From the NCBI GenBank assembly GCA_965219685.1, contig CBDCOH010000002.1, positions 3,104,001-3,168,000 on the forward strand: a stretch of 64,000 bases of DNA, in the 5' to 3' direction. This document shows positions 1 through 64,000 of the stretch, in pieces (the first letter of the stretch is position 1; each line of letters starts with the position of its first letter). The translations under genes and the position numbers were made by a program. The notes under the pieces were generated by a model. The model was given only the letters and a program-made list of their open reading frames with translations. It did no database searches and was not told where the DNA came from. Source of the DNA: Candidatus Spongiisociaceae bacterium. Lineage in GTDB: Bacteria > Actinomycetota > Acidimicrobiia > Spongiisociales > Spongiisociaceae.

Positions 1-143
1 GCCACGGACCACACGTGACGGGCCGGGTTCCGCCTCGTCGCATCCGGTACCGCCCCCGGTGGGTTTCTCACCGTCACTTACGCCACACGACAATTGCAAC
101 CAGCCGACGCACCTTTCCGGGTCGGCCCCCACCGCGGATACTC

Positions 144-298
144 GCTCGATACATGAATCACGCCTGCCGACTGTACCACACATAGCACGCTGCAATCCGC
201 CCGGCACTGTGTGTATCCGTGACTATCAGACCCATATAGGTGTGTGTAAAACGGTGTCGGTCGGTGGGTTCGTCAACGTGGAGTCCATCCTTGTGGTG
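144..298 (-). promoter_or_regulatory. Conserved ~155-bp upstream element (copy 1), with extended -10 TGnTACAGT and RTGTGTA-N3-GTGWC box, for a gene running off the window start
   Basis: Aligns by eye with 40949-41098 (gctcgatac...catagcacgctgcaa...tgtgtatccgtgac...tcaacgtggag...tgtggtg); -10 at 170-175, box at 209-223. Confidence 0.65.
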
Positions 299-361
299 TA
301 CGGGGGGTGCCCATGACACCGCATACAGATCAACAGTTCGGCACATCGCGAGGCCGGTGGC

Positions 362-720
362 CTAATCCACCGGTATCGCAATTTCGGCAGCCGCCGTGAG
401 CGTCAACGAAGTTTGCGACAAGGTCGTGTCCGCTACCAGCACTCGGCTGCCATGCCCCGCAGCGTCGTTGATCATCCGCCGGATCGCTTCTTTGTCGTTG
501 GGAACCGCACCGGCGAGCAGTGCTTCACCGGCGGCCGACACCGCACCCGGTGTAGTGTCTGGCCTTGGCGACATCAACACCGACGAACACCTCGGGAGCG
601 GGCTTAGGGCTCTCACCCACCAGTTGGTCCTCTTGTTGACGATCGCCTGACTGCAACTGCTTATAGGCGCCGACGCCTCAACCACATCTGCGAACCAGCC
701 GCTGAACTTCGGTGGATGTC
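362..720 (-). pseudogene. IS110 remnant (5' of transposase plus 3' part of non-coding end), inverted relative of IS110-A; the rest of its non-coding end is at ~2211-2300
   Basis: Translation AVSAAGEALLAGAVPNDKEAIRRMI matches the 959 ORF; 650-720 is homologous to the reverse complement of 861-935. Confidence 0.8.
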
Positions 721-739
721 CCCTTTACCTTGTTGAGAG

Positions 740-935
740 GCCCTGATGTGTGAGTATCGGGGCTGGTTGCTCGCCGCGGCGGGCAGGGCTTTGTCCCCCT
801 GTCAGAGAGATGGCCTGGGGGGTGTTGCCACCCGCCGTGGTTGGGTACCTGCGACCTCTTACAGGGACATGCACCGACAGGGGGCTGGTTCGTAAAGTGG
901 TTGAGGCGTTGGTGCCCTTGAGTAGCTGCCGAAGC
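740..935 (+). ncRNA. Putative bridge RNA of IS110-A
   Basis: Donor-like guides acagggaca (861-869, = right end) and gtaaag (rc of left end ctttac); target-like guides tgtccccc (792-799) and ctgggggg (815-822). Confidence 0.6.
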
Positions 936-958
936 TATTTGCGACTAGAGAGGACCAG

Positions 959-2163
959 TTGATGGGTGAGAGCCCTACGCCCGCTCCCGAGGTGTTCGTC
1001 GGTATGGACATCGCCAAGGGCAAACATTACGCCTGTGCGGTGTCGGCCAGCGGTGAGGCGCTGTTCGCCCGGGCGGTTGCCAACGACGAAGCAGCGATCC
1101 GGCGGATGATCGACAACGCTGGGGACCATGGCCGCCCGGCGTTGGTGGTTGATATGACCTCGTCGGCGGCTGTGCTGACCCTCACCGTTGCCGCGGAGAT
1201 GGCGGTTCCGGTGGCTTATGTGACCGGTTTGGCGATGCGCCGAGCTGCCGACCTCTACGCGGGTGCGGCAAAGACCGACCCCAAGGACGCCCAGGTGTTG
1301 GCCGACTTCGCTTGGCGTAACGCGGATCGGCTGACCTGGACAGCTGTCACCGATGAGTTGTTGGCCCGTCTGCGGATCCTCAACGGTCGGGACACAGATC
1401 TGGCCGCCGACGCGACTCGGGCCGCGAACCGGCGGAGAGACGCCCTATTAGCCGTGGTCGGCGGCTCTGGAGCGTGCCGTGGGAGAAAGGCTGATGTCGG
1501 TGCCCGGTCTCAGAGCCGCGCTGGTGAGATACGCCACCCCGTCGGCGCTGCGAACGGCCGGCAAAGCCCGGGTGCGGACGCTGATCTCCAAGCGCTCCAA
1601 ACGCACCGCCAACACACTCACCGACCAGATCTCGGCTGCGCTCGGCTCCCAGACCGTCACGGTGCCAGCCGAGGAGACCTGGGGCGAGACAATCGGCGAC
1701 TTGGCCGCCGACCTGGACCGGATCATCAACCGCCGCCAGCGGCTCGAAGCTGACATCGAGCAGGCCTTCTTGGAGCATCCGCTCAGAACAAGTCCTCAAC
1801 AGCATGTGCGGGTTCGGGCCCCGCACCGGCGCTCGAACCCTCGCTGAGATCGGCGACCCGCACCGTTTCGCCAACCCAGGCCGGCTAGCCGCCTACGCCG
1901 GGCTAGCCCCCGTGGACCGCCAATCAGGCCGCAGCCACCGAACAGGGCGATCACGAGGCGGTAACCACCGACTCAAGAACGCCATGTTCATCGCCGCGTT
2001 CGTTGCTACCCAACACGACCCCGACGCCCGTGCCTACTACCTACGCAAACGCGCCCAGGGCAAAGAACACAACGCCGCGGTCATCTGCGTCGCCCGCCGA
2101 CGCTGCAACATCATCCTGGCCATGCTCAAAACCCAAACGCCCTACCAACCCCGCCAATCCTAG
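959..2163 (+). pseudogene. IS110 transposase, frameshifted (3 ORF pieces)
   Basis: DEDD N-terminus (VGMDIAK...AKTDPKDA) and C-terminal LAAYAGLAP..QSG..GNHRLKNAM in different frames. Confidence 0.9.
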
Positions 2164-2578
2164 AAACTGCCCGAAGCGGCTTGACAACAAGACAGGGACA
2201 CCCCCCCCCCAGAGGTCGCAGGCACCCAACCACGGCGGGTGGCAGCACACCCTAGGCCATCTCGGTGACAGGGGAATTGAGCCGTGCCCACCGTGGTGAG
2301 CACGGTGGTGATGGAGTTGCTGCTCGTCTCCACGGACGAAGTGATACGGCCCCGTGTAGACAAGCGAAGGGACGGGTCTTTGTCGGGGTGCTGGTGTTGC
2401 TGGGCGGGGATGGTGCTGCTGGTGGCTCGGTGTGTGGTCGGACGGCGGTTGTGCCTGTGGTCATACGATTTCGGAGTGGGTCCGGGGGCGGATGAGGTCA
2501 CGATTGTGTGGTGGTTCGCTTATCGCGGCGGGCGATGACGTTGTTGCCGGTGGTCTGCTGTGTACGAAGTCGGGCGTG

Positions 2579-5500
2579 TCAGTTGGTGTTGAGGGCTCTG
2601 CTGAGGAAGGTGGCCATCTCCGCTCGGGTGACGGGTTGGTCGGGGCAATAGCGGAGGGGGTCGGTGGCGCAGCCGACGGTGATTCCAGCAGCGGCGAGAG
2701 CGTCGATGTCGGCAGCGTGTGTGTTGTTCTCGGTGTCGGTGAAACCTGCGGCTGTTTCGGCGGGAGGTAGGTTGAACGCTCGGACCAGGAAGCTGGCCAT
2801 CTGAGCTCGGGTGACGGGTTGGTCGGGGCAGTAGCGGAGGGGGTCGGTGGCGCAGCCGATGGTGATGGCTAGGTCGGCGAGTTTTTCGGTGTAGCGGATC
2901 CACCACTGTTGTTGGTTTATGTCGTGGAAGCGGGAGGTGCCTGTTGTTGGGGGGTCGTGATCTAGGGCGCGGATGAGCCATATGGCCATGACCCAGCGTT
3001 TTAGCGGCTGGTGGGGGCAGAACCGGTCTTGGTCGCATTCGGTGTCGATGAAGATGCCGTCTTTGGCTAGGGTCGCGATGGCTGGAGTGTGTGTTCCTTC
3101 GGGGGTGACATCGGCGAAGCTGGTTGTGTGCCCGACGGTGACTACAGTTTCTGCTGCGATCGTGGCTGTTTTGGCTGGTCCGTGTCCGTCGGTGTAGGCA
3201 GCGGCTACGCGTAGGTAGTGGGTTTCGTCGCCGTCGGCGGGGGTGTAGGCGTTTGCCGCGGCGTTTCGGATGGGTGCCCATGTGGTCTGGTCGGACGATT
3301 TCTCCCAGGTCCAGGTGAGGTTGCTTATCCCACCATCGGGATCGGAGAGGGCAGCATCGAGCGGGGTGCCTGTGCGGGGTGTGGGAGCGGAGAGGGTGAT
3401 GTGGCCGCGTTCGTCGGTGTTCGTGACGATGATTGTTACCAGGATGTAGTCGTCTTGTCGGGTGTCGGGTTCACCGTCGGGGTCTTTGCTGTCGTGCACG
3501 CCCACGCCGACGGTGTGCCTGGTCCTGGTTTCGTAGTCCAGAGGCGCTCTGGTTCGGATCTGGCCGGTTGACGAGTCGATTTCGAACATGTCCCGGTCGT
3601 GTCTGACGAGCGTGTAGGTGAGGGGATCGTCGTCGGGATCCGATGCTGTTACCGGCCCGCCGATGTTCACACCGGGCGCAGTGTTCTCGGCTACCGAGCG
3701 GAGGGTTCGGGAGCCTTCATCGAACGCGGGCGAGCCGGCGTCCTCTACGGGACCTCCCCCGCCTCCGCCTCCGCCGCCTCCTCCGTCGTTGCCGGTGGTG
3801 GTGGTGGTAGTAGTAGTAGTAGTGCGTGTCGTGGTGACGGTTATGGTGACATCGGTGCTTACTCTGGCGCCGTGGGGGTCGGTTGCTTCGACCCTAAGCG
3901 TGTAGCGGGGTTGAGTTAGGCGGTCTATGACGGTGTCAGGACCGACACGGATCTGGCCGGTGTGGACATCGATCGTGAACGCCGGGGCGCCTTCTTCGAA
4001 GAGTCGGTAGGTAAGCGCGTCGCCGTCGATGTCGGTGGCCTCCACCGGAGACCCGACTGGTGTGCCCGGGGGCGACCCTTGGGTGATAGAGCGGGTTGTG
4101 AAGGTTCCCGGGAACTTGGGTTGGTCGTTGACCGGGGCGACCGTCACGATCACGTCGGCTTCGTGAGTTAAGCGACCGTCGGAGGCTGCGTAGGTGAAGA
4201 TGTCTCGGCCGTTGAAGTCGTTCCTAGGCGTGTAGGTGACCGTGTTGTCGGGCTGCACGCTGATGCGGCCGTTGATGGGGCCGTCGCGCAGCGAAACGGT
4301 GAGGGGGTCGCCTTCGGGGTCGCTGTCGTTAGCCAGCACCGAGACCGTCACGGGGGTGTCCTCAGCGGTCGTGGCCGTGTCGGGTCGGGGGGCGGGCGCT
4401 TCGTTCACGTTGGTGACCTCGATCGTCACCGAGACAGCGCCGCTGCCGCCTGAGGGGTCGGTTGCGGTAACCGTTGCAGAGTACGACCGTGGCGGGGTCT
4501 CGTAGTCGAACACCGCGTGGGCTGCGACCCGGATCTGGCCTGTGGAGGCGTCGACGTCGAAGAGGTCGTCTACCGTTGCCAGCTCGTAGGTCAATCTGGA
4601 GGAGTCACCGGGGTCGGGGTCGGTGGCCCTGACCACTGCACCGACCGCGGAGGCAGGGGTTGAGTTCTCCGGAACCGAACGCACGACATTGACCGCCCCG
4701 AAGTCCGGGACGCGGTTCGTGCCGCTGGGCGCGGCCCGCGTCGGGTACCGAGCGCGGACGGTGGCGGTGTCGTCGTTCGAACCGGCGCCGTCGCGGTAGG
4801 TGGCTGTGACTCGAAGGTCATGGCCGACATCGGCGGACACCGGTGTGTAGCTGGCGGCTGAGCCGATGTCGGTCCAGGTACCGCTCTGCAGACGCTGCCA
4901 GGACCATGACAACACCACGACCGAACCATCGTCATCAGACACCGAAGCATCCAGGGCGGCACCGACCTGGGGCTGAGACGACGAGAGGATCACTGTCCCA
5001 GGCTCGTCGACGTTGACGACGTTGACGACCAGGTCAGCACCGACCGGTTCGCTGGCACCCGCACGGGCTTCCACTGTGACGTCGTAGACACTGTCACGGT
5101 TGCCGTCGGTGGGACTCTCGAAGTCGGGGGGCCGTAGAAAGGTGAGCACACCGCGGTCGCTGATCTCGAACACGGCACTGTCGGCACCGCTCAGCGACCA
5201 CCTGATCGGGGCTTGCTCGGGATCGGTCGCGGTGAACGCCGCCGCCGCGGTGGTGTCGTTCTCGTTATAGCTCACCACAAACGACCCAGAGCGACTCTCG
5301 ATGGTCGCGTCCTCGTCCATGTCGGTCACCGTAACGGACACCTCATGGCTGGCGGTGGCACCGTCGCGGTCGGAAGCCTCCACCGTGATGACATGAACAT
5401 TGTCCCTGCCAGCATCGGCAGGTCTCTCGAAGTCCGGCGGTGTCCGGAACCGCAACACGCCACCATTGATGCTGAACAGGTCAGCGTCAGCGCCGGAGAG

Positions 5501-8500
5501 CGACCAGATGATCGTGCCGCCTTCGGGGTCGACGGCTGTAAACGTGAAAATCACATCTGTGCCGTTCTCAGCAAATCTGAAATCGGCGGCTGCGGTAATC
5601 ACCGGCGGCGCGTTCACGTCGACCAACCTGAGGGTCACCACGCCGACACTGTCCCCGCCGTGCCACAGAGTCACATCGACGGTCTCGCCGTCGTCGTCGA
5701 CAGCGTCCTCGACTGCGGCGACCCGCAAACCCGTCGAGCGGTCCCCGGCGGGCAGTGTCAACGTGTATGGCGCCGCGATGTCCCGGCCGTTGAGGTCGGT
5801 GACAGCGAAGTCTTCGGCGATAACAGCGCTGCCGGCAAAGCTCGCTGCGAACCTCTGATCGTTGGTGAAGGTGACCCCACCGGTGTCCACCGTGACCACC
5901 GCCGTCTCGCCCTCGACAACCTGGGCGACGTCTGCGGACAGCCTGAAGGCCGCCGTGTCGTCGCTGGATACGTCCACCGTCGCGAAATTGGGTGAGCCGG
6001 TCAAATAGGTTGGAGGGTCTGCGGTGTCGGCTACGACCAGTGCCGTCACCCGACCCGGGTCCTCCACCACCCGGTCGTCGACGGTCGCCACTCGTAACTC
6101 CACGGTGTCATCACCCGACAAAAACGTCAACATCGACGGTCGAGCCGTGCCGAGGACCGTGCCGACTTCGGTGACCTGGACTCGCACGGTGAGCGGCTCG
6201 GTCAGCGGGCTCCCCAGCGGGGCGGTGCGTACCAGTGTGAACACCGCGTCGTTGCCTTCCGACACGCCGATGCTCGCAGGGGTGATCGTGACCTCGGGCC
6301 CCTCCAAGTCACTGGCAGGAATCGTCACCGTCCGCGAACCCAGCGACGCACCAGATTGGGCAAGCCGGGCGCTCAACAAGACGGTCTCGGCGAGTTCTCC
6401 CTCGTCGTCGTCCACCGCCTCCAACCTCAGCTGAACCGAGATGTCTCCCGCGGCCAGAGTGACCGTGTACGGCTGCGACAGCGTCCGACCCTGGGAGTCT
6501 TTCAACACGAAATCGACAGCATCGGCCGACCCGGCCACGTCGATGGTGATAGCCTGGTCCACAGCGAACTTCACGCCGTTGTTGATGATGAGCGTCAACA
6601 CGGTTTCGCTTCCCTCGGAGACCTCCCCGCTTGAGGCTGTGAAGTCGAACAGGGCACTGTCAGTGTTGGTGATCGTGACCGTGGTTGTGGCCCTCGATCC
6701 CACCGCGAATCCCGGAGGCAGTTGACCGATACTCAACTGGACCGTTTCAGGACCCTCCACCCAATCGTCGTCGACGGCTTCGAAAGACGCCGACTTGAAG
6801 TGCTCACCCGCCTTGATACTGACCCCAGAATCCATCGAGAAGTCATCGTCCGAGGCGGTGTCAGATGACGAAACGACCGGGAGGAACACCTTCTGGAGGC
6901 TGCGGTGGGTAGGGTCAACCACCACCGGCACGCCAATCGTCTCCCCCTCGCGCACGGTGTAACGGGGCGACGCGAACCTCACCCTGATCGGTGGGCCTAT
7001 CTCCCGCGTCGCGGGCACGTCGGACAGGACAGTCCCGTCAGCCGCGCAGATCCCACCCGCGTCGCACGCCCTGCCCGCAACCACCGCGACGGTGACATTG
7101 CCAACACCGGTCGGAGACAACGACAACAGGTAGGCGTTCGCACGCTCACCCCCTACCAGATGAGGAGCCACAGCCGTCACTGTCGCACCCCCCACACTCA
7201 ACGACGGACTCGACACCGAAAAATCCACAACTGGCCGACTGAACGCCACCACCACCTGCACCACATCACCCGGACCGGTATGCGACACAGATGTGTGACT
7301 GCTCGACGGGAACCGGGCCGACAGCGGCTCGGGACTCCTAGCCAGATACTCCGGCCGCATGACAGTGCCGCGAGTCCTGTCGCTGGGCCCGTCGATGTGC
7401 AGCCACTCCTGGCCGGTGTCCGGATCGGCCTGGGTGAAGACCTTCGCAGGCGAAGGTTTGATCGGGTTCCGTGGGCTCGCTCCTCCCCAGCTGATCAGCC
7501 AATGACCGTTGCTCAACGCCGCTACATGCCCGGACCGGTAACCCAGCTCACCCTCATCGTTATCTCGTTTTCCGAACAGCGCATGGTCCCGCACGAACAC
7601 TGCGTCGCCGTTGTCTAGGTCCAGCGCGTACTCCAGGGCGCGGCTGTAGATGTCGGGGGTGCGCAACAGAGTCTCACGGGTCCAGGGATTGATAGTGCAC
7701 TGCACACCGTTGTCGTAGAGGATCAGGTTCCCGCCGGGTAGCAGCGACGAGCCGTGCTGGCCGCAGAACTGTCCCTCGGGATCGCCCACGATGTCCAACG
7801 GCGGCGGTCCGAGATCGCGCTCAGCCCACTCGGCGTCGGTCAGATTCGTGGGTCCCACCCTCCATACCACATCACCGGTCACGGCGTCGATGGCCAGCAC
7901 TCTCGAGCATCCCCGCATCGACGCGATGATGAGCCCGTCGATCATCTGGAGCCCGTTCAGATGGGCATAGTCGCCGTCGCTGGGCGGGAAGAAGTGCTGT
8001 GTGCAGTCCTCCAGCGGCATGTGGTCCCACGAGTTCCAGTTGAACGTCGCCCGCCCGCCCGGGGCGACGATCTGGAACGCCGAGTCCTCCACATACACCT
8101 CAGACCCATACGGCTGCCCGTTCTCGTCATTGAACGACAGATGGGAAAGGTCACGCTGGGTGGGCTCGTAGGCCATCATCATGTGGTGACCGTTGTCGAG
8201 CAACCGGAACTCGTGGGCGTCCTGGCGTGTCAGAGGCGACACCGTTCTCGCCACCCTGATCAAGTCCAGGTTCTCGTTCAGAACGTAAGCGAATCGATGG
8301 ATATAGACATAGCGGGGCTGTCCATTGACGTCGGGATAGAACCGAAAGTACGACAAAGCCCCCGTGTCCATCTTGCGAACGAAACGAGGAACCCCGTTGC
8401 CGTCCACCGCGAACAGGATCCCGCTCAGCGAAGAGAAGAGGATCAGATCGTCGAGCACCTCCGACTCGCCCAGAGGCTTCTCAACCCTGATCGGCACGAC

Positions 8501-10015
8501 GTCATCGCCAAGGCAGTGCAGGATGTATTGGGTTTGGGCGCCGAGGCCGTCGGCGAGGGAGATGCGTACCACGCTGTAGGCCGTGACCGGCACTGTTGCG
8601 GTCACCGGGGTGTTCGCGCCCGGGTTTGTGTACTGGACGCCGTCCACCGAGATGCGGCTCGACCCGGAAGCGGGACGCATCGTCAGCGTCATCGTGTCGC
8701 TGTTGTTGCAGCCCACCGAGTAGTGCAGGATCTGCGGGTCGAACACGGGGCGCATCCGCCGCCACGCGTCTTCGCTGCTGGTAGCCGCGTCCGAGTCGTC
8801 GGTACTGATCGACAGGCCATTCAACTGGTCCGCAGCGACCACCTCCGGAGCGACTGTCTGGGCTTGCGCTCCGCTGCCGTGGCGGTCGCTGTAGGACACA
8901 CCGACCCGCAAGAAGCTGCCTGCGTCGGCCGCGGTGGGTGTGTAGCTCGACGAGTCCGCACCCGAGATCGTGGCCCACTGCTGATATCCGGTGCTGCGTT
9001 CCCACACCCAGGTCCCCGAGTCGGCCACCACCCCGTCGGGATCGCTCAACGTGGCGGTGACCGGCACACCAACACGAGGCCTCTTCGTCGAAAGCGACAC
9101 CGTACCGGGCTCGTCCACGTCTGTCACCGTCACCGTCACCGTCACCGCGGAAGCAGCCGTCTCCGACGGTGACGACGGCAACAGCGTCACCACATAAACG
9201 TTGTCGCCGTCGCCGTCGACCGGCGCCTCGAAATCCGGCGGTTTCGAAACGATCACCGGCGACACCGCACCAAGGGCAAACCGCAGAGCGCCCAACGGTT
9301 CATCAAGGCTGAAAAGGGCAGCGTCGGCGCCGCCCAGAGACCACACGATGCCGTCACGGTCCTGATCCGACGACGCCGCGAACGTCGCCACCCGCCCCCA
9401 GCCGTTCTCCTCAAAACCTACCGTGACAGGTCCCTCGACAGCCTCAAGCTCGATGACGTTGCTCACAGTCACCAACACATCCGCGGTGGCATCGTTGACT
9501 CCGTCGCTGACCTGCACCGTCAACTCATACACACCATCGGTGTCAGCGTCGCCAGGTAACTCAAAATCAGGAGCCGCCACGAACTCCAACACCCCCACCA
9601 TGCTCAAAGAGAACAACGCCGAGTCCGCACCGCCCGCCACCGACCAAACCAAATCACCCGAGGCCGTGTCAGCATCGGACGCAGTCAGAGTCGCCACCGA
9701 CGTAACCCCCTCATCCACCACGAACGGACCCGGGCTCGTGACCACCGGAACAGCCGCGCTCTGCCCCAACACCGGCGAAACCGACAACCCACCAACACCC
9801 AGCAACGCCAACCCAGCGGCGCCCAAAACCGACCGCAGCCACCCCAGGCTCCGACCCCCGCCACCGAACCGGTTCCCCAACCAGCCGATAAGGCTCCCGG
9901 ACCGGCTTCCACAGCCGAGACTTGAGAAATCGTGGATCACGCTACCGGACTGTACCGCCGTCCGACACCACCACCAAGGACTATAGCGTGTGTAACAGTG
10001 ACGGAATGACCCCAC
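2579..10015 (-). CDS. Giant secreted surface protein: cadherin repeats, arylsulfotransferase (ASST)-like domain, Calx-beta/Ig, C-terminal SLH domains; true start probably at or downstream of 9940
   Basis: Signal-like hydrophobic stretch; PDFE/DYE cadherin motifs; ASST motifs DAHEF, DYAHLN, GQH, DNG, SRALEY; SLH TRAQMASFL/TRAEMATFL. Confidence 0.9.
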   Translation of the reverse strand: MGSFRHCYTRYSPWWWCRTAVQSGSVIHDFSSLGCGSRSGSLIGWLGNRFGGGGRSLGWLRSVLGAAGLALLGVGGLSVSPVLGQSAAVPVVTSPGPFVVDEGVTSVATLTASDADTASGDLVWSVAGGADSALFSLSMVGVLEFVAAPDFELPGDADTDGVYELTVQVSDGVNDATADVLVTVSNVIELEAVEGPVTVGFEENGWGRVATFAASSDQDRDGIVWSLGGADAALFSLDEPLGALRFALGAVSPVIVSKPPDFEAPVDGDGDNVYVVTLLPSSPSETAASAVTVTVTVTDVDEPGTVSLSTKRPRVGVPVTATLSDPDGVVADSGTWVWERSTGYQQWATISGADSSSYTPTAADAGSFLRVGVSYSDRHGSGAQAQTVAPEVVAADQLNGLSISTDDSDAATSSEDAWRRMRPVFDPQILHYSVGCNNSDTMTLTMRPASGSSRISVDGVQYTNPGANTPVTATVPVTAYSVVRISLADGLGAQTQYILHCLGDDVVPIRVEKPLGESEVLDDLILFSSLSGILFAVDGNGVPRFVRKMDTGALSYFRFYPDVNGQPRYVYIHRFAYVLNENLDLIRVARTVSPLTRQDAHEFRLLDNGHHMMMAYEPTQRDLSHLSFNDENGQPYGSEVYVEDSAFQIVAPGGRATFNWNSWDHMPLEDCTQHFFPPSDGDYAHLNGLQMIDGLIIASMRGCSRVLAIDAVTGDVVWRVGPTNLTDAEWAERDLGPPPLDIVGDPEGQFCGQHGSSLLPGGNLILYDNGVQCTINPWTRETLLRTPDIYSRALEYALDLDNGDAVFVRDHALFGKRDNDEGELGYRSGHVAALSNGHWLISWGGASPRNPIKPSPAKVFTQADPDTGQEWLHIDGPSDRTRGTVMRPEYLARSPEPLSARFPSSSHTSVSHTGPGDVVQVVVAFSRPVVDFSVSSPSLSVGGATVTAVAPHLVGGERANAYLLSLSPTGVGNVTVAVVAGRACDAGGICAADGTVLSDVPATREIGPPIRVRFASPRYTVREGETIGVPVVVDPTHRSLQKVFLPVVSSSDTASDDDFSMDSGVSIKAGEHFKSASFEAVDDDWVEGPETVQLSIGQLPPGFAVGSRATTTVTITNTDSALFDFTASSGEVSEGSETVLTLIINNGVKFAVDQAITIDVAGSADAVDFVLKDSQGRTLSQPYTVTLAAGDISVQLRLEAVDDDEGELAETVLLSARLAQSGASLGSRTVTIPASDLEGPEVTITPASIGVSEGNDAVFTLVRTAPLGSPLTEPLTVRVQVTEVGTVLGTARPSMLTFLSGDDTVELRVATVDDRVVEDPGRVTALVVADTADPPTYLTGSPNFATVDVSSDDTAAFRLSADVAQVVEGETAVVTVDTGGVTFTNDQRFAASFAGSAVIAEDFAVTDLNGRDIAAPYTLTLPAGDRSTGLRVAAVEDAVDDDGETVDVTLWHGGDSVGVVTLRLVDVNAPPVITAAADFRFAENGTDVIFTFTAVDPEGGTIIWSLSGADADLFSINGGVLRFRTPPDFERPADAGRDNVHVITVEASDRDGATASHEVSVTVTDMDEDATIESRSGSFVVSYNENDTTAAAAFTATDPEQAPIRWSLSGADSAVFEISDRGVLTFLRPPDFESPTDGNRDSVYDVTVEARAGASEPVGADLVVNVVNVDEPGTVILSSSQPQVGAALDASVSDDDGSVVVLSWSWQRLQSGTWTDIGSAASYTPVSADVGHDLRVTATYRDGAGSNDDTATVRARYPTRAAPSGTNRVPDFGAVNVVRSVPENSTPASAVGAVVRATDPDPGDSSRLTYELATVDDLFDVDASTGQIRVAAHAVFDYETPPRSYSATVTATDPSGGSGAVSVTIEVTNVNEAPAPRPDTATTAEDTPVTVSVLANDSDPEGDPLTVSLRDGPINGRISVQPDNTVTYTPRNDFNGRDIFTYAASDGRLTHEADVIVTVAPVNDQPKFPGTFTTRSITQGSPPGTPVGSPVEATDIDGDALTYRLFEEGAPAFTIDVHTGQIRVGPDTVIDRLTQPRYTLRVEATDPHGARVSTDVTITVTTTRTTTTTTTTTTGNDGGGGGGGGGGGPVEDAGSPAFDEGSRTLRSVAENTAPGVNIGGPVTASDPDDDPLTYTLVRHDRDMFEIDSSTGQIRTRAPLDYETRTRHTVGVGVHDSKDPDGEPDTRQDDYILVTIIVTNTDERGHITLSAPTPRTGTPLDAALSDPDGGISNLTWTWEKSSDQTTWAPIRNAAANAYTPADGDETHYLRVAAAYTDGHGPAKTATIAAETVVTVGHTTSFADVTPEGTHTPAIATLAKDGIFIDTECDQDRFCPHQPLKRWVMAIWLIRALDHDPPTTGTSRFHDINQQQWWIRYTEKLADLAITIGCATDPLRYCPDQPVTRAQMASFLVRAFNLPPAETAAGFTDTENNTHAADIDALAAAGITVGCATDPLRYCPDQPVTRAEMATFLSRALNTN
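9988..10002 (-). promoter_or_regulatory. RTGTGTA-N3-GTGWC box 34 bp upstream of -10 TACAGT (9949-9954)
   Basis: gtgtgtaacagtgac; same spacing as at three other promoters. Confidence 0.6.
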
Positions 10016-10048
10016 AGCCGTGTAGACTATGTGGGTTTATGAGCGACA

Positions 10049-10720
10049 GTGTCGAGAAGGGTCAGAACAGCGGCTACCAGCCACAAAAGAACAGAGCCGA
10101 CCCCTGTGGCGTACCTGGGGGTGAGGACTCCTCTTGGCGACCCACGGGTGGCCTTCACGAGCAAGGATCAGATTCTGAACAAGGCACATGTCCAGTACCT
10201 CGAAACCCGGCTGATAGCAATCGCGAACGACGCGAAGCGCTGCGAACTGGACAACGCCAACACCGTCCGCCTTTGCCATCCCTAGCAGAGGCGGATGAAG
10301 CGGACGCCGGGTTGTACCTGGACGACATGCTTCTCTGCCTGCCGGTGATCGGGGTGGGGCTTCTTTGAGAAGCCCGGTGACCAAGCGGCAACAGCTGTCT
10401 CGCTGTCCCTGAGCGGCAAAGGGAATAGAAGCACGCGGGTACGAAGAAGCGGGAGGCTTCGTCGCCCGTTTCCGAGCAGATTCGCGGGCTGTCAAGGACG
10501 AAGCTCCCGCGATCCCCGCGCGATCGCCTAACTACGCAATGTGTTGATGACCAACGGCATCCTTGCCGAGGAGGAAGACGCGTACCGTCTCATGCAGGAC
10601 AATCTGGTCAGCTCGCCCTCCCAAGCAGCCAGCGTCATGCTCGCTCACGGAGCCAACGGGCGCCTCAGGTGGAGAGACAACCAAGGGCGTTCCCTCAGAC
10701 AGATCCGGGAGTCAACATGA
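10049..10720 (+). pseudogene. GIY-YIG/DUF4357-like nuclease remnant
   Basis: FTSKDQILNKAHVQYLETRLI and SPSQAASVMLAHGANGRLRWRD in broken frames. Confidence 0.65.
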
Positions 10721-10941
10721 GCGACCCCGAACCACCACGCGCGGCCCCGGGTTGAGGTAGGGGGCTCAGAGTCGATCATCTACTTATCCTGGACCCCTGC
10801 GGGACTGTTGAGTCCGATTGGTGGTCTCCTATCGGTCGCTGGTTGGTAGCCCCGGAAGGAGATGTCAGCGGCGGGGAGAACATGCTCGACGGTCGGAGCC
10901 AGCCACGCGACGTGACTCCGCCGCTGCGGTCCTTCTGCCGC

Positions 10942-12198
10942 TCAGGTGTCGAGGTGACCGTAGGGCGGTTTCGCGGCACACAGGGCTGCGACCTCGGCTC
11001 GGATGGTGGCTGCTGTGGCTTTGTCTCCGCGGTTGCGTAGTGCTCGGGTGATAAGGTCGGCGACGACAGCCATGTCGTCGGTGTCCATGCCCTGGGTGGT
11101 CACCGCTGGTGTGCCGATGCGGACTCCTGATGTAACGAACGGCGACCGTGGATCGTCGGGCACTACGTTCTTGTTGAGGCTGATCCCCGCGGCGTCCAAG
11201 ACCCTTTGGGCTTCGTCACCCGTCAAGTCCGGATCGAAGGTGCGGAGATCCACCAGCAGCAGATGATTGTCGGTACCTCCCGAAACGAGACGGAATCCTT
11301 GTTCGGCCAGATCGGCGGCCAAGGCCTGGGCGTTGCCGACGACGCGAGCGGCGTAGTCCGAGAACTCGGAGGTCGAGGCCTCTGCTAGCCCGACAGCCTT
11401 CCCAGCGATCAAATGGTCAAGCGGGGCGCCCTGAATACCCGGAAACATGGCCTTGTCGACTGCCTTAGCGTACTCGGAGCGGCACAGAACGGCACCACCT
11501 CGGCCACCGCGCAAAGTCTTGTGGGTCGTCAACGTCACCACGTCAGCGAACGGTGTCGGGTTGGGGTGCACGCCACCGGCGACCAACCCAGCAATGTGAG
11601 CAGCGTCGAACATCAACAGAGCGTCGGCTTCGTCCGCGATCTCGCGCAGCGGTTCGGGCGGGATCTCGCGAGGGTAGGCAGTCGCACCAGCCACGATCAG
11701 TCTGGGCCGCTCGGTGAGGGCCAAACGGCGCAACTGGTCAAAGTCGATACGTTCGTCACTCGCGGCGACGCCGTAAGAGACGAACCGATACCACAAACCA
11801 GAGAAGTTGACCGGTGAACCGTGCGTCAGATGACCGCCATGGTCCAAGCTCATACCCAACACAGTGTCGCCGGGTTCCAGCAGAGCCTGGTAGGCGCACA
11901 TGTTGGCGATAGCACCAGAATGGGGCTGAACGTTGGCGTGATCGGAACCGAACAAAGCGCAGGCCCGCTGTCGGGCAAGCTCCTCGACCTCGTCGACGAT
12001 CGCGTTACCGGCGTAGTAGCGGCGACCCGGGTAGCCCTCGCTCATCTTGTTCGCCAGCACCGAACCCCCAGCCGCCAACACCGCAGGACTCGCGAAGTTC
12101 TCCGACGCGATCAACTGCACCGTCGTATTCTGACGGTCGACCTCGCGGCGGATCAGATCTGAGATAGCATCTCCAGCGGCAGGCCAAGGCATAGACAA
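10942..12198 (-). CDS. glyA: Serine hydroxymethyltransferase
   Basis: [23 protein letters not shown] and TTHKTLRG (PLP lysine) motifs. Confidence 0.97.
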
Positions 12199-12229
12199 AC
12201 CTCCACTGTCACAAGCGACACAGACACCG

Positions 12230-12890
12230 TGAACCGAACGGCGTGGACTCTACCAAGCCAAACGACCTAGACCCGCCCGCGGCTGGACACACGCCCAAAG
12301 CCGCCAAGAAACTGGCCCTGGGGCGGTTCAGGTCACCGATGTCACCGAGCATCCAACCCGAGAAGGCAAGGGTCTACTGCGCGGTCGTCCTCGACGTGTT
12401 CAGCCGTCGAGTCGTCGGCTGGTCCATCGACCACTCCGCCACCTCGGGCCTGGTCACCTCCGCCCTGGGTATGGCTATCCAAAACCGCCAACCGGACGCT
12501 GAGACGGTGATCCACTCAGACCAAGGCACCCCCTACACCTCCTGGGCGTTCACGGACCGGGCGCAGCAGTCCGGGCTCATTCCCTCGATGGGATCAGTCG
12601 GGGACTGCTTTGACAACGCCTTGATGGAGTCGTTCTGTGCCCGGATGCAGGTCGAACTGTTGGACCGGCAGCGATGGCGCACCCGCATCGAGTTGGCCAA
12701 CGCCATCTTCGAATACCTCGAGATCTTCCACAACCGGCAACGACGCCACACCGCCCTGGGAATGCGAACCCCGATCGAATACGAGAGAATCCACCACGAC
12801 AACAACCTGACCATCGCACCGCTCATCCAAGTGAGCTGACTCCAAGAAACCCGGTCACCATCAAGTCTCCGGCAAACCCGGGGCGGTTCA
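12230..12890 (+). mobile_element. IS3-family remnant (OrfB integrase core) with right IR
   Basis: DVFSRRVVGW, HSDQG, DNALMESF; IR gtctccggcaaacccggggcggttca ends at 12890. Confidence 0.85.
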
Positions 12891-12894
12891 GTCG

Positions 12895-12992
12895 TTGCTT
12901 GAAATCCGATTATCGAGGACCCCTGTTCACTTTTGGCGGATTCCCCCTCACCCCGGCAGATCCCCCCACTCCTCACCTATTTCCGAAGAGCC
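12895..12992 (-). mobile_element. Orphan ISL3 left end
   Basis: Homologous to 42985-43081, ending ttccgaagagcc. Confidence 0.7.
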
Positions 12993-13013
12993 CCTAATGG
13001 ATCAGTGCTCCTA

Positions 13014-14967
13014 CCCGAATTTGGCGGGTGTTTTGCGTTTTGCCTGGTCAGAGGGGGTTTGGCGGTGGGGTGTTTCCACTACATGGGCGGTGTGGGGGGC
13101 CGGTGGTGGGGTTAGGGGGTTAGGTGATGGTGGGGTTGTCCCAGGTGCGGGTGTCTGCTCCGATGGCGGTGAGGATTCGGGTTTGCAGGGGGCTGCGCCG
13201 GCTGGTGACCTGGATTCGGCGGCGGTTGGCGGTGAGTTGGTGGCGGCGGATTCGGTTGAGGTCGCGCAGGGCTCGGGCGGCGGTGAGGTGCTGGTCGCCG
13301 AGGTCGGGATCGCGGATGTCGGCTGCTGCGAGGGCGTGGTTGATGAGGGTTTCGATTAGGGCGGCGTAGACGCAGACCGCGACGTGGCCGCGGACTCGTT
13401 GTTCGGTCCAGTGCCTGACGGGGCGGAGCCTCAGGAAGTCTTTGAGGACCCTGAAGCGGGTCTCGACTGCTTGCAGTTGGCGGTAGTGGTCCACGACTTG
13501 GGCGGTGGGGGCCTGGGCGGGTGTGAGGCTTGTGGCTAGCACGTAGCGACCGGCGAGGAGTTCTTCGTATGTGTGGGTGTCTTCGTTGTAGTGGTAGAGA
13601 AACCGTCCAGCTCCGATCTCGATGTCGAAGAGCCGTCCGGCGCCGCCGGAGGCGAGGATACGCTGCGCGGCCGCCCCGATTTTGGCGGGGTCCTTCAGCT
13701 TGCCGGCGCGGACGCGCAGCTCCAGCGCCCGCAGTTTTGCCTCCGCCGCGGCGATGATGTGGGCTGTGCGGGCGGCGTCTCGGCGGGCGCGGCCGTCGGA
13801 CTCGACCACAACCGCCCGGGTGCCGTCCTCGAGGCTGATATCAGCGGCGCGGCAACGGTACTGGTCTATGTCGACCCAGACGGTGTCGTCGTCGATGGCC
13901 GCAAGGGCTTGGTTGCTGATACGGTCACGACGCAGTTTCGTGGCCAATATGTGGTCGAACCCGGCTTCGGCGACCACTTCGATGTTGGCTGCCGACATCA
14001 GGCCCCTGTCAGCGACCACACAGATACGGCCCACCGCGAACCTCTCGGCCAGGTCGCTCAACACTGCCGCCAGGGTGATGACATCGGCGGTGTTGCCCGA
14101 GAACACCCGATGAGCGATCGGGATCCCGTCGGAGGTGCACAGCAGGCCGATCACTATCTGGGGCCGATCAGCACGATGGTCCCGCGAGTAACCGAACGCC
14201 CGGGATGGGAAACGCCCAGACGGGCGGGTCGAACCCTCGAAATATGTGGAAGTGAGGTCGTAGCAAACCAGCCGCAGGTCCAGGTTCGTCAGGTCGCACA
14301 ACCGCGAATACAGATGTGTCTCCGTGTCGTCCTTGGAAGCGGCGACCGCGTCCAGGGCCCGGTAGTACTGATCAATCGACGGAGCCGACCAGCCCTCGGG
14401 CATGACCACATCCGCCCCGGCCCACTCAACCAGTTGCCGCTTCGAGCACGGTGCCACCAACCGGTTGGCCACCATCGCGAATACCGCATGCTCCAAGGCC
14501 TTCGCGCCCCGTCTAGCGCCGACCTGAGCGAACCACTCGTCGAGGCCGAGCCGCTGCCACACCGCCCACACCGCCGCTACCGCCCCCACCCCAGGCGCCC
14601 CCTCAGCTTCCAACGCCCCCACATCGACACGTTCGCGGCGTAGATGACGCTCCAGCGCGGCCACGATCCGTTCCAGCTGGCCGGACTCCCGCAAAGCGGT
14701 CACCTCCCCCAGCCGCAAAAGAGTCCGGTGACCGACCTTCGACCCTTGGCGGAAAGACTCCACCAAAGACAAATACTCGTAAACCTTGTCGCCCCTGCGA
14801 CGGCGGGTCGTCTTTACGAACATGGCCAGAACAATACCACTAACAGCCCATCTAATCAACGATATGTCGCCCCTACATTCTCGCACCGGAACGGTGTTCT
14901 ACACCACAAAACCCCAGGTCAGCGAACCAACCACCCCCACAAAGCCCCCCAACCCGCCAAACTCGGG
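13014..14967 (-). mobile_element. IS1634-family element copy 1 (1954 bp), TSD TCCTA
   Basis: IRs cccgaatttggcggg / cccgccaaactcggg; tccta at 13009-13013 and 14968-14972. Confidence 0.93.
13120..14823 (-). CDS. IS1634-family DDE transposase
   Basis: YDLTSTYFEG, GYSRDHR, VADRGL, VETRFRVLK; start at MFVKTT. Confidence 0.93.
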   Translation of the reverse strand: MFVKTTRRRRGDKVYEYLSLVESFRQGSKVGHRTLLRLGEVTALRESGQLERIVAALERHLRRERVDVGALEAEGAPGVGAVAAVWAVWQRLGLDEWFAQVGARRGAKALEHAVFAMVANRLVAPCSKRQLVEWAGADVVMPEGWSAPSIDQYYRALDAVAASKDDTETHLYSRLCDLTNLDLRLVCYDLTSTYFEGSTRPSGRFPSRAFGYSRDHRADRPQIVIGLLCTSDGIPIAHRVFSGNTADVITLAAVLSDLAERFAVGRICVVADRGLMSAANIEVVAEAGFDHILATKLRRDRISNQALAAIDDDTVWVDIDQYRCRAADISLEDGTRAVVVESDGRARRDAARTAHIIAAAEAKLRALELRVRAGKLKDPAKIGAAAQRILASGGAGRLFDIEIGAGRFLYHYNEDTHTYEELLAGRYVLATSLTPAQAPTAQVVDHYRQLQAVETRFRVLKDFLRLRPVRHWTEQRVRGHVAVCVYAALIETLINHALAAADIRDPDLGDQHLTAARALRDLNRIRRHQLTANRRRIQVTSRRSPLQTRILTAIGADTRTWDNPTIT

Positions 14968-15156
14968 TCCTATGGCACGCCACCCCGTGAGGGCTACAAG
15001 GGGTCTCACCAACCGGCCGGGGTACGATCTATGTTCAGGAGTCGGGTTCCAGGAGCATCCAACTCACCGGCCAGCCAGCTGGACCACCATACCCTCCCAG
15101 AAACACCATAAGAAGTGGTGGACCCCCTTAGGAGCATCCGGGCGGTTCAGTTGTAG

Positions 15157-18100
15157 TTAAGTAATGGTGATCGGGCTAGAGGCTGGTGAGCAACCGGCTT
15201 TGTTACAGGCTCGAACCGTATAGGTCGTAGGGGAAAACCCGAAGAGAGAAGAATTCGGTTTCCCGTCATAGTAGTTGGTCAGAGGAGCGAACACCTTCTT
15301 GTCGAGCCTATCCCCTTGGAACACCTCATAGAACGTTGCACCGGGAACCGGATCCCACCGGATACGTGCATCATCAAAAGCAAGCCTAATGTCAACCCGT
15401 TCACCATCCAATCCGGTGAGTCTAGCGGGGATCTGGACGGTGCCTGCGGCCTCTGTGATCCCGCCAACGCTACTCGAGTACCCTGAGCACACATCGTCAC
15501 GGCAGGCTCGTACGACATAGTAGTAGAGAGTATCCGCGCTCCGATTCGTGTCCTCATAGGTACCTTTGGAAGCACTGGATTCAACTATCCTATATCCGGT
15601 ACGTTCGGTCTTGCTTCTGCTTATTTCAAAGACGACTCCCGAAGCACTGCCTATCGAGTTCGGCGATATTAGGAGTGTCACGGAGTCGGAGGACACAGCG
15701 TCGACACCGACCGAAGGTATACCGACAAAGGAAGGAGACCCCTCAGCGCTAGGTACTCGCACAGGGTTGTGCGAGTCCACAGATGCACACTCGGAACTGT
15801 CGCAGGCCACCAACCAGTAGTAGTTGTTTCTCCTAGGGTTGGGGTTGGTGTGGGTGTAGGTCGTGGCCGCGACGTTGGTGGCCAACTCGTCGCAGAACCT
15901 GGCGGATCCACTCGATACCTTACAGCGCGAGTCGAAGAAGTCGTCATAGTAGATGTTGTAGTAGTCGGCACCCGTCACCGTATCCCAGGTCAGCACAATA
16001 CTGGAGCCTTCCCACTCGGCAAGGCCTGACGCCGTCACAGATGGGGTTCCGGTGGTGGTTGGTGGGGTTTCAGGTGTGGTTGGTGGGGTTCCGGTGGCGG
16101 TTGCGGGTTTGCTGCTATCCACAGGTGAGCAGCCGGAGCTGTTGCAGGCGGTAACCCAGTAGTAGTTCCTGTCAGGATCCGGGTTGGTGTGGGTGTAGGT
16201 CGTGGCCGCGACGTTGGTGGCCAACTCGTCGCAGAACCTGGCGGATCCCCTCGATACCTTACAGAGCGAGTCGAAGAAGTCGTCATAGTAGATGTTGTAG
16301 TAGTCGGCGCCTGTCACCGTATCCCAGGTGAGCACGATCTCGGGGCCGCTCCATTCGTATTGGGCGGTAGGTGTGGTGATCGTCGCCGGGCTCGTGAGGC
16401 TCGGCGGACGGTTGGCCTGGTCTGCGGTGGACGGGGATAGTGCGGTTGCGATCCACTCGTCTACCAGGTCGCGGTTGGCGGCGATCCACTCGACGGCCAC
16501 GTCGGTTGGGCTTCTGCCCTCGCTCACGGCAACGTGAGCTTCCGACACGTCGATCACAGTCAGCTTGACCTCCTCGAACAGTGCCCTGGCTGCGGGGTTG
16601 GTGGCCAGAAAGTCGTTGTTGGCGGTGACCAGGATGTCGGTAGCCACCCAACCGATCTTGCACTGGCCGCTCGGCTGGTCGGCGGCCGACGGACACTGAT
16701 CGGCGCTGAGGCGCGCGAAACCGCCGGAGCCGTCCGCCATACGCTGGCTGTGAGCCTCGCCGTTCGGCTGGTCGGCCGGGTTGGAATCGTCGAGGATGTT
16801 CTCCACGCCCATCCAGTACACGTTGTCTCCGGGACGAAGCTGCGTGATGTACGCCGACGGCGTCCACGTGTAGACCACCATGGGGATGCCCTCATTGGCG
16901 CTGTCGGCTGCTTGAGCGAACATCGCGTCGTAGCCGGCCTTGGTCTGCGCGATGTTGTCCCAGCCGCTGAAAGCGATCATGTTCTCGATGATGTCGTCGC
17001 AGATCCAGCTCTCGGGACAGCCGTAGATGTCGGCCACGCCGTTGCCGGGAATCGGGTCGGTGGCGTCGAACGCGGCCAGCGCTTCCGCATGGCGGTTGAG
17101 TTCATCCATCGTGTACACGTCGTACTCGTCCGCAAACGACTTGCTGACGAGGAAGCCCTGCAGACCGCCCGCCAGCAGCATCTTGCCTACGATGCTGATG
17201 TGGTCGCCCACCAGCGAGCCGTCGGGCAGCTCAGCCCGGTGCCACGACAGGTGGCCCGGGTACCAGCCGTTAGGCCAGAAGTCCATCTCGCCCCGAGCCA
17301 TCGCGATGTAGGCGAGGGAGGGATCGAGTTCGAGGTCGGCGGGATCGGACACGGTGTAGCCCAGTTCCTCCAGCAGCAGCTTGTACACCTCCGCCTGGAA
17401 GTAGCCTTGGGGCCAGTTGGCCCGGCCAGCCACGATGTCCACGCCTTCGCCGGGAAGAGCGGCCGCGGTGAGGGCTCGGTTTACGAAGGTTGTCATCTCC
17501 GCTCGGGTGGTGTTGTGCCCCGGGCAGTAACTCAGGGGAGTGGTCTTGCATCCTACGGTGACGCCGGAAGCGGCCAGGGCGTTGATGTCGGCGGCATGCA
17601 CATTGCCGCGTTCGACGTCTGCGAACCCGGCCGGCGGTGCCGCGGGCAGATCGAACGCGCGGACCAGGAACGAGGCCATCTGAGCACGGGTTACCGTCCC
17701 GGTGGGGCAGAACCTCGCCGGCTCGGTGGCGCAACCCTCGGTCACACCCAAATCAGCCAGGCGTTCCACATATGGCGCCCACCACTCCGACGGGTCCACA
17801 TCCACGAACCGTGACGACCCCACCACCGCCGGGTCGGCCCCGTCGAGGACACGGACCAGCCACACAGCCATAACCCAGCGTTCCACCGCGTCGTCGGGGC
17901 AGAACTCTCCCGGGGCGCACTCGGTGCCCGCGAACACACCATCAGCCGCAAGCGTGGTGATCGCCGCTTCATGGATAGACCCCCCCACATCCGAGAAGGC
18001 CCCCGAAGCGTCCACACCCGAACGCGCCGGCGCCGTCGTGGAACTGGTAGTGGCCGATCCCGACCCTCCGACTTCCTCGATCAGCCATCCTCCACCGGGC

Positions 18101-18483
18101 TGTCTAGAAGCCACAAAGGTGTACTCCACGCCGTTGATCGACGTCGCACGAAGCTCTAGTCGCTGCCCCGACGTAAAAAACAACAGGCTGCCAGAACCCG
18201 AGTCGTCAACCCGGAACTCCACGTCGGTACCCGGATACGTACACGACCCACCTGCCTCCACCACCAACCCCACATAACACTCTTCGCTCCCCTGCGCGGA
18301 TACCCCGGCTGCTACCACAGCAGAAGCCAGCACCGCCAACACAACTGCAACAGACCTCAGCAGTTCCCGGCCTCCTCGCGGGCGTGACCGTCGAATCGGC
18401 CCCGGCACCCGCCGATGACTCCTGCGAGGCTGCCAGTAACCCAGCTCCACCCAGCCCCGAACCCTCCGTGTTTCTCTAGCCAC
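15157..18483 (-). CDS. SLH-anchored protein with glycine-betaine/ProX-type substrate-binding domain and FN3 repeats
   Basis: Signal peptide, 3 SLH motifs, GRANW..GYFQAEV..LLEELGY, YGCPESW, YTWTP, then Cys-containing FN3 repeats. Confidence 0.85.
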   Translation of the reverse strand: MARETRRVRGWVELGYWQPRRSHRRVPGPIRRSRPRGGRELLRSVAVVLAVLASAVVAAGVSAQGSEECYVGLVVEAGGSCTYPGTDVEFRVDDSGSGSLLFFTSGQRLELRATSINGVEYTFVASRQPGGGWLIEEVGGSGSATTSSTTAPARSGVDASGAFSDVGGSIHEAAITTLAADGVFAGTECAPGEFCPDDAVERWVMAVWLVRVLDGADPAVVGSSRFVDVDPSEWWAPYVERLADLGVTEGCATEPARFCPTGTVTRAQMASFLVRAFDLPAAPPAGFADVERGNVHAADINALAASGVTVGCKTTPLSYCPGHNTTRAEMTTFVNRALTAAALPGEGVDIVAGRANWPQGYFQAEVYKLLLEELGYTVSDPADLELDPSLAYIAMARGEMDFWPNGWYPGHLSWHRAELPDGSLVGDHISIVGKMLLAGGLQGFLVSKSFADEYDVYTMDELNRHAEALAAFDATDPIPGNGVADIYGCPESWICDDIIENMIAFSGWDNIAQTKAGYDAMFAQAADSANEGIPMVVYTWTPSAYITQLRPGDNVYWMGVENILDDSNPADQPNGEAHSQRMADGSGGFARLSADQCPSAADQPSGQCKIGWVATDILVTANNDFLATNPAARALFEEVKLTVIDVSEAHVAVSEGRSPTDVAVEWIAANRDLVDEWIATALSPSTADQANRPPSLTSPATITTPTAQYEWSGPEIVLTWDTVTGADYYNIYYDDFFDSLCKVSRGSARFCDELATNVAATTYTHTNPDPDRNYYWVTACNSSGCSPVDSSKPATATGTPPTTPETPPTTTGTPSVTASGLAEWEGSSIVLTWDTVTGADYYNIYYDDFFDSRCKVSSGSARFCDELATNVAATTYTHTNPNPRRNNYYWLVACDSSECASVDSHNPVRVPSAEGSPSFVGIPSVGVDAVSSDSVTLLISPNSIGSASGVVFEISRSKTERTGYRIVESSASKGTYEDTNRSADTLYYYVVRACRDDVCSGYSSSVGGITEAAGTVQIPARLTGLDGERVDIRLAFDDARIRWDPVPGATFYEVFQGDRLDKKVFAPLTNYYDGKPNSSLFGFSPTTYTVRACNKAGCSPASSPITIT
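15814..16335. repeat. Intragenic near-identical ~180-bp direct repeat (15814-15995 and 16156-16335) encoding FN3-like modules
   Basis: LTWDTVTGADYYNIYYDDFFDS..C...FCDELATNVAATTYTHTNP occurs twice. Confidence 0.9.
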
Positions 18484-18585
18484 AAGAACCCCGTTTCTTC
18501 TCGGAACCCGCCCCGGCCTTAGCCATCAGTGTTCGCTCGAGGCCTACCCGCCGACGCTGAACAGATCCAAGAGTGTTAGCCGGGT

Positions 18586-20340
18586 TCAGCATTGGACGGG
18601 TGGCACGTTCTCGGGTGGTGCGGGCAGCCGTATCGTGATGCCCTCGATGTCTGTTCCCTCGACGGTGACCATTAGGGCTTCCTGGTGGTTGGTGGTGATG
18701 CCCTCACCGTCGTAATAGCCGGCACAGGCACCGCCAGACGCGGCGTACACGTCCAAGCGGTACGGGCCGTCGGCTACGCGTATGACAAAGGTGCCACCGG
18801 ACCCGGATACACCCCAGCGGCTGTTGTCGGTGTTGTGGATCTGCCACGCCCACAGTCCCACCCCCTCTACAGGTCGACCGTCGGGGTCGACGATCACCCC
18901 CCGGATCGCCGACGGTATACCGACCAGCGGCGGGAGCGGCGCTGGGAGCCGCGTGATGAACGGCGAACCGCGCAGGATGGCCTTCTCGTCGTCACGCAGA
19001 TAAGTGTCCGGATACGCCGTATAGCCGTTCGCCATTAGCGCCGGGTAGTCGCAGGACGGCAGCCCCTCGTCGCATCCCGGCGGGTGATCAGTCACACCCA
19101 GCGCGTGGGTGAGTTCATGTGCCAGCCCACCGATCCAGCGCCCTAGATGGTTGCCGTACGGGCCCTCTCCACAGAAATAGTACTCCCCCCCAGGGTCGGT
19201 CACGCCTTCTACGTCGTCGCGGGACAGTATGGTGAGACCCCAGCCTCCCCTCCCGAGTTCATGACCGGCCTCACCCAGGCGGTGGTACTCGTCGCAGGCT
19301 TCTTCCACATCGGGGTAGATGACCCAGGTAGTGGTCGACCCCGGAGCTTCGTGGGTGCGACCAGGCCAATGCCCGACGGGAGCGCAGTCCTGCACCCCTT
19401 CCACCACCTTCTCCCAGGCGTCGCCCGATGCGTAGAAGCCCTCCGACCGGCTCAGGCGGCAGTCCTCCACTATGGGATCATGCAACGAGAACGTCATCCC
19501 GCCGAGTTCCTGGTGATACCAGGACTGGACATGCTCGACCGCTCGGCGGATCGCGTCGCGGCTGTCGGAGTCGACTTCGCGGTCTGCGGGCACCGCGTAC
19601 AGCACCCGCACCACATGCTCCGGTCGGGGATCGACTGCTAGAGCCCGGGTCAGGAACGTGGCCATTTCCGCCCGGCTGGTGTCCCGGTCCGGGCAGTAAC
19701 GACGAGGGCTGGTTGCGCAGCCCGCAGTTACCCCAGCCGCGGCCAACGCATCGATGTCGGGCTCGTGGACCCCCCCAGTATCGGTAAACCGACCCGACCG
19801 GCCGCCCGGCAGCCCGAACGCGCGGACCAGGAACGACGCCATCTGAGCACGGGTAACCGTCTCGCCCGGACAGAAACGCGCCGGACCGGTGGCGCAGCCT
19901 GCGGTCACACCCAAATCGGCGAGGCGTTCCACATACGGCGCCCACCACTCCGACGCGTCCACATCCGCGAACCGTGACGAACCCACTGCCGCCGGGTCGG
20001 CACCGTCGAGGATACGCACCAGCCACACAGCCATCACCCAACGCTCCACCGCATCCGTGGGACAGAACTCCCCCGGAGCGCATTCGGTCCCCTCAAACAC
20101 ACCCATAGCCGCCAGCGAATCGACAGCCTCGGAATGAACCCCGCCCTCCGGCATGTCCGAGAACCCACCAGCCGCGACCACAGCCAATGACCCTCCACCC
20201 GACTCATCCCCAACCGGGGTGGCCACAGCCGCCGACGGAAACAGAACCACCAGAACCACCACAGCTACAACACGCTGATGAAACAACGACCAAGCAGACT
20301 TCACGACTCCGTCCCCGTAGTCGCACCCATTGATAGCCAT
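18586..20340 (-). CDS. SLH-anchored zinc metallopeptidase with C-terminal carboxypeptidase-regulatory-like domain
   Basis: Signal peptide, SLH x3, HELTHALG (HExxH), Met-turn-like LM. Confidence 0.8.
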   Translation of the reverse strand: MAINGCDYGDGVVKSAWSLFHQRVVAVVVLVVLFPSAAVATPVGDESGGGSLAVVAAGGFSDMPEGGVHSEAVDSLAAMGVFEGTECAPGEFCPTDAVERWVMAVWLVRILDGADPAAVGSSRFADVDASEWWAPYVERLADLGVTAGCATGPARFCPGETVTRAQMASFLVRAFGLPGGRSGRFTDTGGVHEPDIDALAAAGVTAGCATSPRRYCPDRDTSRAEMATFLTRALAVDPRPEHVVRVLYAVPADREVDSDSRDAIRRAVEHVQSWYHQELGGMTFSLHDPIVEDCRLSRSEGFYASGDAWEKVVEGVQDCAPVGHWPGRTHEAPGSTTTWVIYPDVEEACDEYHRLGEAGHELGRGGWGLTILSRDDVEGVTDPGGEYYFCGEGPYGNHLGRWIGGLAHELTHALGVTDHPPGCDEGLPSCDYPALMANGYTAYPDTYLRDDEKAILRGSPFITRLPAPLPPLVGIPSAIRGVIVDPDGRPVEGVGLWAWQIHNTDNSRWGVSGSGGTFVIRVADGPYRLDVYAASGGACAGYYDGEGITTNHQEALMVTVEGTDIEGITIRLPAPPENVPPVQC

Positions 20341-20348
20341 GTTTGGGT

Positions 20349-20404
20349 AGACTACTGGGGTGTGGTCAGTCGCTGACCACCTTGTTGTGTGTAACAGTGT
20401 CGGA
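20349..20404. promoter_or_regulatory. Divergent control region: -10 TAGTCT (20349-20354, minus strand), perfect palindrome GTGGTCAG-N3-CTGACCAC (20362-20380), box gtgtgtaacagtgtc (20387-20401)
   Basis: Motifs read directly; function inferred. Confidence 0.6.
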
Positions 20405-20504
20405 CCAGGCTCAATGTCCGTGTATGGTATGTGATTCGGAGGGCGGGTGTCTGGCCGGGCTTGGTAAACGGCGGCGACCGGTCTGAAAGCGAGACGTTTG
20501 GGAC

Positions 20505-22877
20505 ATGGAGACCATGGATGATCTCCGGGAGGAGATCCAGGCTCTGCGGGGCCGTCTTTCCCGGCTGTGCGAAGCCAGCCGACGGATTAATGAGAGCCTT
20601 GACCTCGGAGCGGTCCTGCAGCGGGTGCTGGACAACGCCCGGGAGTTGACCGGTGCCTGTTACGCGATGATTGTCACGGTTGACGGGTCGGGCCGGGTGG
20701 ACGACTATGTGGTCTCCGGTCTCAGGCGTCAGGTCTTCGAACAGTTATCCGAGAAACCCGAAGCCTTGGAGTTCTTCGCCTACCTCAGTTCCCTTCCCGG
20801 TCCGCTCAGGGTCGCCGATCTGAGTAGCCATACGAGATCGGTTGGCCTTGCCGGGTCGCTCCCACCGGCCCCGGTGAGTTCTTTCCTCGCCGCGCCGATG
20901 CGCCACCGCGGGGAATGCGTGGGCAACATTTACGTCGCGAAGAGCCAGCCCGGTGCGGAATTCAGCACCGAGGATGAAGAGACACTCGTGATGTTCGCCT
21001 CCCAGGCCGCTCTCGTGATCGTCAACGCTCGAAGACACCGAGAGGAACAACGGGCCAGGGCGGGCCTCGAAGCCCTAGTGGACACTTCACCGGTGGGCGT
21101 GGTTGTCCTCGATGCCGCAGCCGGGACGCTGGTGTCGGCCAACCAGGAGGTGGCCCGTATCTTTCGCGATCTGGTACCGCCCGACACTCCCGTCGAGCAG
21201 CTCTGGGAAGAAGTGACCGTCGTCCGAGCCGACGGTACGGAAGTCTTCCTCGGCGAGGTAACGCCTACCCAAGCTATCAGCGCCGGGACAACGATACGCG
21301 GCGAGGAAGTCGCCTTCCGGTTAGCGGACGGCCGCAGCGTCACCACCATGCTGAACGCCACGCCCATCCTTTCCGAAGAGGGCGACGTAGAGTCGATCGT
21401 GATCACCTTCCAAGACATGACATCCTTTGAAGAGCTCGAGCGGCTCCGAGCCGAGTTCCTAGCCATGGTGAGCCACGAACTGCGCGCTCCGCTGACGTCC
21501 ATCAAGGGAGCCGCCACCACCCTTATCGGGTCCAGCCCCTCACTGGACCCCGCCGAGATGGTCCTCTTCTTCCGGATCATCGACCAGCAGGCCGACCACC
21601 TCAGCAGCCTGATCACCGACCTGTTGGACATGGCCCGCCTTGAGGCCGGCGCCCTCTCGGTGTCCCCGACCCCCACCGAAGTCGCTGTCCTGATCGACGA
21701 AGCAAGGACCATGTTCCTCAGCGGAGCAACCAGGCACAGCATCAACATCGACTTGGAACCGGACCTACCCCGAGTCCTTGCTGACAAACGTCGCATAGCC
21801 CAAGTGCTTGCCAACCTGCTGTCCAACGCCGCGAAGCACTCCCCCGAACGTTCAGCCATCCAAGTCGCTGCCATCCGAAGCGGAACCCACATCGCCTTCT
21901 CTGTCCGGGACGAAGGCAAGGGCTTGTCCCCCGACCTTCTTCCATACCTGTTCAGGAAACCCTCTAGAGTCGACACCAGCCACCACAGCGGTCTGGTCCG
22001 GACCGGTCTTGGACTTGCCATCTGCAAAGGGATAGTAGAAGCCCACGGAGGTCGAATCTGGGCCGAAAGCGAGGGACCAGACCGCGGCGCCGTTTTCACC
22101 TTCACCCTTCCCGCAGCTGGTGAAACCGCGCCGATCGCCCACAGTGGCCCCGTCCGGTCCACGCAGCGGACAGACAGCAACCGCACCCGGATCCTCGCAA
22201 TCGACGACGATCCCCAAACCCTGAGATACCTTCGAGGGGCGCTCACCGACGGTGGCTACGCCCCCACCGTCACCGGCGACCCCCAACAACTGTACAGCCT
22301 CATACAGCAGCACAAACCCCACCTCGTGCTGCTCGACCTCATGCTGCCCGGCACCGACGGAATCGAACTGCTCAACCAGAACCCCGAACTAGCCGCCCTA
22401 CCCGTGATCTTCCTATCAGCCTACGGCAGAGACCACACAGTCGCACGCGCTCTCGAAGCCGGCGCTGTCGACTACATCGTCAAACCATTCTCACCCACAG
22501 AACTGGCAGCGAGAATAGAAACAGCCCTACGCCAACGAACGACCCCGACATCAGAAACCCCGTCCGAACCCTACAAGCTAGAAGAACTCACAATCGACTA
22601 CGACCAACACGCAGCCTACCTAGCAGGGCACTCGATCAAACTAACCGGTATCGAATACCGGCTCCTGTTCGAACTCTCCGCCAACGCCGGCCAAGTAGTA
22701 ACCCACGAACACCTCCTACAACAAGTCTGGGGCAGAGGACACCCCGGCCACTCCGGACCGATCCGGACCACCATCAAAAACCTACGACGTAAACTCGGAG
22801 ACAACGCCAACAACCCCACATACATATTCAACGAGCCACGCGTCGGATACCGCATGCCAAAACGAACACCCGACTAA
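20505..22877 (+). CDS. Soluble hybrid sensor-regulator GAF-PAS-HisKA-HATPase-REC-OmpR winged helix
   Basis: SHELRAPL, NLLSNAAK, GLGLAICK, LLDLMLPG, KPF, YIFNEPRVGY. Confidence 0.93.
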   Translation: METMDDLREEIQALRGRLSRLCEASRRINESLDLGAVLQRVLDNARELTGACYAMIVTVDGSGRVDDYVVSGLRRQVFEQLSEKPEALEFFAYLSSLPGPLRVADLSSHTRSVGLAGSLPPAPVSSFLAAPMRHRGECVGNIYVAKSQPGAEFSTEDEETLVMFASQAALVIVNARRHREEQRARAGLEALVDTSPVGVVVLDAAAGTLVSANQEVARIFRDLVPPDTPVEQLWEEVTVVRADGTEVFLGEVTPTQAISAGTTIRGEEVAFRLADGRSVTTMLNATPILSEEGDVESIVITFQDMTSFEELERLRAEFLAMVSHELRAPLTSIKGAATTLIGSSPSLDPAEMVLFFRIIDQQADHLSSLITDLLDMARLEAGALSVSPTPTEVAVLIDEARTMFLSGATRHSINIDLEPDLPRVLADKRRIAQVLANLLSNAAKHSPERSAIQVAAIRSGTHIAFSVRDEGKGLSPDLLPYLFRKPSRVDTSHHSGLVRTGLGLAICKGIVEAHGGRIWAESEGPDRGAVFTFTLPAAGETAPIAHSGPVRSTQRTDSNRTRILAIDDDPQTLRYLRGALTDGGYAPTVTGDPQQLYSLIQQHKPHLVLLDLMLPGTDGIELLNQNPELAALPVIFLSAYGRDHTVARALEAGAVDYIVKPFSPTELAARIETALRQRTTPTSETPSEPYKLEELTIDYDQHAAYLAGHSIKLTGIEYRLLFELSANAGQVVTHEHLLQQVWGRGHPGHSGPIRTTIKNLRRKLGDNANNPTYIFNEPRVGYRMPKRTPD

Positions 22878-23050
22878 GACCCCGCACAGCCGACCACACC
22901 GTAGCGACCCTCACAATCAGACGCCAGACCAAGCCCACGATGCTGGCGTCACTGCAAGGCGAGACACAAGCGCGACCAGAACTGTTCAGAGAAGTGTCAG
23001 GAACGCGACCACCTTGGCACAGAGTGAGTAGTCACACGGGCAGAAAGGGT

Positions 23051-23788
23051 TCACTTGCAGGAGTCACATTTCATCGTAGTCTCAAGACCGCCACCCTCAA
23101 TAGTAAGGTTGTCCAGATACCTAGCTAGCCTACTCTGCTTCCACACGCTCGAACCAAGGCTCACAAAGAACCAGACTGCAACAATCAATAACCAGGTTCG
23201 GAAGGACACCCTAGCATTATCAAGAGTCCCACATGGCGATCCGCATGCAATTATAGGAGGCTCAATCACAAAGTAGTAGAGAAAGAGTATAGATACCAGG
23301 CTGGCAATACCCAGTATGTAGGGCCATAGAGTAGCGAGAGCAGCCACCCTCTTGAGGGTTGGAGCTGTCGAATCCGAAAACAGCCGATATGTCGTAACGT
23401 TATCCTCGCGCCATATCTTGTACTCGGTGAGAAAGGGCTTGTGGGGAATAGGGTAAGTCTTCGACTGTTCCATTCTGCGTATGATAAACCTCTTGGTGAG
23501 AGATCTATTGTATGAATGTTGCACATGTGCGAACCACACGATGCATAGCACCATAACGATCGTTGAGATAAACATACCACCGAAGGCCCGCAAGTAGAGG
23601 CTACTCTCGGACGTGGAAAAGACGGCGAGGGAGCCCCCTAACAAGAAGACTGTAGATATGACGGTTGTGAAGAATTTGTCCACTGACAAACGCTGTTCGT
23701 CGTAGCGGTCAGCAGACTCCAACGCGAGCTGGTACTGCGTCATTGTCTGTGCTCCTACGGAAGCAGAAGAGTAACCTGAACTGCACAT
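23051..23788 (-). CDS. Low-GC 4-TM membrane protein, RipA/octameric-membrane-protein-like (paralog 1)
   Basis: QYQLALESADRYDEQR...FFT...W...S...K..I..ME; RBS GGAGG before ATG 23788, shared with paralog 2. Confidence 0.7.
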   Translation of the reverse strand: MCSSGYSSASVGAQTMTQYQLALESADRYDEQRLSVDKFFTTVISTVFLLGGSLAVFSTSESSLYLRAFGGMFISTIVMVLCIVWFAHVQHSYNRSLTKRFIIRRMEQSKTYPIPHKPFLTEYKIWREDNVTTYRLFSDSTAPTLKRVAALATLWPYILGIASLVSILFLYYFVIEPPIIACGSPCGTLDNARVSFRTWLLIVAVWFFVSLGSSVWKQSRLARYLDNLTIEGGGLETTMKCDSCK

Positions 23789-24641
23789 ACTGGGGAACCT
23801 CCGTACCATGGGGGCCTGCCAGTGGAATCACACACCGGCTTGTCGCAAGGGTACAAGCGGAAACAACAAGCGGATCCCTCGGAAAGTAGCCGCTTCTATG
23901 TTTGTCTGGTCGTGCTCGGTGTTTAGCGTTTGACGTAGCGGGGCTTCTCTGGGGGTCTACCCTGCGGTGGTTCCCTAGGCGACATAGACCCTTGTTGTTG
24001 GGACAGCGACGGGCGCTGGCGAAGCGAGGCTGTGGAGGGCTCCCATCAACTCGCTGGCTCGTCCGGTCATCGCCAGTTCGGTCTCCAACTCGACGATCCG
24101 ACGAGCAGCCCTCGTTTCCTCCTCCTCCGAAGACGCCAGACCGGCTGCAGTCCAGCGTCAACAATACCCCGGCGTCGCCACCTGTAGACGGTATGGTCGG
24201 ATACACCAAGGTCAACTGACACAGAAAATCAACGACCTGCCAGCGGCCAACAGGTCCGAACCTCGCGGGGACTCCGGCGGATACCGATTCCGTATGAGAC
24301 CCCTCCTCTTCGGTCAGCACAACACCAGATTCGAACATGCCGAGTCCACGAAACTGGGTATCACCTGAGGTTCACCACACCGGGTCAACCTCATAGTTGA
24401 TCCCCGGTGCGCAGATCCTGCGCCCGCCAGCGTCTTAGCGGCTCATCCGTCCGTGGAGGGTCGACTCGGTACCTCGTAGGACCGACCACAGTGTGAGCGC
24501 TCCTGGGTGTCACGTCACCACCCCGCGATCCGAGCGTCCGGTACCTAGGCTGCTGCCGGTTCGCTTGGTCGGCGGGTGTAGCTTCGCGCCGGTGGCGGCC
24601 GAGGCAAGTTGTTATGTGGGTGCCTATCGTGTGGTGGGAGT

Positions 24642-25496
24642 TTAGGGGGTGAGGACGGCGTTGGCGCCTGCGATGATGGACGCGCAGTCAGGGTGGGTGG
24701 GGTCCCCTGTCAGGTTGATCATCCGTATGAGCCACCAGGCGTACCAGCGGACCTCGATCTCTTCGCCCATGTCGCGTATGTCTTGGGCTGAGAACACCCC
24801 GAGGTCGGCTAGGGCCTGGTTGAGTTCGGCTTCTGTGTGGGGTTGGAAGGCGTCGTCGGTTGGAGAGGGGTATTGTCCGGGTCCGTGGTGGGGTTCCCAG
24901 CCCGGGTTTTCTAGGGCGAGGGCTATGAGTTCGTCATGCGCTGTGTAGTAGTGGAAGGTTGCGGCCCACCAGCTGTACCAGTTGGGATTGTCGATCAGTT
25001 CGTACTTGAAGGTGTCGCTGCATGCGGTGGCTTCGATACCGGCCCTGCCTGCGGGCATTCGGTCGTCCCATGCGGGGTGGCTGGCCCGCCGCAGGTAATA
25101 GTCCCAAGCCACTTGGCCCGGGGTGGTGGTCGGGGGATCCTCAGAGCGGGTGTCTTCTGTTTCGGGGGGTGGAGCGAGGGTCGTGTCGGTGACCGGCACT
25201 CCCCGTGTCGAACCGTCCGTGCCGGCCGGTGCTGTGCTGTCGGTAACCGCGACGCTGGTCGCAGTGGTTCCTTTGGTGGTGCCGTCTCGTTGGCTCTGGG
25301 CGCCCATCACCGAGCCCAAGGTCACCGCAACGACACCGACCAGTCCAACAGCGGCCACCAATGCACGGACCGTTGGGCCGGCAACCGTCACCTGCCCTTC
25401 CGTTCCGCTGGGCGGCAACCGCTCCAACGAGTGCCTTGGTCGCATCCTAACCGATCTGCACCACTGTTCCGACACGGTTAGTGTAACCCAGCACAC
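24642..25496 (-). CDS. Hypothetical exported protein with Thr/Pro-rich linker; true start likely downstream of 25496
   Basis: N-terminal hydrophobic helix, TTATS/PPTTTP linker, globular C-terminus. Confidence 0.6.
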   Translation of the reverse strand: MCWVTLTVSEQWCRSVRMRPRHSLERLPPSGTEGQVTVAGPTVRALVAAVGLVGVVAVTLGSVMGAQSQRDGTTKGTTATSVAVTDSTAPAGTDGSTRGVPVTDTTLAPPPETEDTRSEDPPTTTPGQVAWDYYLRRASHPAWDDRMPAGRAGIEATACSDTFKYELIDNPNWYSWWAATFHYYTAHDELIALALENPGWEPHHGPGQYPSPTDDAFQPHTEAELNQALADLGVFSAQDIRDMGEEIEVRWYAWWLIRMINLTGDPTHPDCASIIAGANAVLTP

Positions 25497-26024
25497 TGTA
25501 ACAACCCCGGAAAGGGTTTGTAATCCGTGCTGCCTACGTGTTGAAGTTGGTTCCGCTCTGCTCGGACCCCCGTCTGGCCCACGGGTGGGCAGTCAGCTCG
25601 GCTGCCGTCCCTAGCGACGTTGACCCCCTTTCGTGGACCCGCTTGTCCTTCTCCTCGTAGGCGGGATGGCGGAGGCGGTCATCGGCCTTGTGGATGGCTT
25701 GGCCGGCATCTGGCTGATACCGGTTTTGTTGATGGCGCACCCCCACGACTAGCCGGGTCCCCAGGTGCGGGAGGGGCTTATCTTGGAAGAGGTCAAGGTG
25801 TTCGACTGCGACCGGACGTTGGGCACCACAGCGGAGGAGCTGGCGCGCAGCGTGCAGTTCACCGTCGGTGTGCGAGTGGGCAGAGCCGGGTGTTGCGTAC
25901 CCGGGCCCGGTTCGAGACCTGGGCTGCCACGATCCGAATGGACGTGGATCCCGAACTGTTCGACCAGGAGCAGTTGTGAACCGCCCCGGGTTTGCCGGAG
26001 ACTCCGGGGGAACACTCATACTTA

Positions 26025-26181
26025 AGGGGACCTCGACCGGGGTCCGGTCTGACGCAGCGGGAAACTGGCTGTGGTGCCTTACCCCGGATCTGTCGGCCGG
26101 GCACCGGTCGGGGGGTACGGGCAGCTAGCCCGGAGCGGATGTGACCTCATAGGAGCTTTGGTCGTTTCTTCCCCACACCCT
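26025..26181 (+). ncRNA. Bridge RNA of IS110-C, 5' part (continues at 27561-~27600)
   Basis: Target-like guides cgggaaac (26058-26065) and ccccgga (26082-26088); donor guide cataggagc (26148-26156). Confidence 0.65.
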
Positions 26182-26231
26182 GATGCTTCTATGTTGTGCA
26201 AATCCGGTGTTGGGGGTGGGGAGAGGTTCGG

Positions 26232-27305
26232 TTAGCCGCTGCCGGCGGGGGGTCCTGTATGGGTGTTGTGGTTGGGTGGGTTCTCTAGGAGCCGGTAGAG
26301 GTGGCGGGCGATGTAGCGTTTGAGGCAGCGTCGGGCTTCTCGGGGGGTTTTGCCTTCGGCGGTTCGTTTAGCGATGTAGGCCTGGGTCTTGGGGCAGGTG
26401 CGGGTGCGGGTGATGACGATGGTGTGGAGGGCTTGGTTGAGGGTTCGGTCGCCGTGGCGGTTGAGCCGGTGGCGGCTGTTTTGTCCGGAGGACGCCTCGA
26501 GTGGTGCTACGCCGGCGAGGCGGGCGAAGGCTGCTTCGTTACGGAAGCGGCCCCGGTGTGACCAGGCGACATAGATCTGAGCGGCGGTGATGGGTCCGAC
26601 TCCGGGCTGGTCAACCAGGTGGGGAGCGACTGTTTCGACGAGTTCGGCGATGAGCGCGGTTAGTTCGGCTATCTCGGTGGTGAGAGTCTTGATACGTCGG
26701 GCGACAGATCGCATGGCTGTCTTGGTGGCGGTGTGCTCGGTGAGGGTCCCGCCTCGGAGCCGGAATCTGTGGCACTTGGCGACCAGGCCAGCGGTGGTGA
26801 GGCCCCCGAGTTGGTCCCGCAGACCAACCGGTGCGGTTACTACCAGGGCTTTCAACTCGTTGATCGCCGCCACCCTGGCTGTTTGGGCTCCTCGGCGGGT
26901 GGTTTCCAACACTCGCAGCGCTTCGCGGTTTCCCCGAGCGCGGGGAACTGGCAGCCGACCACGGCCTAGGACCTGGCGGGCGGCCCGCCGTGCGTCGAGG
27001 GCGTCAGTCTTGGCGCCGTCGCGGGTCGGGGTGGGATCCCCGAACTCCACCACCCACTCACCACGGGCAGAAAGGTAGCCGGCCACGCCAGCTCCATAGC
27101 TGCCGGTGCCTTCCACAGACCACACCCGGTCACCTACCCGGGTGTGGGTGCCTGCCCATTCCAGCAGACGGTCGTAACCCACCCGGGTGGCGCCAAACAC
27201 CCCAGATGCCTGCTCTCCGGTGGTGGCAGTGTCCACCACCGACGCGGTGACCCGGTCCCGGTCAGGATCGATCCCGATCACGTGCTCTACCATCGTGGCC
27301 AACAT
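26232..27305 (-). CDS. IS110 transposase (bridge recombinase), intact
   Basis: IGIDPD, VEGTGSYG, AKTDALDA, LAGVAPLEASSG, RLNRHGDR. Confidence 0.95.
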   Translation of the reverse strand: MLATMVEHVIGIDPDRDRVTASVVDTATTGEQASGVFGATRVGYDRLLEWAGTHTRVGDRVWSVEGTGSYGAGVAGYLSARGEWVVEFGDPTPTRDGAKTDALDARRAARQVLGRGRLPVPRARGNREALRVLETTRRGAQTARVAAINELKALVVTAPVGLRDQLGGLTTAGLVAKCHRFRLRGGTLTEHTATKTAMRSVARRIKTLTTEIAELTALIAELVETVAPHLVDQPGVGPITAAQIYVAWSHRGRFRNEAAFARLAGVAPLEASSGQNSRHRLNRHGDRTLNQALHTIVITRTRTCPKTQAYIAKRTAEGKTPREARRCLKRYIARHLYRLLENPPNHNTHTGPPAGSG

Positions 27306-27339
27306 AAGAAGACGCTCTCTTTCTTGTGCGAACTGGGCT

Positions 27340-27545
27340 ATCGCCTCCTAAGGCGCAGACCGTGACGGCAGGACTGTGATGGGTCACACCCCGGACGGTG
27401 GACAAGCTTCTGATCAGGCCAGCAACGGAACGCCCAGGCGGCGCAGCGGCGGTGTCGGACGCATCACGGTAAAGACACAGAGGTCAGAGTGTTCTCGGGT
27501 CACGACCCCGCCGCTGACGCCAATCCTGGCAACCTCAACGAGACC
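27340..27545 (-). ncRNA. Putative bridge RNA of IS110-B
   Basis: Guides at 27487-27495 and 27464-27470 match the flanking target; agaagc and tcacag match its own ends. Confidence 0.7.
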
Positions 27546-27640
27546 CACCCGATACTCACAGAGTGTTTTGTCCACCCGCTTCGGACCGGCGCTGCCGCAC
27601 AAATCCTATCCAACACAAGGAGAGGGGAGACACAGGGAGC

Positions 27641-28869
27641 ATGCCGGAACAAGACCAGGTCGATGTGTATGGAGGGGTTGATACCCATCGGGATATCCAC
27701 GTTGGAGCGGTGCTGGATCACACGGGTCGCCTACTGGGGTCAGAGGAGTTCAGGGCTGATGCGGCGGGATACGCGCAGCTGGAGGAGTGGCTCCGCTCCT
27801 GGGGGCAGCCGGTTCAGGTCGGTGTGGAAGGATGCGGTAGTTACGGCGCCGGCCTGGCTCGTTATCTGACCCGAGCCGACATCGAGGTGGTAGAAGTGAT
27901 GCGTCCCAACCGCCAGCTGCGTCGTCTCAGAGGCTGACACGGTCGACACCGAGGCTGCAGCCAGAGCTGCCCTCAGCGGAGATGCCACCGGGCGACCCAA
28001 AGGCGGGGACGGACCCGTAGAAGGGATAAGAATGCTTCGGATGGCTCGCCGTTCAGCGGTCAAAGCACGCACCCAGGCCGCCAACCAGATCCACGCCCTC
28101 CTCACAACCGCCCCTGAGCAGGTCAAACATCGGCTCCGGGACTCCAGTATCCAAGCGATGGTCAGAATCTGTGTCCGCTGGCGTCCCGGCGAAGCGCAGA
28201 CCACCACCGCGTACGCGAAAAAGGCGCTGCGGCACCTGGCCCGCCGATACCGGACCCTCGACACAGAAATAGCCGAACTCGACACCGACATCCGCCGTCT
28301 CTGCGCCAAGGCCAACCCGGCGCTCCTAGCCGCCTCCGGAGTGGGCCCCCACAGCGCTGCAGCACTCCTAGTCGCCGCCGGCGACAACCCCCAACGCATG
28401 AAATCCGAAGCGGTCCTTCGCGGCACTATGCGCCCTCAGCCCCGTCCAAGCATCATCGGGACAGATAGTTCGGCATCGGCTCAACCGAGGCGGCGACCGC
28501 CAAGCCAACAACGCTCTCTGGCGAATCGCCACCAACCGGATACGCACCGACCCCCGCACCATCGAATACACCCGCAGACGCAAAGCCGAAGGCAAAACCC
28601 GCCGCGAGATCATCCGCTGCCCCAAACGGCACATCGCCCGCGAGATCTACCACCTCCTAACCAAACCATCCCCAACACCCGACGGCAACGACCTCCGCCT
28701 CCAACGCCACCAAACCCGACTAACCCTCACCGACACCGCCGAACACCTCCAGGTCCACCCCACCCTCCTATCACTCCTCGAACGAGGCCTCCACCACAAC
28801 CACCAGCTCGCCACCCGCTACCAGAAATGGCTCACCGACCCGACCACAAAACCGATTTGCAAAACATAG
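27641..28869 (+). pseudogene. IS110-C transposase, frameshifted, with C-terminal XRE-type HTH
   Basis: GGVDTH, GVEGCGSYG, RHRLNRGGDRQAN, then LTLTDTAEHLQVHPTLLSLLERG. Confidence 0.85.
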
Positions 28870-28889
28870 ACACCCCAGGAGCGCAAATG

Positions 28890-30110
28890 TCAAGCTGCGG
28901 CTTGGTCGAGGGCGGTTCGGTGTGCCCATGCGGTGTGTTCGTTGTAGGGGGTTCGGTGTTTGAGGCAGCCGTGGAGGATGCCGACGAGTCGGTTGGCGAG
29001 GGCTCGTAGTGCTTGGTGGTGGAGGTCGTCGGCTGCTCTTCGTTGGTCGTAGAACGCTCGGGCGCCTGGGCTGTTGTTTAGGGAACAGAACGCCCACTGG
29101 TCGAGGGCGTCGTAGAGACGCCGGTTGCGTATGTGGCGGGCGACCACGGCGTGTTTGCGGCCTGACGCCACTGTGACGGGCGACGTGCCGGCGTAGTTTC
29201 TGCGAGACTTGGCGCTGGTGTAGCGTTGGGGGTCGTCCCCGAACTCACCAAGCGCCCGGGCGCCGAGGACATTGCCGAGTCCTGGCTGTGAGAGGTAGAT
29301 ACCGGCGTCCGGGTGCTCCTCAAAGCGGGTTTCCAGGGCTGCTTCGAGTTCTGCGATCTGGCGGTTCAGTTCCGCAACGACGCTCACCAGCGCCCCCACA
29401 GTGGCCCCGTGTGCATCGGCGACCGGGCCGGGTGCGGCGAGCTGGGGGGTGCGGAGGCCTTTCTGGATTCGGCGGGCAACCTTGTCGAGGTTGCGTCTCC
29501 GGCCGGCGGCTTTGAGCGCGGCTCGGATCTGGGGCAGGGTCAGGCGGGCACCCCGGGTGGGGCTGGTTGCCCGGCCGAGTACAGCCAGGGTGTCGCGATG
29601 GGCCAGGTCATCAAAGGTTTCCAGCGCTGCGGGATAGTATCCTCGGAGCGTGTTGCGCATCTGGTTGGTGTGACGCACCCGGGCCCATTTCAGGTTCTGA
29701 TGTGTTCTCGCCAGTGCTTTGATCCCGTCGGCTTCGGGGCTGTCACCGGCCACGCTACGATGGTTGTGACGGTCGGTTCGTACCAGATCGGCTAACACCT
29801 TGGCGTCGCCACGGTCTGACTTAGCTCCTCCCAGGTGATGCCGGTCCCGGTAACGGGACACCGCCTTGGGATTGATCGCATACACCTGATAGCCCGCCCC
29901 GATGAGGGCACCAACCCAGAGGCCACGGTCGGTTTCGATGCCTACCACCACCTCGGCCGGCTCCGATGCGTGCTCGGCGACCATCTCATGCAAGCCGCCA
30001 ATCCCCTTGATCCCTTCCCGGAAACGAGCGAAACCCAGGCGGGCTCCGTAGGCGTCCATCAGATACACATCGTGGTGGCCCTCAGCCCAGTCGTTACCAA
30101 CAAAGATCAT
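28890..30110 (-). CDS. IS110 transposase (IS900/IS116-like), intact
   Basis: VGNDWAEGHHD, GIETDRG, AKSDRGDA, YAGTSPVTVASG. Confidence 0.95.
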   Translation of the reverse strand: MIFVGNDWAEGHHDVYLMDAYGARLGFARFREGIKGIGGLHEMVAEHASEPAEVVVGIETDRGLWVGALIGAGYQVYAINPKAVSRYRDRHHLGGAKSDRGDAKVLADLVRTDRHNHRSVAGDSPEADGIKALARTHQNLKWARVRHTNQMRNTLRGYYPAALETFDDLAHRDTLAVLGRATSPTRGARLTLPQIRAALKAAGRRRNLDKVARRIQKGLRTPQLAAPGPVADAHGATVGALVSVVAELNRQIAELEAALETRFEEHPDAGIYLSQPGLGNVLGARALGEFGDDPQRYTSAKSRRNYAGTSPVTVASGRKHAVVARHIRNRRLYDALDQWAFCSLNNSPGARAFYDQRRAADDLHHQALRALANRLVGILHGCLKHRTPYNEHTAWAHRTALDQAAA

Positions 30111-30149
30111 CCTTCGCCTCCTTCTCCGGGGATCAACTCTCTCCTGAGC

Positions 30150-30335
30150 TGTCGAGAACGCCTGGCGGCGACCTAATGGATCAGTGCTCTATGGCACGCC
30201 ACCCCATGAGCGCTACAAGCGGTCTCACCAACTGGCCGGGGCACGATCTATGTTCAGGAATCAGGTTCCAGGAGCATCCAGTACTCACCGGCCAGCCAGC
30301 TCAACCACCACACCCTCCCAGAAACACCAGAAGAA
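30150..30335 (-). ncRNA. Bridge RNA of IS110-D
   Basis: Sense GGATGCTCCT (30270-30279) and AACATAG (30248-30254) match the target; TGGGGTG (30200-30206) and CCATTAG (30173-30179) match the donor junction. Confidence 0.8.
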
Positions 30336-30374
30336 GTGGTGGACCCCCATTAGGAGCATCCGGGGCGGTTCAGA

Positions 30375-32328
30375 CCCGAGTTTGGCGGGTTGGGGGGCTT
30401 TGTGGGGGTGGTTGGTTCGCTGACCTGGGGTTTTGTGGTGTAGAACACCGTTCCGGTGCGAGAATGTAGGGGCGACATATCGTTGATTAGATGGGCTGTT
30501 AGTGGTATTGTTCTGGCCATGTTCGTAAAGACGACCCGCCGTCGCAGGGGCGACAAGGTTTACGAGTATTTGTCTTTGGTGGAGTCTTTCCGCCAAGGGT
30601 CGAAGGTCGGTCACCGGACTCTTTTGCGGCTGGGGGAGGTGACCGCTTTGCGGGAGTCCGGCCAGCTGGAACGGATCGTGGCCGCGCTGGAGCGTCATCT
30701 ACGCCGCGAACGTGTCGATGTGGGGGCGTTGGAAGCTGAGGGGGCGCCTGGGGTGGGGGCGGTAGCGGCGGTGTGGGCGGTGTGGCAGCGGCTCGGCCTC
30801 GACGAGTGGTTCGCTCAGGTCGGCGCTAGACGGGGCGCGAAGGCCTTGGAGCATGCGGTATTCGCGATGGTGGCCAACCGGTTGGTGGCACCGTGCTCGA
30901 AGCGGCAACTGGTTGAGTGGGCCGGGGCGGATGTGGTCATGCCCGAGGGCTGGTCGGCTCCGTCGATTGATCAGTACTACCGGGCCCTGGACGCGGTCGC
31001 CGCTTCCAAGGACGACACGGAGACACATCTGTATTCGCGGTTGTGCGACCTGACGAACCTGGACCTGCGGCTGGTTTGCTACGACCTCACTTCCACATAT
31101 TTCGAGGGTTCGACCCGCCCGTCTGGGCGTTTCCCATCCCGGGCGTTCGGTTACTCGCGGGACCATCGTGCTGATCGGCCCCAGATAGTGATCGGCCTGC
31201 TGTGCACCTCCGACGGGATCCCGATCGCTCATCGGGTGTTCTCGGGCAACACCGCCGATGTCATCACCCTGGCGGCAGTGTTGAGCGACCTGGCCGAGAG
31301 GTTCGCGGTGGGCCGTATCTGTGTGGTCGCTGACAGGGGCCTGATGTCGGCAGCCAACATCGAAGTGGTCGCCGAAGCCGGGTTCGACCACATATTGGCC
31401 ACGAAACTGCGTCGTGACCGTATCAGCAACCAAGCCCTTGCGGCCATCGACGACGACACCGTCTGGGTCGACATAGACCAGTACCGTTGCCGCGCCGCTG
31501 ATATCAGCCTCGAGGACGGCACCCGGGCGGTTGTGGTCGAGTCCGACGGCCGCGCCCGCCGAGACGCCGCCCGCACAGCCCACATCATCGCCGCGGCGGA
31601 GGCAAAACTGCGGGCGCTGGAGCTGCGCGTCCGCGCCGGCAAGCTGAAGGACCCCGCCAAAATCGGGGCGGCCGCGCAGCGTATCCTCGCCTCCGGCGGC
31701 GCCGGACGGCTCTTCGACATCGAGATCGGAGCTGGACGGTTTCTCTACCACTACAACGAAGACACCCACACATACGAAGAACTCCTCGCCGGTCGCTACG
31801 TGCTAGCCACAAGCCTCACACCCGCCCAGGCCCCCACCGCCCAAGTCGTGGACCACTACCGCCAACTGCAAGCAGTCGAGACCCGCTTCAGGGTCCTCAA
31901 AGACTTCCTGAGGCTCCGCCCCGTCAGGCACTGGACCGAACAACGAGTCCGCGGCCACGTCGCGGTCTGCGTCTACGCCGCCCTAATCGAAACCCTCATC
32001 AACCACGCCCTCGCAGCAGCCGACATCCGCGATCCCGACCTCGGCGACCAGCACCTCACCGCCGCCCGAGCCCTGCGCGACCTCAACCGAATCCGCCGCC
32101 ACCAACTCACCGCCAACCGCCGCCGAATCCAGGTCACCAGCCGGCGCAGCCCCCTGCAAACCCGAATCCTCACCGCCATCGGAGCAGACACCCGCACCTG
32201 GGACAACCCCACCATCACCTAACCCCCTAACCCCACCACCGGCCCCCCACACCGCCCATGTAGTGGAAACACCCCACCGCCAAACCCCCTCTGACCAGGC
32301 AAAACGCAAAACACCCGCCAAATTCGGG
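30375..32328 (+). mobile_element. IS1634-family element copy 2 (same as copy 1, inverted), TSD TCAGA
   Basis: Same IRs and identical translation; tcaga at 30370-30374 and 32329-32333. Confidence 0.93.
30519..32222 (+). CDS. IS1634-family DDE transposase
   Basis: Identical to the 13120-14823 product. Confidence 0.93.
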   Translation: MFVKTTRRRRGDKVYEYLSLVESFRQGSKVGHRTLLRLGEVTALRESGQLERIVAALERHLRRERVDVGALEAEGAPGVGAVAAVWAVWQRLGLDEWFAQVGARRGAKALEHAVFAMVANRLVAPCSKRQLVEWAGADVVMPEGWSAPSIDQYYRALDAVAASKDDTETHLYSRLCDLTNLDLRLVCYDLTSTYFEGSTRPSGRFPSRAFGYSRDHRADRPQIVIGLLCTSDGIPIAHRVFSGNTADVITLAAVLSDLAERFAVGRICVVADRGLMSAANIEVVAEAGFDHILATKLRRDRISNQALAAIDDDTVWVDIDQYRCRAADISLEDGTRAVVVESDGRARRDAARTAHIIAAAEAKLRALELRVRAGKLKDPAKIGAAAQRILASGGAGRLFDIEIGAGRFLYHYNEDTHTYEELLAGRYVLATSLTPAQAPTAQVVDHYRQLQAVETRFRVLKDFLRLRPVRHWTEQRVRGHVAVCVYAALIETLINHALAAADIRDPDLGDQHLTAARALRDLNRIRRHQLTANRRRIQVTSRRSPLQTRILTAIGADTRTWDNPTIT

Positions 32329-32331
32329 TCA

Positions 32332-32405
32332 GACAAAGCCCTGCCCGCCGCGGCGAGCAACCAGCCCCGATACTCACACATCAGAGCCACCCAACAAGGT
32401 AATGG
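32332..32405 (-). mobile_element. Orphan IS110-A-type left end, truncated at the IS3 IR
   Basis: Reverse complement nearly identical to 722-795. Confidence 0.75.
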
Positions 32406-32517
32406 GGGCTTGGCGACGGCACCATCGACAGCCTCTGGCCCGGACTCGTCACGACCTCCGCTCACACATGAGCGTCTTGACCGCATCGGCTCCGACGTGT
32501 GGGCTGGCTCGTTTGGC

Positions 32518-35500
32518 CTAGTCGGCTGGCGGAGGCCCCGCACGGCCGGTGGCCTGCTCGGACCAGTCGCTGGAGGGATTGCCGGCGCCGTAGCGGGCGC
32601 GCACGATCACCTTGTATTCGGCGCCCGCTACGAGCCCGGTGACGGTGAGGCTGGTGTGGCGGGTGAACGCGTTGCGGGTCGGCCCGCCGAGCTTGCCGCC
32701 GAAGTCGCCGCCCACGAAGCTGCCGTCGACGGGCGCGATAGCCACTCGGTAGGGCTGGGTGGGCTCGGCGGGGTGCGGGTTCCAGCGGATCACTAGCTCG
32801 CCGGGGGCGTCGCCGGGCTCGACGGTTACGCCGGTGACCGGCGAGGATGCGCTCGGGGGGTCGTCGGAGGACTCGGGCTCGGATTCCGCCTGGCTGCGGG
32901 TGACTGTGAGCGCATAGGTCCGGGTCGTGTTGGCGTCCTCGGAAGTGACGGTCACTGTGATCGGGTTCTCGCCCACCTCGAGTTCGGCAGTCGCCGCTTC
33001 GGCTGTGACGGTGCCCGTTGCGGTCTGTACCGACACCGACGCGCCGAGGTGGTTTCTGGCGGCGGTCACCGTCACCGACTCGACGTCGTTGGCGACGCTG
33101 GCGGTGTACTCGATGGTGTCGGACGCGAAGGCCGGGGTCAACGCGACCACAGCGCCGTCGGGGTCTGTCAGCTCGAGGGCGCTCAGGGTCGCGTCGGGTG
33201 ACAGTTCCGCGGTCGCCGGCGACGCTGTCGGTTCTGTGCCGTTGATCGAGATCCTGAGCGCTTTGGAGCGGCCGCACGAGGTGATCGAACTCGAAGAGTC
33301 CCGCTGGTCCAAGCAGACGGCTTTGATCAGCCACCCCGGTGTGCTGACGCTGTCTTGGCCGTCGGCCAGGGTTGCGGCCAGGTCAAGCGAGCCGGCCAAG
33401 ACCTGTACCCTGACCAAGTAGGATGTGTCGGCGCTGAGCGCTATGGGGGATCCTTCGGGGGCTTCGAAGCGGGCTTCGCGACGCCTGGACAGCCCATTGG
33501 GTGCGGTTAGCGTCAAGGATTGGTCGCCCAGAGGGCTGTCAACCTTTTCGTAGATCCGGACGTCGAGTACTGCGTCGCTGCTGACGCGGTCGGGCTTGCC
33601 TAGCGTCACGCTGTCGATCAGCGCGCCTTTCTCGCCGGTGCGGAATCCCTGATAGATGATGGTGTCCTCGTTGTACCCGCCGACGTAGACCCAGACGTTC
33701 TTGGCCGGGTCCTGTTCCAGGTTGCTCACCAGCATCGTGCCGGTTTCGCTGTCGGGACGCGCGAACACGGCGGGCGTTTCGGCGCTGGCATGGTTGCTCT
33801 CGTCGCTGTGGCTGAACGCGTTGCGTGCTCTGATGAGGTAGAGGTAGGAGGTGTTTGGGGTGGTTTTCGTGTCGGTGTAGGTCGGGGCCGCGCTGGCGGT
33901 GTTGCTGGCGATCCGCTGGAAGTCGGGCGTAAGGGAGGCGGTGTAGGCGGTATAGGCGGTGTTGGCGCGCCAGACATGGTAGCCGGTCACCGCGGGGTCG
34001 CCCGGGTCGTCCCACGCGAGCGTGACCGTGCCGTCGTCGTGTGCGGTCGCGGTCAGGCCCTGGGGGGTTGCGGGCGGCGACAGATCAGCGGCCAGCACTT
34101 CGATCCCTTCGATCGAGACCCGCAGCGCTTCAGCGGACCCGCAGTCGGCGTAGCTGTCCGTCGCTCCTGCTGTGGCACGGCAGGCGTCGTCGAGTCGCCA
34201 GCGGGGGGCGCTGTCGGCGTCCTCGCCGTCGGAGTGGGTGGCCGACAGGCCCACAGTGCCCGAGACGCGGTCGACTTTCACCCAGTAGGACGTGTTCGCG
34301 TGGAGACGCGCGGTGGCGTCGTCTGCGACGGCGAAGGTCGCGTCCTGCCCTGAGCTCAGCGTGGCCGACAGCGACAGCGCAGCAAGCTGGGCCGCTGGTT
34401 GGCCTTCCGCGTCCTGGGCGTGTATGGCCACGCTGAGCTCGGCGTCGGTGCTGAGCTCGCCGACATCGGCCAGTGTCACGCCGCCGAGCAGCACGTCGTG
34501 GCTGCCTGTCGTGAAGCCCTGCAGCAGGCTCGACGGCTCCCCGTCGCCGCCCACCGACACGGCCAGGGTCTGCTCGGGATCCTGGCCGGCGTTGGCGACC
34601 AGGATCGTGCCGTCGCGTCTGGTCAGCACCATGACGCGGTTGCTGCTGGCGCTCAGGCCGTTGGCGTTGCGCGCTTTGACGTGATAGGCGTACACCGTGC
34701 CCGGTTTCGCCCGGGTGTCCGCGAACGACGCGGCGGCGGTTTCGGTGTCGTCCGTGAGCACGTAGCTGGTGCCCGCAAGATCCTCGCCGGGGCGGTGGCG
34801 CAGTATCTGGTGGCCGGTGATCGACTGGTCTGCGGGGTCGTCCCACACGAGCGACACGGTGCCGTCTTCGAGCGCGGCCGCGGTGAGGCCCTGCGGCGCG
34901 GCGGGGGGCAGCGTGAGATCGGCGTCGTTGTTGAGGATCGTGCCGGTCGCGGCCGCGACCGGGCCCAGGCGGGCGTTGTGGGACAACACGCCGAGCGTCA
35001 GCGTGAACGTCTCGTCGGCTTCATAGGCGGTGTCGTCGCCGGTGGGCACGCTGATCGTGGCCGCGGTCTCGCCCGCTGGGATCGTCAGCGTGCCCGCCGA
35101 CACCGGGGAGTAGTCGGGGCCGTCTGGTGCGTCCGGGTCTGCTGTCGCGGTGCCGTCGCTGGTGCTGTAGCGCACGGTGACGGCGTCTTGGGTCGCATGG
35201 CTCAGGGTGACGGCGAACTCGACGGCGGAGCCTTCGGCTGCGGCGGACCGTCCGTCGGACAGGCTCAGAAGCGGCAGCGGGGCAGTCCCCTCGTAGCCGT
35301 TGATCGAAAGTCTCAGCGTCCCGGAGAACGCGCAGTCGATGTGCTGCGCGCCGTCCTCCAGCAGGCATGTGTCGTCCATCAGCCAGCCCGGGGCGCTCGC
35401 AGCGTCCTCAGCGTCGGACACGGTGGCCGACAGCTCGAAGATGTCGGCGCCGCCTCCGATCCTCACGAAGTAGTGGGTGCTCGCGCTCAGTTCGACCGCA

Positions 35501-38500
35501 CGGCCGCCTGCGGCGGCGAACCTGGGCCGCTGGTTGTGGACCAGCCTGCGGGGGGCGGCGAAGGTGTGCAGCAACTCGCCGGGTGTTCCGTCCTTGGCAG
35601 CTGCCAGTATTTCCACGCTGATCCACGCGTCCGAGTTCACGCCTTCGACGCCGAACAGTGTGATGCTCTGCACTGCTGTGTCCCGACTTCCGGTCGTGAA
35701 TCCCTGCAGATATGTCGTCTCGACCGCACCTACCGACAAGGTGGCAAGCGGACGCTGCATCGCGTTGGTCAGCACCGTCGTCTCGTTGGGTCCGCTCCGC
35801 ACCGCAGCGCTTTCGCTCGGCCCGCTAGGTCCGTCGCCGTTGCGGGCCCTGACGCGGTACTCGTACTCGGTCCACGCGTCGACGCCGGTGTCCACGAACG
35901 CGGTCGCGGCGCTGCCGGTGTCGTTCACCAGCGTCTCGAACGCATCATCGGGGTCCTCCGCGGGTCTGCGACGCAGGATCTGGTAGCCGGTCACGGTCGG
36001 GTCGGCCGGGTCGTCCCAGCTCAAAGCAATCGCGCCATCCGCAGTCTCGGCCGCGGCGAGTCCCCGCGGCGCGGCCGGCGGCTGCGCTCCTGCGGTCTCG
36101 TTGCTGACAGCCAGGCCGCTGAACGGCTGGGCCGGCAGACCGAGCGCGCCGGCCCGGACGTAGTCGGGCCCTGAGGGCTGCTGGTAGCTGACCCGCACGC
36201 TCTGGCCCGGCTCTACAGGCGAGGCCAGTGCCAGCACGACCTCGCTGCCGGCGACGGTGGCGTCTTCGACAGGTCGGTCGCTGCCGTCGGCAGCGACCGT
36301 GAACGCGGTCGGGGGCAGCGTGACCGACGGATCCAACATCTCTGCCCAGGTGAGGACCATTTCGTCCCGGTCGACGGTCGCCTGGTGCAGCCTCACATAG
36401 GCCATGGCCACCGGGGCGGTGGGATCGCTGGTAACTGTCTCGTCGACGCCGCGGTCGTCGGCGAAGCTCACTCGCACCGCGACGGCATGGCCCGCGTCCG
36501 CGGCGTTCGGCGTGTACGCGGGACCGGTCGCGCCCTCGATGTCGGTGTGGCCGGTCTCGGAGTCGTCGTCTGCGCGGATCCATTGGTAGGCGAACACGGC
36601 GTTGTCCATTCCGCCGGGGTCGTAAATGCTCGACGTGTCCGCTCGCAGCGTCTCCCCGGCCTGGGCGATGCCGCGGATCGTCGGCTTGCCCGTCGCGGGG
36701 CGGTTCGGCCGCGGCGTGACGGTCGGTGTGGGATCGCTGGTCAGCGACTCTTCGTTGCCGCGGTCGTCGGCGAAGCTCACTCGCACCGCGACGGTATGGC
36801 CCTCGTCGGTGTCGGTCAGCGTGTAGTCGGCGCCGGTCGCGTCCGCGATGTCGACTGCGCCGGTCTCGGAGTCGCCGTCGATGTGGACCCATTGATAGTC
36901 GAAGGTCGCCTTCTTCAGCCCGTCCGCGTCGGAGATCGCCTTGGTGTTCGCCCGCAGCGTGTCCCCCACCCGGGCCTTGCCGAGTATCGCCGTGCCCGAC
37001 CACCAGGCAGGACTGTTGACCCCATTGACCGACCGGAGTCCCACGTCGGAGCCGGCGAAGGTGTCGCTGGTCAGCGACTCGGCGTAGCCGCCGCGGTCGA
37101 CGAACGAGACGCGGACGCTGATCGAGCGTGCGGTGTAGGCTTCGGTCCAGATGTAGGTGGGCAGGGTCGCGCCGTCGATCTCGGTCTCGACGCCGCCGTC
37201 TGAGGCGATCCACTGGTAGCGGAAATGGACGCTGTCGAGTCCGTCGGCGTCGTCGATGCCTGCGGTGTCTGCCCACAGCGTGGCGCCGGTCCGGGCCTTG
37301 CCGCCGATCACGGGCGCGCCTGAAGCCGGCCGATTCGCCGCCCTAGGCCGTCTGCCCGAGGCGTACTGGCTGGTCGCGTTCATGCTCTCGATCGGTGACC
37401 AGGCCGAGACGCCCTGGTCGTTCGAAGCCCGGACACGGAACCAGAGCGTGGAGTCCGGGTCCAGACCGCTGATGATCGCGCCCTCGCCGTAGAAGGCGAT
37501 CTCGACGCCGTCGCCGGGCAGGTCAAGCCAGCCGCCACGCCAGACCTGCACGTCGTAGGAGAAGGCGCCCGACACCGCGTCCCAGGAGAGGTCGACCCCG
37601 CCGACGAACACCGCCGTGGCGTCAGGACGGCCAGGCACCTCCGGCGCGGTCAGCGAACGAACAGACGACCTCTGGGAATTACGGGACTTCGGTGCCAGCG
37701 GCTGCTGGTCGTCACGAGACCTCTCCTCCGCCTGAACCGGCACCTGTAGGCCGAGGCTGGTCGTGAGCGGCTCGTTGTCGGCGGTGCACAATGCGCCGCC
37801 GTCTTTGCCGCAGCTTCCGCCGCCCATGAGCATGATCGAGACCGCGGCCGCGCCGTCGGGCCGGATGGTCAGTTCCCAGAGATCCAGGCGGCCGTCCACC
37901 TGGGCCACGTCGCTCAGCGTGCCGCCTGTCAGCAGCAGCCGCTCGCGCAGGCCCTCGGCTGTGGTCTGCACGTCGTGGCTGAACTCGATCCGGACACGGA
38001 ACTCGGTTTCGCCGTCGTGCGACCCGGGCGCCTCGCTGAAGCTCGCCGTCAGTTCGCCGCTCGCCGATTCCCCGAGAACGCTGTTGCCGATGCTGTTGCC
38101 GATGCTGTTACCTCCGTCGGGCAGCGCGTAGGCGTCGATCCTGCCAATGGGGTTGGTCACCCAGATCGTCTCGTTGTCCGACCAGATACCGCCCGGGGGC
38201 ATGGAGCTGACATTGCGCAGCTTGATGTCAAGCAAAGGGCGGCGCTCGCCCGTGTCCAGAACGTAGGCCCGCAGCCAGTCGCGGCTGGCTGCCCACATCG
38301 TCGTGCCGTCCGACCAAATGCCGTACGCGGGGAAGTGGCCGAAGCGATCAGACTCCGCGATCGTGCGGGTGGCCACATCCAGGGTGTAAATCCCGCGAGG
38401 TTGCTGCCCGCTCAACAAGACACCGCTCAACCAGATAGTCGAACCGTCCGACCAGATGCCATTCACGTGCAGACCCCTCAGGTTGTAGTCCATCGCGGCC

Positions 38501-40912
38501 CTCCGCGCGAACGGTGTGTTGAACGTCCGGTCCGATGTCACCGGCTGGTTCTGATTATTGATCGACGTGATCTCCTGCCATTCGCATTCGCCGGCCGTGG
38601 TTGAGCCACGCTCGTAAGCCTCGAGCCGGCGTTGGGTGCCGTTGGCGACCCAGATCGTCGTGTCGTCGCCCCACATCTGGGTCAAGTCCGCGTTGCCGGA
38701 TCCGTCGCCCAACGCGGTCGGGCTCAAGTGGCAGCCGTAGTTGAAGCGGTAGTCGAGGTCGGTTGCCGTGGCCGGCAGGTGACGTTCGATCTTGCCCTGC
38801 TGCAGCGCCGACAGCTTCAGCGGATGAATCCCGAAGTGCGGAGGGTCTACGACCCAGACAATGTCGGAGTCGGCGTCGCCCCAGATCCCGGTCGGCTGCC
38901 AGAAGTCTGCGAGAACCGCGATGTCCGCGTAGCCCGGCTCGGCGACGATGACATTGCCGTCGTCGCCGAATCGCAAGCGGACACTGCCTTCAGCCCAGAG
39001 ATAGGCTGACAGCTTCTCGGCGGGTAGCAGGCTGGAACCGACCGCCGGCGCGATCCTGCGCCGGTGATAGTTGACCGGTTCGGTGTCGTCCACGTCGACG
39101 ACCAGCGTGCTCTCGATCTGGTTGAACCGCTCGTCCGTGCTGGACGCCGTATGGACCACAACGTAGGACCCGTTGGTCCGGTCCGCGTCGGGACGGGCCG
39201 ACGCATAATTCTGTTGCTCACGGTTCCAGTTCTGCGGAGTGAACGTGTACTCAAAATCGGTGAGGTCTAGGTTCACGGTAGCGTCTGGGAGGGTGATTCC
39301 CAGATAGGAAACCGTGATCGTTACGTCGTCTGTCGGTTGCTTGTCCAGCTTGATCGTGTATCCCGCGGTGTCTCGGCCGTTGTCCACAATATGCAGATGC
39401 TGCTCGGAGAGCAGAATGCGGCCCGGCTTGGTCAGCCGGTAGATTCCCAGCGTGTAGTCTGTGGTGTCACCGTTCTCGGCCGTGACCCGCAGTTTGATCG
39501 TGTTGGTCTGGCCTTCCACCAGATCGAACTGGAACCGCCTCGCGTCGGGGTCCGCGTCGCTAAGTTCGTTGCCGTCGCCGTCCAGATACTGGAGCCGGGC
39601 GTGTATGTCGCTCGTCTCAGCCGCGAAAGACACGAATGTGCTGCCGAACGGAACCGTTGCCGAGTAAGAAAGATCGTTGGCGTCGAACCCGCCGATATCT
39701 ACCGGATCGCCGTCCTTCTCGTTCACCGCCAAGCTGCTCAGCGTGGCGACATCCGACGCCTCCCGTGCTATCCCGCGGATTTCCATCCTAACAGGCGTAG
39801 ATGAATTAACGACCCAGTTACTATGAACGATGTTATAAGAATAGAAGTCGTTCGCCAGAGACCAACCCGACTCACCACTCTCGCCTCGCTCGTCAACCAA
39901 TCGGACTTCCGGCCTCGTGTCAATTGGGACAATATTCTCGTTGATTGTGATCCAATAGACCGTGTTCGCCGCCAGTCTCACCGGGTCCGCAGGGGCGGTG
40001 AACACATTGACGCTGTTCGACGTCAGCGAGGACGGATTGGTCAGCGTCGCCAGCACTCTGTCGGGAACGTTGTTGTTGCTCCCGTCGAGCCTGCTGTTCC
40101 TGATCATTACTCTCGTATTCTTGCCGCTCGTGTCTCCCAGTTCGATCAGCACTGCGGAAAGCGTGTACAGATCGGAACCTGTCGTGAAACGTTGAGCGAC
40201 AATATGTGTTGAATTGCTGCGTGTGCCCGGGGTGAGCAGATTGCTGACTAGCTTGGTGTCGTCCCCTATTTCTGTTCCTCTAACCCGCATCGCGAAAGAG
40301 CTAGTGCTGGTTGTATCCCACGCGTCTGCTTCTTGAGCCTTGAAAATGTGACTGTCGCCTATGCTCCAGCCGGCTGCGCCCGTTTCGTCATCCGCACCGA
40401 ATAGTGCCACCTGGGGGCGGTCTGCTGTAGCCACTCCTTCGTTGACCACAACCCAATATGTCTTGTCCGGTTCGAGAGTGACATCAGTCTGAGCCGTAAA
40501 CCGGTTGACACTGTCGCTCGACAGAGACGAAGGACTTGCGAATACGGCCACATCGGTGCCTGGGACGCCAGCATTGTCTTCCTTCAGCTTGACCGAACCA
40601 GTCTTGTCCTGGGCTGTGTTGAACCTGACTTCGATCTCTGAGACCCGGTACCCCGCAGGATGCGCTCCAGTGCGGATGGTCTGGGCCACAACATTGTTGG
40701 AGACAACGGTGCTGGTTCTGATGTTGCCCACAAGCTCGGGAAAGGAAGCAACCTGCGCCCCCAGCGGGTAAGCACCGAATGTGGCAAAGCCCGCCAGCAG
40801 CAGCACCGCCAGACTCACCTTGGCGAGCAGACGGACGCGCCCGCCACCCGCGGGCGACACAGCCGACCCGGCCCCCTCCCCGGAAGGCACCGACCATGAC
40901 ATCTGTCTCGAC
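32518..40912 (-). CDS. Giant secreted surface protein (~2.8 kaa): repeated Q.F.TG beta-sandwich domains, cadherin-like sandwich, GIWSDG propeller, Ig/FN3, SwmB-like and Calx-beta domains
   Basis: Signal peptide LLAKVSLAVLLLAGFATFGAYPLGAQ; start placed at MSRQMSW rather than 41067 (approximate). Confidence 0.85.
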
Positions 40913-40948
40913 ATCCCCACCTTCAGCACGTTGATCAGAATCACGCTT

Positions 40949-41098
40949 GCTCGATACACGAAGCAGGCCAGCGAACTGTAACACCCATAGCACGCTGCAA
41001 CCCGGCCAACAACATGTGTATCCGTGACCGTAGCCTTTAAATCGACGTGTAGAAAAGTGTCGGTCACGGATTCTTCAACGTGGAGCCCCTCTGTGGTG
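40949..41098 (-). promoter_or_regulatory. Conserved ~150-bp upstream element (copy 2): -10 at 40975-40980, box at 41014-41028
   Basis: Homologous to 144-298. Confidence 0.65.
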
Positions 41099-41109
41099 GC
41101 GGGTGTTCC

Positions 41110-41645
41110 CTGAGCGGATGCTCCAAGAAGGCCACCTCGAGGTCAGCGGCGAGCCCTCGGCGCTGGTTGATGATCCGGTCCAAGTCGGCGGCGAGATCGC
41201 CGATTGCCTCGCCCCAGGTCGCCTCGGCTGCCACGGTGACGGTCTGGGAGCTGAGCCGCAGCCCAGGTCTGGTCGGTGAGATCTTTGGCGGCGCGGGGGG
41301 ACCGTTTCGCCATCTGGGTGCGCACTTGGGCTTTGCCGGCCGCTCGCAGCGCTATGGGGGTTGGGTATTTCACCAGCGCGGCTCTGAGACCCCGTATCGA
41401 CACCAGCCTTTCTCCCACAGCGCGTTCCAACGCCGGGGAAACAGCCAATAAGGCGTCACGCAGCCGGTTTTACGGTTCTAGTCGCGTCAGCCCCCAGGTC
41501 TGTGTCCCGACCGTTGAGGATCCGCAGACGAGCCAACAACTCATCGGTTACCCCCACCCAACTCAGACGATCCGCGTTACGCCGGGCGTAGTCAGCCAGC
41601 ACCTGAGCGTCGGTGGGGTCGGTCTTGGCCACACCCGCGTAAAGG
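41110..41645 (-). pseudogene. IS110-A-type transposase internal fragment
   Basis: LYAGVAKTDPTDAQVLADYARRNADRL; ERLVSIRGLRAAL. Confidence 0.8.
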
Positions 41646-43081
41646 GGCTCTTCGGATTTCACGGGGGAGTGACCGATGGGAGTAGGTCCCAGTTGGGCGT
41701 CCCCGCATACAGGAGTGCCCGTATTCGGTAGTTCGCGAAGTTGGGTAACCCGAACGCTGCCCGTTTGATCCTTTTGATGAGGTTGTTGAGGGCTTCGGTG
41801 GGTCCGTCGGTTACCTCGGGTGATGTGCCAGTTGCAGATCTGGGCGCACCAGCGGCTGATGGTACGACCGAGCTGGTTGATCTCCGGTGGGCAGGAGGGG
41901 TCTTGGAGGTCATCGGCGAGCCGGGTGGGTGTATTGGAGGCCGAGGACGGGACTGTCGATGTCGTAGATGCCCCGGACGGTTTCGGTGGCGTGGCTGGCG
42001 GTGCGTACCTCGCCGTGGGGGTCACCGGCGTCGAGGAGGCCACGGAGGCGTGTCCGACCGCGGTCGCTGATGCGTTCATGCGCAGCGGTGAGGAGACGCC
42101 GTGCCCCAGACAGTGGGTCGCCTTTGCGGCCCCGATGTCCCAGGGTTTCGTTCTGGACTCTTCGTCGTACTTCGTCGAGACGCTGGTTCGCTAGTCGGGT
42201 GACGCCGAACGGGTCTGCGACTTGCAGAGCGTTGGGCAGGACCCGGTCGTAGGCTGTCCGGTAGGGGCCTGACATGTCGAGTACGGCCCAGCGGATCCCG
42301 TCGAGCCAATCTGCGGGCTGTGACCGGAACCAGGCTTCGGCGCTATAGGCTGTTTTACCTGGGACTATGTCGATTAGTTGGTGGTTCCTGACGTCTACGA
42401 CGGACGTGCACCACTGCTTGGTCCGGTACTTTCCGCGCCGCCAGAACAGCGTCTCGTCTACCCCGACAGCCTCAACCTTCCCTACCCGATCGGTGTCTGC
42501 TTCCAGCAGTGCCTCACCCCAGCGGCGTACCTCGTCGTTGACCGTGTGCCAGTCGCAGCCCAGTTCTTCGGCGACTTCGTCGACCGAGCGACCCAGCTTC
42601 CCGACCTGGCTGGTGACCCACCGTGCTGCCCGGGATGTCAACAACGCCCGCGGAGGGGCAATAGCCGGGTCTTGTTCGACGAACGACCGGCGTGCACATC
42701 CACGATCCGGGCACCTCCAGCGGCGCTTCCGCCACCGCAGCCGCACCGGCCGGCCGAACGCGGGAAGGTCCACCAGCACAGCTGTCCGATAGCCCTTGGA
42801 CCACACTCCACCACCGCAATCCTCACAGGTCGGGCGGGGTTGGCGGGACCGGATCACCACCACAAGCGGCCCGTTCTCGCCCCGCTCGTCGATACCCTCC
42901 AGGTCAACGTCGCCGAGGCCTACCAGCAGCTCGCACATACGCGTAGGATCAACTTCCACAGGGGTCCTCCTGCCTCGGATGTCATCTTTCAACAGCCGAT
43001 TATGGAGGACCCCTCCTCACTTCTGGTGGATTACGACCCCCATCCCATATCCCCCTTCTCCCCCCTCATTTCCGAAGAGCC
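41646..43081 (-). mobile_element. ISL3-family element; transposase 41659-42992 frameshifted near 41915
   Basis: GGCTCTTCG IRs; zinc finger CEDC/RWRC, VGVDET, DMSGPY, TEALNNLIKRIKR. Confidence 0.9.
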
Positions 43082-43720
43082 CGTTTTCACGTGGCGCGGT
43101 GGTTCACCGAAGGCTTGACCCTGGTGCGGCGGGAACTGCAACGCCGCGACCCCGAGGAGCGGCCCCCCACGTTCGAGCCGGACCTGTTCCGAGCCCGGTT
43201 CACTCTCCTGCGGCGGGCGGATCATCTCACAGACGGGCACCAGAAGCATCTGGATCGCCTGTTCGACGCGTATCCGCGGCTCCGCACTGCCTGGGACGCG
43301 CTCCAGGAGCTCTACCAGCTCTACGAAGCCGAAGACCTCGACGGCGCCAACCAGGCCCTGGGGCGGTTCGCCGACCTCTACGCCACAGGCCAGATCCCCG
43401 AATACCACGACATCGTGGACACCATCATCGCGTGGGGAGAAGAAATCCTGGCCTACCACCGCAGCAGACGAGCAACCAACGGACCCATCGAAGGGATCAA
43501 CAACCTGCTCCAAGTCCTACGCCGCGTCGCTCACGGATTCACCAACACCAACAATTTCGCAGCCCGAGGAGTGCTCGTAACATGACCCCCACACACCGAC
43601 AACAGCAGCCCTACCCCACGTTTTCGCGAAGCCTCAACAATTTCGCAGCCCGAGGAGTGCTCGTAACATGACCCCCACACACCGACAACAGCAGCCCTAC
43701 CCCACGTTTTCGCGAAGCCT
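43082..43720 (+). pseudogene. Second ISL3 3' fragment with 86-bp tandem duplication of its end (43549-43634 and 43635-43720)
   Basis: TNGPIEGINNLLQVLRRVAHGF; repeat read directly. Confidence 0.8.
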
Positions 43721-43881
43721 CTGTTCCTCCTGTGCCAACATGGGCGGTGGGGCTCCCTCTCCTCGCTGCCGTACCTAGCAGTCAGCAGCTTGGAGAGGAC
43801 CCCCCTCACCGCCTGGTATTTGGGGTCACAGGGTGGGGAATTTCACTGATCGAGAGTGGGGAATTTCACTGATCGGCAACA
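43721..43881 (-). mobile_element. IS21-family left end with first istA codons (MLAQEEQ)
   Basis: TGTTG terminus; tandem gtggggaatttcactgatcg repeats. Confidence 0.65.
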
Positions 43882-44067
43882 GCGGAGCGGTTACGGCGGC
43901 TCCGATCGTCACTTTCGGGCTCGGTTACCCGTTGGGCGCTTTTCTACGCCGGGTGGAGTTGTATGGGTGGTCGAGGGAAGTGGCCGCTGCGGATCTGTTG
44001 CTGGGTTCATCTTTGATGAGGTTGACCCGATTGAGTGAACGCTTCCGGTAAACCAAGTGCGGTTCAA

Positions 44068-44091
44068 CTTGACAAACACTCAGGAGCATCC
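44068..44091 (+). mobile_element. Orphan IS110-C-like right end
   Basis: ttgacaaacactcaggagcatc. Confidence 0.45.
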
Positions 44092-44243
44092 GGGTGACCA
44101 TCACTCAGCCAAACCTGGCGGGATTCACATTGGTGGACTCCAACCCCCCTGTCGGATCCCCTACTCCGCACCATTTCACGAAGGCCCCAACGTCTCAACG
44201 ATCCACCCATCTACGGTGCCGTGGCTATCGATCGTCTCTGTAG

Positions 44244-44948
44244 CTACACCAAAGCTCCATCAGGCTCTTCGTCCAGATACCTGACCATGTCACTTTGCTT
44301 AACTACGTTCAAATAAAGGCTAACGAAGAACGCAAACACGACGAATACCAGCCAAGTTTGAAAGAACACTCTCGCGTCGTAAACGTTTCGACATGCCGTC
44401 CCACACGCAGTGAGAGAAGGTTCAATCACGAAGAAGTAAACTAGAGCTATGAAAGCTAGACTTACAAGCCCCAAAATATATGGCCACATTGTAGATATAG
44501 CAGCTAGTCTCCTAAGTCTACCTTTGGAACTTCTTATCAAGTAACCCTTCGACAGATTGTGTGATCGCCAGTTATTGTACTCCACAAGAAAGGGTCTATG
44601 GGGTAGAGGGTACAGTTCAGATTGTTCCAATCTTCGTACGATATACCTCTTCACAAGAGATCCAATGTACGAGCGCCGTACATGCTCCAACCAAGCAATA
44701 CATAGTGCGCTAATGGTCGCTAAGATCACAATGTTACCTACGGCACTAAAGAGGAGGGAGTTCGGAAGTGTGGGAAAGATCGAAAGCGAACCCCCCAGTA
44801 AGAAAAGGGTGAGTATTACAGTCGTAAAGAACTTGTCCACCGTCAAACGTCGTTCATCGTAGCGGTCAGCAGACTCCAGCACTAACTGATACTGTCTCAA
44901 CAACAGCCTTCCTTCGTCTAGAGTAGAAGGATCATGTGAGCCATACAT
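44244..44948 (-). CDS. Low-GC 4-TM membrane protein, RipA-like (paralog 2)
   Basis: Clear homolog of 23051-23788; same RBS context ggaggttcccYagtatgt. Confidence 0.75.
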   Translation of the reverse strand: MYGSHDPSTLDEGRLLLRQYQLVLESADRYDERRLTVDKFFTTVILTLFLLGGSLSIFPTLPNSLLFSAVGNIVILATISALCIAWLEHVRRSYIGSLVKRYIVRRLEQSELYPLPHRPFLVEYNNWRSHNLSKGYLIRSSKGRLRRLAAISTMWPYILGLVSLAFIALVYFFVIEPSLTACGTACRNVYDARVFFQTWLVFVVFAFFVSLYLNVVKQSDMVRYLDEEPDGALV

Positions 44949-45057
44949 ACTAGGGAACCTCCTATAGATTTCTCAGTCGACTCAACTTACTCTAGAGGGA
45001 AGGGTTGTTCGAAGCAAGAGTAGGAACAGGCCAATCTGACCGGATGGATCTCTTTAG

Positions 45058-45550
45058 GGCTCTTCAGAGACGAGTAGAGATAAGGGGGATCTGCCAGGGT
45101 TGTTGATGAGCGCGTTGCACATCTGGTTGCTGTGCCGTTCCAAGGCCCATTTCAGGTTCTGTTGTGTCCTAGCCAGTGCTGTGGTACCGTTCACTTCAGC
45201 GCTGCCGGTGGCCACCGGGCGATGGTTGTCACGGTCGGTGCGTACCAGATCGGCTAACACCTAGGCGTCACAACGGTCAGATTTCGCTTCGCCCAGATGA
45301 TAAAGCGCCCGCCAACAGGGACACGGCCTTGGGATTGATCGCATACACCTGATAGCCCGCTGGGGCCAGGCTACTAACCCAGAGGCCACGATCCGTCTCG
45401 ATGCCTATCGCCACCTCGGCCAGCTCCGACTCCGATACGTGCACCCCAACCATCTCATGCAAACGGCCAATCCGCTTGATCCATCCCTGGAAGCGAGAAA
45501 GACCCAGCCGGACTCCGTGATCTTCCATAAGATGCACATCGTGGTCGCCA
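45058..45550 (-). pseudogene. IS110-D-type 5' fragment abutting an ISL3 end (ggctcttc at 45058)
   Basis: DHDVHLM..GIETDRGLWV..YAINPKAVS; LADLVRTDR. Confidence 0.75.
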
Positions 45551-45557
45551 GCCGCGG

Positions 45558-46463
45558 TTAGCTTTTTTGGAGGGAGACGATTGAGGGTGCGGGGGGGCGG
45601 AGCCTGTTCTGGGGATTCTTCTGGCACCGGTCGGTGAGGAGGTGGGGTGTGCTGGTGGGGATGTCGAAGAGGATTCTGGTTTTGAATGGGTCGTGGGATT
45701 GCAGTAGTTCGAGGCTGGTGTAGGAGGCGCTGAGCAGCCGCTGGTTGTCGTCGATGTATTGGTCGGCCTCGGCGGCGCCGCAGAGGTGGCGTCCTCGCCG
45801 GTCGGCAGCTTCGGGCAGCATGTTGTTGTCGAAGACGAACAGGGTGGGGGGGAACCCTGTGTACCAGTTTTGCCACAGGAACTGTGGTCGGGGGGTGTTG
45901 TCGGTCTTTTTCTTGGGTGGGGTGTAGTAGCGGAGTTGCATGTATGCCTTGAGTTTCGCGACGAGTGTTTGGATGGGTTCGGTTCCCCGGTCGAACTCGA
46001 TGAAACGGACGATGCTCCCGACCCCGGCGGGACCGAAGTCGACTGCGTAGTGGATCACCGCGTCGGTAGCGAGGGACTGGTTTTCGCTGTAGGGATGCCC
46101 GACCTCTACCTCCCAGGAGCACTCATCGTCGGGGTAGGTGGCTGCGAGCTGGCTGAACGCGACGCCCACCGTGTTGGTTCCTTGTAGGTGCGGGTTGGGT
46201 TGGTCGTGGGGCCTGTAGGGACGTGGACGCACCCCGAAGGTGGCGATGGCCTGTTGGTGGCCGTCGGCGGTGAGCATCCACGAGGAGTGTTCCTTGGGGG
46301 CCCATACGTTCCAAGCGACGACGCCGGATTTGCGGAGGTGCTGCAGGGCGCGGGCTATCTGGCTGTCCGAGACGTGGGGGAACCGGGCTCGCAACTGGCC
46401 GGAGGTACCGGTGCGGCACAGGTACAGGTGGCGGTGTATGCGTCGTCGGAGGTCGACGCTCAT
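45558..46463 (-). CDS. Replication-relaxation (Replic_Relax) family protein
   Basis: N-terminal wHTH, PH...N, W..EV.H, DA, FIEFDRGTE, KLKAY; ATGA overlap with the upstream ATPase. Confidence 0.8.
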   Translation of the reverse strand: MSVDLRRRIHRHLYLCRTGTSGQLRARFPHVSDSQIARALQHLRKSGVVAWNVWAPKEHSSWMLTADGHQQAIATFGVRPRPYRPHDQPNPHLQGTNTVGVAFSQLAATYPDDECSWEVEVGHPYSENQSLATDAVIHYAVDFGPAGVGSIVRFIEFDRGTEPIQTLVAKLKAYMQLRYYTPPKKKTDNTPRPQFLWQNWYTGFPPTLFVFDNNMLPEAADRRGRHLCGAAEADQYIDDNQRLLSASYTSLELLQSHDPFKTRILFDIPTSTPHLLTDRCQKNPQNRLRPPAPSIVSLQKS

Positions 46464-49318
46464 AGGTTTCCTATCCATCGCGGTCCGTCCCGGCTGTCCG
46501 GCGGGTGTTGTTTCCGGCTGCCCGGTGGGGGAGGTTTGAGGTGGTCGCGGATACGTTCGGTGAGGCTGTCGAGAGCGTCGAGGGTGTCCCCGACGTTGCG
46601 GTAGCCGCTGTTTCGGGCGATGCTCTTGGTGAGCTGTTCGGTGTCGGCGTCGTCGTTGCGGCGGTGTGCCCAGAGTGCATCGATGGGGACGGAGCCGACC
46701 TTGAACGGGTCGGTGCGTGAGCCTCGCAGTTGGACCTGGCCGACGAACGCGAATTTGGCGAGACGTTGCAGGGTTCGGGGGTTGACGTGGCCTGCCCGCT
46801 GCGTGGTGAACTTGCGGGCTCCTTCGTCGTCGACGGCGGAGGTGATGAGATGGCTGCGGTTGGTCATCATCGCGGTGAGTGTGAGGGTCGAGAGGCGCTG
46901 TGGGGCTTGGCACATGAGGTGGAGGCGTCCGCCGAACTTGCGGCTCTGCTCGGCGAGGGCGGCGGTCATCTGCCGTATCGCGTCGTCGACTATCTGCGCC
47001 TGGTCTACCCAGACATGGCAGGGACGGCGCTGGTCTTCGGGGATGTCACGTCGGGAGAGGAGCGCCTCTAGGACGCTGTACACCATGAGGGCGGCTACGA
47101 GCTTGTCTGTGTCGCCGGTACCGCGGAGACGGACCAAGATGATCCCGCCCCGGTCGATCGCCTGGCGGAGATCGAACGTCGGCTCCGACGCGCCGAGCAG
47201 CGACGCTATGGACTCGGCGGTGCGGAGACGGTCTACGAGGGACATGAGCGGTGTGAACTCGGATCCTCCGTAGGCGAACCGGGACCAGTATTCCTTGGTC
47301 TGTTGGGACAGGTGGGCGGTGACGATTCCTCGCCATTCTTCGTCGCCGAGGAGCGGCCCTAGTTGGAACACGGTCGGTTTCATACCGGGGGGGAGGATGA
47401 GCGCCGACTCGAGGAGCGTGCGGACGGAGTTGACGGTGATACCGATGGCCCGGTTGTTGATACCGTGCCGCCACCCGACCGCGGCGGCGAGAGCGTCCGA
47501 GATCGAAGCCATCCGTTCTTCGAGCTGGTCACGGTGGGTGATAGCGAACGGGTTCCACGCGGTCTGTTCGGGCTGTCCGAGTTCGAGTGAGAGCTCGTAG
47601 ACCCGATGGTGGTAGTAACCGAGGAAATCTTTGAGCCGTGTGATGCCGGTGCCGTGCGGGTCGACGAACACGACGCTATGCCCAGCATCCGCGGTAGCCA
47701 GTATCCGTCCGAGGGACGACTCGGTTTTGCCGCACCCGGAAGCTCCGCAGCAGAGCGTGAACAGCGTGTCGTCGAGGGGAACCGCCCCGAGGAAGGCTTG
47801 TTCCCTGCGGTTGCTGACAGTCCCGAGCGGCCAAAGCTCCGCGTCGGGCTGCCAGCGGGGAAGGTGGGCGGGTGGCGGAGCGACGATCCCGTCGGAGCGG
47901 ACAACGTTGGTGGAGGGACAGTTCACAGTGGGAGGTATCAACAGCCCGGCGATAGCGGACGCGTTGACCCGGTTCAGCCGCCGCCGCGTGACGCGTCCTC
48001 CGTCGAAGCGACGGTCGAAGTCCTCGCGGCGGCGGATGGAAGAGTCAGCCCCTCGGGGGAAGCCGAACAGCCGCCAGGAGCGGACCTTCCACCAGTTGTA
48101 CGAAGACCCGTACACGTCGAACGCAGCCACAGCAGACTGGAGCATCTGTGGTGGCCGTCCCTCCACCGGCGACTCCGCCTTGACGAGGATCTGAGCGAGG
48201 AACTGAACATCCGCGGTGGACATCTGCGACCAGGCCGCGTTGATCCGATCAGACGTGGCCCGTCTGCGTAGCCGCCCCTCCTGTCTGCGGGTCGCCGTGG
48301 CCGGGTCCCGTTCCCACCGGGAGCCGCGGGTGAACTCGTCACGGAACTGGTCCCGGATGTTCGGCTTCGGTGACGACCCGTCTTTCTTCTCGAAGCGGGC
48401 TATCGCCTCCTCTCCCACCGGCGTCGGGCTGCGGGGGTGACGGGAATGAGGTCGACGACGACATCGAGCGATTCGTCGGGGTCCACATTGGACATGGCGG
48501 CGACCAGCGGGGTGAGAGGATCAGGGTCGAGCGGGGTCGAGTGCAGCGGCCAGAACGCCTCGTTAGCGAGGACCATCTCCGCCCTCGCCGTGAACCGGCA
48601 CGGCGGTTCACCGCTCAGAGGGTCGGGTTCCGGTTCTGGGTCCGGCGGTGGGTGTAGGTCCACCGCGGTGTTTGCCTGCTGTTCCGACCAAACAGGCTCG
48701 GGTTGGCTGCCGAACCCAGCGAGGAGCCGCTCAGCAGCGGCCCGGTCGGCGCCGGGTTCCCTGTCCCCTCGGGGAACAGCCGCGCGCAGCCCCAACAAGT
48801 CAGCCGTCACATCCAGGAACCCCACAAACCCAGAGGGGGGACCTGACGGAGAGGGGGCTCCTCGCGGGGAGGAGGGACCTGACGGAGAGGGGGGTAGGGC
48901 AGCGGCGGAAAGGTGGGGCAGGGGCGGAAAGGTGGGGCAGGGGCGAAGGGGCTGTCGACGCCGAGAGCGGCGAAACGCTGGCCGTGGCCAGTGAGGGATC
49001 GGAGACGGGTGGTTCAGGGCGGAGTCCTTCACCCACCGAGCTGAGAACTTCTTGGGCAGGGAGAAATTCGGTTTGGTGGTACACCGCGGCCCGGAGAGGA
49101 CGCAATCGGTCCTCGGTCGTCGTAAGGGTCATGAGGCATAACCCTTCCGCTACCGCGCGGAACCGGACGCGTACACGGTCCGACTGGCGTCGGCGGAACA
49201 ACCCCACGTTACGAGTTCGTGCAAGCTGCCTCGCGAAACGCAGCACGGACTCGGGGTCCGGGTCGAACTCGTCGGTCGGCAGCAGAGCAAGCTCGACCAG
49301 TTGAGGATCTCTCACCAT
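46460..49318 (-). pseudogene. VirD4/TraD-like coupling ATPase split by two frameshifts (~48900 and ~48410)
   Basis: Walker A GASGCGKT, VDPHG, VDQAQ, SRKFG; RBS AGGAG before 49318. Confidence 0.75.
48830..48950. repeat. G-rich short direct repeats (gggacctgacggagagggg x2; ggcggaaaggtggggcagg x2)
   Basis: Read directly; coincide with a frameshift. Confidence 0.8.
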
Positions 49319-50198
49319 GGCATGGCTCCTATAAGGTCTGGCCTTCGGCCAGCCCGCATTAAGAGACGGTCGGCTGACTGCCAGCGGCGCAGCGCGTGGT
49401 CGGTGACGGCAAAACGCCTGCAAACCGGCGGTTTGACGACCAGGCGACCACAGGCGATACGAAACATGCAATCCACGCTCGCACCACGCCTAGCACCTCA
49501 TCTATAGGCTCCCCTAAGCCTCGATCTAGAACTCGACCTAGAACATCCCCTAAAATCCGAAGGTTGGGGAACAACGCCAGGTGGCCATAAGGCGCGCGCC
49601 ACCGCCCGTCGGGGCCGTGGACCCACCCTGCTCGAAGCCGACCAGCCCAATCCTGTCGTGAACAGTACCGGGACCGACAGTTCTCAAACGAGTGTTATCG
49701 AACTCGGTCCGACTCGGCTGCCCGCCAAGCTCGGGTCGTATCAGTGTGCGGACGTGGATCACGGTAGGTCGGCTGTGATAGTGGTCCGGTCGCTGCTGGT
49801 CGGGAGGTCAAGGGTCGGGACCATTGAAACGGCGAATGATGGGGAGCGGATGTCCCTGTTGTGGGCCACGAGCCAGTTGGTGAGCACCCGCAATCCGGAC
49901 CCGCTGCGATTGGTGATCTGTTCCCTTCCTCGCCCGGTGATGGCTCCCTGATTGCCACTTTGGCTGTCGCGTAGCGTTTCTCAATGGTGCCCACGGTCAC
50001 CCGCGCGCGGTAGGTAACTACCACCCTGCGCCGAGCGATTTGTCATATCGGCCAGCGTAGGGTAACGCTAACCTTTGTCGTTTACTGGCACAACCGCCTG
50101 AGGCTGGCTACTATCGCGGCAGTAGCAGCCAGTTGCGGCAGCCTTCGGGGTGTCTCATGTCGTCGCCGGCGGTGCCGATTGGCAGAGGGAGGAGGCCA

Positions 50199-50402
50199 AT
50201 GGACCAGAAGATGCTTCGAACTAGCGAGGCCTGCGCCTATTTGAGTGTGTCGCGCACCACGTTTTGGCGCTGGCGGCGAAAGGGGATAGTGCCCGACGGG
50301 AGGCTCGTCGGCCGAGTGGAGTTGTGGCTTCCCTCGGAACTGGCAGCCGCTTTGGAGAAGTACAAGCGGCAGCGGCCCCGTAGGAACCCCCCAGATGCGT
50401 GA
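50199..50402 (+). CDS. AlpA/excisionase-like HTH protein
   Basis: MLRTSEACAYLSVSRTTFWRWRRKG; RBS GGAGG. Confidence 0.85.
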   Translation: MDQKMLRTSEACAYLSVSRTTFWRWRRKGIVPDGRLVGRVELWLPSELAAALEKYKRQRPRRNPPDA

Positions 50403-50641
50403 TTCCCTGCGGGACTGGATTGGGAGGTGCGCTCGGAGGTAGCTCATGTCGGTAGTGGGAATAGCGGACGCGGAAACGAGTCCCGATGGCAGCGGGACTC
50501 GTTTCTTAAGAGCATCTCTTGGTGAGTGCTATTGGCGGTGAACCCGCTGCTCGTATGGTAGCGGGTTTTTCGGCGGCGTCTGCACTTTGAGGAGAGGAGT
50601 GAGTTACGCCGTTCCCGTTTCGTGGGGTTGCTGCCCCATCG

Positions 50642-52168
50642 TTGGTTGACCACGGTCCTGTTCCCGGTTCGTCGGCGGGTCGGGCTGGGGTTAGGTGGCG
50701 GAGCGAAGGTGGTGCCCGTCGGATGCGTCCGGTGGGTTTGTTGGACCGTCTGCGGTGGGCTGATAGCGATGGACGGCTGGGCTGCTCTGGTTTGGCGCTG
50801 GCCGGTTTGGTCATCGCGTTGGTGGTGGAGGACACCGGCTTGTGGGGCCGCGGGTTCGTGCCGGTGCGGTATCGGCGGCTGGCAGCGGAGTCGGGCTACT
50901 CGCGGTCAACGGTGGCCCGCCGCCTGCCAGTGGTGCTGCAGCGACTCGCCGCGGTGGGCGTCGTCGACTACCGGCGCCGTCCGGGGGAGGCCTATCGGGT
51001 GCGGCTGGTGGTGGAACTCGACGTGTTGCAGCGTTGGGGGGTGGCGTGGGTGCCGTGGCCTCTGGCTGACGCGTCGCATCGGCTCCATCCGGGGGGGTGG
51101 TCTCACACGGACCGGGCCCGGGCCGCGGCCTGGTGGAGCTTCGCCAACTGGAATGGTGACATCAACGGTGCGGTGGGTGTCGAGGGTCTCGCCGCCCGCG
51201 TGGGGCTACGTCCCTCCACTCTCAAGCGGGGTCCGACTCCGGAGGGTCTGTGGTCAGACCCAGGCAAGTGTCTCTCGGTTAGCGGCTGGTCTGACGCTGG
51301 TCTGGGTGCCCATCGGCGGGATGTGCGCTATGAGGATTATCGGTGCGCGGTTGCGGCCCGCTCAGGTCGGGAGGGGGCATCGGTCCGCCGGGACGAACAC
51401 GTCCCCAATTCCTCAGCGGCGCTAGACGGTTTCGCCGAGGACCACAGCGGGGCTGATCTCTGGGAACGGTGGGGTGGTCTCATCGACGGATCCCCCAACC
51501 CTGTTGATACAACCACCAACTCTCGTACATCTTCGGCTGCGTCGTTCTTGAACTCCGGTGAAGGGATCGAAGATCACAACCAGGTGCAGAGACCGGCCGG
51601 TGGGACCTGTGGTCCGGCACGGCGGAGGACTCGCCGCACTCCGGACCGGTGGCGTTACGAAGCCGCCACCACGTCAGCCCGGTGGGAGGGGCCTGCCCCG
51701 GAGCACGTGAGGGGTCTGGCTCGACGGTTCGGGTGGCATGTCGCCGAGCAGGCCGCCCTGGAAACGCATCGGGTGGTGACGTTGGGTCGCCCGGTCCGCT
51801 CGGCTAAGGGGTTGGCTACCCATTTCGCGGTGTGTTTCGCCCGTCCCGGGTCGTGTTCGGGCCAGCATTCGGGGCCGTGCGGTCGGCTGCGGCTGGACCA
51901 GCACCGGGCGCGGCGTCTCGACGAGGAACAGGACCAGACCACCGCAAACCTCAACACGTCGGTCCGGAACCCGACCCGGACGGATCCGACCGTTGAAGGG
52001 GCGGCGGCTGCCCGAACCGGTAAGGAAGACCGGCCGGCCGATCCGGCTGCGGCCCTTGCCGAAGCCGCAAAGGATGCCTCCCCGCGGCTAAGGGCTCTCG
52101 CGGCGCGGGTCAGCAAACGGTTCGCCAGCACAACACCCGATTGCATCGGAACGGAAGCTGGTCCATGA
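50642..52168 (+). CDS. Putative replication initiator (HTH), translationally coupled to DnaB
   Basis: YRRLAAESGYSRSTVARRL HTH; position between xis and dnaB; start uncertain. Confidence 0.55.
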   Translation: MVDHGPVPGSSAGRAGVRWRSEGGARRMRPVGLLDRLRWADSDGRLGCSGLALAGLVIALVVEDTGLWGRGFVPVRYRRLAAESGYSRSTVARRLPVVLQRLAAVGVVDYRRRPGEAYRVRLVVELDVLQRWGVAWVPWPLADASHRLHPGGWSHTDRARAAAWWSFANWNGDINGAVGVEGLAARVGLRPSTLKRGPTPEGLWSDPGKCLSVSGWSDAGLGAHRRDVRYEDYRCAVAARSGREGASVRRDEHVPNSSAALDGFAEDHSGADLWERWGGLIDGSPNPVDTTTNSRTSSAASFLNSGEGIEDHNQVQRPAGGTCGPARRRTRRTPDRWRYEAATTSARWEGPAPEHVRGLARRFGWHVAEQAALETHRVVTLGRPVRSAKGLATHFAVCFARPGSCSGQHSGPCGRLRLDQHRARRLDEEQDQTTANLNTSVRNPTRTDPTVEGAAAARTGKEDRPADPAAALAEAAKDASPRLRALAARVSKRFASTTPDCIGTEAGP

Positions 52169-53595
52169 CCTTGGTGTCTCCGCAGCAGGTCTCAGGTCCC
52201 GGGAGCCCGAAAGTGCCTCCACACAGCGCAGAAGCGGAGGAATCGGTGATCGGTGCCCTGCTCCGGTCACGGACGGTCACCGACGATGTGTTCGACCGGC
52301 TGGCTGCCGAAGATTTCTACGTTCCCTCGCACCGCCGCATCTTCTCTGCTATGCGTGGTCTCTACGACGGGAACCAGCCGATCGACACCGTAACCGTGGT
52401 CGACCGGCTCCACCGCGCAGACAAGCTGCAAGCCGTCGGCGGTCCCGTAGCGGTGACCAAATTCTGGGACCAGGTACCTTCCGCCGCGAACGTCGGCTAC
52501 TACACCCGGGTAGTGGAGGAACACGCGCTGAGGCGGCGGATGCTGACCGCGGCCTACTGCGCCATCGAGTTGGCTACTGACCTCTCAGGCGAAATCGACG
52601 CGGCCCTAGAGGGGGCGGAGCGGGCCATGCTGGCGGTCGGGGAGCGGCGAGCCGGCGGCGACCTCCCTCTGTTGGGCGACCTCATACCAGGAGTCCTCGA
52701 GGACCTCGAGCGGCTTGAGACCCAAGGCCGCGACGTTGCGGGTGTTCCCACCGGCCTGCCGGATCTCGACCTCATGCTCGGTGGCCTACAGCCGTCCACG
52801 CTGGTAGTCGTGGCAGGCCGGCCCGGGATGGGCAAGAGTGCCCTAGCCATGAACATCGCCTCGTTCGTGGCGATCCATCACGGACCGGTAGCGTTCTTCT
52901 CCCTCGAGATGTCCTCCCGCGACATGGCAAGACGCTGGTTGGCCTCCGAGGCGGGGGTGGACTCCATGACGCTACGAACCGGTCGGGAACCCGGAGGGCA
53001 ACAAGGGGATTCGCCACAGACGTGGGCGGCGCTTATCCAGGCTGCCTTCGGCCTCGAGGGGGTGCCCCTCCACATCGACGAGTGGTCACGAACAGTCGGG
53101 GAAGTCCGAACCAAGACCCGCCGACTCAAACGCAACCAAGGACTCGAGCTGGTAGTGGTGGACTACATGCAACTCATGGTGGCGTCGGGTCGCCGAAGGG
53201 AGAACCGCCAACAAGAAATCGCGGAGATCAGCCGCAACCTCAAAGGGCTCGCCAGCGAACTGGCGATCCCGGTGATCGCGGTCTCCCAACTCAACCGGGC
53301 GCTCGAGTCCCGCCACAACAAACGGCCCCAACTGGGTGACCTGCGCGAGTCCGGAGCGATCGAACAAGACGCCGATGTGGTACTGATGGTTTACCGCGAC
53401 GACTACTACCACCCGAAAACCACAGAGCCGGGCATCGCCGAGATAATCGTGGCCAAGCATAGGTCCGGACCCAACGGTGTGATCAAGACCACCTTCTCCG
53501 CCGAACACACCCGCTTCGGCACCCAGCCCCACCACAGCAGCCGCACGGCACAGCCCAAGGATCCCGACCCCGGCGGACCCTGTACCGACGCGTGA
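52165..53595 (+). CDS. dnaB: Replicative DNA helicase (element-borne)
   Basis: PPHSAEAEESVIG, AGRPGMGKS, VDYMQL, SQLNR, DLRESGAIEQDAD. Confidence 0.95.
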   Translation: MTLVSPQQVSGPGSPKVPPHSAEAEESVIGALLRSRTVTDDVFDRLAAEDFYVPSHRRIFSAMRGLYDGNQPIDTVTVVDRLHRADKLQAVGGPVAVTKFWDQVPSAANVGYYTRVVEEHALRRRMLTAAYCAIELATDLSGEIDAALEGAERAMLAVGERRAGGDLPLLGDLIPGVLEDLERLETQGRDVAGVPTGLPDLDLMLGGLQPSTLVVVAGRPGMGKSALAMNIASFVAIHHGPVAFFSLEMSSRDMARRWLASEAGVDSMTLRTGREPGGQQGDSPQTWAALIQAAFGLEGVPLHIDEWSRTVGEVRTKTRRLKRNQGLELVVVDYMQLMVASGRRRENRQQEIAEISRNLKGLASELAIPVIAVSQLNRALESRHNKRPQLGDLRESGAIEQDADVVLMVYRDDYYHPKTTEPGIAEIIVAKHRSGPNGVIKTTFSAEHTRFGTQPHHSSRTAQPKDPDPGGPCTDA

Positions 53596-53779
53596 CGACC
53601 GGACGATCCCGACCCGTGGAGAACCCCCGTGGTCGGCGGGCTCGGCGCAGCCAATAGCCACTCCGTCTTCCCGCCGGCGGTGTACCGACCAGGTCGACGC
53701 TGTGGGCAGCCACACACGGACAGGACAGAACCGGTCCGTCGTCAGCGGCTAGGCGCAGAAAGAGGAGACGCTCGCGGAG

Positions 53780-54137
53780 ACTCTAGATTCGATGCTGTTT
53801 GGAATGCCTGCACAGGATCCGGCTGGCGGCGGTTCAACAGTTCGGGACTCTCCTACCCTGCCACAGCTCGAAGGCCCTGAGCAAAGCCCGCGAGCGGCTG
53901 GCCAGACGGGGACTGATCGAGCACCGCCGACTGAGGCCGGGTCACACCGCTTGGGCACTCACACCAAAAGTGCACCTCCACCTGACCGCGACCGGTCATC
54001 TACCAGCCCTCCGGTCCGTCGAGATCGACGGTCTCAACAAGCCCTCACACCCCGCGGTACTGCCGAAGTCATCACCACCCTCGCCCGTCTAGCCAACACC
54101 GCATCGAGCGCCTCACACTCATCCTCCAGAAGTGCAT
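53780..54137 (+). pseudogene. Degenerate wHTH/Replic_Relax-like fragment interrupted by IS3
   Basis: LHRIRLAAVQQF...RLARRGLI...WALT resembles the N-terminus of the 45558-46463 protein. Confidence 0.35.
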
Positions 54138-54167
54138 TGAACCGCCCCGGGTTTGCCGGAGAGTGTT

Positions 54168-55408
<1,241 letters not shown>

Positions 55409-55558
55409 GACTCCATTATCTCCCAACTAATCGAGTCTCCGGAGAAACCGGGGCGGTTCACATACCGCGGACCCCAACCCGGGGATTGAGAATAGGTCGC
55501 AACCCGCTCCTGCGGCCACCCCGCTCCAACCAAGACTGCACCTGTTGGGCTACTTGAG

Positions 55559-56695
55559 TCAGCTCACATATCGAGCCCAAGCCTCCATCAGTCGGCGGCG
55601 ACGTTCCAGCAGGTCACTCCTCGCGTAGGCCTGTTCAGCAGCCGACCCCACCCGATGCGCTAGACAAGCCTCGGCCACCTCCCGCGCCACTCCCGTCTCC
55701 CCGCACCAATCTCGAAACGAGCTTCTCATCCCATGCAATGTCCCCCCCAGATCAAGCCGTACAGGTAGCTTCGTCAAAACCCACGAACCGATCTCCCCAC
55801 CCGACACCGACGGGAACACCCAGCCTCTGGGACCCTGCGAATAGCGGCGGGCTTCGGCCAGCACCTCCACCGCCCGCCCCGACAGCGGCACCCTGTGCTC
55901 GCGGCCGGATTTCATACGATCGGCGGGAATCGTCCACGTCCCCGCCTCGAGATCGATCTCCTGCCACACCGCACACCGGACCTCGGCTGAACGGGCGGCG
56001 GTCAGCACCAAGAACTCGAACGCCAACTGAACGGTCGGATAAGTACCAGACGCCCGCACCTTGGCCAACGCTTCGCTAACCCGGCGATGCGGGAGAGCAC
56101 GATGATGTCTCTTAGCTCCGTTCTGTTTCGGCAGCGCAGCAGTAACCGCGTCACCCGCCGGGTTGTCCTGCCGATACCCCTGAGCGATGGCCCACTTCAT
56201 GACCGCCGCCACACGCTGCCGTACCCGCCGCGCCGTTTCCGGCTTAGTCGTCCAGATCGGAGACAAACAGGCCATCACGTCCGCCGACGTGACCTCATCA
56301 ACCCGCTTTGAGCCGATAACAGGCAACACATAGGCAGCCAAAGACGACCTCCACTGCCCCTCAGACTTCCCACCCGGTTTCCACTTCCCCGCGTGCAGGG
56401 CGATCACCTTCTCAACCGCCCCCCCAAACGTAGGGACAGCACCAGAGCGCAACCGCACCGGATCATCACCCCCCAGCGCCGCTCTGCGGTACTCGAACGC
56501 CTTCGCCCGAGCCTCCGCAAGACTCACATACGGGTAACGACCCAACCCCAAATCCCGTCGCTTGCCGTTCACGGTTCCCCGCCAGATCCACGCCTTCGAA
56601 CCAGACGGCTGAACCCGAAGCATCAAACCATGCTCATCGCCATACTTGCCCGCCCTGGACACCGAACGCACAAACGCGGCTGTCAACTTTGGCAA
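55559..56695 (-). CDS. int: P4-like tyrosine integrase with arm-DNA-binding domain
   Basis: LGLGRYPYVSLAEAR; R(TAARS)-K-HGMRSSF-H-Y catalytic set; adjacent to tRNA 3' end. Confidence 0.95.
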   Translation of the reverse strand: MPKLTAAFVRSVSRAGKYGDEHGLMLRVQPSGSKAWIWRGTVNGKRRDLGLGRYPYVSLAEARAKAFEYRRAALGGDDPVRLRSGAVPTFGGAVEKVIALHAGKWKPGGKSEGQWRSSLAAYVLPVIGSKRVDEVTSADVMACLSPIWTTKPETARRVRQRVAAVMKWAIAQGYRQDNPAGDAVTAALPKQNGAKRHHRALPHRRVSEALAKVRASGTYPTVQLAFEFLVLTAARSAEVRCAVWQEIDLEAGTWTIPADRMKSGREHRVPLSGRAVEVLAEARRYSQGPRGWVFPSVSGGEIGSWVLTKLPVRLDLGGTLHGMRSSFRDWCGETGVAREVAEACLAHRVGSAAEQAYARSDLLERRRRLMEAWARYVS

Positions 56696-56894
56696 TTCCC
56701 TCTCCCTCCCCGTCCCACAGCGTACCACTAAGCGTCCCACACACAAATGCAACTACCCGGAACCGAAGGGAGGGTCAGGAAACAGCCCTGGCCTGCTGTT
56801 CGCTAAGGGTGAGCTGATAGAAGGGCTAGATAAATACCCGTTGACCTGGGTGTATGGTCACTTCTGAAACGTGGAGTGACAACCAGCAACGTCG

Positions 56895-56967
56895 TGGGCC
56901 CGGAGGGAATCGAACCCTCGACCTTCGGATTAAAAGTCCGCTGCTCTGCCGACTGAGCTACAGGCCC
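56895..56967 (-). tRNA. tRNA-Lys (UUU), CCA not encoded; probable integration site
   Basis: GGGCCTGTAGCTCAGTCGGCAGAGC...CTTTTAA...GGTTCGATTCC...GGGCCCA. Confidence 0.97.
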
Positions 56968-57041
56968 ACCTGTCAGGGTAGCGGCGAGCGGGTCTTCTCA
57001 TTGCGAGGGGCTAGCGGCACCGGGGACGATAGGCTCGGTGG

Positions 57042-58847
57042 GTGATCGGCTACGGATACTCGGGGATGCCCACCTCAGGGATGGCCGACGGCGCCTTCCT
57101 CGACGGGCTGGAGGAACGGGGCCACCAAGCCTTCGAGTTGGCCTTCACAAGAGGGTTCCCCTGGAACGAGAGGAGGTGTGCCCGGTTCGGCCGGGCAGCC
57201 GCTGATCGGGGAATCGGGCTCTCGGTCCATGCCCCGTACTTCGCAGTGCTCACGGTTGCCGACGAGGACCGGGCCAAGCAGTGCAGGGGAGCATTGGAGC
57301 ACACGCTGAAGCTGGGCGCCGAGTTGGGCGCCCGGATCGTCGTCTCTCATCTGGGACCGCGGAGGGAGGAGGATCCCGAGGTATTGCTGGACCGGATGTG
57401 CGAGCACCTCGGTTGGATCGGGTCCAAGGTGGCAGGACTGGGGGTGTCGCTCGGATTGGAGACCACGGGCCGGGCCCGCCATATGGGCAGCCTCGGAGAC
57501 ATTGCCCTGCTCTCCGCCGAGTTCCCATTCGTCCGGCCGGTGGTCGACTGGGCGCACGTGCACGCCATCAGCCAGGGCGGATTGGTGTCCCCCGAGGCCT
57601 TCTCCGCTGTGTTCGCGTTCCTGCGGGACAACTTTCCGGCTTGGAAGGTGGATCCACTCCATACCCAATTCAGCGACGTGTTGTACGGGGAGATGGGCGA
57701 GATCCGCCACCTCCCCTACGGTGAGGGGACCCTTCGAGCCGAGCCTCTGGTCAAGGCCGCACGGGAGGCCGGGATACGCATGACGGTCATCTCCGAGTCC
57801 CGCGATATGCGGTCGCACGATGCCATCCACTCCGAGATAGCCGTGGCCCTCCTGGCTTCGGAGCCTGAAACTACGGGTACTCGCCCGGTGGCGAGCGGCG
57901 CTATCGAGTTCCCTGTAGCTCCGCGGGTTCGGGACACCGCCGAAGGGTTCGCCCTGGCCGGGTACCAGCGCCGGCTACGCCTCTCGAACCTCGACAAGAG
58001 ATTCTTCCCCGACGGCTACACGAAAGGTGATCTGATCTCGTACTACGCCTCGGTGGCCCCGGTACTGCTCCCGCATCTGGACGACAGGGCGATAGTGATG
58101 TCCAGGTATCCGGACGGCGCCGAGGGAGATTCCTTCTACGAGAAGCAGGCACCCGGTCACCAACCGGACTGGATGCCGCTCGCCCCTCTCGGATCGAGCA
58201 CCAAGGGCGGGGCCATCGATTACGTCACGGCTCTGGATGCCGAGTCGCTCATGTGGCTCGCCAACATGGGCTGCATCGAGATCCACCCGTGGCTGTCCCG
58301 TCTACGCGATATCGAATCCGAGGACTTCGCGGTGTTCGATCTCGATCCCGCCGAAGGGGCCGGCTGGGAGCAGGTCGTGTCGGTGGCCAAGCTGCTCGGG
58401 GTGGCGCTGGACCGGCTGGGATTGCGCGGCTATCCGAAGACCTCCGGATCCCGCGGGATACACGTGTACGTCCCGCTGGAACCCGGGCACACGTACCGGA
58501 GGGTGCGGCGTTTCGTCGAGCGGGTCGGGCAACTGCTGGCCGCCGCCGACCCGGAAGGCGTGACCATGGACCGGCATATACCCAACCGCAAGGGAAAGGT
58601 CTTCGTCGACGCGGGCCAGAACCGGGCAGGAGCCACGATCGCCTCCGTGTACTCGGTGCGACCCCGCCCGGGTGCACCTGTCTCCACGCCGGTGCGCTGG
58701 GAAGAACTCGATCACGTCACTCCCGGGGACTTCACCGTGGCCACGGTCTGGGACCGGATCTCCCGTCACGGGGACCTCTTCTCTCTCGTGCTGGAAGGAG
58801 GCCAAGTCCTCGACCATGCCGAGGAAGCCATGGGGATTTGTTGTTAG
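57042..58847 (+). CDS. Fusion of AP endonuclease 2 (EndoIV-like TIM barrel) and LigD/Prim-PolC polymerase domain
   Basis: SVHAPY, GLETTG, DWAHVHA, RHLP, ISES; then LSNLDK, TKGDL, RYPDG, FDLDP, KTSGSRGIH, YSVR. Confidence 0.88.
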   Translation: MIGYGYSGMPTSGMADGAFLDGLEERGHQAFELAFTRGFPWNERRCARFGRAAADRGIGLSVHAPYFAVLTVADEDRAKQCRGALEHTLKLGAELGARIVVSHLGPRREEDPEVLLDRMCEHLGWIGSKVAGLGVSLGLETTGRARHMGSLGDIALLSAEFPFVRPVVDWAHVHAISQGGLVSPEAFSAVFAFLRDNFPAWKVDPLHTQFSDVLYGEMGEIRHLPYGEGTLRAEPLVKAAREAGIRMTVISESRDMRSHDAIHSEIAVALLASEPETTGTRPVASGAIEFPVAPRVRDTAEGFALAGYQRRLRLSNLDKRFFPDGYTKGDLISYYASVAPVLLPHLDDRAIVMSRYPDGAEGDSFYEKQAPGHQPDWMPLAPLGSSTKGGAIDYVTALDAESLMWLANMGCIEIHPWLSRLRDIESEDFAVFDLDPAEGAGWEQVVSVAKLLGVALDRLGLRGYPKTSGSRGIHVYVPLEPGHTYRRVRRFVERVGQLLAAADPEGVTMDRHIPNRKGKVFVDAGQNRAGATIASVYSVRPRPGAPVSTPVRWEELDHVTPGDFTVATVWDRISRHGDLFSLVLEGGQVLDHAEEAMGICC

Positions 58848-58897
58848 TTAATAGTATCTATTTGATAGGTAGGGTTAGGTCAGCGTAGTGTCCGCTA

Positions 58898-59536
58898 TCA
58901 GTTGTGCTGTCCGTGTCCCATGTCCCCCGTGGGAGAAGGGTCGGCGTGCGGTTGGGCGGCCAGGCCGTTCCAGACCGTGTCGACGGTCTGTTCAATGCGT
59001 CTCCTAGATTCGGAAGCCCCGAAGATGTGCCTTGTGAAAACCGCCCCGACCATTGCCTGGACAGCTGCCTCAAGATCGACGTCGGCCCGGATCTCTCCCC
59101 GGTCCACACCGCGTTGCAGCACCGAGATCGCCTCATCCCTCCGCGGGCGTAGGAGCCGTTCCCGTAGCAGTTCGAGGAGTTCGGGACTGCGGCTCTCCTC
59201 GACGAGCAGGGCGCCGATCAGCGCGAAGCCCGGACCCCGCTGGAGGGCACGCCGGTTCTGCAGGATCATCTCGACGATGTCGGAACGTATGTCGCCGGTG
59301 TCCGGCAGCGGGCCCAGATCGTCTCTCAACGCTCCGAGCGCGGCGGCTACCAACTCCTCCTTGGAGGAGTAACGGCGGTAGATGGTGGTCTTTCCGACAC
59401 CGGCCTTGGAGGCCACCCCCTCAACGGACATTCCCGCATATCCCCGATCAGTCAATAGCTTCAGGGTTGCTCGGAGGATCGCTTGGTCGGTCTCCGGATC
59501 ACGGGGCCGGCCGGGCTTCGGGTCTTCCCGCGTCAT
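58898..59536 (-). CDS. TetR-family regulator
   Basis: GRPRDP...VASKAGVGKTTIYRRY. Confidence 0.93.
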   Translation of the reverse strand: MTREDPKPGRPRDPETDQAILRATLKLLTDRGYAGMSVEGVASKAGVGKTTIYRRYSSKEELVAAALGALRDDLGPLPDTGDIRSDIVEMILQNRRALQRGPGFALIGALLVEESRSPELLELLRERLLRPRRDEAISVLQRGVDRGEIRADVDLEAAVQAMVGAVFTRHIFGASESRRRIEQTVDTVWNGLAAQPHADPSPTGDMGHGQHN

Positions 59537-59545
59537 GGGAGTAGC

Positions 59546-61102
59546 CTATTCGCCGGGGTTCCGGGATCCTTCGTCCTTCGGAAGATGGCGCGGCGGCATG
59601 AACTTCGCTATGAACACCGAGCCTGTCAGCGCCACGCCGGCCGCCACCAGGACCGCCACGCCGAGCGCATCCGAGAAGGCGGTCCTCGCCGCATCCGCCA
59701 ACCGCATCCCGACGTCGGCAGGCAACATCGCAGCTATCTTCGACGCCGCCCCCACCGAGTCGCGGGCGGCGCTCGCCGCCTCCGAGGGCAGTCCGGTCAC
59801 GGCGTCGTCCATCCTGGCTCCGTACACGGTGTTCATCACGGAGCCCATCACCGCCACGCCGAACGCCCCCGCCACCTGCCGGGTAACGTCGTTCATCGCC
59901 GAGGCCACACCGGCGTTCGCCTCAGGGACCGCTCCCATAACGGAGTCGGTGGACGGGGCCATCACGTTCCCCATGCCGAAGGCCATACAGAAGAACGTCA
60001 GGCCTATGATCCAGTACTCGGTGTTCGGGTCCCAGAATGAGATCGAGATCAGCACCGCGCCCAGCACCACGAGACCCGGTGCCACTACCTTGTTGGTGCC
60101 CAGCCTGCCAACCAGCCGGTGGCTGAGACCGGCGCCGACCGCGATCCCGAGGGCCACGGGGACCATCCGTAACCCGGCTTCCAGCGGGGTGTAGCCCTGG
60201 ACGAACTGGAGGTACTGCGTCATCCCGAACACCATCCCGAAGAGGGCGAAGAACCCGATCGAGATAGCCCCCGCACCTGCGGAGAACCTCGGGTTACGGA
60301 AGAACGCGAGGTTCAGCATCGGGTGTTCGGTCCTGATCTCCCAGTAGACGAAGATCCCGACCAGGAACGCTCCAACCGCGAAACCGGCCAGCACCAAGCC
60401 TTCCGTCCATCCCCGCACCGGGGCCTCGATGATCGAGAACACCAGAATCGTCACAGCCGAAATCGACAGGACCGCGCCGGGAACGTCCAACGGAACCGGC
60501 TCCGGATCCCGGCTCTCGGGCACCAGCAGGACCCCTGCAACCAGCGCCACGACAATGATCGGGATGTTGATGAAGAACACGGAGCCCCACCAGAAGTGCT
60601 CGAGGAGCAGGCCGCCGGCCAGGGGACCGAGACCCACACCCAGCCCGGAAACCCCGGCCCAGATCCCGATCGCCTTGCCTCGTTCTTCTCGCGGGAACAC
60701 ATTGGTGAGGATCGAAAGGGTGGACGGCATGATGAGCGCTCCCCCGACTCCCATCAGGGCGCGAGCCGCGATCAATTGACCACTCGAACCGGCCTGCGCC
60801 GCGAACAGACTCGACAGGCCGAAGACAACCAGGCCCACTTGGAGAGCGAGCCTTCGCCCGTAGCGGTCGCCCAAGGATCCCATCGTCAACAGCAACCCGG
60901 CGAAGACGAGGATGTATGCGTCCACCATCCACTGGAGGGAAGTGGCGGACGCGCCGAACTCGGTCTGCAGGGTAGGGATGGCGACATTCAGGATGGTGTT
61001 GTCCAACCCGATGATGAGAAGGCTCGTCGAGAGAACCCCGAGCGTCCACCATCGCCGCCGGTAAGCGACAGAATCTGTCGACACCGACCCCGGACTCGAC
61101 AT
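59546..61102 (-). CDS. 14-TM MFS DHA2 efflux transporter
   Basis: LDNTILNVAIP, GSLGDRYGRR, WGSVFFINIP. Confidence 0.95.
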   Translation of the reverse strand: MSSPGSVSTDSVAYRRRWWTLGVLSTSLLIIGLDNTILNVAIPTLQTEFGASATSLQWMVDAYILVFAGLLLTMGSLGDRYGRRLALQVGLVVFGLSSLFAAQAGSSGQLIAARALMGVGGALIMPSTLSILTNVFPREERGKAIGIWAGVSGLGVGLGPLAGGLLLEHFWWGSVFFINIPIIVVALVAGVLLVPESRDPEPVPLDVPGAVLSISAVTILVFSIIEAPVRGWTEGLVLAGFAVGAFLVGIFVYWEIRTEHPMLNLAFFRNPRFSAGAGAISIGFFALFGMVFGMTQYLQFVQGYTPLEAGLRMVPVALGIAVGAGLSHRLVGRLGTNKVVAPGLVVLGAVLISISFWDPNTEYWIIGLTFFCMAFGMGNVMAPSTDSVMGAVPEANAGVASAMNDVTRQVAGAFGVAVMGSVMNTVYGARMDDAVTGLPSEAASAARDSVGAASKIAAMLPADVGMRLADAARTAFSDALGVAVLVAAGVALTGSVFIAKFMPPRHLPKDEGSRNPGE

Positions 61103-61119
61103 GGAGTACCTCCTTATGA

Positions 61120-61170
61120 AAACGATACGGTAGCGTTTCTATATTCTAGCGACATCTCGGAACCTGTCAA
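61120..61170 (-). promoter_or_regulatory. Sigma-A promoter TTGACA-N16-TAGAAT with downstream palindrome AAACGATAC-G-GTAGCGTTT (likely TetR operator)
   Basis: tgtcaa 61165-61170, attcta 61143-61148, inverted repeat 61120-61138. Confidence 0.7.
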
Positions 61171-61487
61171 ACCCGCTCAAGGGACCGCTTCGGTCGCTAG
61201 ACGAGCACTTCCAAGGGATCTGACCGGGAGCGACCGCACTCTAGATCGCTACACAACGGTGCACAACACATCTACAACTCGTGTGCACCTGCGCCTGGAC
61301 TCGGACGGCTGGACGGTAATTAGTGAAGAGCCCCCCCCCGGCGTAGACGCGAGCCCCAACAGTTGCTATCGAGGCTGGCAAGTACTCCAATCTACTGAGA
61401 CATCACTCAATCCTATGGTAACAACGGCATACCAACTAACAACTAGGCCCTGGGAACTACTGAGCAACTACTCCTAGAGTGTCGGCT

Positions 61488-62231
61488 ATGGCGGATGCGG
61501 ATCGTCTCACGTACCGGGTGGAGGAGTTGGCTGCCGAGGCAGGGATCGGCGTGGACACCGTTCGCTACTACCAGGGTATGGGGCTGCTCCCGCCCACCGG
61601 CCGTGAAGGGCGATCTGTCGTCTACGAGACCGTCCACCTGACCAGGCTCAGAACGATCCGCGCGCTGGCCGACGACGGCTTCACCCTGGCCCAGATCAAG
61701 CGGCTACTCGACGACTCGGGACATCCTCTCCTCGTGTCGCTGGCCGGGAAGGTGGTCGGACTGACACGGGAGGAGTTGGCCGAGCGTTCTGGGCTGGCTC
61801 CACCGCTGATCGACATGGCCGCATCGGCAGGCCTCATCGAACCGCTGGGCGGGAGCGACGAGGAACGGTTTTCACCTGATGTGGCGCCGATGCTGGCAGC
61901 CGGGCTCTCGCTGCTCGAGGCCGGGTTCCCGCTCGACAGGCTCGCGGCGTTGGCCGCCCGGCACGCCACCGGCGTGGAAAGCGTGGTTGACGAAGCCATC
62001 GACCTCTTCAAGGATCATGTTCGGTCGGGCCAGTCCGACAGTCCCGAGGATCTGGCCGGGCTGTTCCGGACGTTGGTGACCCATGTGACCAGGCTGGTGG
62101 CCCAGCACTTCCACCACACCGTGGTCAGCCGGGTGAAGGAACGCCTCGAGGGATCCGAGGACGTGGCGCTGGTCGTAGCACTCGAGAAGGCCGGCAAGCA
62201 GCAGTTCGTCGTCTCCACCGAGTGGCGATGA
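61488..62231 (+). CDS. MerR-family regulator
   Basis: [26 protein letters not shown]. Confidence 0.9.
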
Positions 62232-64000
62232 GTGACCGGAAGCAGCTTGAAGACCGGATCGGCAAAGCCGTAGCCCGGGCGCGGATCTCCGCGCAGCCAT
62301 CGGTCATCACCCTGGCTGCCCGAGCGGGCGAGGTCGATTCCCTCGCCTTCGTTCTGGAGGCAGGGCCTCCGTTCGCCTTCTGGGAGAGGCCTGGCTGCGG
62401 GTTCTCGATCGGCGCGGTCGGGGAGGCGGTCACCATCGACCCGGGGCACGGGCCGGGAAGGTTCGGTCGCGCCTCCTCGGCCTTGCGGTCACTGGCCGCT
62501 CGAACCCATCAGCTCGCAGTCGACGGCTCGGACCGCATGCCCCTGCTGATAGGCGGCTTCTCCTTCTGGCCGACGAGCACCTGGCCGCGGTTCCCTTCCG
62601 GACGGCTGGTGCTTCCGGACCTGGCGCTGATCTGTCGCTACCCGGGCCGGGGTGTGTGGGTGGCGGCAACCGAGGTGAGCGCCGATGACGACCCGCACGC
62701 CGTGGCCGATCGACTGACGGAACGGATCAGTGCGTGCCGCAACAGGCGCCTGGCCCTTGTAACTCCGGAGGTCATCGACCACCCGGCTGCCGGGACGGTC
62801 GACCTCGGCGATCCGGGGTTCCTGGAACGGGCGGCGGCGGCGATCGCCTCCATTAGACGGAGGGACCCCTTCCCCTCGGCGCCGCCGCCCGGGATCCGCG
62901 GCTCGGAAGAGCCGACTCCGGCGGGGACTCGGCAAGGGGAACTCAAGAAGGTCGTCCTTGCCCGCCATCTCGATGTGGAGCACCGTCCCGAACTCGGGCC
63001 GTTCCTGGCCGCGCTCCGCCACATCCACGACCGCGGCGCTGTCTTCGCCTTCGGACGGCGGGACGGTTCGATCTTCTGCGGAGCGACACCGGAGCTCCTG
63101 GCCCGGGTCGACGGGGTGAAAGTCTCCGCGCTCGCTCTTGCCGGAACCGCTCCGCGCGGGGCAAGTGCCGCAGAGGACACGCTGATCGCTGACCGTCTCC
63201 GCAACCACCCGAAGGAACTCGAGGAACACCGCTACGTGGCATCCGAAATCTCGCAGCGGCTCGAGGCGAGAGGGTTCGCGGTGGGGGATCGGGTCCCGAC
63301 CTACGTCATGAGACTGCCCGGCATCCAGCATCTGGCCACCCCTGTCAGCGCCGTGGCACCCGTCGGAACCAACGTGCTGGACGTGGTGGGCGCCCTCCAC
63401 CCCACCCCGGCCGTGGCCGGCGTTCCGCGCGACCGGGCATTGGACTGGATCTCGGAGCACGAACCCCTGCAGAGGGGCTGGTACGCGGGTCCGGTCGGGT
63501 ATTGCAACCTGGCTGGAAACGGCGAGTTCCACGTGGCGCTACGGTCCTGCCTGATCGAGGACGGTCGCACCCGGCTCTTCGCCGGCGCAGGGATCGTGGG
63601 CACCTCCTCGCCGGACGGGGAACTCGAGGAGACGAACCTCAAGCTTGATACCGTGCTGTCCTCGCTGTTCGGTATGAAGGATCATCGCTGGCGCTCCTAC
63701 GCGACCGCCGACGCCCTGGTGGCGGCCCTACGGTCGGGCTGCCCGGGAGGGGTGGTGATCTCACCTGGTTCCCGCTCCACCCCGCTCGCGCTGGCCGCCG
63801 CGTCGGGCGGATTGCCGGTCCGGGTGGTGCTGGACGAACGTTCGGCCGGCTTCGTCGCCCTCGGGATGGCCAAGGCCTCGGGGCGGCCGGCCGCTCTGAT
63901 CTGCACCTCCGGCTCGGCGGCGGCCAACTACCTGCCCGCGGTGGCAGAAGCTGACCGGGCCCGCACACCCCTGGTGGTGGTGACGGCTGATCGACCGCCC
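62228..64000 (+). CDS. menF-menD: Isochorismate synthase-SEPHCHC synthase fusion (MenF-MenD), runs off the window end
   Basis: KVVLAR, GATPELL, LAGT, LHPTPAV, GAGIV in frame with [27 protein letters not shown]; no stop at the junction. Confidence 0.85.

Follow-up and report, generated by a model that had tools for sequence, protein, structure and literature searches.

Element A and the relative that it interrupts

The window analysed here, a stretch of 64,000 nucleotides, carries near its start an IS110-group insertion sequence, element A, on the plus strand at 724-2200/2201. It is made up of a left end with a bridge-RNA-like ncRNA gene (724-958), an IS110-family transposase gene that runs through three frames (959-2163), and a short right end (2164-2201) that finishes in ...GACAGGGACA (2191-2200), all on the plus strand. 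The termini are fixed by family copies, of which 25 left junctions read flank/TTTACC..., as at 724, and 19 right junctions read ...GACAGGGACA/flank, as at 2200 (the slash marks the junction); an extra C at 2201 may be part of A, to judge by analogy with the empty and occupied sites of the G018-type relatives described below. With 235 nt of left end upstream of the recombinase and a right end (2164-2200/2201) of about 38 nt, A has the layout of a long LE and a short RE. Family copies were fetched from related genomes, 24 of the 61 genomes searched having a match, and the comparisons in this paper use up to 27 copies.

The frames of A match the Pfam families PF01548 (DEDD_Tnp_IS110; E 4.4e-36, 124 bits) and PF02371 (E 2.6e-24), which places the element in the IS110 family. 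In the open reading frame list, its coding region is split over 959-1753, 1479-1847 and 1804-2163, and alignment with relatives traces the frameshifts to single-base (+1) insertions near 1456 and 1789 that are absent from 8 of 8 aligned relatives. The insertion near 1456 also occurs in a fragment of the family elsewhere in the same genome (A2, at C2:2373480-), and is therefore a real mutation and no assembly slip. Since its transposase frames are broken, A lacks an intact recombinase and is a defective copy. A copy in a related genome that is 93% identical to A, L002, has an intact ORF of 407 aa which scores 208 bits, against a cut-off of 140, on the NCBIfam model NF033542, 'IS110 family RNA-guided transposase', and long open transposase frames are found in L002, L005, L026, L031 and L032. 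The closest solved structure for the L002 ORF is the IS621 transposase (8wt6, E 4e-13), over the C-terminal 130 residues only.

Element A interrupts the ncRNA gene of a relative in inverted orientation, element B. A BLASTN search of 300-2400 against the whole genome matched 768-859 to 2302-2211 in inverted orientation (84.8% over 92 nt, E 4e-22) and 864-1262 to 722-319, again inverted (75.4% over 407 nt, E 6e-71). The minus strand carries both halves of B, in the correct order and collinear in A coordinates, with a gap of A-equivalents 860-863 only, and both abut A exactly at the termini set by the 25 left and 19 right family junctions. A complete A has simply been inserted into the ncRNA gene of B, and the inverted collinear self-matches, together with the exact family ends, bear out what a sequence-only reading of this DNA had proposed. 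The inverted repeat of about 65 bp which that reading had picked out (795-859 against 2211-2275) is real, being the core of the 768-859/2302-2211 match, but its arms are 85% identical.

Three parts of B can be recognised, all on the minus strand. BLASTN, tblastn and the open reading frame list locate a transposase remnant of roughly the first 100 codons at 319-618. Collinear with A 864-958, the 3' part of the ncRNA occupies 619-723 and includes the donor loop from ...GGGGACATCC on, the right-donor-guide allele and the outer stem, while the 5' part, at 2211-2302 (84.8% identical to A 768-859), holds the target loop and, as far as ...GCGACCTCT at 2211, the 5' stem of the donor loop. The transposase remnant has a frame change near 534-544, the N-terminal part of A giving two tblastn HSPs with B in different frames (623->534 and 544->320), and its similarity to A is lost beyond 319. 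The 3' half and the transposase start of the relative had been placed at 362-720; both are present there, but the remnant extends to 319, and 362-364 is its first in-frame stop. Nor does the description of B as a close relative hold, as B is 75-85% identical to A and none closer was found in 30 related genomes. A comparison of the 404-nt 3' part of B with the 30 relatives gave no uninterrupted B orthologue, the best non-self matches (71-75%) being other family members, and the nearest intact donor loop to that of B was found in L068. By its sequence, B is evidently older, diverged, truncated and dead.

We considered whether this arrangement could be an assembly artefact, or a foldback or inversion produced by homologous recombination of inverted copies with no transposition, either of which would have undone the sequence-only reading, and we regard this as very improbable. 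The region is rich in IS fragments, and the right junction with its C10 run (2201-2210) is unbridged by short-read contigs: the run length and the junction come from the assembly itself, and contigs from runs X17-X19 and X1 do not contain 2207-2214. The left junction, on the other hand, is bridged by 49 nt in contigs 2390 and 6362 nt long, drawn from three runs (X17-X19) of a single sample; they cover 250-772 with 0 differences and confirm the C4 run at 720-723. The inverted arms are 85% and 75% identical and not 100%, which argues against a foldback made by the assembler, and the assembly is not full of indels, since ORFs of 7.4 kb and 8.5 kb nearby stay open. Chimeric elements would be expected from recombination of inverted copies, and what is observed is a complete A between collinear halves of B, which meet it at ends common to more than 20 other copies.

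Guide segments of the bridge-RNA-like ncRNA

The left end of A folds better than 200 of 200 shuffled sequences (z = -3.47), and a search of 300-2400 against Rfam, with E up to 1, matched no family. RNAalifold on 17 copies gives an outer stem together with two stem-loops, each interrupted by an internal loop. When the guide segments are kept unpaired, the structure has 42 pairs, in which 95.1% of cells are paired as against 40-58% for slid partners, and compensatory changes are found in 5 pairs (13 such cells, compared with 3.8 in shuffles); the aligned copies are related, which inflates such counts, and the pairing figures are therefore no more than supportive of the two-loop, bridge-RNA-like architecture that they suggest for the A ncRNA.

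Guides were read as defined in the available text of PMC11208160, where a left guide runs in the top-strand sense and a right guide is the complement of that strand, and guide-flank matches were scored on stretches read by coordinate from the fetched loci. Guide-flank covariation places the target-loop guides of A, on the plus strand, at 791-800 (left) and 817-824 (right), with an apical stem at 801-814 between them, and the match to the element ends places its donor-loop guides, also on the plus strand, at 861-869 (left) and about 892-900 (right). The segments 792-799 and 815-822, earlier proposed as parts of the target loop, were thus right in substance. The A-type target loop has the left guide UUGUCCCCCU and the right guide GGGGGG followed by UG.

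The right target guide gives the clearest covariation. The reverse complement of the 817-822 segment equals the six bases to the right of the element at 6/6 positions in 12 of 15 rows and at 5/6 in the other 3, and five classes of right guide (CCCCCC, CCCCGC, CACCCC, CGCCCC and CTCCCC) each match their own flanks. In the 27 rows compared for the left target guide, a guide agrees with its own left flank at a mean of 6.11/9 positions, and guides of other classes agree with it at 4.67/9. The rows of these comparisons include duplicates and members of the same repeat family (L031/L032, L008/L039 and L040/L010), so that the independent count is smaller. The clearest left-guide matches are those of L035 and L040 (8/9 each) and of L026 and L031 (7/9 each).

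The donor-loop guides follow the element ends in the same manner. The left donor guide (861-869) is identical to the final 9 nt of the right end, at 9/9 positions, in 14 of 15 rows, and the two covary as GGGACA/GGAACA. The right donor guide varies in step with the base at the start of the LE, GUAAAG going with TTTAC... and GUAAGG with CTTAC..., with the exception of copies that carry the RDG allele CGCAGAUGUGG (B, A2, L003, L027, L034-L036 and L038), which mismatch their own LE. Taken across copies, the covariation of guides with flanks shows that the proposed guide segments of A are genuine.

In B, the target-loop guides lie on the minus strand, the LTG-equivalent at 2279->2270 and the RTG-equivalent at 2254->2246, and differ from those of A. 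The two ncRNAs have a common scaffold and differing guides, as had been suggested from the sequence, and it is L035, with guides like those of B, that sits at a flank matching these guides at 8/9.

The insertion site in B

The point of insertion in B corresponds to A-equivalent 859/864, the 5' edge of the left donor guide in the 5' arm of the second loop, and family comparison agrees with the earlier placement of the break at the left-donor-guide position of the relative. At this position the donor guide of the B lineage reads ...GGGGGACA in L068, L030, L036, L014, L045, L034 and A2. On the plus strand, the left flank of A ends in a C4 run (720-723), which is the left target half, and a C10 run (2201-2210) lies between the right end of A and B, its first six bases satisfying the right target guide of A. 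The C4 at 720-723 also complements part of the G-run in the left donor guide of B.

C-runs of this kind are a feature of A-type sites in general. Comparison of the flanks of other A copies, which the sequence-only reading had put forward as a check, shows left flanks ending in CCCC in 14 of 25 family copies and right flanks starting with at least 4 C's in 14 of 19, and beyond the runs the sequence is unrelated between A-type copies. One orthologous empty site is available: G006 reads CTACC-A-C6-GCAACC where the copy in G005 stands between CTA-C5 and C7-GCAACC, with flanks 97% identical, so CACCCCCC, the eight-base stretch that the right guide predicts, was already there before insertion. On the left side, G006 and G005 differ by more than the element, and this is the sole cross-species empty site found for an A-type copy; a search for the empty site of L025 found none, the matching loci in G006 and G001 differing upstream.

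The target loop of A had been said to match its own empty site, and this is true of the right half, where CCCCCC is present within the C10 run and fits the right target guide at 6/6 positions. In the left half, however, the TGT can be matched only if the guide is slid by 1-2 bases: the left flank ...GGATGTCCCC agrees with UUGUCCCCCU at 4/9, 4/9 and 7/9 positions for an overhang of 0, 1 and 2, and the best-matched relatives use an overhang of 0 or 1, at which the flank of A scores 4/9. The left C4 is confirmed by contigs, so the shortfall of the left half is no assembly error. Most other A-type copies match their left flank just through the C-run, at 4-5 of 9 positions, and with C's on both sides, as in most A-type copies, the site of A is an ordinary one for its type. 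Flank comparison gives no support for a reading by the guides of the CT/AG bases beyond the G-run, which had been counted as matched: no other A-type right flank continues with AG.

We consider it probable that A entered B by normal RNA-guided insertion into a C-run that lay in the left-donor-guide DNA of B, the location being incidental. The donor guides of the B lineage consist of a G-run followed by ACA, so that their complement is TGT followed by a C-run, and the A-type target loops specify C-runs on both sides of the crossover. An A element of the bridge-RNA-guided IS110 group would have transposed into such a C-run, a G-run on the strand of B, which chanced to lie in the left-donor-guide DNA of an older and already diverged copy. 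The insertion would have split and killed the guide RNA of B; A would later have gained its two frameshifts, and, with B also truncated, the locus would have become the fossil now seen.

This account calls for a run that was long enough (about 10-13) when A inserted. Summed from the present flanks, the empty site would be approximately TGT-C13-AGAGG, and the donor guides of intact relatives carry only G5, about ten such loops being uninterrupted; the long pre-insertion run in B is accordingly an assumption. Runs of C or G of at least 9 are scarce, just 8 being found in the 4.42-Mb genome at 65% GC, with the C10 among them and four reaching 15-17. Most simply, the G-run of B would have lengthened in the decaying copy and thereby offered one of the few sites of A type. 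That some ten relatives with G5 have escaped fits the need for a longer run but does not account for how B came by its own, and the left flank of A, which has C4 where the guide has C5 followed by U, counts against normal insertion.

A half-match, or one-arm, insertion would dispense with the long run. In this alternative, A would have used its left guide and the crossover bases (TGTCCCC...) at the usual run of about G5, and slippage would afterwards have shortened the left C-run and expanded the right one to C10. The guides of intact relatives read CTCT(GA)GGGGGACAT, and the complement, ATGTCCCCCT(C), equals the left guide of A with its following U over 9 nt. One-arm matches are reported to suffice for IS621 in vitro, and half-matches to explain 47% of its non-target insertion reads (10.64898/2026.08.31.748434, available text). 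C/G runs of 11-17 in the genome also imply that runs do expand here. The alternative nevertheless requires that run length changed twice afterwards, once downwards and once upwards; the site lacks the TC/GA dinucleotide of the guides of the nearest relatives; some ten relatives that carry just this G5 guide are uninterrupted; and the C4 on the left is confirmed by short-read contigs and so owes nothing to assembly error. Though the IS621 data lend it credibility, we judge it unlikely, if the least so of the alternatives to normal insertion into a long run.

Another form of half-match, LD-only, in which the donor guide of A would read the homologous guide DNA of B as a pseudo-donor, was rejected, since it would put A in the orientation of B and 3' of ...ACA, and A is inverted and 5'.

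The sequence-only reading had gone further and taken the locus as a second case of donor-loop targeting as a phenomenon. On that basis, related elements would naturally target one another's bridge-RNA genes and, by such interference or homing, disable the guide RNA of a competitor, and A-type target loops would have evolved to recognise the left-donor-guide DNA of sister lineages. Guide complementarity gives the idea some substance. In RNAs of the L030/L036 type, the left donor guide (AGGGGGACA) is reverse-complementary, over all 9 nt, to the left target guide with its U (UGUCCCCCU), and the left target and left donor guides of A itself are complementary at 7/9 positions; where such complementarity of the left target guide extends to the left donor guide of a sister element, donor-loop DNA would be a built-in cognate half-site. 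The window itself supplies one such hit. The complementarity is, however, absent from the other classes checked (L035, L031 and G018-type).

Recurrence also speaks against selection of such sites. Among the junctions compared, those that abut the ncRNA of a relative number 1 of 25 on the left and 1 of 19 on the right, and in a BLAST map of the fetched loci only the A of the window adjoins a relative's ncRNA on both sides. Genome contigs scanned for an A right end followed by a C-run and an inverted donor-loop stem gave 13 hits, and metagenome contigs scanned for the left-junction pattern gave 1, all of them chance hits outside an A-type context, in contig collections that may omit records of the window's own genome or of very near ones.

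Two other loci bear on the same question. In L010 (G018), a partial copy of 153 nt stops a few bases past the donor guide, and a full copy comes directly after it in the standard target, which could be taken as a similar event; the displaced 3' part of the partial copy is, however, missing, and the locus resembles the partial tandem duplications with LD-like (LD-only) boundaries described in the available text of 10.64898/2026.08.14.744561. In L047, an A-type left end lies 33 nt downstream of a fragment of a relative's transposase, and this insertion in the transposase gene implies that nesting happens outside loops too. The first case that the sequence-only reading implied could not be identified: the only other abutting IS110 pair of the window (27561-28869 on the plus strand and 28866-30354 on the minus strand) meets end to end and not in a loop. 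No second instance was found in these junctions and scans, and systematic targeting of donor loops by IS110 relatives is not suggested by the sequences compared. That A-type loops evolved to recognise the guide DNA of their sisters seems to us distinctly improbable, and we would give equally little credence to the wider notion of bridge-RNA genes as natural targets. The position of A in a donor loop was most likely incidental and would not have been selected.

Crossover bases and comparison with known IS110 systems

In A the C-runs hide the crossover, which can be read in the more distant G018-type relatives. Their empty repeated target has the form ...GGGCC-C[T/A/C]-... and then a C-rich stretch, with 13 empty copies among the matches listed, nine of which read ...GGGCC-CT-GCCCCC..., and two occupied copies read ...GGGCCCT/CTTACC...GGAACAC/GCCCCC.... 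The junctions therefore have CT on the left and AC on the right, with nothing duplicated; the left junction appears to keep the two crossover bases of the target and the right junction those of the donor. Unequal junction bases of this kind are what a top-strand-only insertion would leave, and such insertion has been proposed for another IS110 element (10.1101/2025.10.25.684509, available text).

The locus itself is a fossil with no obvious consequence for the host. Its value lies in the guide logic of bridge RNAs, which can be read straight off the genome sequence of an uncharacterised lineage, high in GC and rich in IS elements, where five naturally reprogrammed target-loop classes are found at matching flanks and one class specifies a homopolymer. 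The nested A makes clear that an element can hit the bridge-RNA gene of a relative and destroy it, and the unequal crossover bases of the G018-type copies, together with the complementarity of target and donor guides, provide natural data for the debates on top-strand-only insertion and half-matches.

Elements of the IS621/IS110 group are described as having a long LE ncRNA with two stem-loops, which carry LTG/RTG and LDG/RDG, and a short RE (PMC11208160, Durrant et al. 2024, available text). The A family resembles them, as far as they are described there, in its DEDD and C-terminal Tnp domains, the senses of its guides, its short RE and its site-specific insertion. It differs from IS621 in that protein similarity is limited to the C-terminal 130 residues, in its target, a C-run where IS621 is described as using a REP element, and in the crossover bases, which are unequal in G018-type copies and form a CT core on both sides in the published account of IS621. 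Work by Hiraizumi et al. in 2024 is also said to deal with bridge-RNA elements of the IS621/IS110 group.

IS110 elements are reported to insert into or next to resident copies, with no target immunity, and to duplicate partial modules at LD-like boundaries; the main text of that study, in the part available, describes no insertion inside the donor-binding-loop DNA of a relative (10.64898/2026.08.14.744561). In the literature searched, we found neither an insertion into the donor-binding loop of a relative nor an IS110 element that targets poly-C, and supplements could hold cases of either.

Elements of the IS1111 group target other mobile elements, among them IS4321/IS5075 in the inverted repeats of the Tn21 family and the IS1111-attC elements, and these associations are recurrent and specific, with many independent copies. 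The likeness of our locus to them lies in an IS110-family insertion site inside another mobile element; in contrast to them, it records a single event, the other copies of the family sitting in unrelated C-runs. The locus illustrates known IS110 biology neatly, in nature, and is no new kind of system.

A-type copies and fragments in the genome and in sample contigs

The defective IS110-group element A, which carries a bridge-RNA-like ncRNA gene in its left end, is the only full-length A-type copy in this genome. Further A-type sequences are fragments: a left end (window 32332-32407, minus strand) and an internal piece (window 41110-41645, minus strand), together with the fragment A2 (C2:2372930-2373599), a right end (C2:3047634-3047720) and a left-end piece (C2:4373646-4373704) on contig C2 of the same genome. 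In contigs from the short-read runs X17-X19 of one sample, A-type right ends (at window 2206-2207) continue after C6-C7 into at least five other flanks, and therefore many more A-type copies are present in the sample than in the assembly.

The 3' break of A2 is a C16 homopolymer. The genome has very few long C/G homopolymers (C9 to C17), among them those at C2:2341496, 2373596, 2940706, 2940976 and 3216008 and at window 61331; they may be A-type targets, scars or something else. Two very large ORFs, of 2478 aa (window 2579-10015, minus strand) and 2849 aa (window 32518-41067, minus strand), encode repeated extracellular-type modules, and both flank IS-rich stretches.

Guide alleles and complementarity

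An alternative right-donor-guide allele, CGCAGAUGUGG, is conserved in B, the older inverted relative that is split by A (window 657-680), in A2 (L029), and in L003, L027, L034, L035, L036 and L038, which are family copies from related genomes. The allele is mismatched to the left end (TTTACC...) of the copies that bear it, and every one of these copies is truncated or frameshifted. The left donor guide of the same copies predicts a right end with GGGGGACA, which was found at none of 19 right junctions.

In the ncRNAs of L030 and of L036, both from genome G002, the left donor guide (AGGGGGACA) is, over 9 nt, the perfect complement of that RNA's own left target guide with the added U (UGUCCCCCU). 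In L035, from the same genome, the 13-nt left donor guide is the exact reverse complement of the stretch 13-25 nt upstream of the insertion point (flank L035:1199-1225); this stretch is part of a flanking gene that has homologs in G000 and G007. Within the transposase gene, at the position corresponding to window 1449-1460, intact relatives carry GTGTCCCCGG, which resembles the family's own left target; in A and A2 this site is changed, together with a frame-shifting extra base.

Junctions and adjoining elements

Target junctions were compared in G018 using L040, L010, L087 and L103 together with 13 empty loci (L085-L113), all copies of a repeated target. Comparison of empty with occupied copies revealed no duplicated core; the CT of the target is retained at the left junction and the AC of the donor at the right, and the right target guide fits the product junction (CAC plus flank) better than it fits the empty site.

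At L010 a 153-nt partial copy (1314-1466), which begins with the left end and stops approximately 6 nt past the left donor guide, runs straight into a full copy (1467-2951), both within one standard target site. This arrangement could reflect an LD-like partial tandem duplication or a direct nested insertion of which recombination has left a trimmed relic.

Two other IS110-family elements, of different subfamilies, adjoin tail to tail in the window (27561-28869, plus strand; 28866-30354, minus strand). One matches three further copies in the genome at 96.5% identity and the other matches four at 83-84%, and a similar pairing is seen at C2:3082039-3084837. In L047, from genome G006, 33 nt separate a piece of a relative's transposase gene from an A-type left end situated downstream of it (L047:115-472 and 505-602). 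L047 is a second element-in-element case, outside the ncRNA.

Follow-up and report, generated by a model that had tools for sequence, protein, structure and literature searches.

The locus described here raises the question of how two intact insertion sequences of the IS110 family came to lie at exact positions inside a third IS110 element, which itself occupies a miniature element with IS3-type ends. The window, the whole stretch of DNA that was analysed, is 64,000 nucleotides long, and the nest fills its positions 25977-30372. Bridge recombinases have mostly been studied as programmable genome editors, and their known natural targets are REPs, attC sites and the inverted repeats (IRs) of Tn21. 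An earlier note on this DNA had proposed that the IS110 lineages of the nest are aimed at each other by guides coded in their own non-coding ends.

Anatomy of the nest

The outermost layer is a 49-bp IS3-type IR-IR mini element, within which lies the IS110 element C, a pseudogene that is host to the intact IS110 elements B and D (Table 1). The 13-mer of the mini-element IR is also found at the ends of 1.32-kb copies of an IS3-family element (family according to NCBIfam), and an unoccupied 49-bp mini element without C exists at C2:2939823-2939871, which shows that the mini element recognized in the earlier note is real. The surrounding region, C2:3.02-3.15 Mb, is dense with IS copies and fragments.

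Three intact copies of C, at C2:4233049, 3022177 and 217378, are 95-96.5% identical to the C of the window over the 1.3-kb body and contain the empty sites of both invaders. For B the empty site reads ...CACACCCT-GA-GTGTTTTG..., which lies in the donor loop of the C bridge-RNA gene, and B splits the right donor guide (RDG) of this gene. For D it reads ...AACAT-AG-GAGCATCC..., with the intact copies uninterrupted at this point as at that of B, and D splits the left-donor sequence in the right end (RE) of C. Both positions had been noticed earlier and are borne out by these copies. Both invaders have a duplicated core dinucleotide: that of B is TC, which reads GA on the + strand, at 26182-26183 and 27561-27562, and that of D is CT, which reads AG on the + strand, at 28868-28869 and 30352-30353. 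In C the left core is AC and the right core is TC, so that the second base alone is common and the shared-core feature is partly present; because the two junction cores differ, C would need tolerance at the first core position.

The transposase gene of the window C starts with the ATG at 27641 and carries a 5-bp deletion near 27931 and a 1-bp insertion near 28405, and the left target guide (LTG) of this copy has two substitutions. This agrees with the claim that intact invaders lie in a host that is a pseudogene. The left end (LE) of C is about 250 nt long. The stop codon of the transposase gene, TAG at 28867-28869, falls within the left-donor sequence AACATAG, and past the stop codon there are only 5 nt and the core. 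The LE and RE are 255 and 48 nt in B, and 241 and 20 nt in D.

The transposases of B, C and D have the N-terminal DEDD, RuvC-like domain PF01548 and the C-terminal Tnp_20 domain PF02371. The model of IS110 family RNA-guided transposases, NF033542 (cut-off 140 bits), scored 163.7 for B, 181.7 for D and 203.6 for intact C. All three elements have the end layout of the IS110 group, with a long non-coding LE and a short RE, and without long IRs in a terminal or subterminal position. Membership of the IS1111 group, which has subterminal IRs and a guide RNA in a long RE, was also considered and rejected, as the REs are 5-48 nt long and the guides lie in the LEs. Thus C hunts IRs as IS4321 does, but it stands outside the IS1111 group.

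Table 1. Features of the nest and its neighbour, in window coordinates (LTG and RTG, left and right target guides; LDG and RDG, left and right donor guides)
Feature	Position	Strand	Remarks
Mini element left arm and C left core; left half of C target	25977-26013	.	IR arm 25977-26011 TGAACCGCCCCGGGTTTGCCGGAGACTCCGGGGGA (TGAACCGCCCCGG...); core AC 26012-26013; boundary from C-family LTG/flank covariation
C LE, first part (predicted bridge-RNA gene)	26014-26183	+	5' hairpin, target-binding loop, donor-loop LDG, start of RDG
C target guides	26055-26065; 26082-26089		LTG, decayed; RTG CCCCGGAT
C donor guides	26148-26156; 26181-26183		LDG CATAGGAGC; first bases T-GA of RDG TGAGTGT
IS110 element B, 1377 bp	26184-27560	-	flanks GA/GA
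B RE	26184-26231	-	
B transposase	26232-27305	-	357 aa, intact (Pfam, NCBIfam)
B LE/predicted bridge-RNA gene	27306-27560	-	
B target guides	27487-27496; 27463-27470	-	LTG GAGAACACTC; RTG ACCGTGAT
B donor guides	27406-27412; 27374-27379	-	LDG (C)AGAAGC; RDG TCACAG
C remainder	27561-28869	+	rest of RDG (GTGT), donor-loop closing stem, transposase pseudogene
IS110 element D	28870-30351	-	flanks AG/AG
D RE	28870-28889	-	
D transposase	28890-30110	-	406 aa, intact
D LE/predicted bridge-RNA gene	30111-30351	-	
D target guides	30270-30279; 30248-30254	-	LTG GGATGCTCCT; hairpin GGAAC..ATTCC; RTG AACATAG
D donor guides	30198-30206; 30173-30179	-	LDG TGGGGTGGC; RDG CCATTAG
C right-end tail	30354-30360	+	last 5 bp GAGCA and right core TC; split off by D
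Mini element right arm; right half of C target	30361-30372	.	CGGGGCGGTTCA; matched by C RTG
IS1634-family neighbour	30373-32300	+	adjoins mini element, outside nest; end approximate; ORF 30456-32222

Guides, their sites and the predicted RNAs

The two-loop layout of the LE, in which the LTG is direct, the RTG is a reverse complement and a second pair of segments (LDG and RDG) matches the element's own junction, was found in D, C and B, as had been noticed earlier. In D, the LTG GGATGCTCCT matches the site at 10/10 positions in direct sense and the RTG AACATAG at 7/7 as reverse complement, and the donor guides TGGGGTG and CCATTAG match the ends of D itself. The LTG of B, GAGAACACTC, matches its site at 8/10 positions and the RTG, ACCGTGAT, at 7/8, with one mismatch against every known site. 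The donor guides of B are 6-mers, and the fold of its donor loop does not surpass that of shuffled sequences (z = -0.15); the layout of B is read from its homology to C and from the guide matches, which point weakly to a donor loop.

In C, the RTG CCCCGGAT of the window copy matches the IS3 IR, as does, with mismatches, the CCGGGAAAC-type LTG of the intact copies, and all four C copies lie in IS3-type IR sequence. The LDG CATAGGAGC is identical to the C right end, and the RDG is the reverse complement of the start of the C LE. This LDG/RE block is near-invariant throughout the C family. At the right end the intact copies read AACATAGGAGCATC. Of 16 C-family elements, 14 carry the motif CATAGGAGCA-TC unchanged, and the remaining two depart from it by a single substitution each. 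The donor loop of C was absent from the RNAalifold consensus. When the C ends are joined, a -35-like TTGCAA in the RE and a -10-like CATACT in the LE are 17 bp apart, a putative promoter recognized by eye.

The guides vary together with the flanks of the copies that carry them. The D-family set comprised 19 copies with both flanks, among which there were 11 distinct guide pairs. Outside the core, 117 of 143 guide positions matched the flanks of the same copy; the permuted mean was 82, and none of 100,000 permutations reached 117. In the C/B superfamily, ten distinct guide pairs gave 95 matches out of 110 against a mean of 38 (0/100,000 permutations). The poor fits are L033, which matches at 5/8 and 2/5 positions, and two D'' copies of G000 that match on one side each; they may be explained by rearrangement.

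Folded as a consensus, 14 D-family left ends have a 5' hairpin, followed by an internal loop in which the variable LTG and RTG are arranged around a hairpin, and a second loop with the segments that match the D ends. The D target loop, folded as a single sequence, had z = -3.6, and 0/200 shuffles were as good. These folds place the guides in internal loops, and together with the covariation they agree with what the earlier note would expect of bridge RNAs. The stems of the D alignment are nearly invariant, with a double change in 1/64 pairs, so the RNA structure rests mainly on the guide/flank covariation. An Rfam 15 scan of 25500-30800 (E <= 1) gave no match in the left ends, with a release that possibly holds no bridge-RNA model; its sole hits were Ms_AS-4, within the D gene, and a chance lncRNA hit.

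Recurrence in other copies and genomes

B lies in a C-family RDG in both of its G000 copies and also in G007, where both B/C junctions are present on two contig ends. G013, a different genus, has a 215-bp remnant of the B left end, 96% identical, at the same junction, and the junction is bridged by a contig from an unrelated metagenome study. In G391, of a different family, a B relative (76% amino acid identity) lies within a C-like element whose RDG is GAGTGG, and its LTG has changed from GAACACTC to GACCACTC, a compensatory change that fits this RDG; one of three B-like copies in G391 is clearly within a C-like element.

In 30 D-family loci, 23 ends were located, and nine of these adjoin a C-family LDG or RE (G000, G001, G002, G006, G007). 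Two more D-type elements on C-family sites are the copy D_3089 and a fragment at window positions 14970-15150. In four genomes, sister D lineages have hit the LDG of C-family RNA genes. Every located copy of the D guide classes for C sites adjoins C-family sequence on at least one side, and other copies that carry identical guides occupy the same IS110 sites, the outcome that a survey of other copies was expected to give. The other 14 located ends are outside IS110 elements, and other D lineages are aimed at a MITE terminus, a CACCTGG repeat and non-IS sites. Since the copies of one genome or genus are related to each other, these counts overstate independence. C, B and the C-directed D classes each lie at a fixed position and in a fixed orientation within the terminal or cis sequence of another mobile element. 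The targeting of one IS110 by another is therefore upheld, and the reciprocity implied by "aimed at each other" is not, since the direction is one-way: B to C, D to C, and C to the IS3 IR.

Probable directed insertion into donor sequences and its possible meaning

Our data suggest that B, C and D are IS110-group elements whose insertion is, with good probability, directed by predicted bridge RNAs of their left ends, and that the donor parts of the host serve as conserved landing pads. [quoted passage not shown] The guides of C would lead to the terminal IR of the resident IS3-family element or of the 49-bp IR-IR elements derived from it, those of B, in antisense, into the RDG of C-family bridge-RNA genes, and those of D, also in antisense, into the left-donor sequence AACATAG|GAGCA of the C right end. 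The guides of the sister D lineages would lead to the mirror-image LDG (ATAG|GAGC) inside C-family bridge-RNA genes. IS110 donor guides must stay complementary to the element's own ends, and for this reason they rank with the best-conserved non-coding stretches of the C family. Being conserved and multi-copy, the donor stretches of C may be favoured as durable landing pads that are neutral to the host cell. The insertions disrupt the donor loop or the right-end/junction region, so an occupied C copy would be non-functional in cis.

It is conceivable that the C family has co-evolving hyperparasites in the B and D lineages, with target guides that track the donor guides of their host, a proposal that we regard as tentative. 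Somewhat more doubtful is a selected antagonism in which B and D are favoured for disabling a rival IS110 family and their guides follow the host donor guides in an arms race. The positions hit are exactly the donor-recognition parts of the host (RDG, LDG and left donor), the occupied copy is dead, the LTG of the B lineage follows the host RDG variant between bacterial families, and D lineages alternate between the mirror-image sites LDG and RE. However, the same facts are expected if the most conserved multi-copy sequence is simply chosen, and three intact, uninvaded C copies remain in the same genome. Further D lineages are found at a MITE end or at non-IS sites. Moreover, Durrant et al. (2024, PMC11208160) described an action of bridge RNA in trans, and the remaining C copies might therefore still mobilise one that has been hit. 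The neutral reading of the donor parts as a safe harbour fits the facts as well as parasitism as a selected strategy.

A single ancestral insertion whose composite then spread, which would make the recurrence uninformative about targeting, is very improbable. L055 and L059 of G002 share identical flanks on both sides and are probably copies of one composite, and the X6 metagenome contig may be the composite of the window itself. Against this, the B copies of G000 are 99.7% identical (1374/1378) and their hosts only about 70% (71.5% and 69.9%), the hosts in G007, G013 and G391 belong to different C-family lineages, D-type elements are flanked by host sequence of at least four kinds, and the guides match the sites. 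Most improbable of all is an assembly chimera or a random accumulation of IS elements, which the crowding of C2:3.02-3.15 Mb and the breakage of public-run contigs at repeats might suggest, since the junctions agree with the empty sites to the single base and have duplicated cores, independent contigs (X1 record 1, X4 record 11, X6 record 25) span the B junctions, the B/C junction 19-mer recurs in other genomes against three hits in 401 genomes for the reversed-pattern control (<=2 mismatches), and the permutation controls gave 0/100,000 each.

The preferred reading, directed insertion into conserved donor parts, can be compared with known systems. IS4321 and IS5075 of the IS1111 group reportedly target the terminal IRs of Tn21-family transposons, a finding that is said to go back to Partridge and Hall in 2003. 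They resemble C in their fixed position and orientation in the terminal IR of another element, which in the case of C is an IS3-family IR. They differ from it in their group, with subterminal IRs and a guide RNA in the right end, and their targets are IRs of DDE transposons, in contrast to the guide sequences of an RNA-guided element that are hit here.

According to the account of Durrant et al. (2024, PMC11208160), IS621 of E. coli targets REP sequences, and it shares with the present elements the DEDD and Tnp_20 recombinase, the long LE with an RNA of target- and donor-binding loops, the short RE, the direct LTG and reverse-complement RTG with the core in each and, in D, even the CT core. 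Unlike the IS621 of that account, the elements of the nest target parts of other mobile elements, including the bridge-RNA gene of another IS110; the core of B is TC, and that of C is NC with a mismatched first position. The IS1111-attC group (ISKpn4, ISPst6) and the REP-targeting ISPa11, ISPpu9 and ISPpu10, as far as they are treated in PMC11187229, PMC12288879 and 10.64898/2026.03.19.712850, also use RNA guides to reach a short sequence that is conserved, multi-copy and harmless to the host, but their targets are attC or REPs and not cis-elements of a transposon of the same family. The preprints of Hu et al. (2026, 10.64898/2026.08.14.744561) and Xie et al. (2026, 10.64898/2026.08.31.748434) describe IS110 loci that are expanded or repeatedly occupied, with half-match recombination. 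Further insertions in IS110 loci, one-sided matches at internal boundaries and rearrangements between copies are common to these loci and ours, and L033 and the D'' pair are similar cases; however, the loci of the preprints grow through the resident's own donor recognition, whereas distinct lineages are guided here to the donor guide or end of another. The main text of Hu et al. uses neither the word "nested" nor the phrases "another IS110" and "different IS110".

In the IS110-family literature, we found no description of targets that are the stretches by which another IS110 recognises its own ends. Targeting of mobile elements by IS110 is already known; what appears to be new is that the target is the guide sequence of another bridge system. 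This is a natural, multi-genome case in which the programmed target is the guide-coded sequence of another bridge element (RDG, LDG or left donor). It suggests a rule that the donor loop and the donor ends, being locked together, are the slowest-changing non-coding parts and offer reliable targets to other mobile DNA; the host cannot freely change its donor guides because its own ends would have to change too. The same reading predicts that guide swaps would retarget B and D, that invaded C copies would need help in trans, and that the B right end would be a near-cognate site for D. If B and D are indeed hyperparasites, the bridge-RNA donor loop would be an Achilles heel, the copy number of IS110 families would be subject to a natural brake, and such nests would supply a ready set of orthogonal recombinase/guide pairs that target other bridge systems. 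The finding bears on how the IS110 families of an IS-rich genome may limit each other or hitch-hike on one another.

Anatomy of the nested elements

A BLAST comparison of 25500-30800 with the organism's own genome (G000) resolved the nested units, whose positions are collected in the table. The IS110 element C is split into three parts by two further IS110 elements, B and D, whose recombinase genes were identified by ORF listing and Pfam/NCBIfam. The uninterrupted C copies on the organism's contig C2 are 95-96.5% identical to the window copy over the 1.3-kb body. They read ...CCCCACACCCT-GA-GTGTTTTGTCC... at the break point of B and ...GCAAAACAT-AG-GAGCATCCGGGGCGGTTCA at that of D. Their continuity across both points therefore delimits B with GA/GA flanks and D with AG/AG flanks, the latter reading CT on the strand of D. 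The C copy of the window is a pseudogene, carrying two small frame lesions and a left target guide (LTG) changed at two bases.

Features of the nest and of related sequences (window positions unless contig C2 is named)
Feature	Position	Strand	Remark
Terminal IR, 13-mer TGAACCGCCCCGG	25977		inverse at 30360-30372
C, three parts	25998-26183; 27561-28869; 30354-30372	+	last part lies after D
C lesions	near 27931; near 28405		5-bp deletion; 1-bp insertion
C left donor guide (LDG), CATAGGAGC	26148-26156
B	26184-27560		GA/GA flanks
B right end, AACATAGAAGCATC	26184-26205
B recombinase gene	26232-27305	-	357 aa, intact, IS110 family
D	28870-30351		AG/AG flanks
D recombinase gene	28890-30110	-	406 aa, intact, IS110 family
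Rfam Ms_AS-4 match	29208-29289	+	antisense within D recombinase gene
IS1634-family element	30373-~32300		transposase ORF starts at 30456
IS1634-family copy	14542-14969
D-type left-end fragment	14970-15150		92% identity to 30189-30373
IS110-type remnant	1542-2148	+	37% identity to D
IS110-type remnant	45108-45555	-	67% identity to D
IS3-family element, window copy	54138-55460		1.32-kb element
Empty IR-IR miniature	C2:2939823-2939871		49 bp
Uninterrupted C copies (3)	C2:4233049; C2:3022177; C2:217378
D'' copies	C2:3082039-3083517; C2:3088161-3089653		inverted orientation

The earlier note had described the outermost layer as an IS3-IR mini element, and this was borne out. The 13-mer and its inverse are the terminal IR of an IS3-family element with several copies in the genome, a miniature with an empty C site exists, and the C copy at C2:3022177 interrupts an IR belonging to a full-length IS3 element; because of these three observations we consider the mini element real. 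A doubt arising from the absence of the left IR at other C copies was dropped, since the full IS3-family copies and the empty miniature share the IRs. Like IS4321/IS5075, C hunts IRs, but it does not belong to the IS1111 group.

Several other sequences were recorded in and around the nest. An IS1634-family element (NF033559, 357.7 bits) adjoins the last base of the mini element. In further copies, the end of this element cuts a D-like left end at 14969/14970 and a second B-in-C composite at C2:3050004, and an IR-like piece lies 3' of GGTTCA at the C copy at C2:3022177; C2:3020664 is another position noted for the element. The IS1634-family element may also prefer these IS ends. One of the two IS110-type remnants, detected by tblastn, may be the element 'A' of the earlier note. 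The Ms_AS-4 match (Actinobacteria sRNA) reached 80.7 bits, above the gathering score of 50, and a segment of an IS110 gene seems to underlie this family. Against the NCBIfam model of the TIGR-Tas RNA-guided endonuclease, the D and C proteins scored weakly (30.9 and 33.1 bits, respectively; cut-off 100). A link between IS110 recombinases and TIGR-Tas has been published, and the weak similarity is in line with it.

Predicted bridge RNAs of C and D

For the C family, 14 left ends were aligned and 16 elements were compared in a motif-anchored table. The LTG column, which always ends directly 5' of ACTCATA, covaries with the left flank (for example CCGGGAAAC, CGCGAAAAC, AAGAACAC, CCTGATTC, ACTGAAATTC and CCTTGTAAC), and the right target guide (RTG) column, NNNNN-GA-T, does so with the five bases 3' of ...CATAGGAGCA-TC. 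Guides and flanks of the C/B superfamily agreed at 95/110 positions, a score that 0/100,000 permutations reached (permuted mean 38); 10 distinct guide pairs, B included, contributed. This covariation places the C body at 26014...30358, the left core dinucleotide being AC and the right one TC, and the target of C in the IS3 IR is CTCCGGGGTA-AC-CGGGGCGGTTCA. The alternative boundaries GGGG/AAACAC and GGTTCA/, with cores AA, AT or GG, were ruled out by the family alignment, in which the LTG always ends before ACTCATA and the RTG is always TC+RT.

The two cores of C have only the C in common, so tolerance at the first core base is needed. At C-family junctions (G000 and the related genomes G002, G001, G007 and G021), the right core was always TC and the left core was AC, TC or CC, following the element's LTG. 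Therefore, the second core base alone seems to be required to match in the C subfamily.

The LDG of C is identical to its right end, and its right donor guide (RDG), TGAGTGT, gives the left-end sequence AC+ACTCA when reverse-complemented; both blocks are near-invariant across the family. A single-sequence fold places the donor guides opposite each other in an internal loop that GCGGAUGUGAC/GUCCACCCGC closes, and this fold is no better than shuffles (z = 0.39). RNAalifold did not recover the C donor loop from the C-family alignment, and Rfam gave no bridge-RNA match in the nest. B, C and D fit the IS110 group on every testable feature except the RNA-family match, which was absent.

The D-type left ends align as a 5' hairpin, then the stem CUGGCCGG/CCGGCCAG closing an internal loop, then a second loop. 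The only two hypervariable stretches are both in the first internal loop, where they flank a small hairpin (GGAAC..AUUCC) as a 10-mer on its 5' side and a 7-mer on its 3' side, and the sides of the second loop match D's own ends (TGGGGTG(G/T)C the right, CCATTAG the left). In the window D, the 10-mer GGATGCTCCT repeats the left flank and core without mismatch (10/10), and the 7-mer AACATAG does the same, reverse-complemented, for the core and right flank (7/7). The same geometry has been described for IS621 (PMC11208160), with a direct LTG, a reverse-complement RTG and the core in both.

A protein search of 41 related genomes gave 30 loci, in which motifs placed 23 D-family ends, 21 of them with a left end and 19 with both flanks. 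None of the conclusions drawn here depends on G028 or G039, two genomes marked as unpublished. The 19 copies, representing 11 distinct guide pairs, matched their own flanks at 117/143 non-core positions, compared with a mean of 82 when flanks were permuted among guide types; 0/100,000 permutations reached 117. D-type ends were found at C-family sequence in 9/23 cases (G000, G001, G002, G006, G007), at the terminal IR of a ~140-bp MITE in 10/23 (G001, G005, G006), at CACCTGG repeats in 2/23 (G002) and at non-IS sites in 2/23 (G000), one of these two adjoining a gene's stop codon. The guides differ among target classes as expected, and vacant MITE sites were present in G005 (6), G006 (2) and G001 (1).

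Within C-family sequence, D ends lie at the C right end (AACAT-AG-GAGCATCC) in the window copy (L031) and on the left side of locus L033. They lie at the LDG within the C-family left end (..GTGACCTNAT-AG-GAGCYTTG) at L042, L053, L055, L058 and L059, and on the right side only at L036 and L048. A further G000 copy, D_3089, adjoins C-family sequence. The D-type left-end fragment elsewhere in the window carries the same guides as the window D and is followed by GAGCATCCGGGCGGTTCA and then unrelated DNA; its sequence indicates a second, older D-in-C-right-end junction. The MITE has terminal IRs CTAGGAGGGTSCTGAGAAA (L065-L069 in G005 and G006; L064 in G001), at whose terminus a third D lineage inserts exactly. 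The MITE itself is placed in a further conserved repeat (..CCCTGATTATTCAGGTTTCCC..), which the left flank of the C-like lineage L005 resembles.

Targets and independence of the B and D insertions

The B crossover, T-GA-GTGT, falls within the RDG of C. The D crossover, AACAT-AG-GAGCA, falls within the left-donor DNA of C, five bases from its end and directly after its stop codon, and sister D lineages cut the mirror-image LDG of the C family. Both D site types have ATAGGAGC in common only because C must keep guide and end alike.

The guides of B were placed by homology with C. Its LTG GAGAACACTC matches the window site CAAAACAC-TC at 8/10 positions and the second host, AGAACAC-TC, at 9/9 by count. 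Its RTG ACCGT-GA-T has one mismatch to TC-AGGGT, and the mismatched position does not differ among the three right-hand sites known. The segments TTGTCCACC and GGGTGTG in the B left end had been candidate guides; structural parts homologous between B and C are the better explanation for them. The right end of B resembles that of C and would match the D guides at 8/10 (LTG) and 5/5 (RT), which makes it a predicted near-cognate D target; no D insertion in a B right end was seen.

The two B copies in G000 are identical at 1374/1378 positions, and identity between their hosts is 71.5% (165 aligned nt) and 69.9% (1023 nt). Both B junctions were also found on two contig ends of another species (G007), and in another genus (G013) a 215-bp B left-end remnant, 96% identical, shows this junction 5' of a C-like gene. 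In a search of 401 genomes of the order, the junction 19-mer was exact in G000 (twice), G007 and G013, and G391, which belongs to a different family, carried a variant three times; when up to 2 mismatches were allowed, a reversed-pattern control produced 3 hits. The 2-mismatch matches in G055, G350 and G391 (L075) were rejected, having no IS110 protein nearby and being at the level of this control.

The B relative in G391 has a protein 74-80% identical to that of B. One copy sits in a C-like element (69% aa) with the guide GAGTGG, and its LTG is GACCACTC instead of GAACACTC, a change that, judged from the paired sequences, is compensatory to the host guide. The second copy has flanking sequence like an IS110 donor loop with no recombinase gene nearby, and the third is truncated. 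A metagenome contig from a different study spans the B left end into C (26754-28731), and its C right end is without D. The joints 26181>27561 and 28866>30351 in the public contig sets X1 and X4 were rejected as excision events, as they belong to the C copies elsewhere in that genome that carry no insertion. A contig of set X5 carries B, with a left flank not recognised from 30 letters.

Rearranged copies and the meaning of the nest

Two cases depart from the simple pattern. At L033 (G001:C180), a D-type element is bordered on one side by the 5' part of a C-like left end and on the other by the terminal bases of a C right end with the IS3 IR; the C body is missing and the guide fit is poor (5/8 and 2/5). 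Either a deletion joining two D insertions or a half-match event seems to have produced this arrangement. In G000, the frameshifted D'' copies each match one side only, their flanks look exchanged and a C-like left end is split between them, which suggests a ~5-kb inversion between the copies. Alternatively, both cases could be half-match reactions of a kind reported for IS621 (10.64898/2026.08.31.748434; 10.64898/2026.08.14.744561). We read them as deletion and inversion between copies.

Taken together, the sequence data support bridge-RNA-programmed insertion at each layer of the nest. The donor guides and donor ends of the C family would be favoured targets, since they constrain each other, occur in many copies and are conserved throughout a diversified family, and insertion there would carry no cost to the cell. 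By analogy, the target logic would be the same as in REP, attC or Tn21-IR targeting. A C copy hit by B would lose its donor loop, and one hit by D would lose the continuity of its right end and the presumed junction promoter. This damage may be a selected effect or, just as well, a side effect of choosing a safe, durable landing pad; three intact C copies exist alongside B and D in the same genome.

In open-access papers and bioRxiv, we came across no IS110 lineage described as having guides directed at the bridge-RNA gene or donor end of another IS110, and supplementary target catalogues (Durrant 2024, Hu 2026) could contain such cases. Guide targeting of IS110 by IS110 is well supported at the sequence level, and it is relevant for researchers of bridge recombinases and IS ecology.

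Follow-up and report, generated by a model that had tools for sequence, protein, structure and literature searches.

The window analysed here, a 64,000-nucleotide stretch of DNA from a Candidatus Spongiisociaceae bacterium, holds an IS110-family insertion sequence (IS110-B, hereafter B) lying within the bridge RNA gene of another (IS110-C, hereafter C), and this arrangement raises the question of what brought the one element into the guide RNA of the other. An earlier note on this DNA had claimed that B splits the guide RNA of another IS110 in its donor-binding loop, and each part of this claim that we tested held. Our best explanation is that B was probably steered by its own guide RNA into the DNA encoding the right donor guide (RDG) of C, and that B, as a member of the IS110 family guided by a bridge RNA, would be recently or still active; for this explanation as a whole we estimate a probability of about 0.88. 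The features of the locus, including the left and right target guides (LTG, RTG) and the left donor guide (LDG) of each element, are collected in Table 1.

Table 1. Features of the nested IS110 elements, in positions of the window.
Feature	Position	Strand	Basis or remark
IS110-C left part: left end and 5' portion of bridge RNA gene	26014..26181	+	
C target guides: LTG GGGAAAC; RTG CCCCGGA	26059-65; 26082-88	+	match C's flanks
C LDG CATAGGAGC	26148-56	+	equals C's right end
C RDG TGAGTG(TTT): T, then GAGTGTTT	26181; 27561-68	+	
Core dinucleotide GA (TC on B's strand), copy 1, B right-end junction	26182..26183		junction sequence
IS110-B, 1377 bp	26184..27560	-	right end ...CATAGAAGCA at 26184; left end TGTGAGTATC... 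at 27560
B transposase, 357 aa, DEDD	26232..27305	-	intact in both copies
B bridge RNA gene (left-end ncRNA)	27346..27560	-	guide matches, consensus fold, shuffles
B target guides: LTG AGAACACTC; RTG ACCGTGA	27487-95; 27464-70	-	
B donor guides: LDG AGAAGC; RDG TCACAG	27406-11; 27374-79	-	
Core dinucleotide GA, copy 2; shared with C's RDG	27561..27562		
IS110-C: remaining RDG, closing stem GTCC...CCGC and leader to ATG at 27642	27561..27641	+	
IS110-C transposase gene	27642..28869	+	broken: ORF pieces 27563-27937 and 28032-29009
IS110-A in C's right end	28870..30351	-	406-aa transposase at 28890-30110
A core AG (=CT), two copies	28868-69; 30352-53		
A LTG GGATGCTCCT; RTG AACATAG	30270-79; 30248-54		
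C right-end remainder (GAGCA), TC core (30359-60), right target CGGGGCGGTTCA	30354..30372	+	

The right-end junction of B reads ccccacaccct-GA-tgcttctatg and its left-end junction gatactcaca-GA-gtgttttgtcc, so that the GA core is duplicated on the two sides of the element. Removal of 26182-27560 rejoins caccct-GA-gtgttttg, as had been predicted, and the corresponding empty site is present in the same genome: all three uninterrupted copies of C (C2:215889-217378, 3020683-3022177 and 4231557-4233049, which share 95-96.5% identity with the copy in the window) read caccctgagtgttttg and carry no insertion at the B target. TC stands at both junctions of both copies of B, and only once in each of these three empty sites. 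The insertion point is on the 3' side of C's donor loop, inside the RDG itself.

A mis-join of repeats could produce such a nested arrangement, and the two-contig assembly has an estimated contamination of 5.9% and many similar IS copies. However, an unbroken stretch from 26154 to 27567 is covered by Logan contigs of run X2, which also bridge 27538-27590; this support is not independent, as X2 probably derives from the same sample; a metagenome contig of run X6, from another study, bridges the B/C junction at the homologous site, and the same type of junction is seen in two related genomes (G007 and G022) and at a locus of a metagenome-assembled genome (L006). We consider an assembly artefact extremely improbable. 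The X2 data also contain a skip from 26181 to 27561, which is what the other copies of C give.

The transposase of B carries PF01548 (1.1e-11, residues 10-155) and PF02371 (6.2e-19, residues 232-311) and matches the solved transposases of ISCro4 (9t56, 2.1e-11) and IS621 (8wt6, 2e-9), the phmmer alignment to IS621 being limited to residues 229-342 at E 2e-9. There are 255 noncoding nucleotides from the left end of B (27560) to its start codon (27305), and only 48 past its stop. According to PMC11187229, the noncoding guide region lies upstream of tnp in the IS110 group and downstream of it in the IS1111 group, the latter also having subterminal inverted repeats; B has the upstream arrangement. 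Its domains, left-end ncRNA, two-nucleotide core, two-loop guides and the covariation of guide and site are those of the IS110 group.

Consideration of the ends and guides of C shows which sequence B has interrupted. The right end of C is AAAACATAGGAGCA-TC in all three uninterrupted copies and equals the LDG; the RDG, TGAGTGT, begins 24 nt after the LDG and is the reverse complement of the core plus left end, ACACTCA. The earlier note had described TGAGTG as the reverse complement of a left end CACTCA. The complementarity stands and reaches one base further, but CACTCA is not the left end proper: it is the C of the core followed by ACTCA, since the AC core occupies 26012-13 and the left end (ACTCATAC) follows it from 26014 on. 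We also considered TTCCCC (26169-74) as the RDG, which would go with cggggaaac as the left end and TC as the core, and rejected it because a paralogous empty site (window 55437-59) sets the left end at ACTCATAC and because TGAGTGTTT gives the 9-nt match. The sense, order and spacing of the C guides agree with those of B and of a third element, IS110-A (hereafter A), and with the rule published in PMC11208160, by which the top strand is repeated in the 5' guide and complemented in the 3' guide. The spacing from LTG to RTG is 16 nt in B, 16 nt in C and 15 nt in A, and that from LDG to RDG is 26, 24 and 20 nt, respectively; the LDGs of all three share a pattern of six matches, a mismatch at position 7 and a matched first core base. 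In the C-family alignment the LTG covaries with the flank, and the target of C is the inverted repeat of an IS3-family element. The broken N-terminal piece of the window copy retains a PF01548 match, the stop codon TAG of the gene (28867-69) lies within the right end, and the copy at C2:3020683-3022177 encodes an intact transposase of 410 aa.

The positions that the earlier note had given for the two target guides of B were confirmed by script on the minus strand, and its count of 12/14 for the match between the predicted 14-mer and the window site stands; by our tally of guide positions the 255-nt left end of B matches this target at 14/16, a score reached by 1 of 2000 dinucleotide shuffles. 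The window site carries a natural mismatch at position 2 of the right target (RT), which appears to be tolerated. A second copy of B (C2:3051032-3052411; four substitutions and one indel relative to the window copy) is present in this genome. It lies at the homologous place in another C-like element (D), 72% identical to C, where its site matches 13/14 of the predicted 14-mer and 15/16 guide positions, a score not reached in 2000 dinucleotide shuffles. The consensus fold of seven B-family left ends has two arms and places the guides in two internal loops; in their alignment the guide columns vary while the scaffold is conserved. Of the 57 pairs in this fold, four show compensatory changes and most are invariant, so that covariation gives thin support for the stems. 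When 25500-31000 was scanned against Rfam (E<=1), no bridge-RNA family was matched; the only hits were Ms_AS-4, within the gene of A, and an lncRNA match due to chance.

We propose that the target loop of B, with its LTG, its RTG and a TC core, is programmed for a 14-bp site, and that in C-family bridge RNA genes this site lies on the antisense strand of the RDG-coding DNA (the 3' side of the donor loop). The recombinase of B would hold the element's own circular right end-left end junction through the donor loop (its LDG and RDG), and recombination at the TC core would place 1377 bp antisense between T and GAGTGT of C's RDG. The ncRNA of B is presumably expressed and used. Insertion probably inactivates the cis-encoded bridge RNA of the window copy of C, because the promoter, target loop and LDG now lie apart from the RDG and the transposase gene. 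The site may be favoured because there are many copies of it, because insertion there does the cell no harm and because it is conserved, the last of these since the RDG must remain complementary to C's own end.

The distribution of the predicted 14-mer bears on whether C is the evolved target of B or an incidental landing place, where copies in dead IS DNA persist as harmless and unpurged while the true target lies elsewhere. The region C2:3.02-3.16 Mb is indeed dense with IS110 copies, and both hosts are decayed, the window copy of C being frameshifted and D truncated. However, the genome contains no perfect site, four one-mismatch sites and 14 two-mismatch sites (0, 0 and 6 for the reversed-pattern control; for 20 permuted patterns, a mean of 0.6 and a maximum of 3 sites at one mismatch or fewer), and all four one-mismatch sites lie within C-like ncRNAs. 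Thus the possibility raised in the earlier note, that the perfect 14-mer resides in the ncRNA of another IS110, fails for this genome, where it is absent, and is borne out in related ones: across 301 genomes of the order, six of nine perfect sites fall within C-like bridge RNA genes, with one match for the reversed control. The note had also allowed for a non-IS repeat as the perfect target and a lone off-target event in the window, which is not the pattern of these counts. Two sites identical to the target of the second B copy (C2:3057370 and 1191082) are without insertion.

B-like junctions recur at the homologous C-like site in relatives, with the right end in G007, the left end in G022, the X6 contig, and a B-like element at L006, and position and orientation are constant in every C-like host, which argues against incidental nesting. 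The host flanks of G007, G022 and X6 differ from one another, and these junctions may not all be independent events. At L006 the host has the left end CC-ACTCA and the RDG TGAGTGG, and the LTG of the B-like element, AGACCACTC, matches the left target (LT) and core at 9/9; the window counterparts are AC-ACTCA, TGAGTGT and AGAACACTC. The LTG at L006 thus covaries with the RDG of its host, again contrary to an incidental site. The covariation is broken in one host, D, whose RDG is TGAGTGT although its ACTCA is preceded by CC and not by AC. Among retargeted relatives, L010 matches its own flanks (LT 7/7, RT 5/5), L008/L007 match their own flank at RT 5/5 and G394 at LT 7/7; the misses are the left flank of L009 (3/7), LT of L015 (5/7) and RT of L014 (0-1/5). 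G394 was the one informative relative added by a class-wide search with the B left end (401 genomes), the other matches being confined to query positions 135-197, the conserved scaffold of the donor loop. Some copies of B or of B-like elements lie in sites that are not C-like, as would be expected if their presence in C were incidental: a B 98% identical in run X5 (LT and core 9/9, RT 2/5) and L011 (LT 6/7, RT 4/5). On balance, we regard incidental nesting as unlikely.

The insertion could instead have been made by the resident element, if the recombinase and bridge RNA of C took their own RDG-coding DNA as an inverted right-donor half-site and pulled in a circle of B by half-match recombination; a 2026 preprint proposes this mode for internal insertions in expanded IS110 loci. 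Of two preprints, one describes internal boundaries enriched for one-sided matches to the left donor (LD) or right donor (RD) of the housing element (10.64898/2026.08.14.744561) and the other half-match recombination (10.64898/2026.08.31.748434); the B boundary necessarily matches C's RD, in inverted orientation. Yet the limits of the insert coincide exactly with the ends of B and the core is B's TC, the target loop of B itself matches the site at 14-15/16, the target guides of C (GGGAAAC and CCCCGGA) have no match to the right end-left end junction of B, and the LTGs of B-like elements change with the site in orthologues. Capture by C is therefore very unlikely, and we favour insertion guided by B's own RNA.

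The machinery of B is that of an ordinary, known IS110, and the choice of target appears to be new; since the mechanism is already known for this family, what is learned concerns natural history and evolution, and no new machine is involved. Like the IS621/IS110 group of PMC11208160, B has a DEDD and Tnp recombinase, a left-end ncRNA upstream of its gene with two internal loops, a 5' guide of 9 nt and a 3' guide of 7 nt that both include the core, and a duplicated two-nucleotide core. Unlike that group, B has a TC core, where the analyses described there have CT, and its target is the guide-coding DNA of another IS110 rather than a REP-type host repeat. In the titles and abstracts covered by our literature search, no IS110 is described within the bridge RNA gene of another; supplementary target tables may bear on this point. 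The expanded IS110 loci described in 10.64898/2026.08.14.744561 likewise have DNA inserted within IS110 and a boundary matching the donor sequence of the housing element; here what has been inserted is a whole, autonomous IS110 from a different lineage, whose own target loop explains the site, and the boundary matches C's RD because the site encodes C's RDG. This offers an alternative reading of the reported enrichment of donor-like sequence at insertion boundaries inside IS110 loci. According to PMC11187229, IS4321/IS5075-like IS1111 elements are also DEDD-transposase insertion sequences, and their RNA-encoded specificity is likewise directed to a conserved sequence that has a function in a different mobile element, the victim being a transposon end or attC for IS1111-group elements and a same-family guide RNA gene for B. 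C, which targets an IS3-family inverted repeat, is for that reason the closer analogue of the end-targeting IS1111 elements. Work by Partridge and Hall from 2003 is reportedly a further source for this comparison.

C has been hit a second time in the window, by A in its right end: the predicted target of A, GGATGCTC-CT-ATGTT, agrees without a mismatch with the right end of C read as its reverse complement. The locus thus has three tiers, with C in the IS3-family inverted repeat and A and B in C. From it come natural pairs of guide and target whose tolerated mismatches are known, and it is a natural example of a bridge RNA whose programmable loop is apparently aimed at the guide-coding DNA of another, with a second lineage apparently aimed at the donor end of the same victim. 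It is conceivable, at somewhat less than even odds, that the lineages of B and A are, independently of each other, specialised hyperparasites of the C family that track its changing self-recognition code; B may aim at RDG-coding DNA and A at the LD/LDG sequence. If so, C, which alters its guides and ends by paired changes only, would present evolutionarily trapped targets, each hit would destroy the cis bridge RNA or donor end of the host copy, and the parasite would gain a multi-copy, mobile and host-neutral landing pad. If the pattern is general, RNA-guided transposons would compete with or parasitise one another through their self-recognition sequences. Moreover, most C-like bridge RNAs have in their RDG the stretch GAGUGUUCU, to which the LTG of B (AGAACACUC) is perfectly complementary, so that pairing of the two RNAs in trans is possible.

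A nest of three IS110-family elements spans positions 26014-30372 of the window, with elements B and A both lying inside element C (Table). The B and A proteins (357 and 406 aa) are intact, and both carry PF01548 and PF02371. The B protein shows matches to the solved transposases of ISCro4 and IS621; it is 43% identical to that of C over 340 residues, and the A protein shares just 24-27% identity with each of them, across its C-terminal part. Every feature tested marks B as a typical IS110-group element. Most of the genomic copies of B, C-like and A-like elements reside in an IS-dense region of about 140 kb that includes the window (G000:C2:3.02-3.16 Mb).

Table. Parts of the nest, assigned guides and the target unit of C. 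Positions are in the window, which covers C2:3104001-3168000, unless contig CBDCOH010000002.1 (C2) of the source genome (G000) is named; LTG and RTG, left and right target guides; LDG and RDG, left and right donor guides.
Feature	Location	Strand	Details
C, left end	from 26014	+	starts ACTCATAC...; AC core at 26012-13, before the start
B within C	26182-27560	-	the interruption
C, second part	from 27561	+	transposase gene broken; ORF pieces 27563-27937 and 28032-29009
A within C right end	28870-30351	-	cores 28868-69 and 30352-53
C terminus	30354-60	+	GAGCA-TC
C guides			LTG GGGAAAC, RTG CCCCGGA, LDG CATAGGAGC, RDG TGAGTGTTT
B guides			LTG AGAACACTC, RTG ACCGTGA, LDG AGAAGC, RDG TCACAG
A guides			LTG GGATGCTCCT, RTG AACATAG, LDG TGGGGTG, RDG CCATTAG
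C target unit / IS3-family element	54138-55460, 55437-55459, 12867-12889; G000:C2:1235606-1236928 (locus L026)		

The insertion of B into C is real. GA flanks B on both sides, at 26182-83 and 27561-62 (TC on the B strand), and all three uninterrupted C copies elsewhere in the genome show the empty site, reading caccctgagtgttttg with a single GA. The insertion point lies between T and GAGTGT of the RDG of C, on the 3' side of the donor loop, just ahead of a conserved closing stem, GTCC...CCGC. These junctions and empty sites support the claim of an earlier note that B splits the donor-binding loop of the C bridge RNA. A second B copy (C2:3051032-3052411) differs from the first by four substitutions and one indel, has identical ends and TC at both junctions, and occupies the homologous position of another C-like element, which shares 72% identity with C. 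Both B junctions are covered by Logan contigs of sequencing run X2, which probably derives from the same sample as the genome, so these contigs do not count as independent support; a contig of run X6, from another study, also bridges a B/C-like junction. Misassembly as the origin of the nest is contradicted by independent contigs.

Guides were assigned with a script that scanned the left end of each element for matches fitting the published rule. By this rule, the 5' guide of each loop is 8-9 nt of top-strand DNA sequence, the 3' guide is 4-7 nt of reverse complement, and both include the core (PMC11208160). The guide order is alike in B, C and A, and so is the spacing: LTG and RTG lie 16, 16 and 15 nt apart, and LDG and RDG 26, 24 and 20 nt apart, respectively. 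All three share an LDG pattern of six matched bases, a mismatch at position 7 of the left donor half and a matched first core base. The target guides of C match its flanks, its LDG equals the right end AAAACATAGGAGCA-TC in all three uninterrupted copies, and the reverse complement of its RDG, AAACACTCA, comprises flank, AC core and left end. Both A donor guides likewise match the ends of A. The C core is unequal between junctions, AC on the left and in the empty units and TC on the right (30359-60), in all copies seen, including C2:215889-217378, 3020683-3022177 and 4231557-4233049; the LTG of C ends in AC and its RTG in GA, which pairs with TC. The first nine bases of the B left end, TGTGAGTAT (27552-27560, minus strand), are the complement, without reversal, of the C core and left end, ACACTCATA (26012-26020), which may be coincidence.

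The guides of B predict the target AGAACAC-TC-ACGGT. The window site reads AAAACAC-TC-AGGGT and that of the second copy AGAACAC-TC-AAGGT, matching both guides and the core at 14 and 15 of 16 positions; as few as 1 in 2000 dinucleotide shuffles of the B left end did as well at the former and 0 in 2000 at the latter, in agreement with the proposal that B was guided by its own RNA. The consensus fold of seven B-family left ends forms two arms, and in each an internal loop surrounds a short distal hairpin; the LTG and RTG columns vary, and the stems and donor guides are conserved. Compensatory change is seen in only 4 of 57 pairs, and the fold therefore rests mostly on conservation and energy.

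The perfect 14-mer predicted from these guides has no match in the source genome. All four one-mismatch sites there lie in C-like ncRNAs, the left-end bridge RNA genes of C-family elements (context cggcggacAGAACACTCAnnGTgg), and the three uninterrupted C copies account for three of the 14 sites with two mismatches. A reversed-pattern control gave 0, 0 and 6 sites at 0, 1 and 2 mismatches, and twenty permuted patterns averaged 0.6 sites at ≤1 mismatch. Across 301 genomes of the order, the perfect 14-mer occurs nine times in five genomes (reversed control, once): six matches are in C-like ncRNAs, four of these in the congeneric genome G012 and the other two in G584, and three are in unrelated DNA. 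B DNA was not found in G012 in a survey of 29 genomes of the family. The distribution of sites implies that the perfect target of B is the bridge RNA gene of another IS110 element, not a host repeat as the opposing reading would have it.

B DNA is present in four of the 29 genomes, the source genome included. In G007 a contig opens with a B right end, beyond which come TC-AAGGTGCGG and an inverted C-like ncRNA; in G022 the start of a C-like gene and ggacaAGACAC-TC stand ahead of a B left-end remnant. A C-like site is also occupied in locus L006, one of ten loci in Acidimicrobiia and related MAGs that encode B-like proteins (57-80% identity). The L006 element lies in a C-like ncRNA at the same position as B; its host has the left end CC-ACTCA and RDG TGAGTGG, and the B-like LTG is AGACCACTC. 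Compared with the source genome, this is one coordinated change at three places: host end, host RDG and B-like LTG. Where the best 14-mer sites lie, and the fixed position and orientation of B in C-like hosts, make it unlikely that B merely survived by chance in IS-rich DNA. Capture of B by the C machinery at a half-match, as proposed for expanded IS110 loci in a preprint (10.64898/2026.08.14.744561), leaves unexplained both why the insert ends exactly at the ends of B and why B-like guides change with their site.

Retargeted relatives match their own flanks at the left (LT) and right (RT) target halves: L010 at LT 7/7 and RT 5/5, L008 and L007 at RT 5/5, and G394 at LT 7/7. L015 matches at 5/7, L009 at 3/7 on the left with a rearranged 3' end, and the right flank of L014 does not match its guide. 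There are exceptions to the C-like setting. L011 shares the LTG of L006 but occupies a non-C-like site (LT 6/7, RT 4/5), as does a 98%-identical B in a contig of run X5, with LT and core perfect and RT 2/5; the latter fits the half-match off-target insertion described in a 2026 preprint (10.64898/2026.08.31.748434). A B-like sub-lineage with LTG CAATTTGAC is found in L017 (G394), immediately beyond the C-terminal end of a further IS110-type transposase gene, and in L008 and L014, where it follows a repeated flank common to both; IS110 elements may often be nested in one another in this clade. At about position 3491 of L009, the B-like element ends at about base 1246 of 1377 and is joined directly to an unbroken, inverted C-like ncRNA (…CTCAAAC|ACTCATGGTGG…), a junction whose sequence points to rearrangement between the two element types.

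We propose that B transposes by the known IS110 route and that its target loop came to recognise a sequence that no C-family member could afford to lose, since each element has to preserve complementarity between its RDG and its left end. Such a target would be present in many copies and cost the cell nothing when broken. Insertion would cut off the promoter-proximal portion of the C bridge RNA, which holds the target loop and LDG, from the gene and the RDG, and the window copy of C should thus lack a working bridge RNA in cis. This copy is dead three times over, through B, through A in its right end and through frameshifts in its gene. B might benefit from eliminating a competitor, from being carried along with C, or solely from a safe landing pad. 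Other elements that target mobile DNA are known, namely IS4321/IS5075 and the attC-targeting IS1111 elements (PMC11187229). A literature search over listings and a small number of passages found no description of an IS110 element aimed at the guide RNA gene of another together with a coordinated change in host end, host guide and parasite guide. The mechanism of B is known; its target relationship to C appears to be a new and rather neat case.

Element A lies at a guide-matched site in the right end of C: its target guides show no mismatch to the reverse complement of that end (GGATGCTC-CT-ATGTT). Because the LDG and the right end of C are identical in sequence, the guide of A also fits LDG-coding DNA (aaagCTC-CT-aatggggg), where an 83%-identical A-like copy (C2:3082039-3083517) interrupts another C-like element and where A-like insertions occur in two C-like elements of G012 (L034, L035). 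The target of C itself is a 22-23-nt unit, CTCCGGnnAAnCCGGGGCGGTTC, with twelve unoccupied copies in the genome; it is the terminal inverted repeat of an IS3-family element of about 1.32 kb encoding OrfA (HTH_Tnp_1) and OrfB (rve), and for the C copy at C2:3020683-3022177 the unit at 55437-59 provides a paralogous empty site. Within the A transposase gene, and antisense to it, a match to the Actinobacteria sRNA family Ms_AS-4 of Rfam (29208-29289, plus strand) scores 80.7 bits against a gathering score of 50; this family may represent no more than a conserved segment of IS110-type transposase genes.

Follow-up and report, generated by a model that had tools for sequence, protein, structure and literature searches.

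The locus examined here raises the question of how an insertion sequence of the IS110 group, designated D, came to lie within the right end of another IS110 element, designated C, and whether a bridge RNA encoded by D itself accounts for its position. The original prediction was that the bridge RNA of D is programmed for the right end of C, and this was upheld by the anatomy of the element, by a covarying fold, by covariation between guides and flanks and by homology to IS621 and ISCro4. We consider it very probable (roughly 0.9) that D is an intact, autonomous IS110-group insertion sequence which would work in the manner of IS621; the mechanism is a known one in a new family member, and it is the class of target that is noteworthy. 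All coordinates refer to the window, the whole 64,000-nt stretch of DNA that was analysed (GCA_965219685.1, contig CBDCOH010000002.1, positions 3,104,001-3,168,000; Candidatus Spongiisociaceae bacterium), and all motifs of D are given in the minus-strand reading.

Limits and recombinase of element D

The ends of D were set by alignment with four relatives in the same genome (83-84% identical) and 71 relatives elsewhere, together with uninterrupted paralogues of the host element. The following features were assigned:

28870-30351, minus strand: body of the IS110-group element D, 1,482 bp (core copies not counted)
30352-30353, minus strand: CT core copy at the left junction (AG on the plus strand), read from the sequence
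28868-28869, minus strand: CT core copy at the right junction (AG on the plus strand), read from the sequence
28890-30110, minus strand: intact recombinase gene of 406 aa (open reading frame and domain matches)

In the sense of D, the two junctions read ..CCGGATGCTC-CT-AATGGGGG.. and ..CCTGGGGTGT-CT-ATGTTTTGCAA, and the core dinucleotide CT was present at both junctions, with no longer duplication, in D and in all relatives for which both ends were found. The start CT-AATGG was seen in 77/77 relatives, while the 71 relatives with a located right end all finish in GGG(G/A)TGT-CT, a motif which served as the search criterion and is not a finding. The non-coding ends of D measure 241 nt on the left (224-270 nt in its relatives) and 20 nt on the right, which is the long-left, short-right layout of the IS110 group.

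Both of the domains expected of an IS110-group recombinase were identified, namely the DEDD domain (PF01548, 3.4e-32, residues 4-160) and the Tnp domain with its Ser-Gly pair (PF02371, 3.5e-09, residues 274-354), and the NCBIfam model NF033542 ('IS110 family RNA-guided transposase') matched with 181.7 bits, well above its cut-off (140). A single-sequence search of the recombinase against the PDB gave no match at E <= 0.001; a profile built from 14 sequences of the D family matched IS621 (8wt6, 8.6e-13) and ISCro4 (9t56, 2.3e-13). Residues D7, E59, D99, D102, S316 and G317 were invariant in 14/14 aligned relatives, the D-A-x-D-A block of the family aligned with ISCro4 and S316-G317 aligned with the E-S-G of ISCro4. 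Going by the description in the available text of PMC11208158, rather than by a printed IS621 alignment, we infer that S316 and G317 are the equivalents of S241 and G242 of IS621.

Fold and guides of the candidate bridge RNA

The left end of D was found to contain a candidate bridge RNA, the parts of which are as follows:

30161-30349, minus strand: candidate bridge RNA region, with closing helix, 5' hairpin, target stem-loop and donor stem-loop (RNAalifold consensus)
30270-30280, minus strand: 5' side of the target loop, left target guide, U followed by GGAUGCUCCU, in the same sense as left target and core
30245-30256, minus strand: 3' side of the target loop, right target guide AACAUAG at 30254-30248, complement of core and right target
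30198-30210, minus strand: 5' side of the donor loop, left donor guide, CUCAUGGGGUGGC, with TGGGGTG at 30206-30200
30171-30183, minus strand: 3' side of the donor loop, right donor guide, UGAUCCAUUAGGU, with CCATTAG at 30179-30173

The RNAalifold consensus of 62 non-redundant left ends comprised 43 pairs, arranged as a hairpin followed by two units of stem, internal loop and hairpin. Cells of the consensus fold were paired in 98.0% of cases, compared to 32-49% when the fold was slid, and double changes were seen in 172 cells compared to 52 +/- 7 in shuffles, the observed covariation score being reached by 0/500 shuffles. These double changes fall at 16 of the 43 pairs, and helices 2, 3, 4, 5 and 6 include such pairs; the apical and inner helices of the donor unit (7 and 8) showed no covariation and so are neither supported nor contradicted. 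For this left end, covariation thus backs the arrangement described for the IS110 group, in which a 5' stem-loop accompanies two internal loops.

The guides are not buried in stems of the consensus fold, where both target guides form an unpaired internal loop; when the RNA of D was folded alone, five bases of the left guide paired with five of the right (AUG with CAU and UC with GA, in the target loop). The fold z-score was -1.70 for the whole left end of D and -0.88 for 30150-30335. A search of the left end against Rfam gave nothing at the gathering score and, at E <= 10, two chance matches to lncRNAs far below gathering, a result that is uninformative because Rfam appears to be without a bridge-RNA family.

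The left target guide was found to match the flank CCGGATGCTC-CT at 10/10 positions (GGATGCTCCT at 30279-30270) and the right target guide to match CT-ATGTT at 7/7, the distance from GGATGCTCCT to AACATAG being 15 nt; every statement that had been made about these matches, at 30270-30279 and 30248-30254, was verified. The donor guides had likewise been proposed to fit the joined ends of D itself, and this was borne out for both: TGGGGTG matches the right end CCTGGGGTGT-CT at 7/7 positions, with the next base mismatched (G vs T) as it is in the closest relatives, and CCATTAG is the complement of CT-AATGG at the left end, again at 7/7. The donor loop is nearly invariant across the D family, and so are the element ends. 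D therefore has both the sense/complement layout of the target loop and the donor loop reading its own joined ends that are found in the IS110 group, and with open reading frame, domains, guides and ends all present, the description of the locus as a complete, readable bridge system with an intact 406-aa recombinase stood.

Covariation of guides with insertion sites

Guides were compared with natural flanks in 59 distinct sets from D and its relatives, obtained from 77 rows by removal of 14 (missing ends or odd guide length) and a further 4 duplicates. The summed score of guides against their own flanks was 559, while the best of 10,000 shuffles reached 342, shuffle statistics being inflated by kinship. 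Mean matches of cognate guides and flanks were 5.39/8 and 4.08/5, compared to 2.61 and 2.13 for non-cognate ones, and D itself scored 13/13 on the 8+5 variable positions, the highest among the 59 sets. The guides of this family thus covary with natural insertion sites in the manner of the IS110 group.

The signal was carried by only about 6+2 guide positions on the left and 2+4-5 on the right. Family-wide matches at positions +1 to +5 of the right target were 1.00, 0.95, 0.90, 0.78 and 0.46, while at -7 and -8 in the left target the values were 0.37 and 0.22, no better than chance; this reduces the working part of the left guide from 10 nt to about 6 nt plus the core, and two of the matches in the 10/10 score of the left guide may be luck. 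Among five aligned left ends from this genome the two guide blocks were the sole variable blocks, and in the relative L107 the guide (GAATGCTCCT) and the flank (TAATGCTC-CT) carry an identical change.

That the matches are coincidental, or that the nested arrangement is a repeat mis-join of the assembly, is scarcely credible. The region is indeed repeat-dense, and the sequencing evidence consists of short-read contigs from four runs of one sample, which are silent on activity and fragmented here, with none covering the whole stretch. However, the window contains the pattern GGATGCTCCT-N10-20-AACATAG at two places only, one belonging to D and one to a decayed D-like copy, and 0/100 shuffles contained it, and the target 15-mer was seen three times in the 4.4-Mb genome compared to 0.003 times expected, all three being right ends of C copies. 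In addition, a 72-nt contig (30328-30399) crosses the left junction of D in two runs of the one sample, and the same junction sequence is present in four other genomes. In one contig joint, 28866 is followed directly by 30351, so that 1,484 nt are missing; its shorter side has only 21 letters, and it was attributed to the three paralogous uninterrupted C ends and not to excision. No circle joint, from right end to left end, was seen in the contigs of this one sample, which cannot reveal rare circles. In run X4, much of D was without cover. Of 20 sequencing records listed as sharing part of this sequence, three contained half or more of its words, all from this one sample, and no RNA run was among those listed.

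Host element C and the target site

Element C is a different IS110 element that sits at a constant position in a REP-like palindrome, a repeat with many empty copies in the genome. Two parts of C border D in the window:

28857-28867, plus strand: TTGCAA hexamer of C (28857-28862) and AACAT, cut off from the C terminus by D
30354-30360, plus strand: last 6-7 nt of C, GAGCAT(C), left behind on the right side of D (C terminus placed with the help of empty palindrome copies)

The empty site was seen directly in three C copies (L011, L012 and L013, 95-96% identical), which read ..TTGCAAAACATAGGAGCATCCGG.. uninterrupted. In the true empty site, the final 13-14 nt of C are followed by 1-2 nt of flank. 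Reverse-complemented, those 13-14 nt give (GG)ATGCTC-CT-ATGT(T), the site for which D is programmed; D lies about 6-7 nt from the right terminus of C, in the opposite orientation, and the target of D was present only where C is present. On the D sense strand the target site can be spelled GGATGCTCCTATGTT or, around the core, GGATGCTC-CT-ATGTT. An extension of C to approximately 20 nt past the D site was rejected, as empty copies of the palindrome show CCGGGGCGGTTCA to be flank.

The C copy of the window was already dead, carrying a second IS110 insertion, B (26182-27560), as well as a broken frame; an open copy, L011, is found elsewhere in the genome. The left end of the window copy starts at about 26013, and its reading as a 5'-truncated element was rejected, C being interrupted by B. 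Intact C copies read TTGCAAAACATAGGAGCAT(C). The original prediction that D parted the TTGCAA of C from its terminus held as a fact of sequence, but the claim that the donor site of C was thereby abolished goes further than the sequence shows: the occupied junction, T-AG-GAGCAT(C), retains the last 9-10 nt of C, because the end of D begins A-T like the sequence that it displaced.

When shared k-mers were sought in C, a 9-mer of the left end, CATAGGAGC, was found to be in the same sense as and identical to the right end; an 8-mer, the complement of ATCCGGGG, was also prominent, and the core position was not fixed by these k-mers. The corresponding search for guides in B gave just 7-mers of the sort expected by chance.

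A capture of D as cargo, with the recombinase and RNA of C acting on a half-match at the donor end of C, would place the insertion boundary inside the terminal donor region of C, where it is indeed found, and the identical same-sense 9-mer at the left end of C also speaks for it. In the available text of a preprint (bioRxiv 10.64898/2026.08.14.744561), IS110 loci are described as expanding, with internal boundaries enriched for one-sided matches to the donor end of the housing element. However, capture predicts neither that the target loop of D spells both flanks (10/10 and 7/7) nor that the guides of 59 relatives track their own flanks at unrelated sites; moreover, D is joined to its flanks at the CT core exactly as other members of the D family are, and the C copy of the window has no working recombinase gene (the open copy, L011, being elsewhere). 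We therefore regard capture as very improbable and insertion guided by the bridge RNA of D as the preferred reading.

Recurrence at the same target

The window contains a second trace of the D lineage:

14970-15129, minus strand: D', a decayed left end of the D lineage (L007), 92% identical, cut by an IS4-like element

D' shares with D both guides, the left flank GAGCATC and the palindrome half. Unrelated flanks at other copies would have spoken against programmed insertion; no such flanks were found at the other D-lineage copies, namely D' in the window and L029/L104, L107 and L109 elsewhere, all of which have the same kind of flank. Among 301 genomes of the order, five carried the occupied junction ATGCTC-CT-AATGGGG (this genome and four others), compared to 0 hits for a reversed control. 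A sister lineage of D, comprising o2 and o3 in this genome (both frameshifted) and L026 and L027 in another, occupies C-like elements at a left-end 9-mer which repeats the end of C. All three perfect targets in the genome, and five further 12-mer targets, were empty.

Proposed mechanism and present state of D

The right end of D carries one half of a possible junction promoter:

28870-28901, minus strand: right end of D with TTGACA; the joined ends would give TTGACA-N17-TCTAAT across the core (computed join)

Computed joins of each element's own ends gave TTGACA (69 elements) or TTGACG (2 elements), a spacer of 16-18 nt and TCTAAT in 71/71 elements, so that a promoter is reconstituted in silico across the joined ends of D, as in the IS110 group; a junction promoter of this kind is a described feature of IS110 circles in the available text of PMC11208160. 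A promoter scan of 28700-30600 in the integrated state gave 0 sigma-70-like sites.

By analogy with IS621, D would excise as a circle, and its joined ends would create the TTGACA-N17-TCTAAT promoter across the CT core, from which a bridge RNA of approximately 190 nt would be transcribed from the left end together with the recombinase gene behind it. The donor loop would then read the joined ends of D (UGGGGUG in the sense of the right end, CCAUUAG as the complement of the left), the target loop would read the insertion site (GGAUGCUCCU in the sense of left target and core, AACAUAG as the complement of core and right target), and the DEDD/Ser recombinase would exchange strands at the CT core, inserting D into C copies near their right terminus. 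Transcription of D, circle formation, binding of RNA to protein and present-day activity are points that we infer only, from this analogy.

It is possible, though on balance doubtful, that D is by now a silent relic, the product of one insertion by the bridge mechanism that is no longer mobile here, so that the match of guide and target is a fossil. Full-length D is a single copy, whose nearest relatives in the genome are only 83-84% identical, and 3/3 perfect and 5/5 near-perfect targets are unoccupied; the RNA of integrated D has no promoter-like site upstream, D' is decayed and truncated, and o2 and o3 are frameshifted. On the other hand, the open reading frame of D is intact over 406 aa with all catalytic residues present, and both guide pairs, both ends and both halves of the junction promoter are intact. 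Near-silence until excision is expected of IS110 elements according to the available text of PMC11208160, which makes a silent integrated copy nothing unusual, and rare circles would not be visible in contigs. An autonomous, IS621-like element thus remains the reading that we favour for D.

Wider reading and significance

A hierarchy of IS110 elements is proposed tentatively, and with less than even confidence, in which C occupies the REP-like palindrome and is itself occupied by D, the sister lineage and B, the D clade being specialised on two related sites of the C family. In such a hierarchy the site of D is the terminal donor half-site of C, ..CAT-AG-GAGCAT, and that of the sister lineage is the left-end stretch of C-like elements, ..CAT/GAT-AG-GAGCTTTG, which repeats the end of C. 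The latter stretch is probably the DNA encoding the donor guide of C itself. Since every bridge-RNA gene has to contain a close copy of its element's end, each IS110 element has two look-alike landing sites and, if the hierarchy is true, a few guide changes would let a parasite switch between them. The relationship would then be one of RNA-guided antagonism between insertion sequences, or of a safe harbour with possible hitch-hiking; since the last 9-10 nt of C survive, the C::D composite might still move by C machinery acting in trans.

D is a clean natural specimen: besides an intact recombinase, its guides and target, the donor ends, the empty site and the junction promoter can all be read. 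Its 70-odd relatives, with their differing guides, provide a ready orthogonal set with which bridge recombinases from high-GC actinobacteria could be studied at the bench. Less ordinary is the target: D is directed to another IS110 element's donor end, and a sister lineage to the look-alike stretch that probably lies in the RNA gene of such an element. If this specialisation is real, evolution can program RNA-guided transposons against each other, and the redundancy of guide and donor in bridge RNAs creates predictable secondary targets, which would matter for mobilome ecology and for how off-targets of engineered systems are considered.

Comparison with known systems

Elements of the IS1111 group within the IS110/IS1111 superfamily reportedly target the ends of Tn21 specifically, and so resemble D in having the end of another transposable element as specific target. 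They differ from D in belonging to the IS1111 group, where a right-end RNA goes with subterminal inverted repeats, and in having a Tn3-family transposon as host instead of another IS110 element. The IS1111 group has subterminal inverted repeats of 7-17 bp and an RNA in a long right end, and in the placing of the RNA D differs from it, with a right end of 20 nt and its RNA on the left. In the literature searched, supplementary tables aside, the sole description of this class of target concerned the IS1111 group and the ends of Tn21. ISPpu9, ISPpu10, ISPa11 and other REP-targeting IS110/IS1111 elements, as described in the available texts of PMC12288879, 10.64898/2026.03.19.712850 and PMC11187229, resemble C and not D.

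The best solved relative of D by profile is the ISCro4 transposase (PDB 9t56, E 2.3e-13), which was compared as protein alone; the D..E..D-A-x-D-A block and the S-G loop are in register in the two.

IS621 of Escherichia coli, as far as it is described in the available texts of PMC11208160 and PMC11208158, shares with D the DEDD RuvC-like domain, the Tnp domain and the catalytic Ser-Gly. The two are also alike, according to the same portion of PMC11208160, in the RNA of the long left end, ordered as 5' hairpin, target loop and donor loop, and in a target-loop 3' side that is complementary to the core and right half; likewise shared are a CT core, a promoter rebuilt across the joined ends and guides covarying with natural flanks. 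The recombinase of D is distant from that of IS621 (406 aa compared to a solved chain of 328 residues; family profile E 8.6e-13), and the ends of D, CT-AATGGG.. and ..GGGGTGT-CT, differ from those of IS621. The natural target of IS621 is a REP sequence, whereas that of D, an element known from sequence alone, is the terminus of another IS110 element.

Element D and its recombinase

Element D, an IS110-group element on the minus strand, was delimited together with its four guides as follows:

28870-30351, minus strand: body of element D (1,482 bp), within 28868-30360
28868-69 and 30352-53: copies of the CT core at the D junctions (AG on the plus strand)
28890-30110: recombinase ORF of 406 amino acids, open throughout
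30279-30270, minus strand: left target guide, GGATGCTCCT
30254-30248, minus strand: right target guide, AACATAG, 15 nt downstream of GGATGCTCCT
30206-30200, minus strand: left donor guide, TGGGGTG
30179-30173, minus strand: right donor guide, CCATTAG

The non-coding ends of D measure 241 nt (left) and 20 nt (right). The predicted recombinase matched Pfam PF01548 (DEDD_Tnp_IS110; 3.4e-32) and PF02371 (3.5e-09) and, with 181.7 bits, passed the cut-off of 140 for NCBIfam NF033542 ('IS110 family RNA-guided transposase'). A PDB search with the recombinase as a single sequence returned no match; a profile built from 14 relatives matched the solved bridge recombinases ISCro4 (9t56, 2.3e-13) and IS621 (8wt6, 8.6e-13). 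Residues D7, E59, D99 and D102 and the pair S316-G317 were invariant across the 14-relative alignment, which fits a DEDD plus Ser-Gly active site such as that described for IS621 (PMC11208158). A match to the actinobacterial antisense sRNA Ms_AS-4 (Rfam, 80.7 bits, gathering 50) was found at 29208-29289 on the plus strand, antisense within the recombinase gene, and probably reflects no more than homology, the sRNA having been described from a gene for an IS110 transposase.

Guides and fold of the bridge RNA

On the sense strand of D the flanks read ..CCGGATGCTC-CT-[D]-CT-ATGTTTTGCAA; the left target guide therefore equals the left flank plus core (10/10), while AACATAG is the complement of core plus right flank (7/7). 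All motifs quoted in the original prediction were located at its positions on the minus strand, and the 10/10 and 7/7 agreement that it claimed was borne out by motif positions and flank comparison alike. The two target guides in combination were found at two places in the window, and none of 100 shuffles contained the pattern.

Relatives were gathered from 80 loci encoding recombinase kin (64-85% identity), along with four in the same genome (83-84% nucleotide identity). The left end (CT-AATGG) could be placed for 77 of 85 and the right end for 71, with the motif GGG(G/A)TGT-CT as search criterion. When 62 non-redundant left ends were aligned, their RNAalifold consensus had four parts: closing helix, 5' hairpin, target unit (a stem of 14 bp, an internal loop and a hairpin of 4 bp) and donor unit (second stem, internal loop and hairpin). 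In this fold 98.0% of cells were paired, compared to 32-49% with partners slid, both-side changes were present in 172 cells compared to 52 +/- 7 in shuffles, and the covariation score was reached by none of 500 shuffles; within the donor unit, the two inner helices were invariant across the 62 left ends and so carry no covariation information. The first internal loop has the target stretches of D as its sides (30280-30270 and 30256-30245) and the second has the donor stretches (30210-30198 and 30183-30171), with the order, strandedness and lengths described for IS621, target loop first (PMC11208160). Folding of the D RNA alone counted against an open loop, as AUG/CAU and UC/GA inside the target loop paired together, and z-scores were weak (-1.70 and -0.88); this pairing is peculiar to the target sequence of D and is absent in the consensus.

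Among five aligned left ends in this genome, differences were essentially confined to the two guide blocks. Guide columns were compared with each element's own flanks; from 77 rows, 14 were dropped for a missing right end, a short contig or a guide of odd length, as were 4 duplicates, leaving 59 distinct sets.

Guide-flank matches in the 59 sets
Left target, matches of 8: cognate 5.39; non-cognate 2.61
Right target, matches of 5: cognate 4.08; non-cognate 2.13
Left target by position, -8 to -1: 0.22, 0.37, 0.66, 0.69, 0.66, 0.90, 0.93, 0.95
Right target by position, +1 to +5: 1.00, 0.95, 0.90, 0.78, 0.46

The summed score reached 559; flanks shuffled 10,000 times gave at most 342. The sets are kin, so that these figures overstate their independence. 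The rates by position therefore give a working site of about 6+2+4-5 bp. D was the single best-matched element of the 59 sets (13/13), and two of its ten left-target matches may be luck.

The right end of C as the target

The host of D is C, an IS110-type element on the plus strand. Three copies of C elsewhere in the genome (L011, L012 and L013; 95-96% identical) read TTGCAAAACATAGGAGCATCCGG.. uninterrupted; the frame of L011 is open, and L012 and L013 are frameshifted. An extension of C by a further 20 bases was considered, as all copies share CCGGGGCGGTTCA, and was rejected: a REP-like palindrome has CCGGGGCGGTTCA as its right half, and many palindrome copies were found without C in a genome scan, one of them carrying the exact left flank of L011. 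The terminus of C is therefore ..GGAGCAT(C), and the 15-bp site of D comprises the last 13-14 nt of C plus 1-2 nt of palindrome. On the evidence of the uninterrupted copies and the C-free palindromes, the original prediction was correct in naming the right end of C as the target. The 15-mer was found exactly three times in 4.4 Mb (0.003 expected), in each case at the end of a C copy and in each case empty, and of eight occurrences of the inner 12-mer, seven mark the right end of C or of one of the C-like elements L015-L018, which share 70-73% identity with C.

The palindrome, TGAACCGCCCCGG..CTCCGGGG(A/T)A(A/C)-CCGGGGCGGTTCA, is present at 25977-26012 and 30360-30372 and at many sites genome-wide; C-family elements enter it at one fixed point, and numerous empty palindromes exist. 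An unoccupied half-site, GGATGCTC-CT-GAGTG (44082-44091, minus strand), lies at a C-like right-end variant, TTGACAAACACTCAGGAGCATCC, its left half perfect and its right half imperfect.

A second trace of the lineage was identified in the window:

14970-15129 (flank to 15149), minus strand: D', decayed left end of the D lineage (92% identity)

D' bears the two guides of D (15060-15051 and 15035-15029), has GAGCATC and the palindrome half on its left, as D does, and is cut off at 14969/14970 by an IS4-like element. Two copies of the latter, identical over their first 21 nt, run from 30373 to ~32300 (plus strand) and end at 14969 (minus strand); the former adjoins the palindrome beside D and has an ORF of 588 amino acids (30456-32222; Pfam DDE_Tnp_1). 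Of 301 genomes of the order, 5, counting the present one, contained the occupied junction ATGCTC-CT-AATGGGG; its reversed control was detected in none. Two relatives carrying AACATAG had flanks of this kind, one with guide GAATGCTCCT and flank TAATGCTC-CT (L107), the other with GGATGCTCCT and TGATGCTC-CT (L109). The original prediction had counted D copies beside unrelated flanks as evidence against itself; given D', the shared junction and these two flanks, that objection fails.

Relatives at C-like left ends

A sister lineage in the same genome is represented outside the window by o2 and o3 (L002 and L003; G000:C2:3082039-3089651); its guides, CCAAGCTCCT and TTGATAG, match the flanks poorly when each copy is taken singly. 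The copies are frameshifted, inverted and 4.6 kb apart, and the left flank of o3 and right flank of o2 are the two halves of a C-like left end (L015); this arrangement looks like one insertion followed by inversion through recombination between the copies. The restored site, CAAAGCTC-CT-ATCAG, falls on a C-like left-end stretch (..CAT/GAT-AG-GAGCTTTG..) that repeats the right end of C and probably encodes the donor guide of C itself. L026 and L027, of another genome, are inserted in C-like left ends at this point too. L029, a relative of D, is bordered on the left by a C-like right end and on the right by a C-like left end, an arrangement shared by L104; the host body appears to have been deleted between two look-alike sites. 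The left guide of L029, GTGAGCTCCT, fully matches neither flank. At L009 (G000:C2:3481221-3481243) a 22-nt remnant, CT-AATGGGGGTCCACCACTT-CT, has flanks paralogous to those of o4, another D relative in this genome, and may be an imprecise-excision footprint from the left-end internal CT to the right-end core.

Predicted junction promoter and fate of C

Joining the ends of D in silico gave TTGACA-N17-TCTAAT spanning the core, and the same architecture was computed for 71 of 71 relatives (perfect TTGACA in 69); no sigma-70-like site was found in a scan of the integrated D locus. Such a layout has been described for IS110 circles (PMC11208160). As originally proposed, D separates the TTGCAA of C (28857-28862) from the C terminus, and if the joined ends of C form TTGCAA-N17-CATACT, that promoter would be destroyed by D. 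The accompanying claim that the donor site of C is abolished is less well supported: the last 9-10 nt of C are unchanged after insertion (occupied CCATT-AG-GAGCAT, compared to empty AACAT-AG-GAGCAT). The window's C copy is dead before D is considered, because its frame is broken at 27937 and a further element is inserted in its left end:

~26182-27560, minus strand: B, a third IS110 element, related to C, in the left end of C

The ORF of B (26232-27305) carries both Pfam domains (PF01548 and PF02371), and B sits between ..CCCCACACCCT and GAGTGTTTTG.. of C's left end. Elsewhere in the genome, near 3052398 of G000:C2, a C-like left end is met at the corresponding position by the right end of a B-like element; B, too, may therefore have specialised on the left ends of the C family.

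Features of the window unrelated to D were an ALIL pseudoknot (55014-55130, minus strand; Rfam, 101.6 bits), a tRNA (56895-56967, minus strand) and a mechanical ORF of 2,849 amino acids (32518-41067, minus strand).

Comparison with known systems

That IS110/IS1111 elements use bridge (seek) RNAs has been known since 2024, and the targets on record in those reports include REP, attC and Tn21 ends (PMC11208160, PMC11187229). A 2026 preprint describes repeated insertion at occupied IS110 loci via half-matches to the resident's donor ends (bioRxiv 10.64898/2026.08.14.744561), a mechanism which does not predict that the intruder's own target loop should spell both flanks. In the abstracts and main-text passages covered by a literature search, no IS110-group element was described whose guides are programmed against a second IS110 element. 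The interpretation of D as a bridge-RNA element aimed at the right end of C is supported; its mechanism is a known one, and what D adds is a new family member of unusual legibility with a noteworthy class of target.
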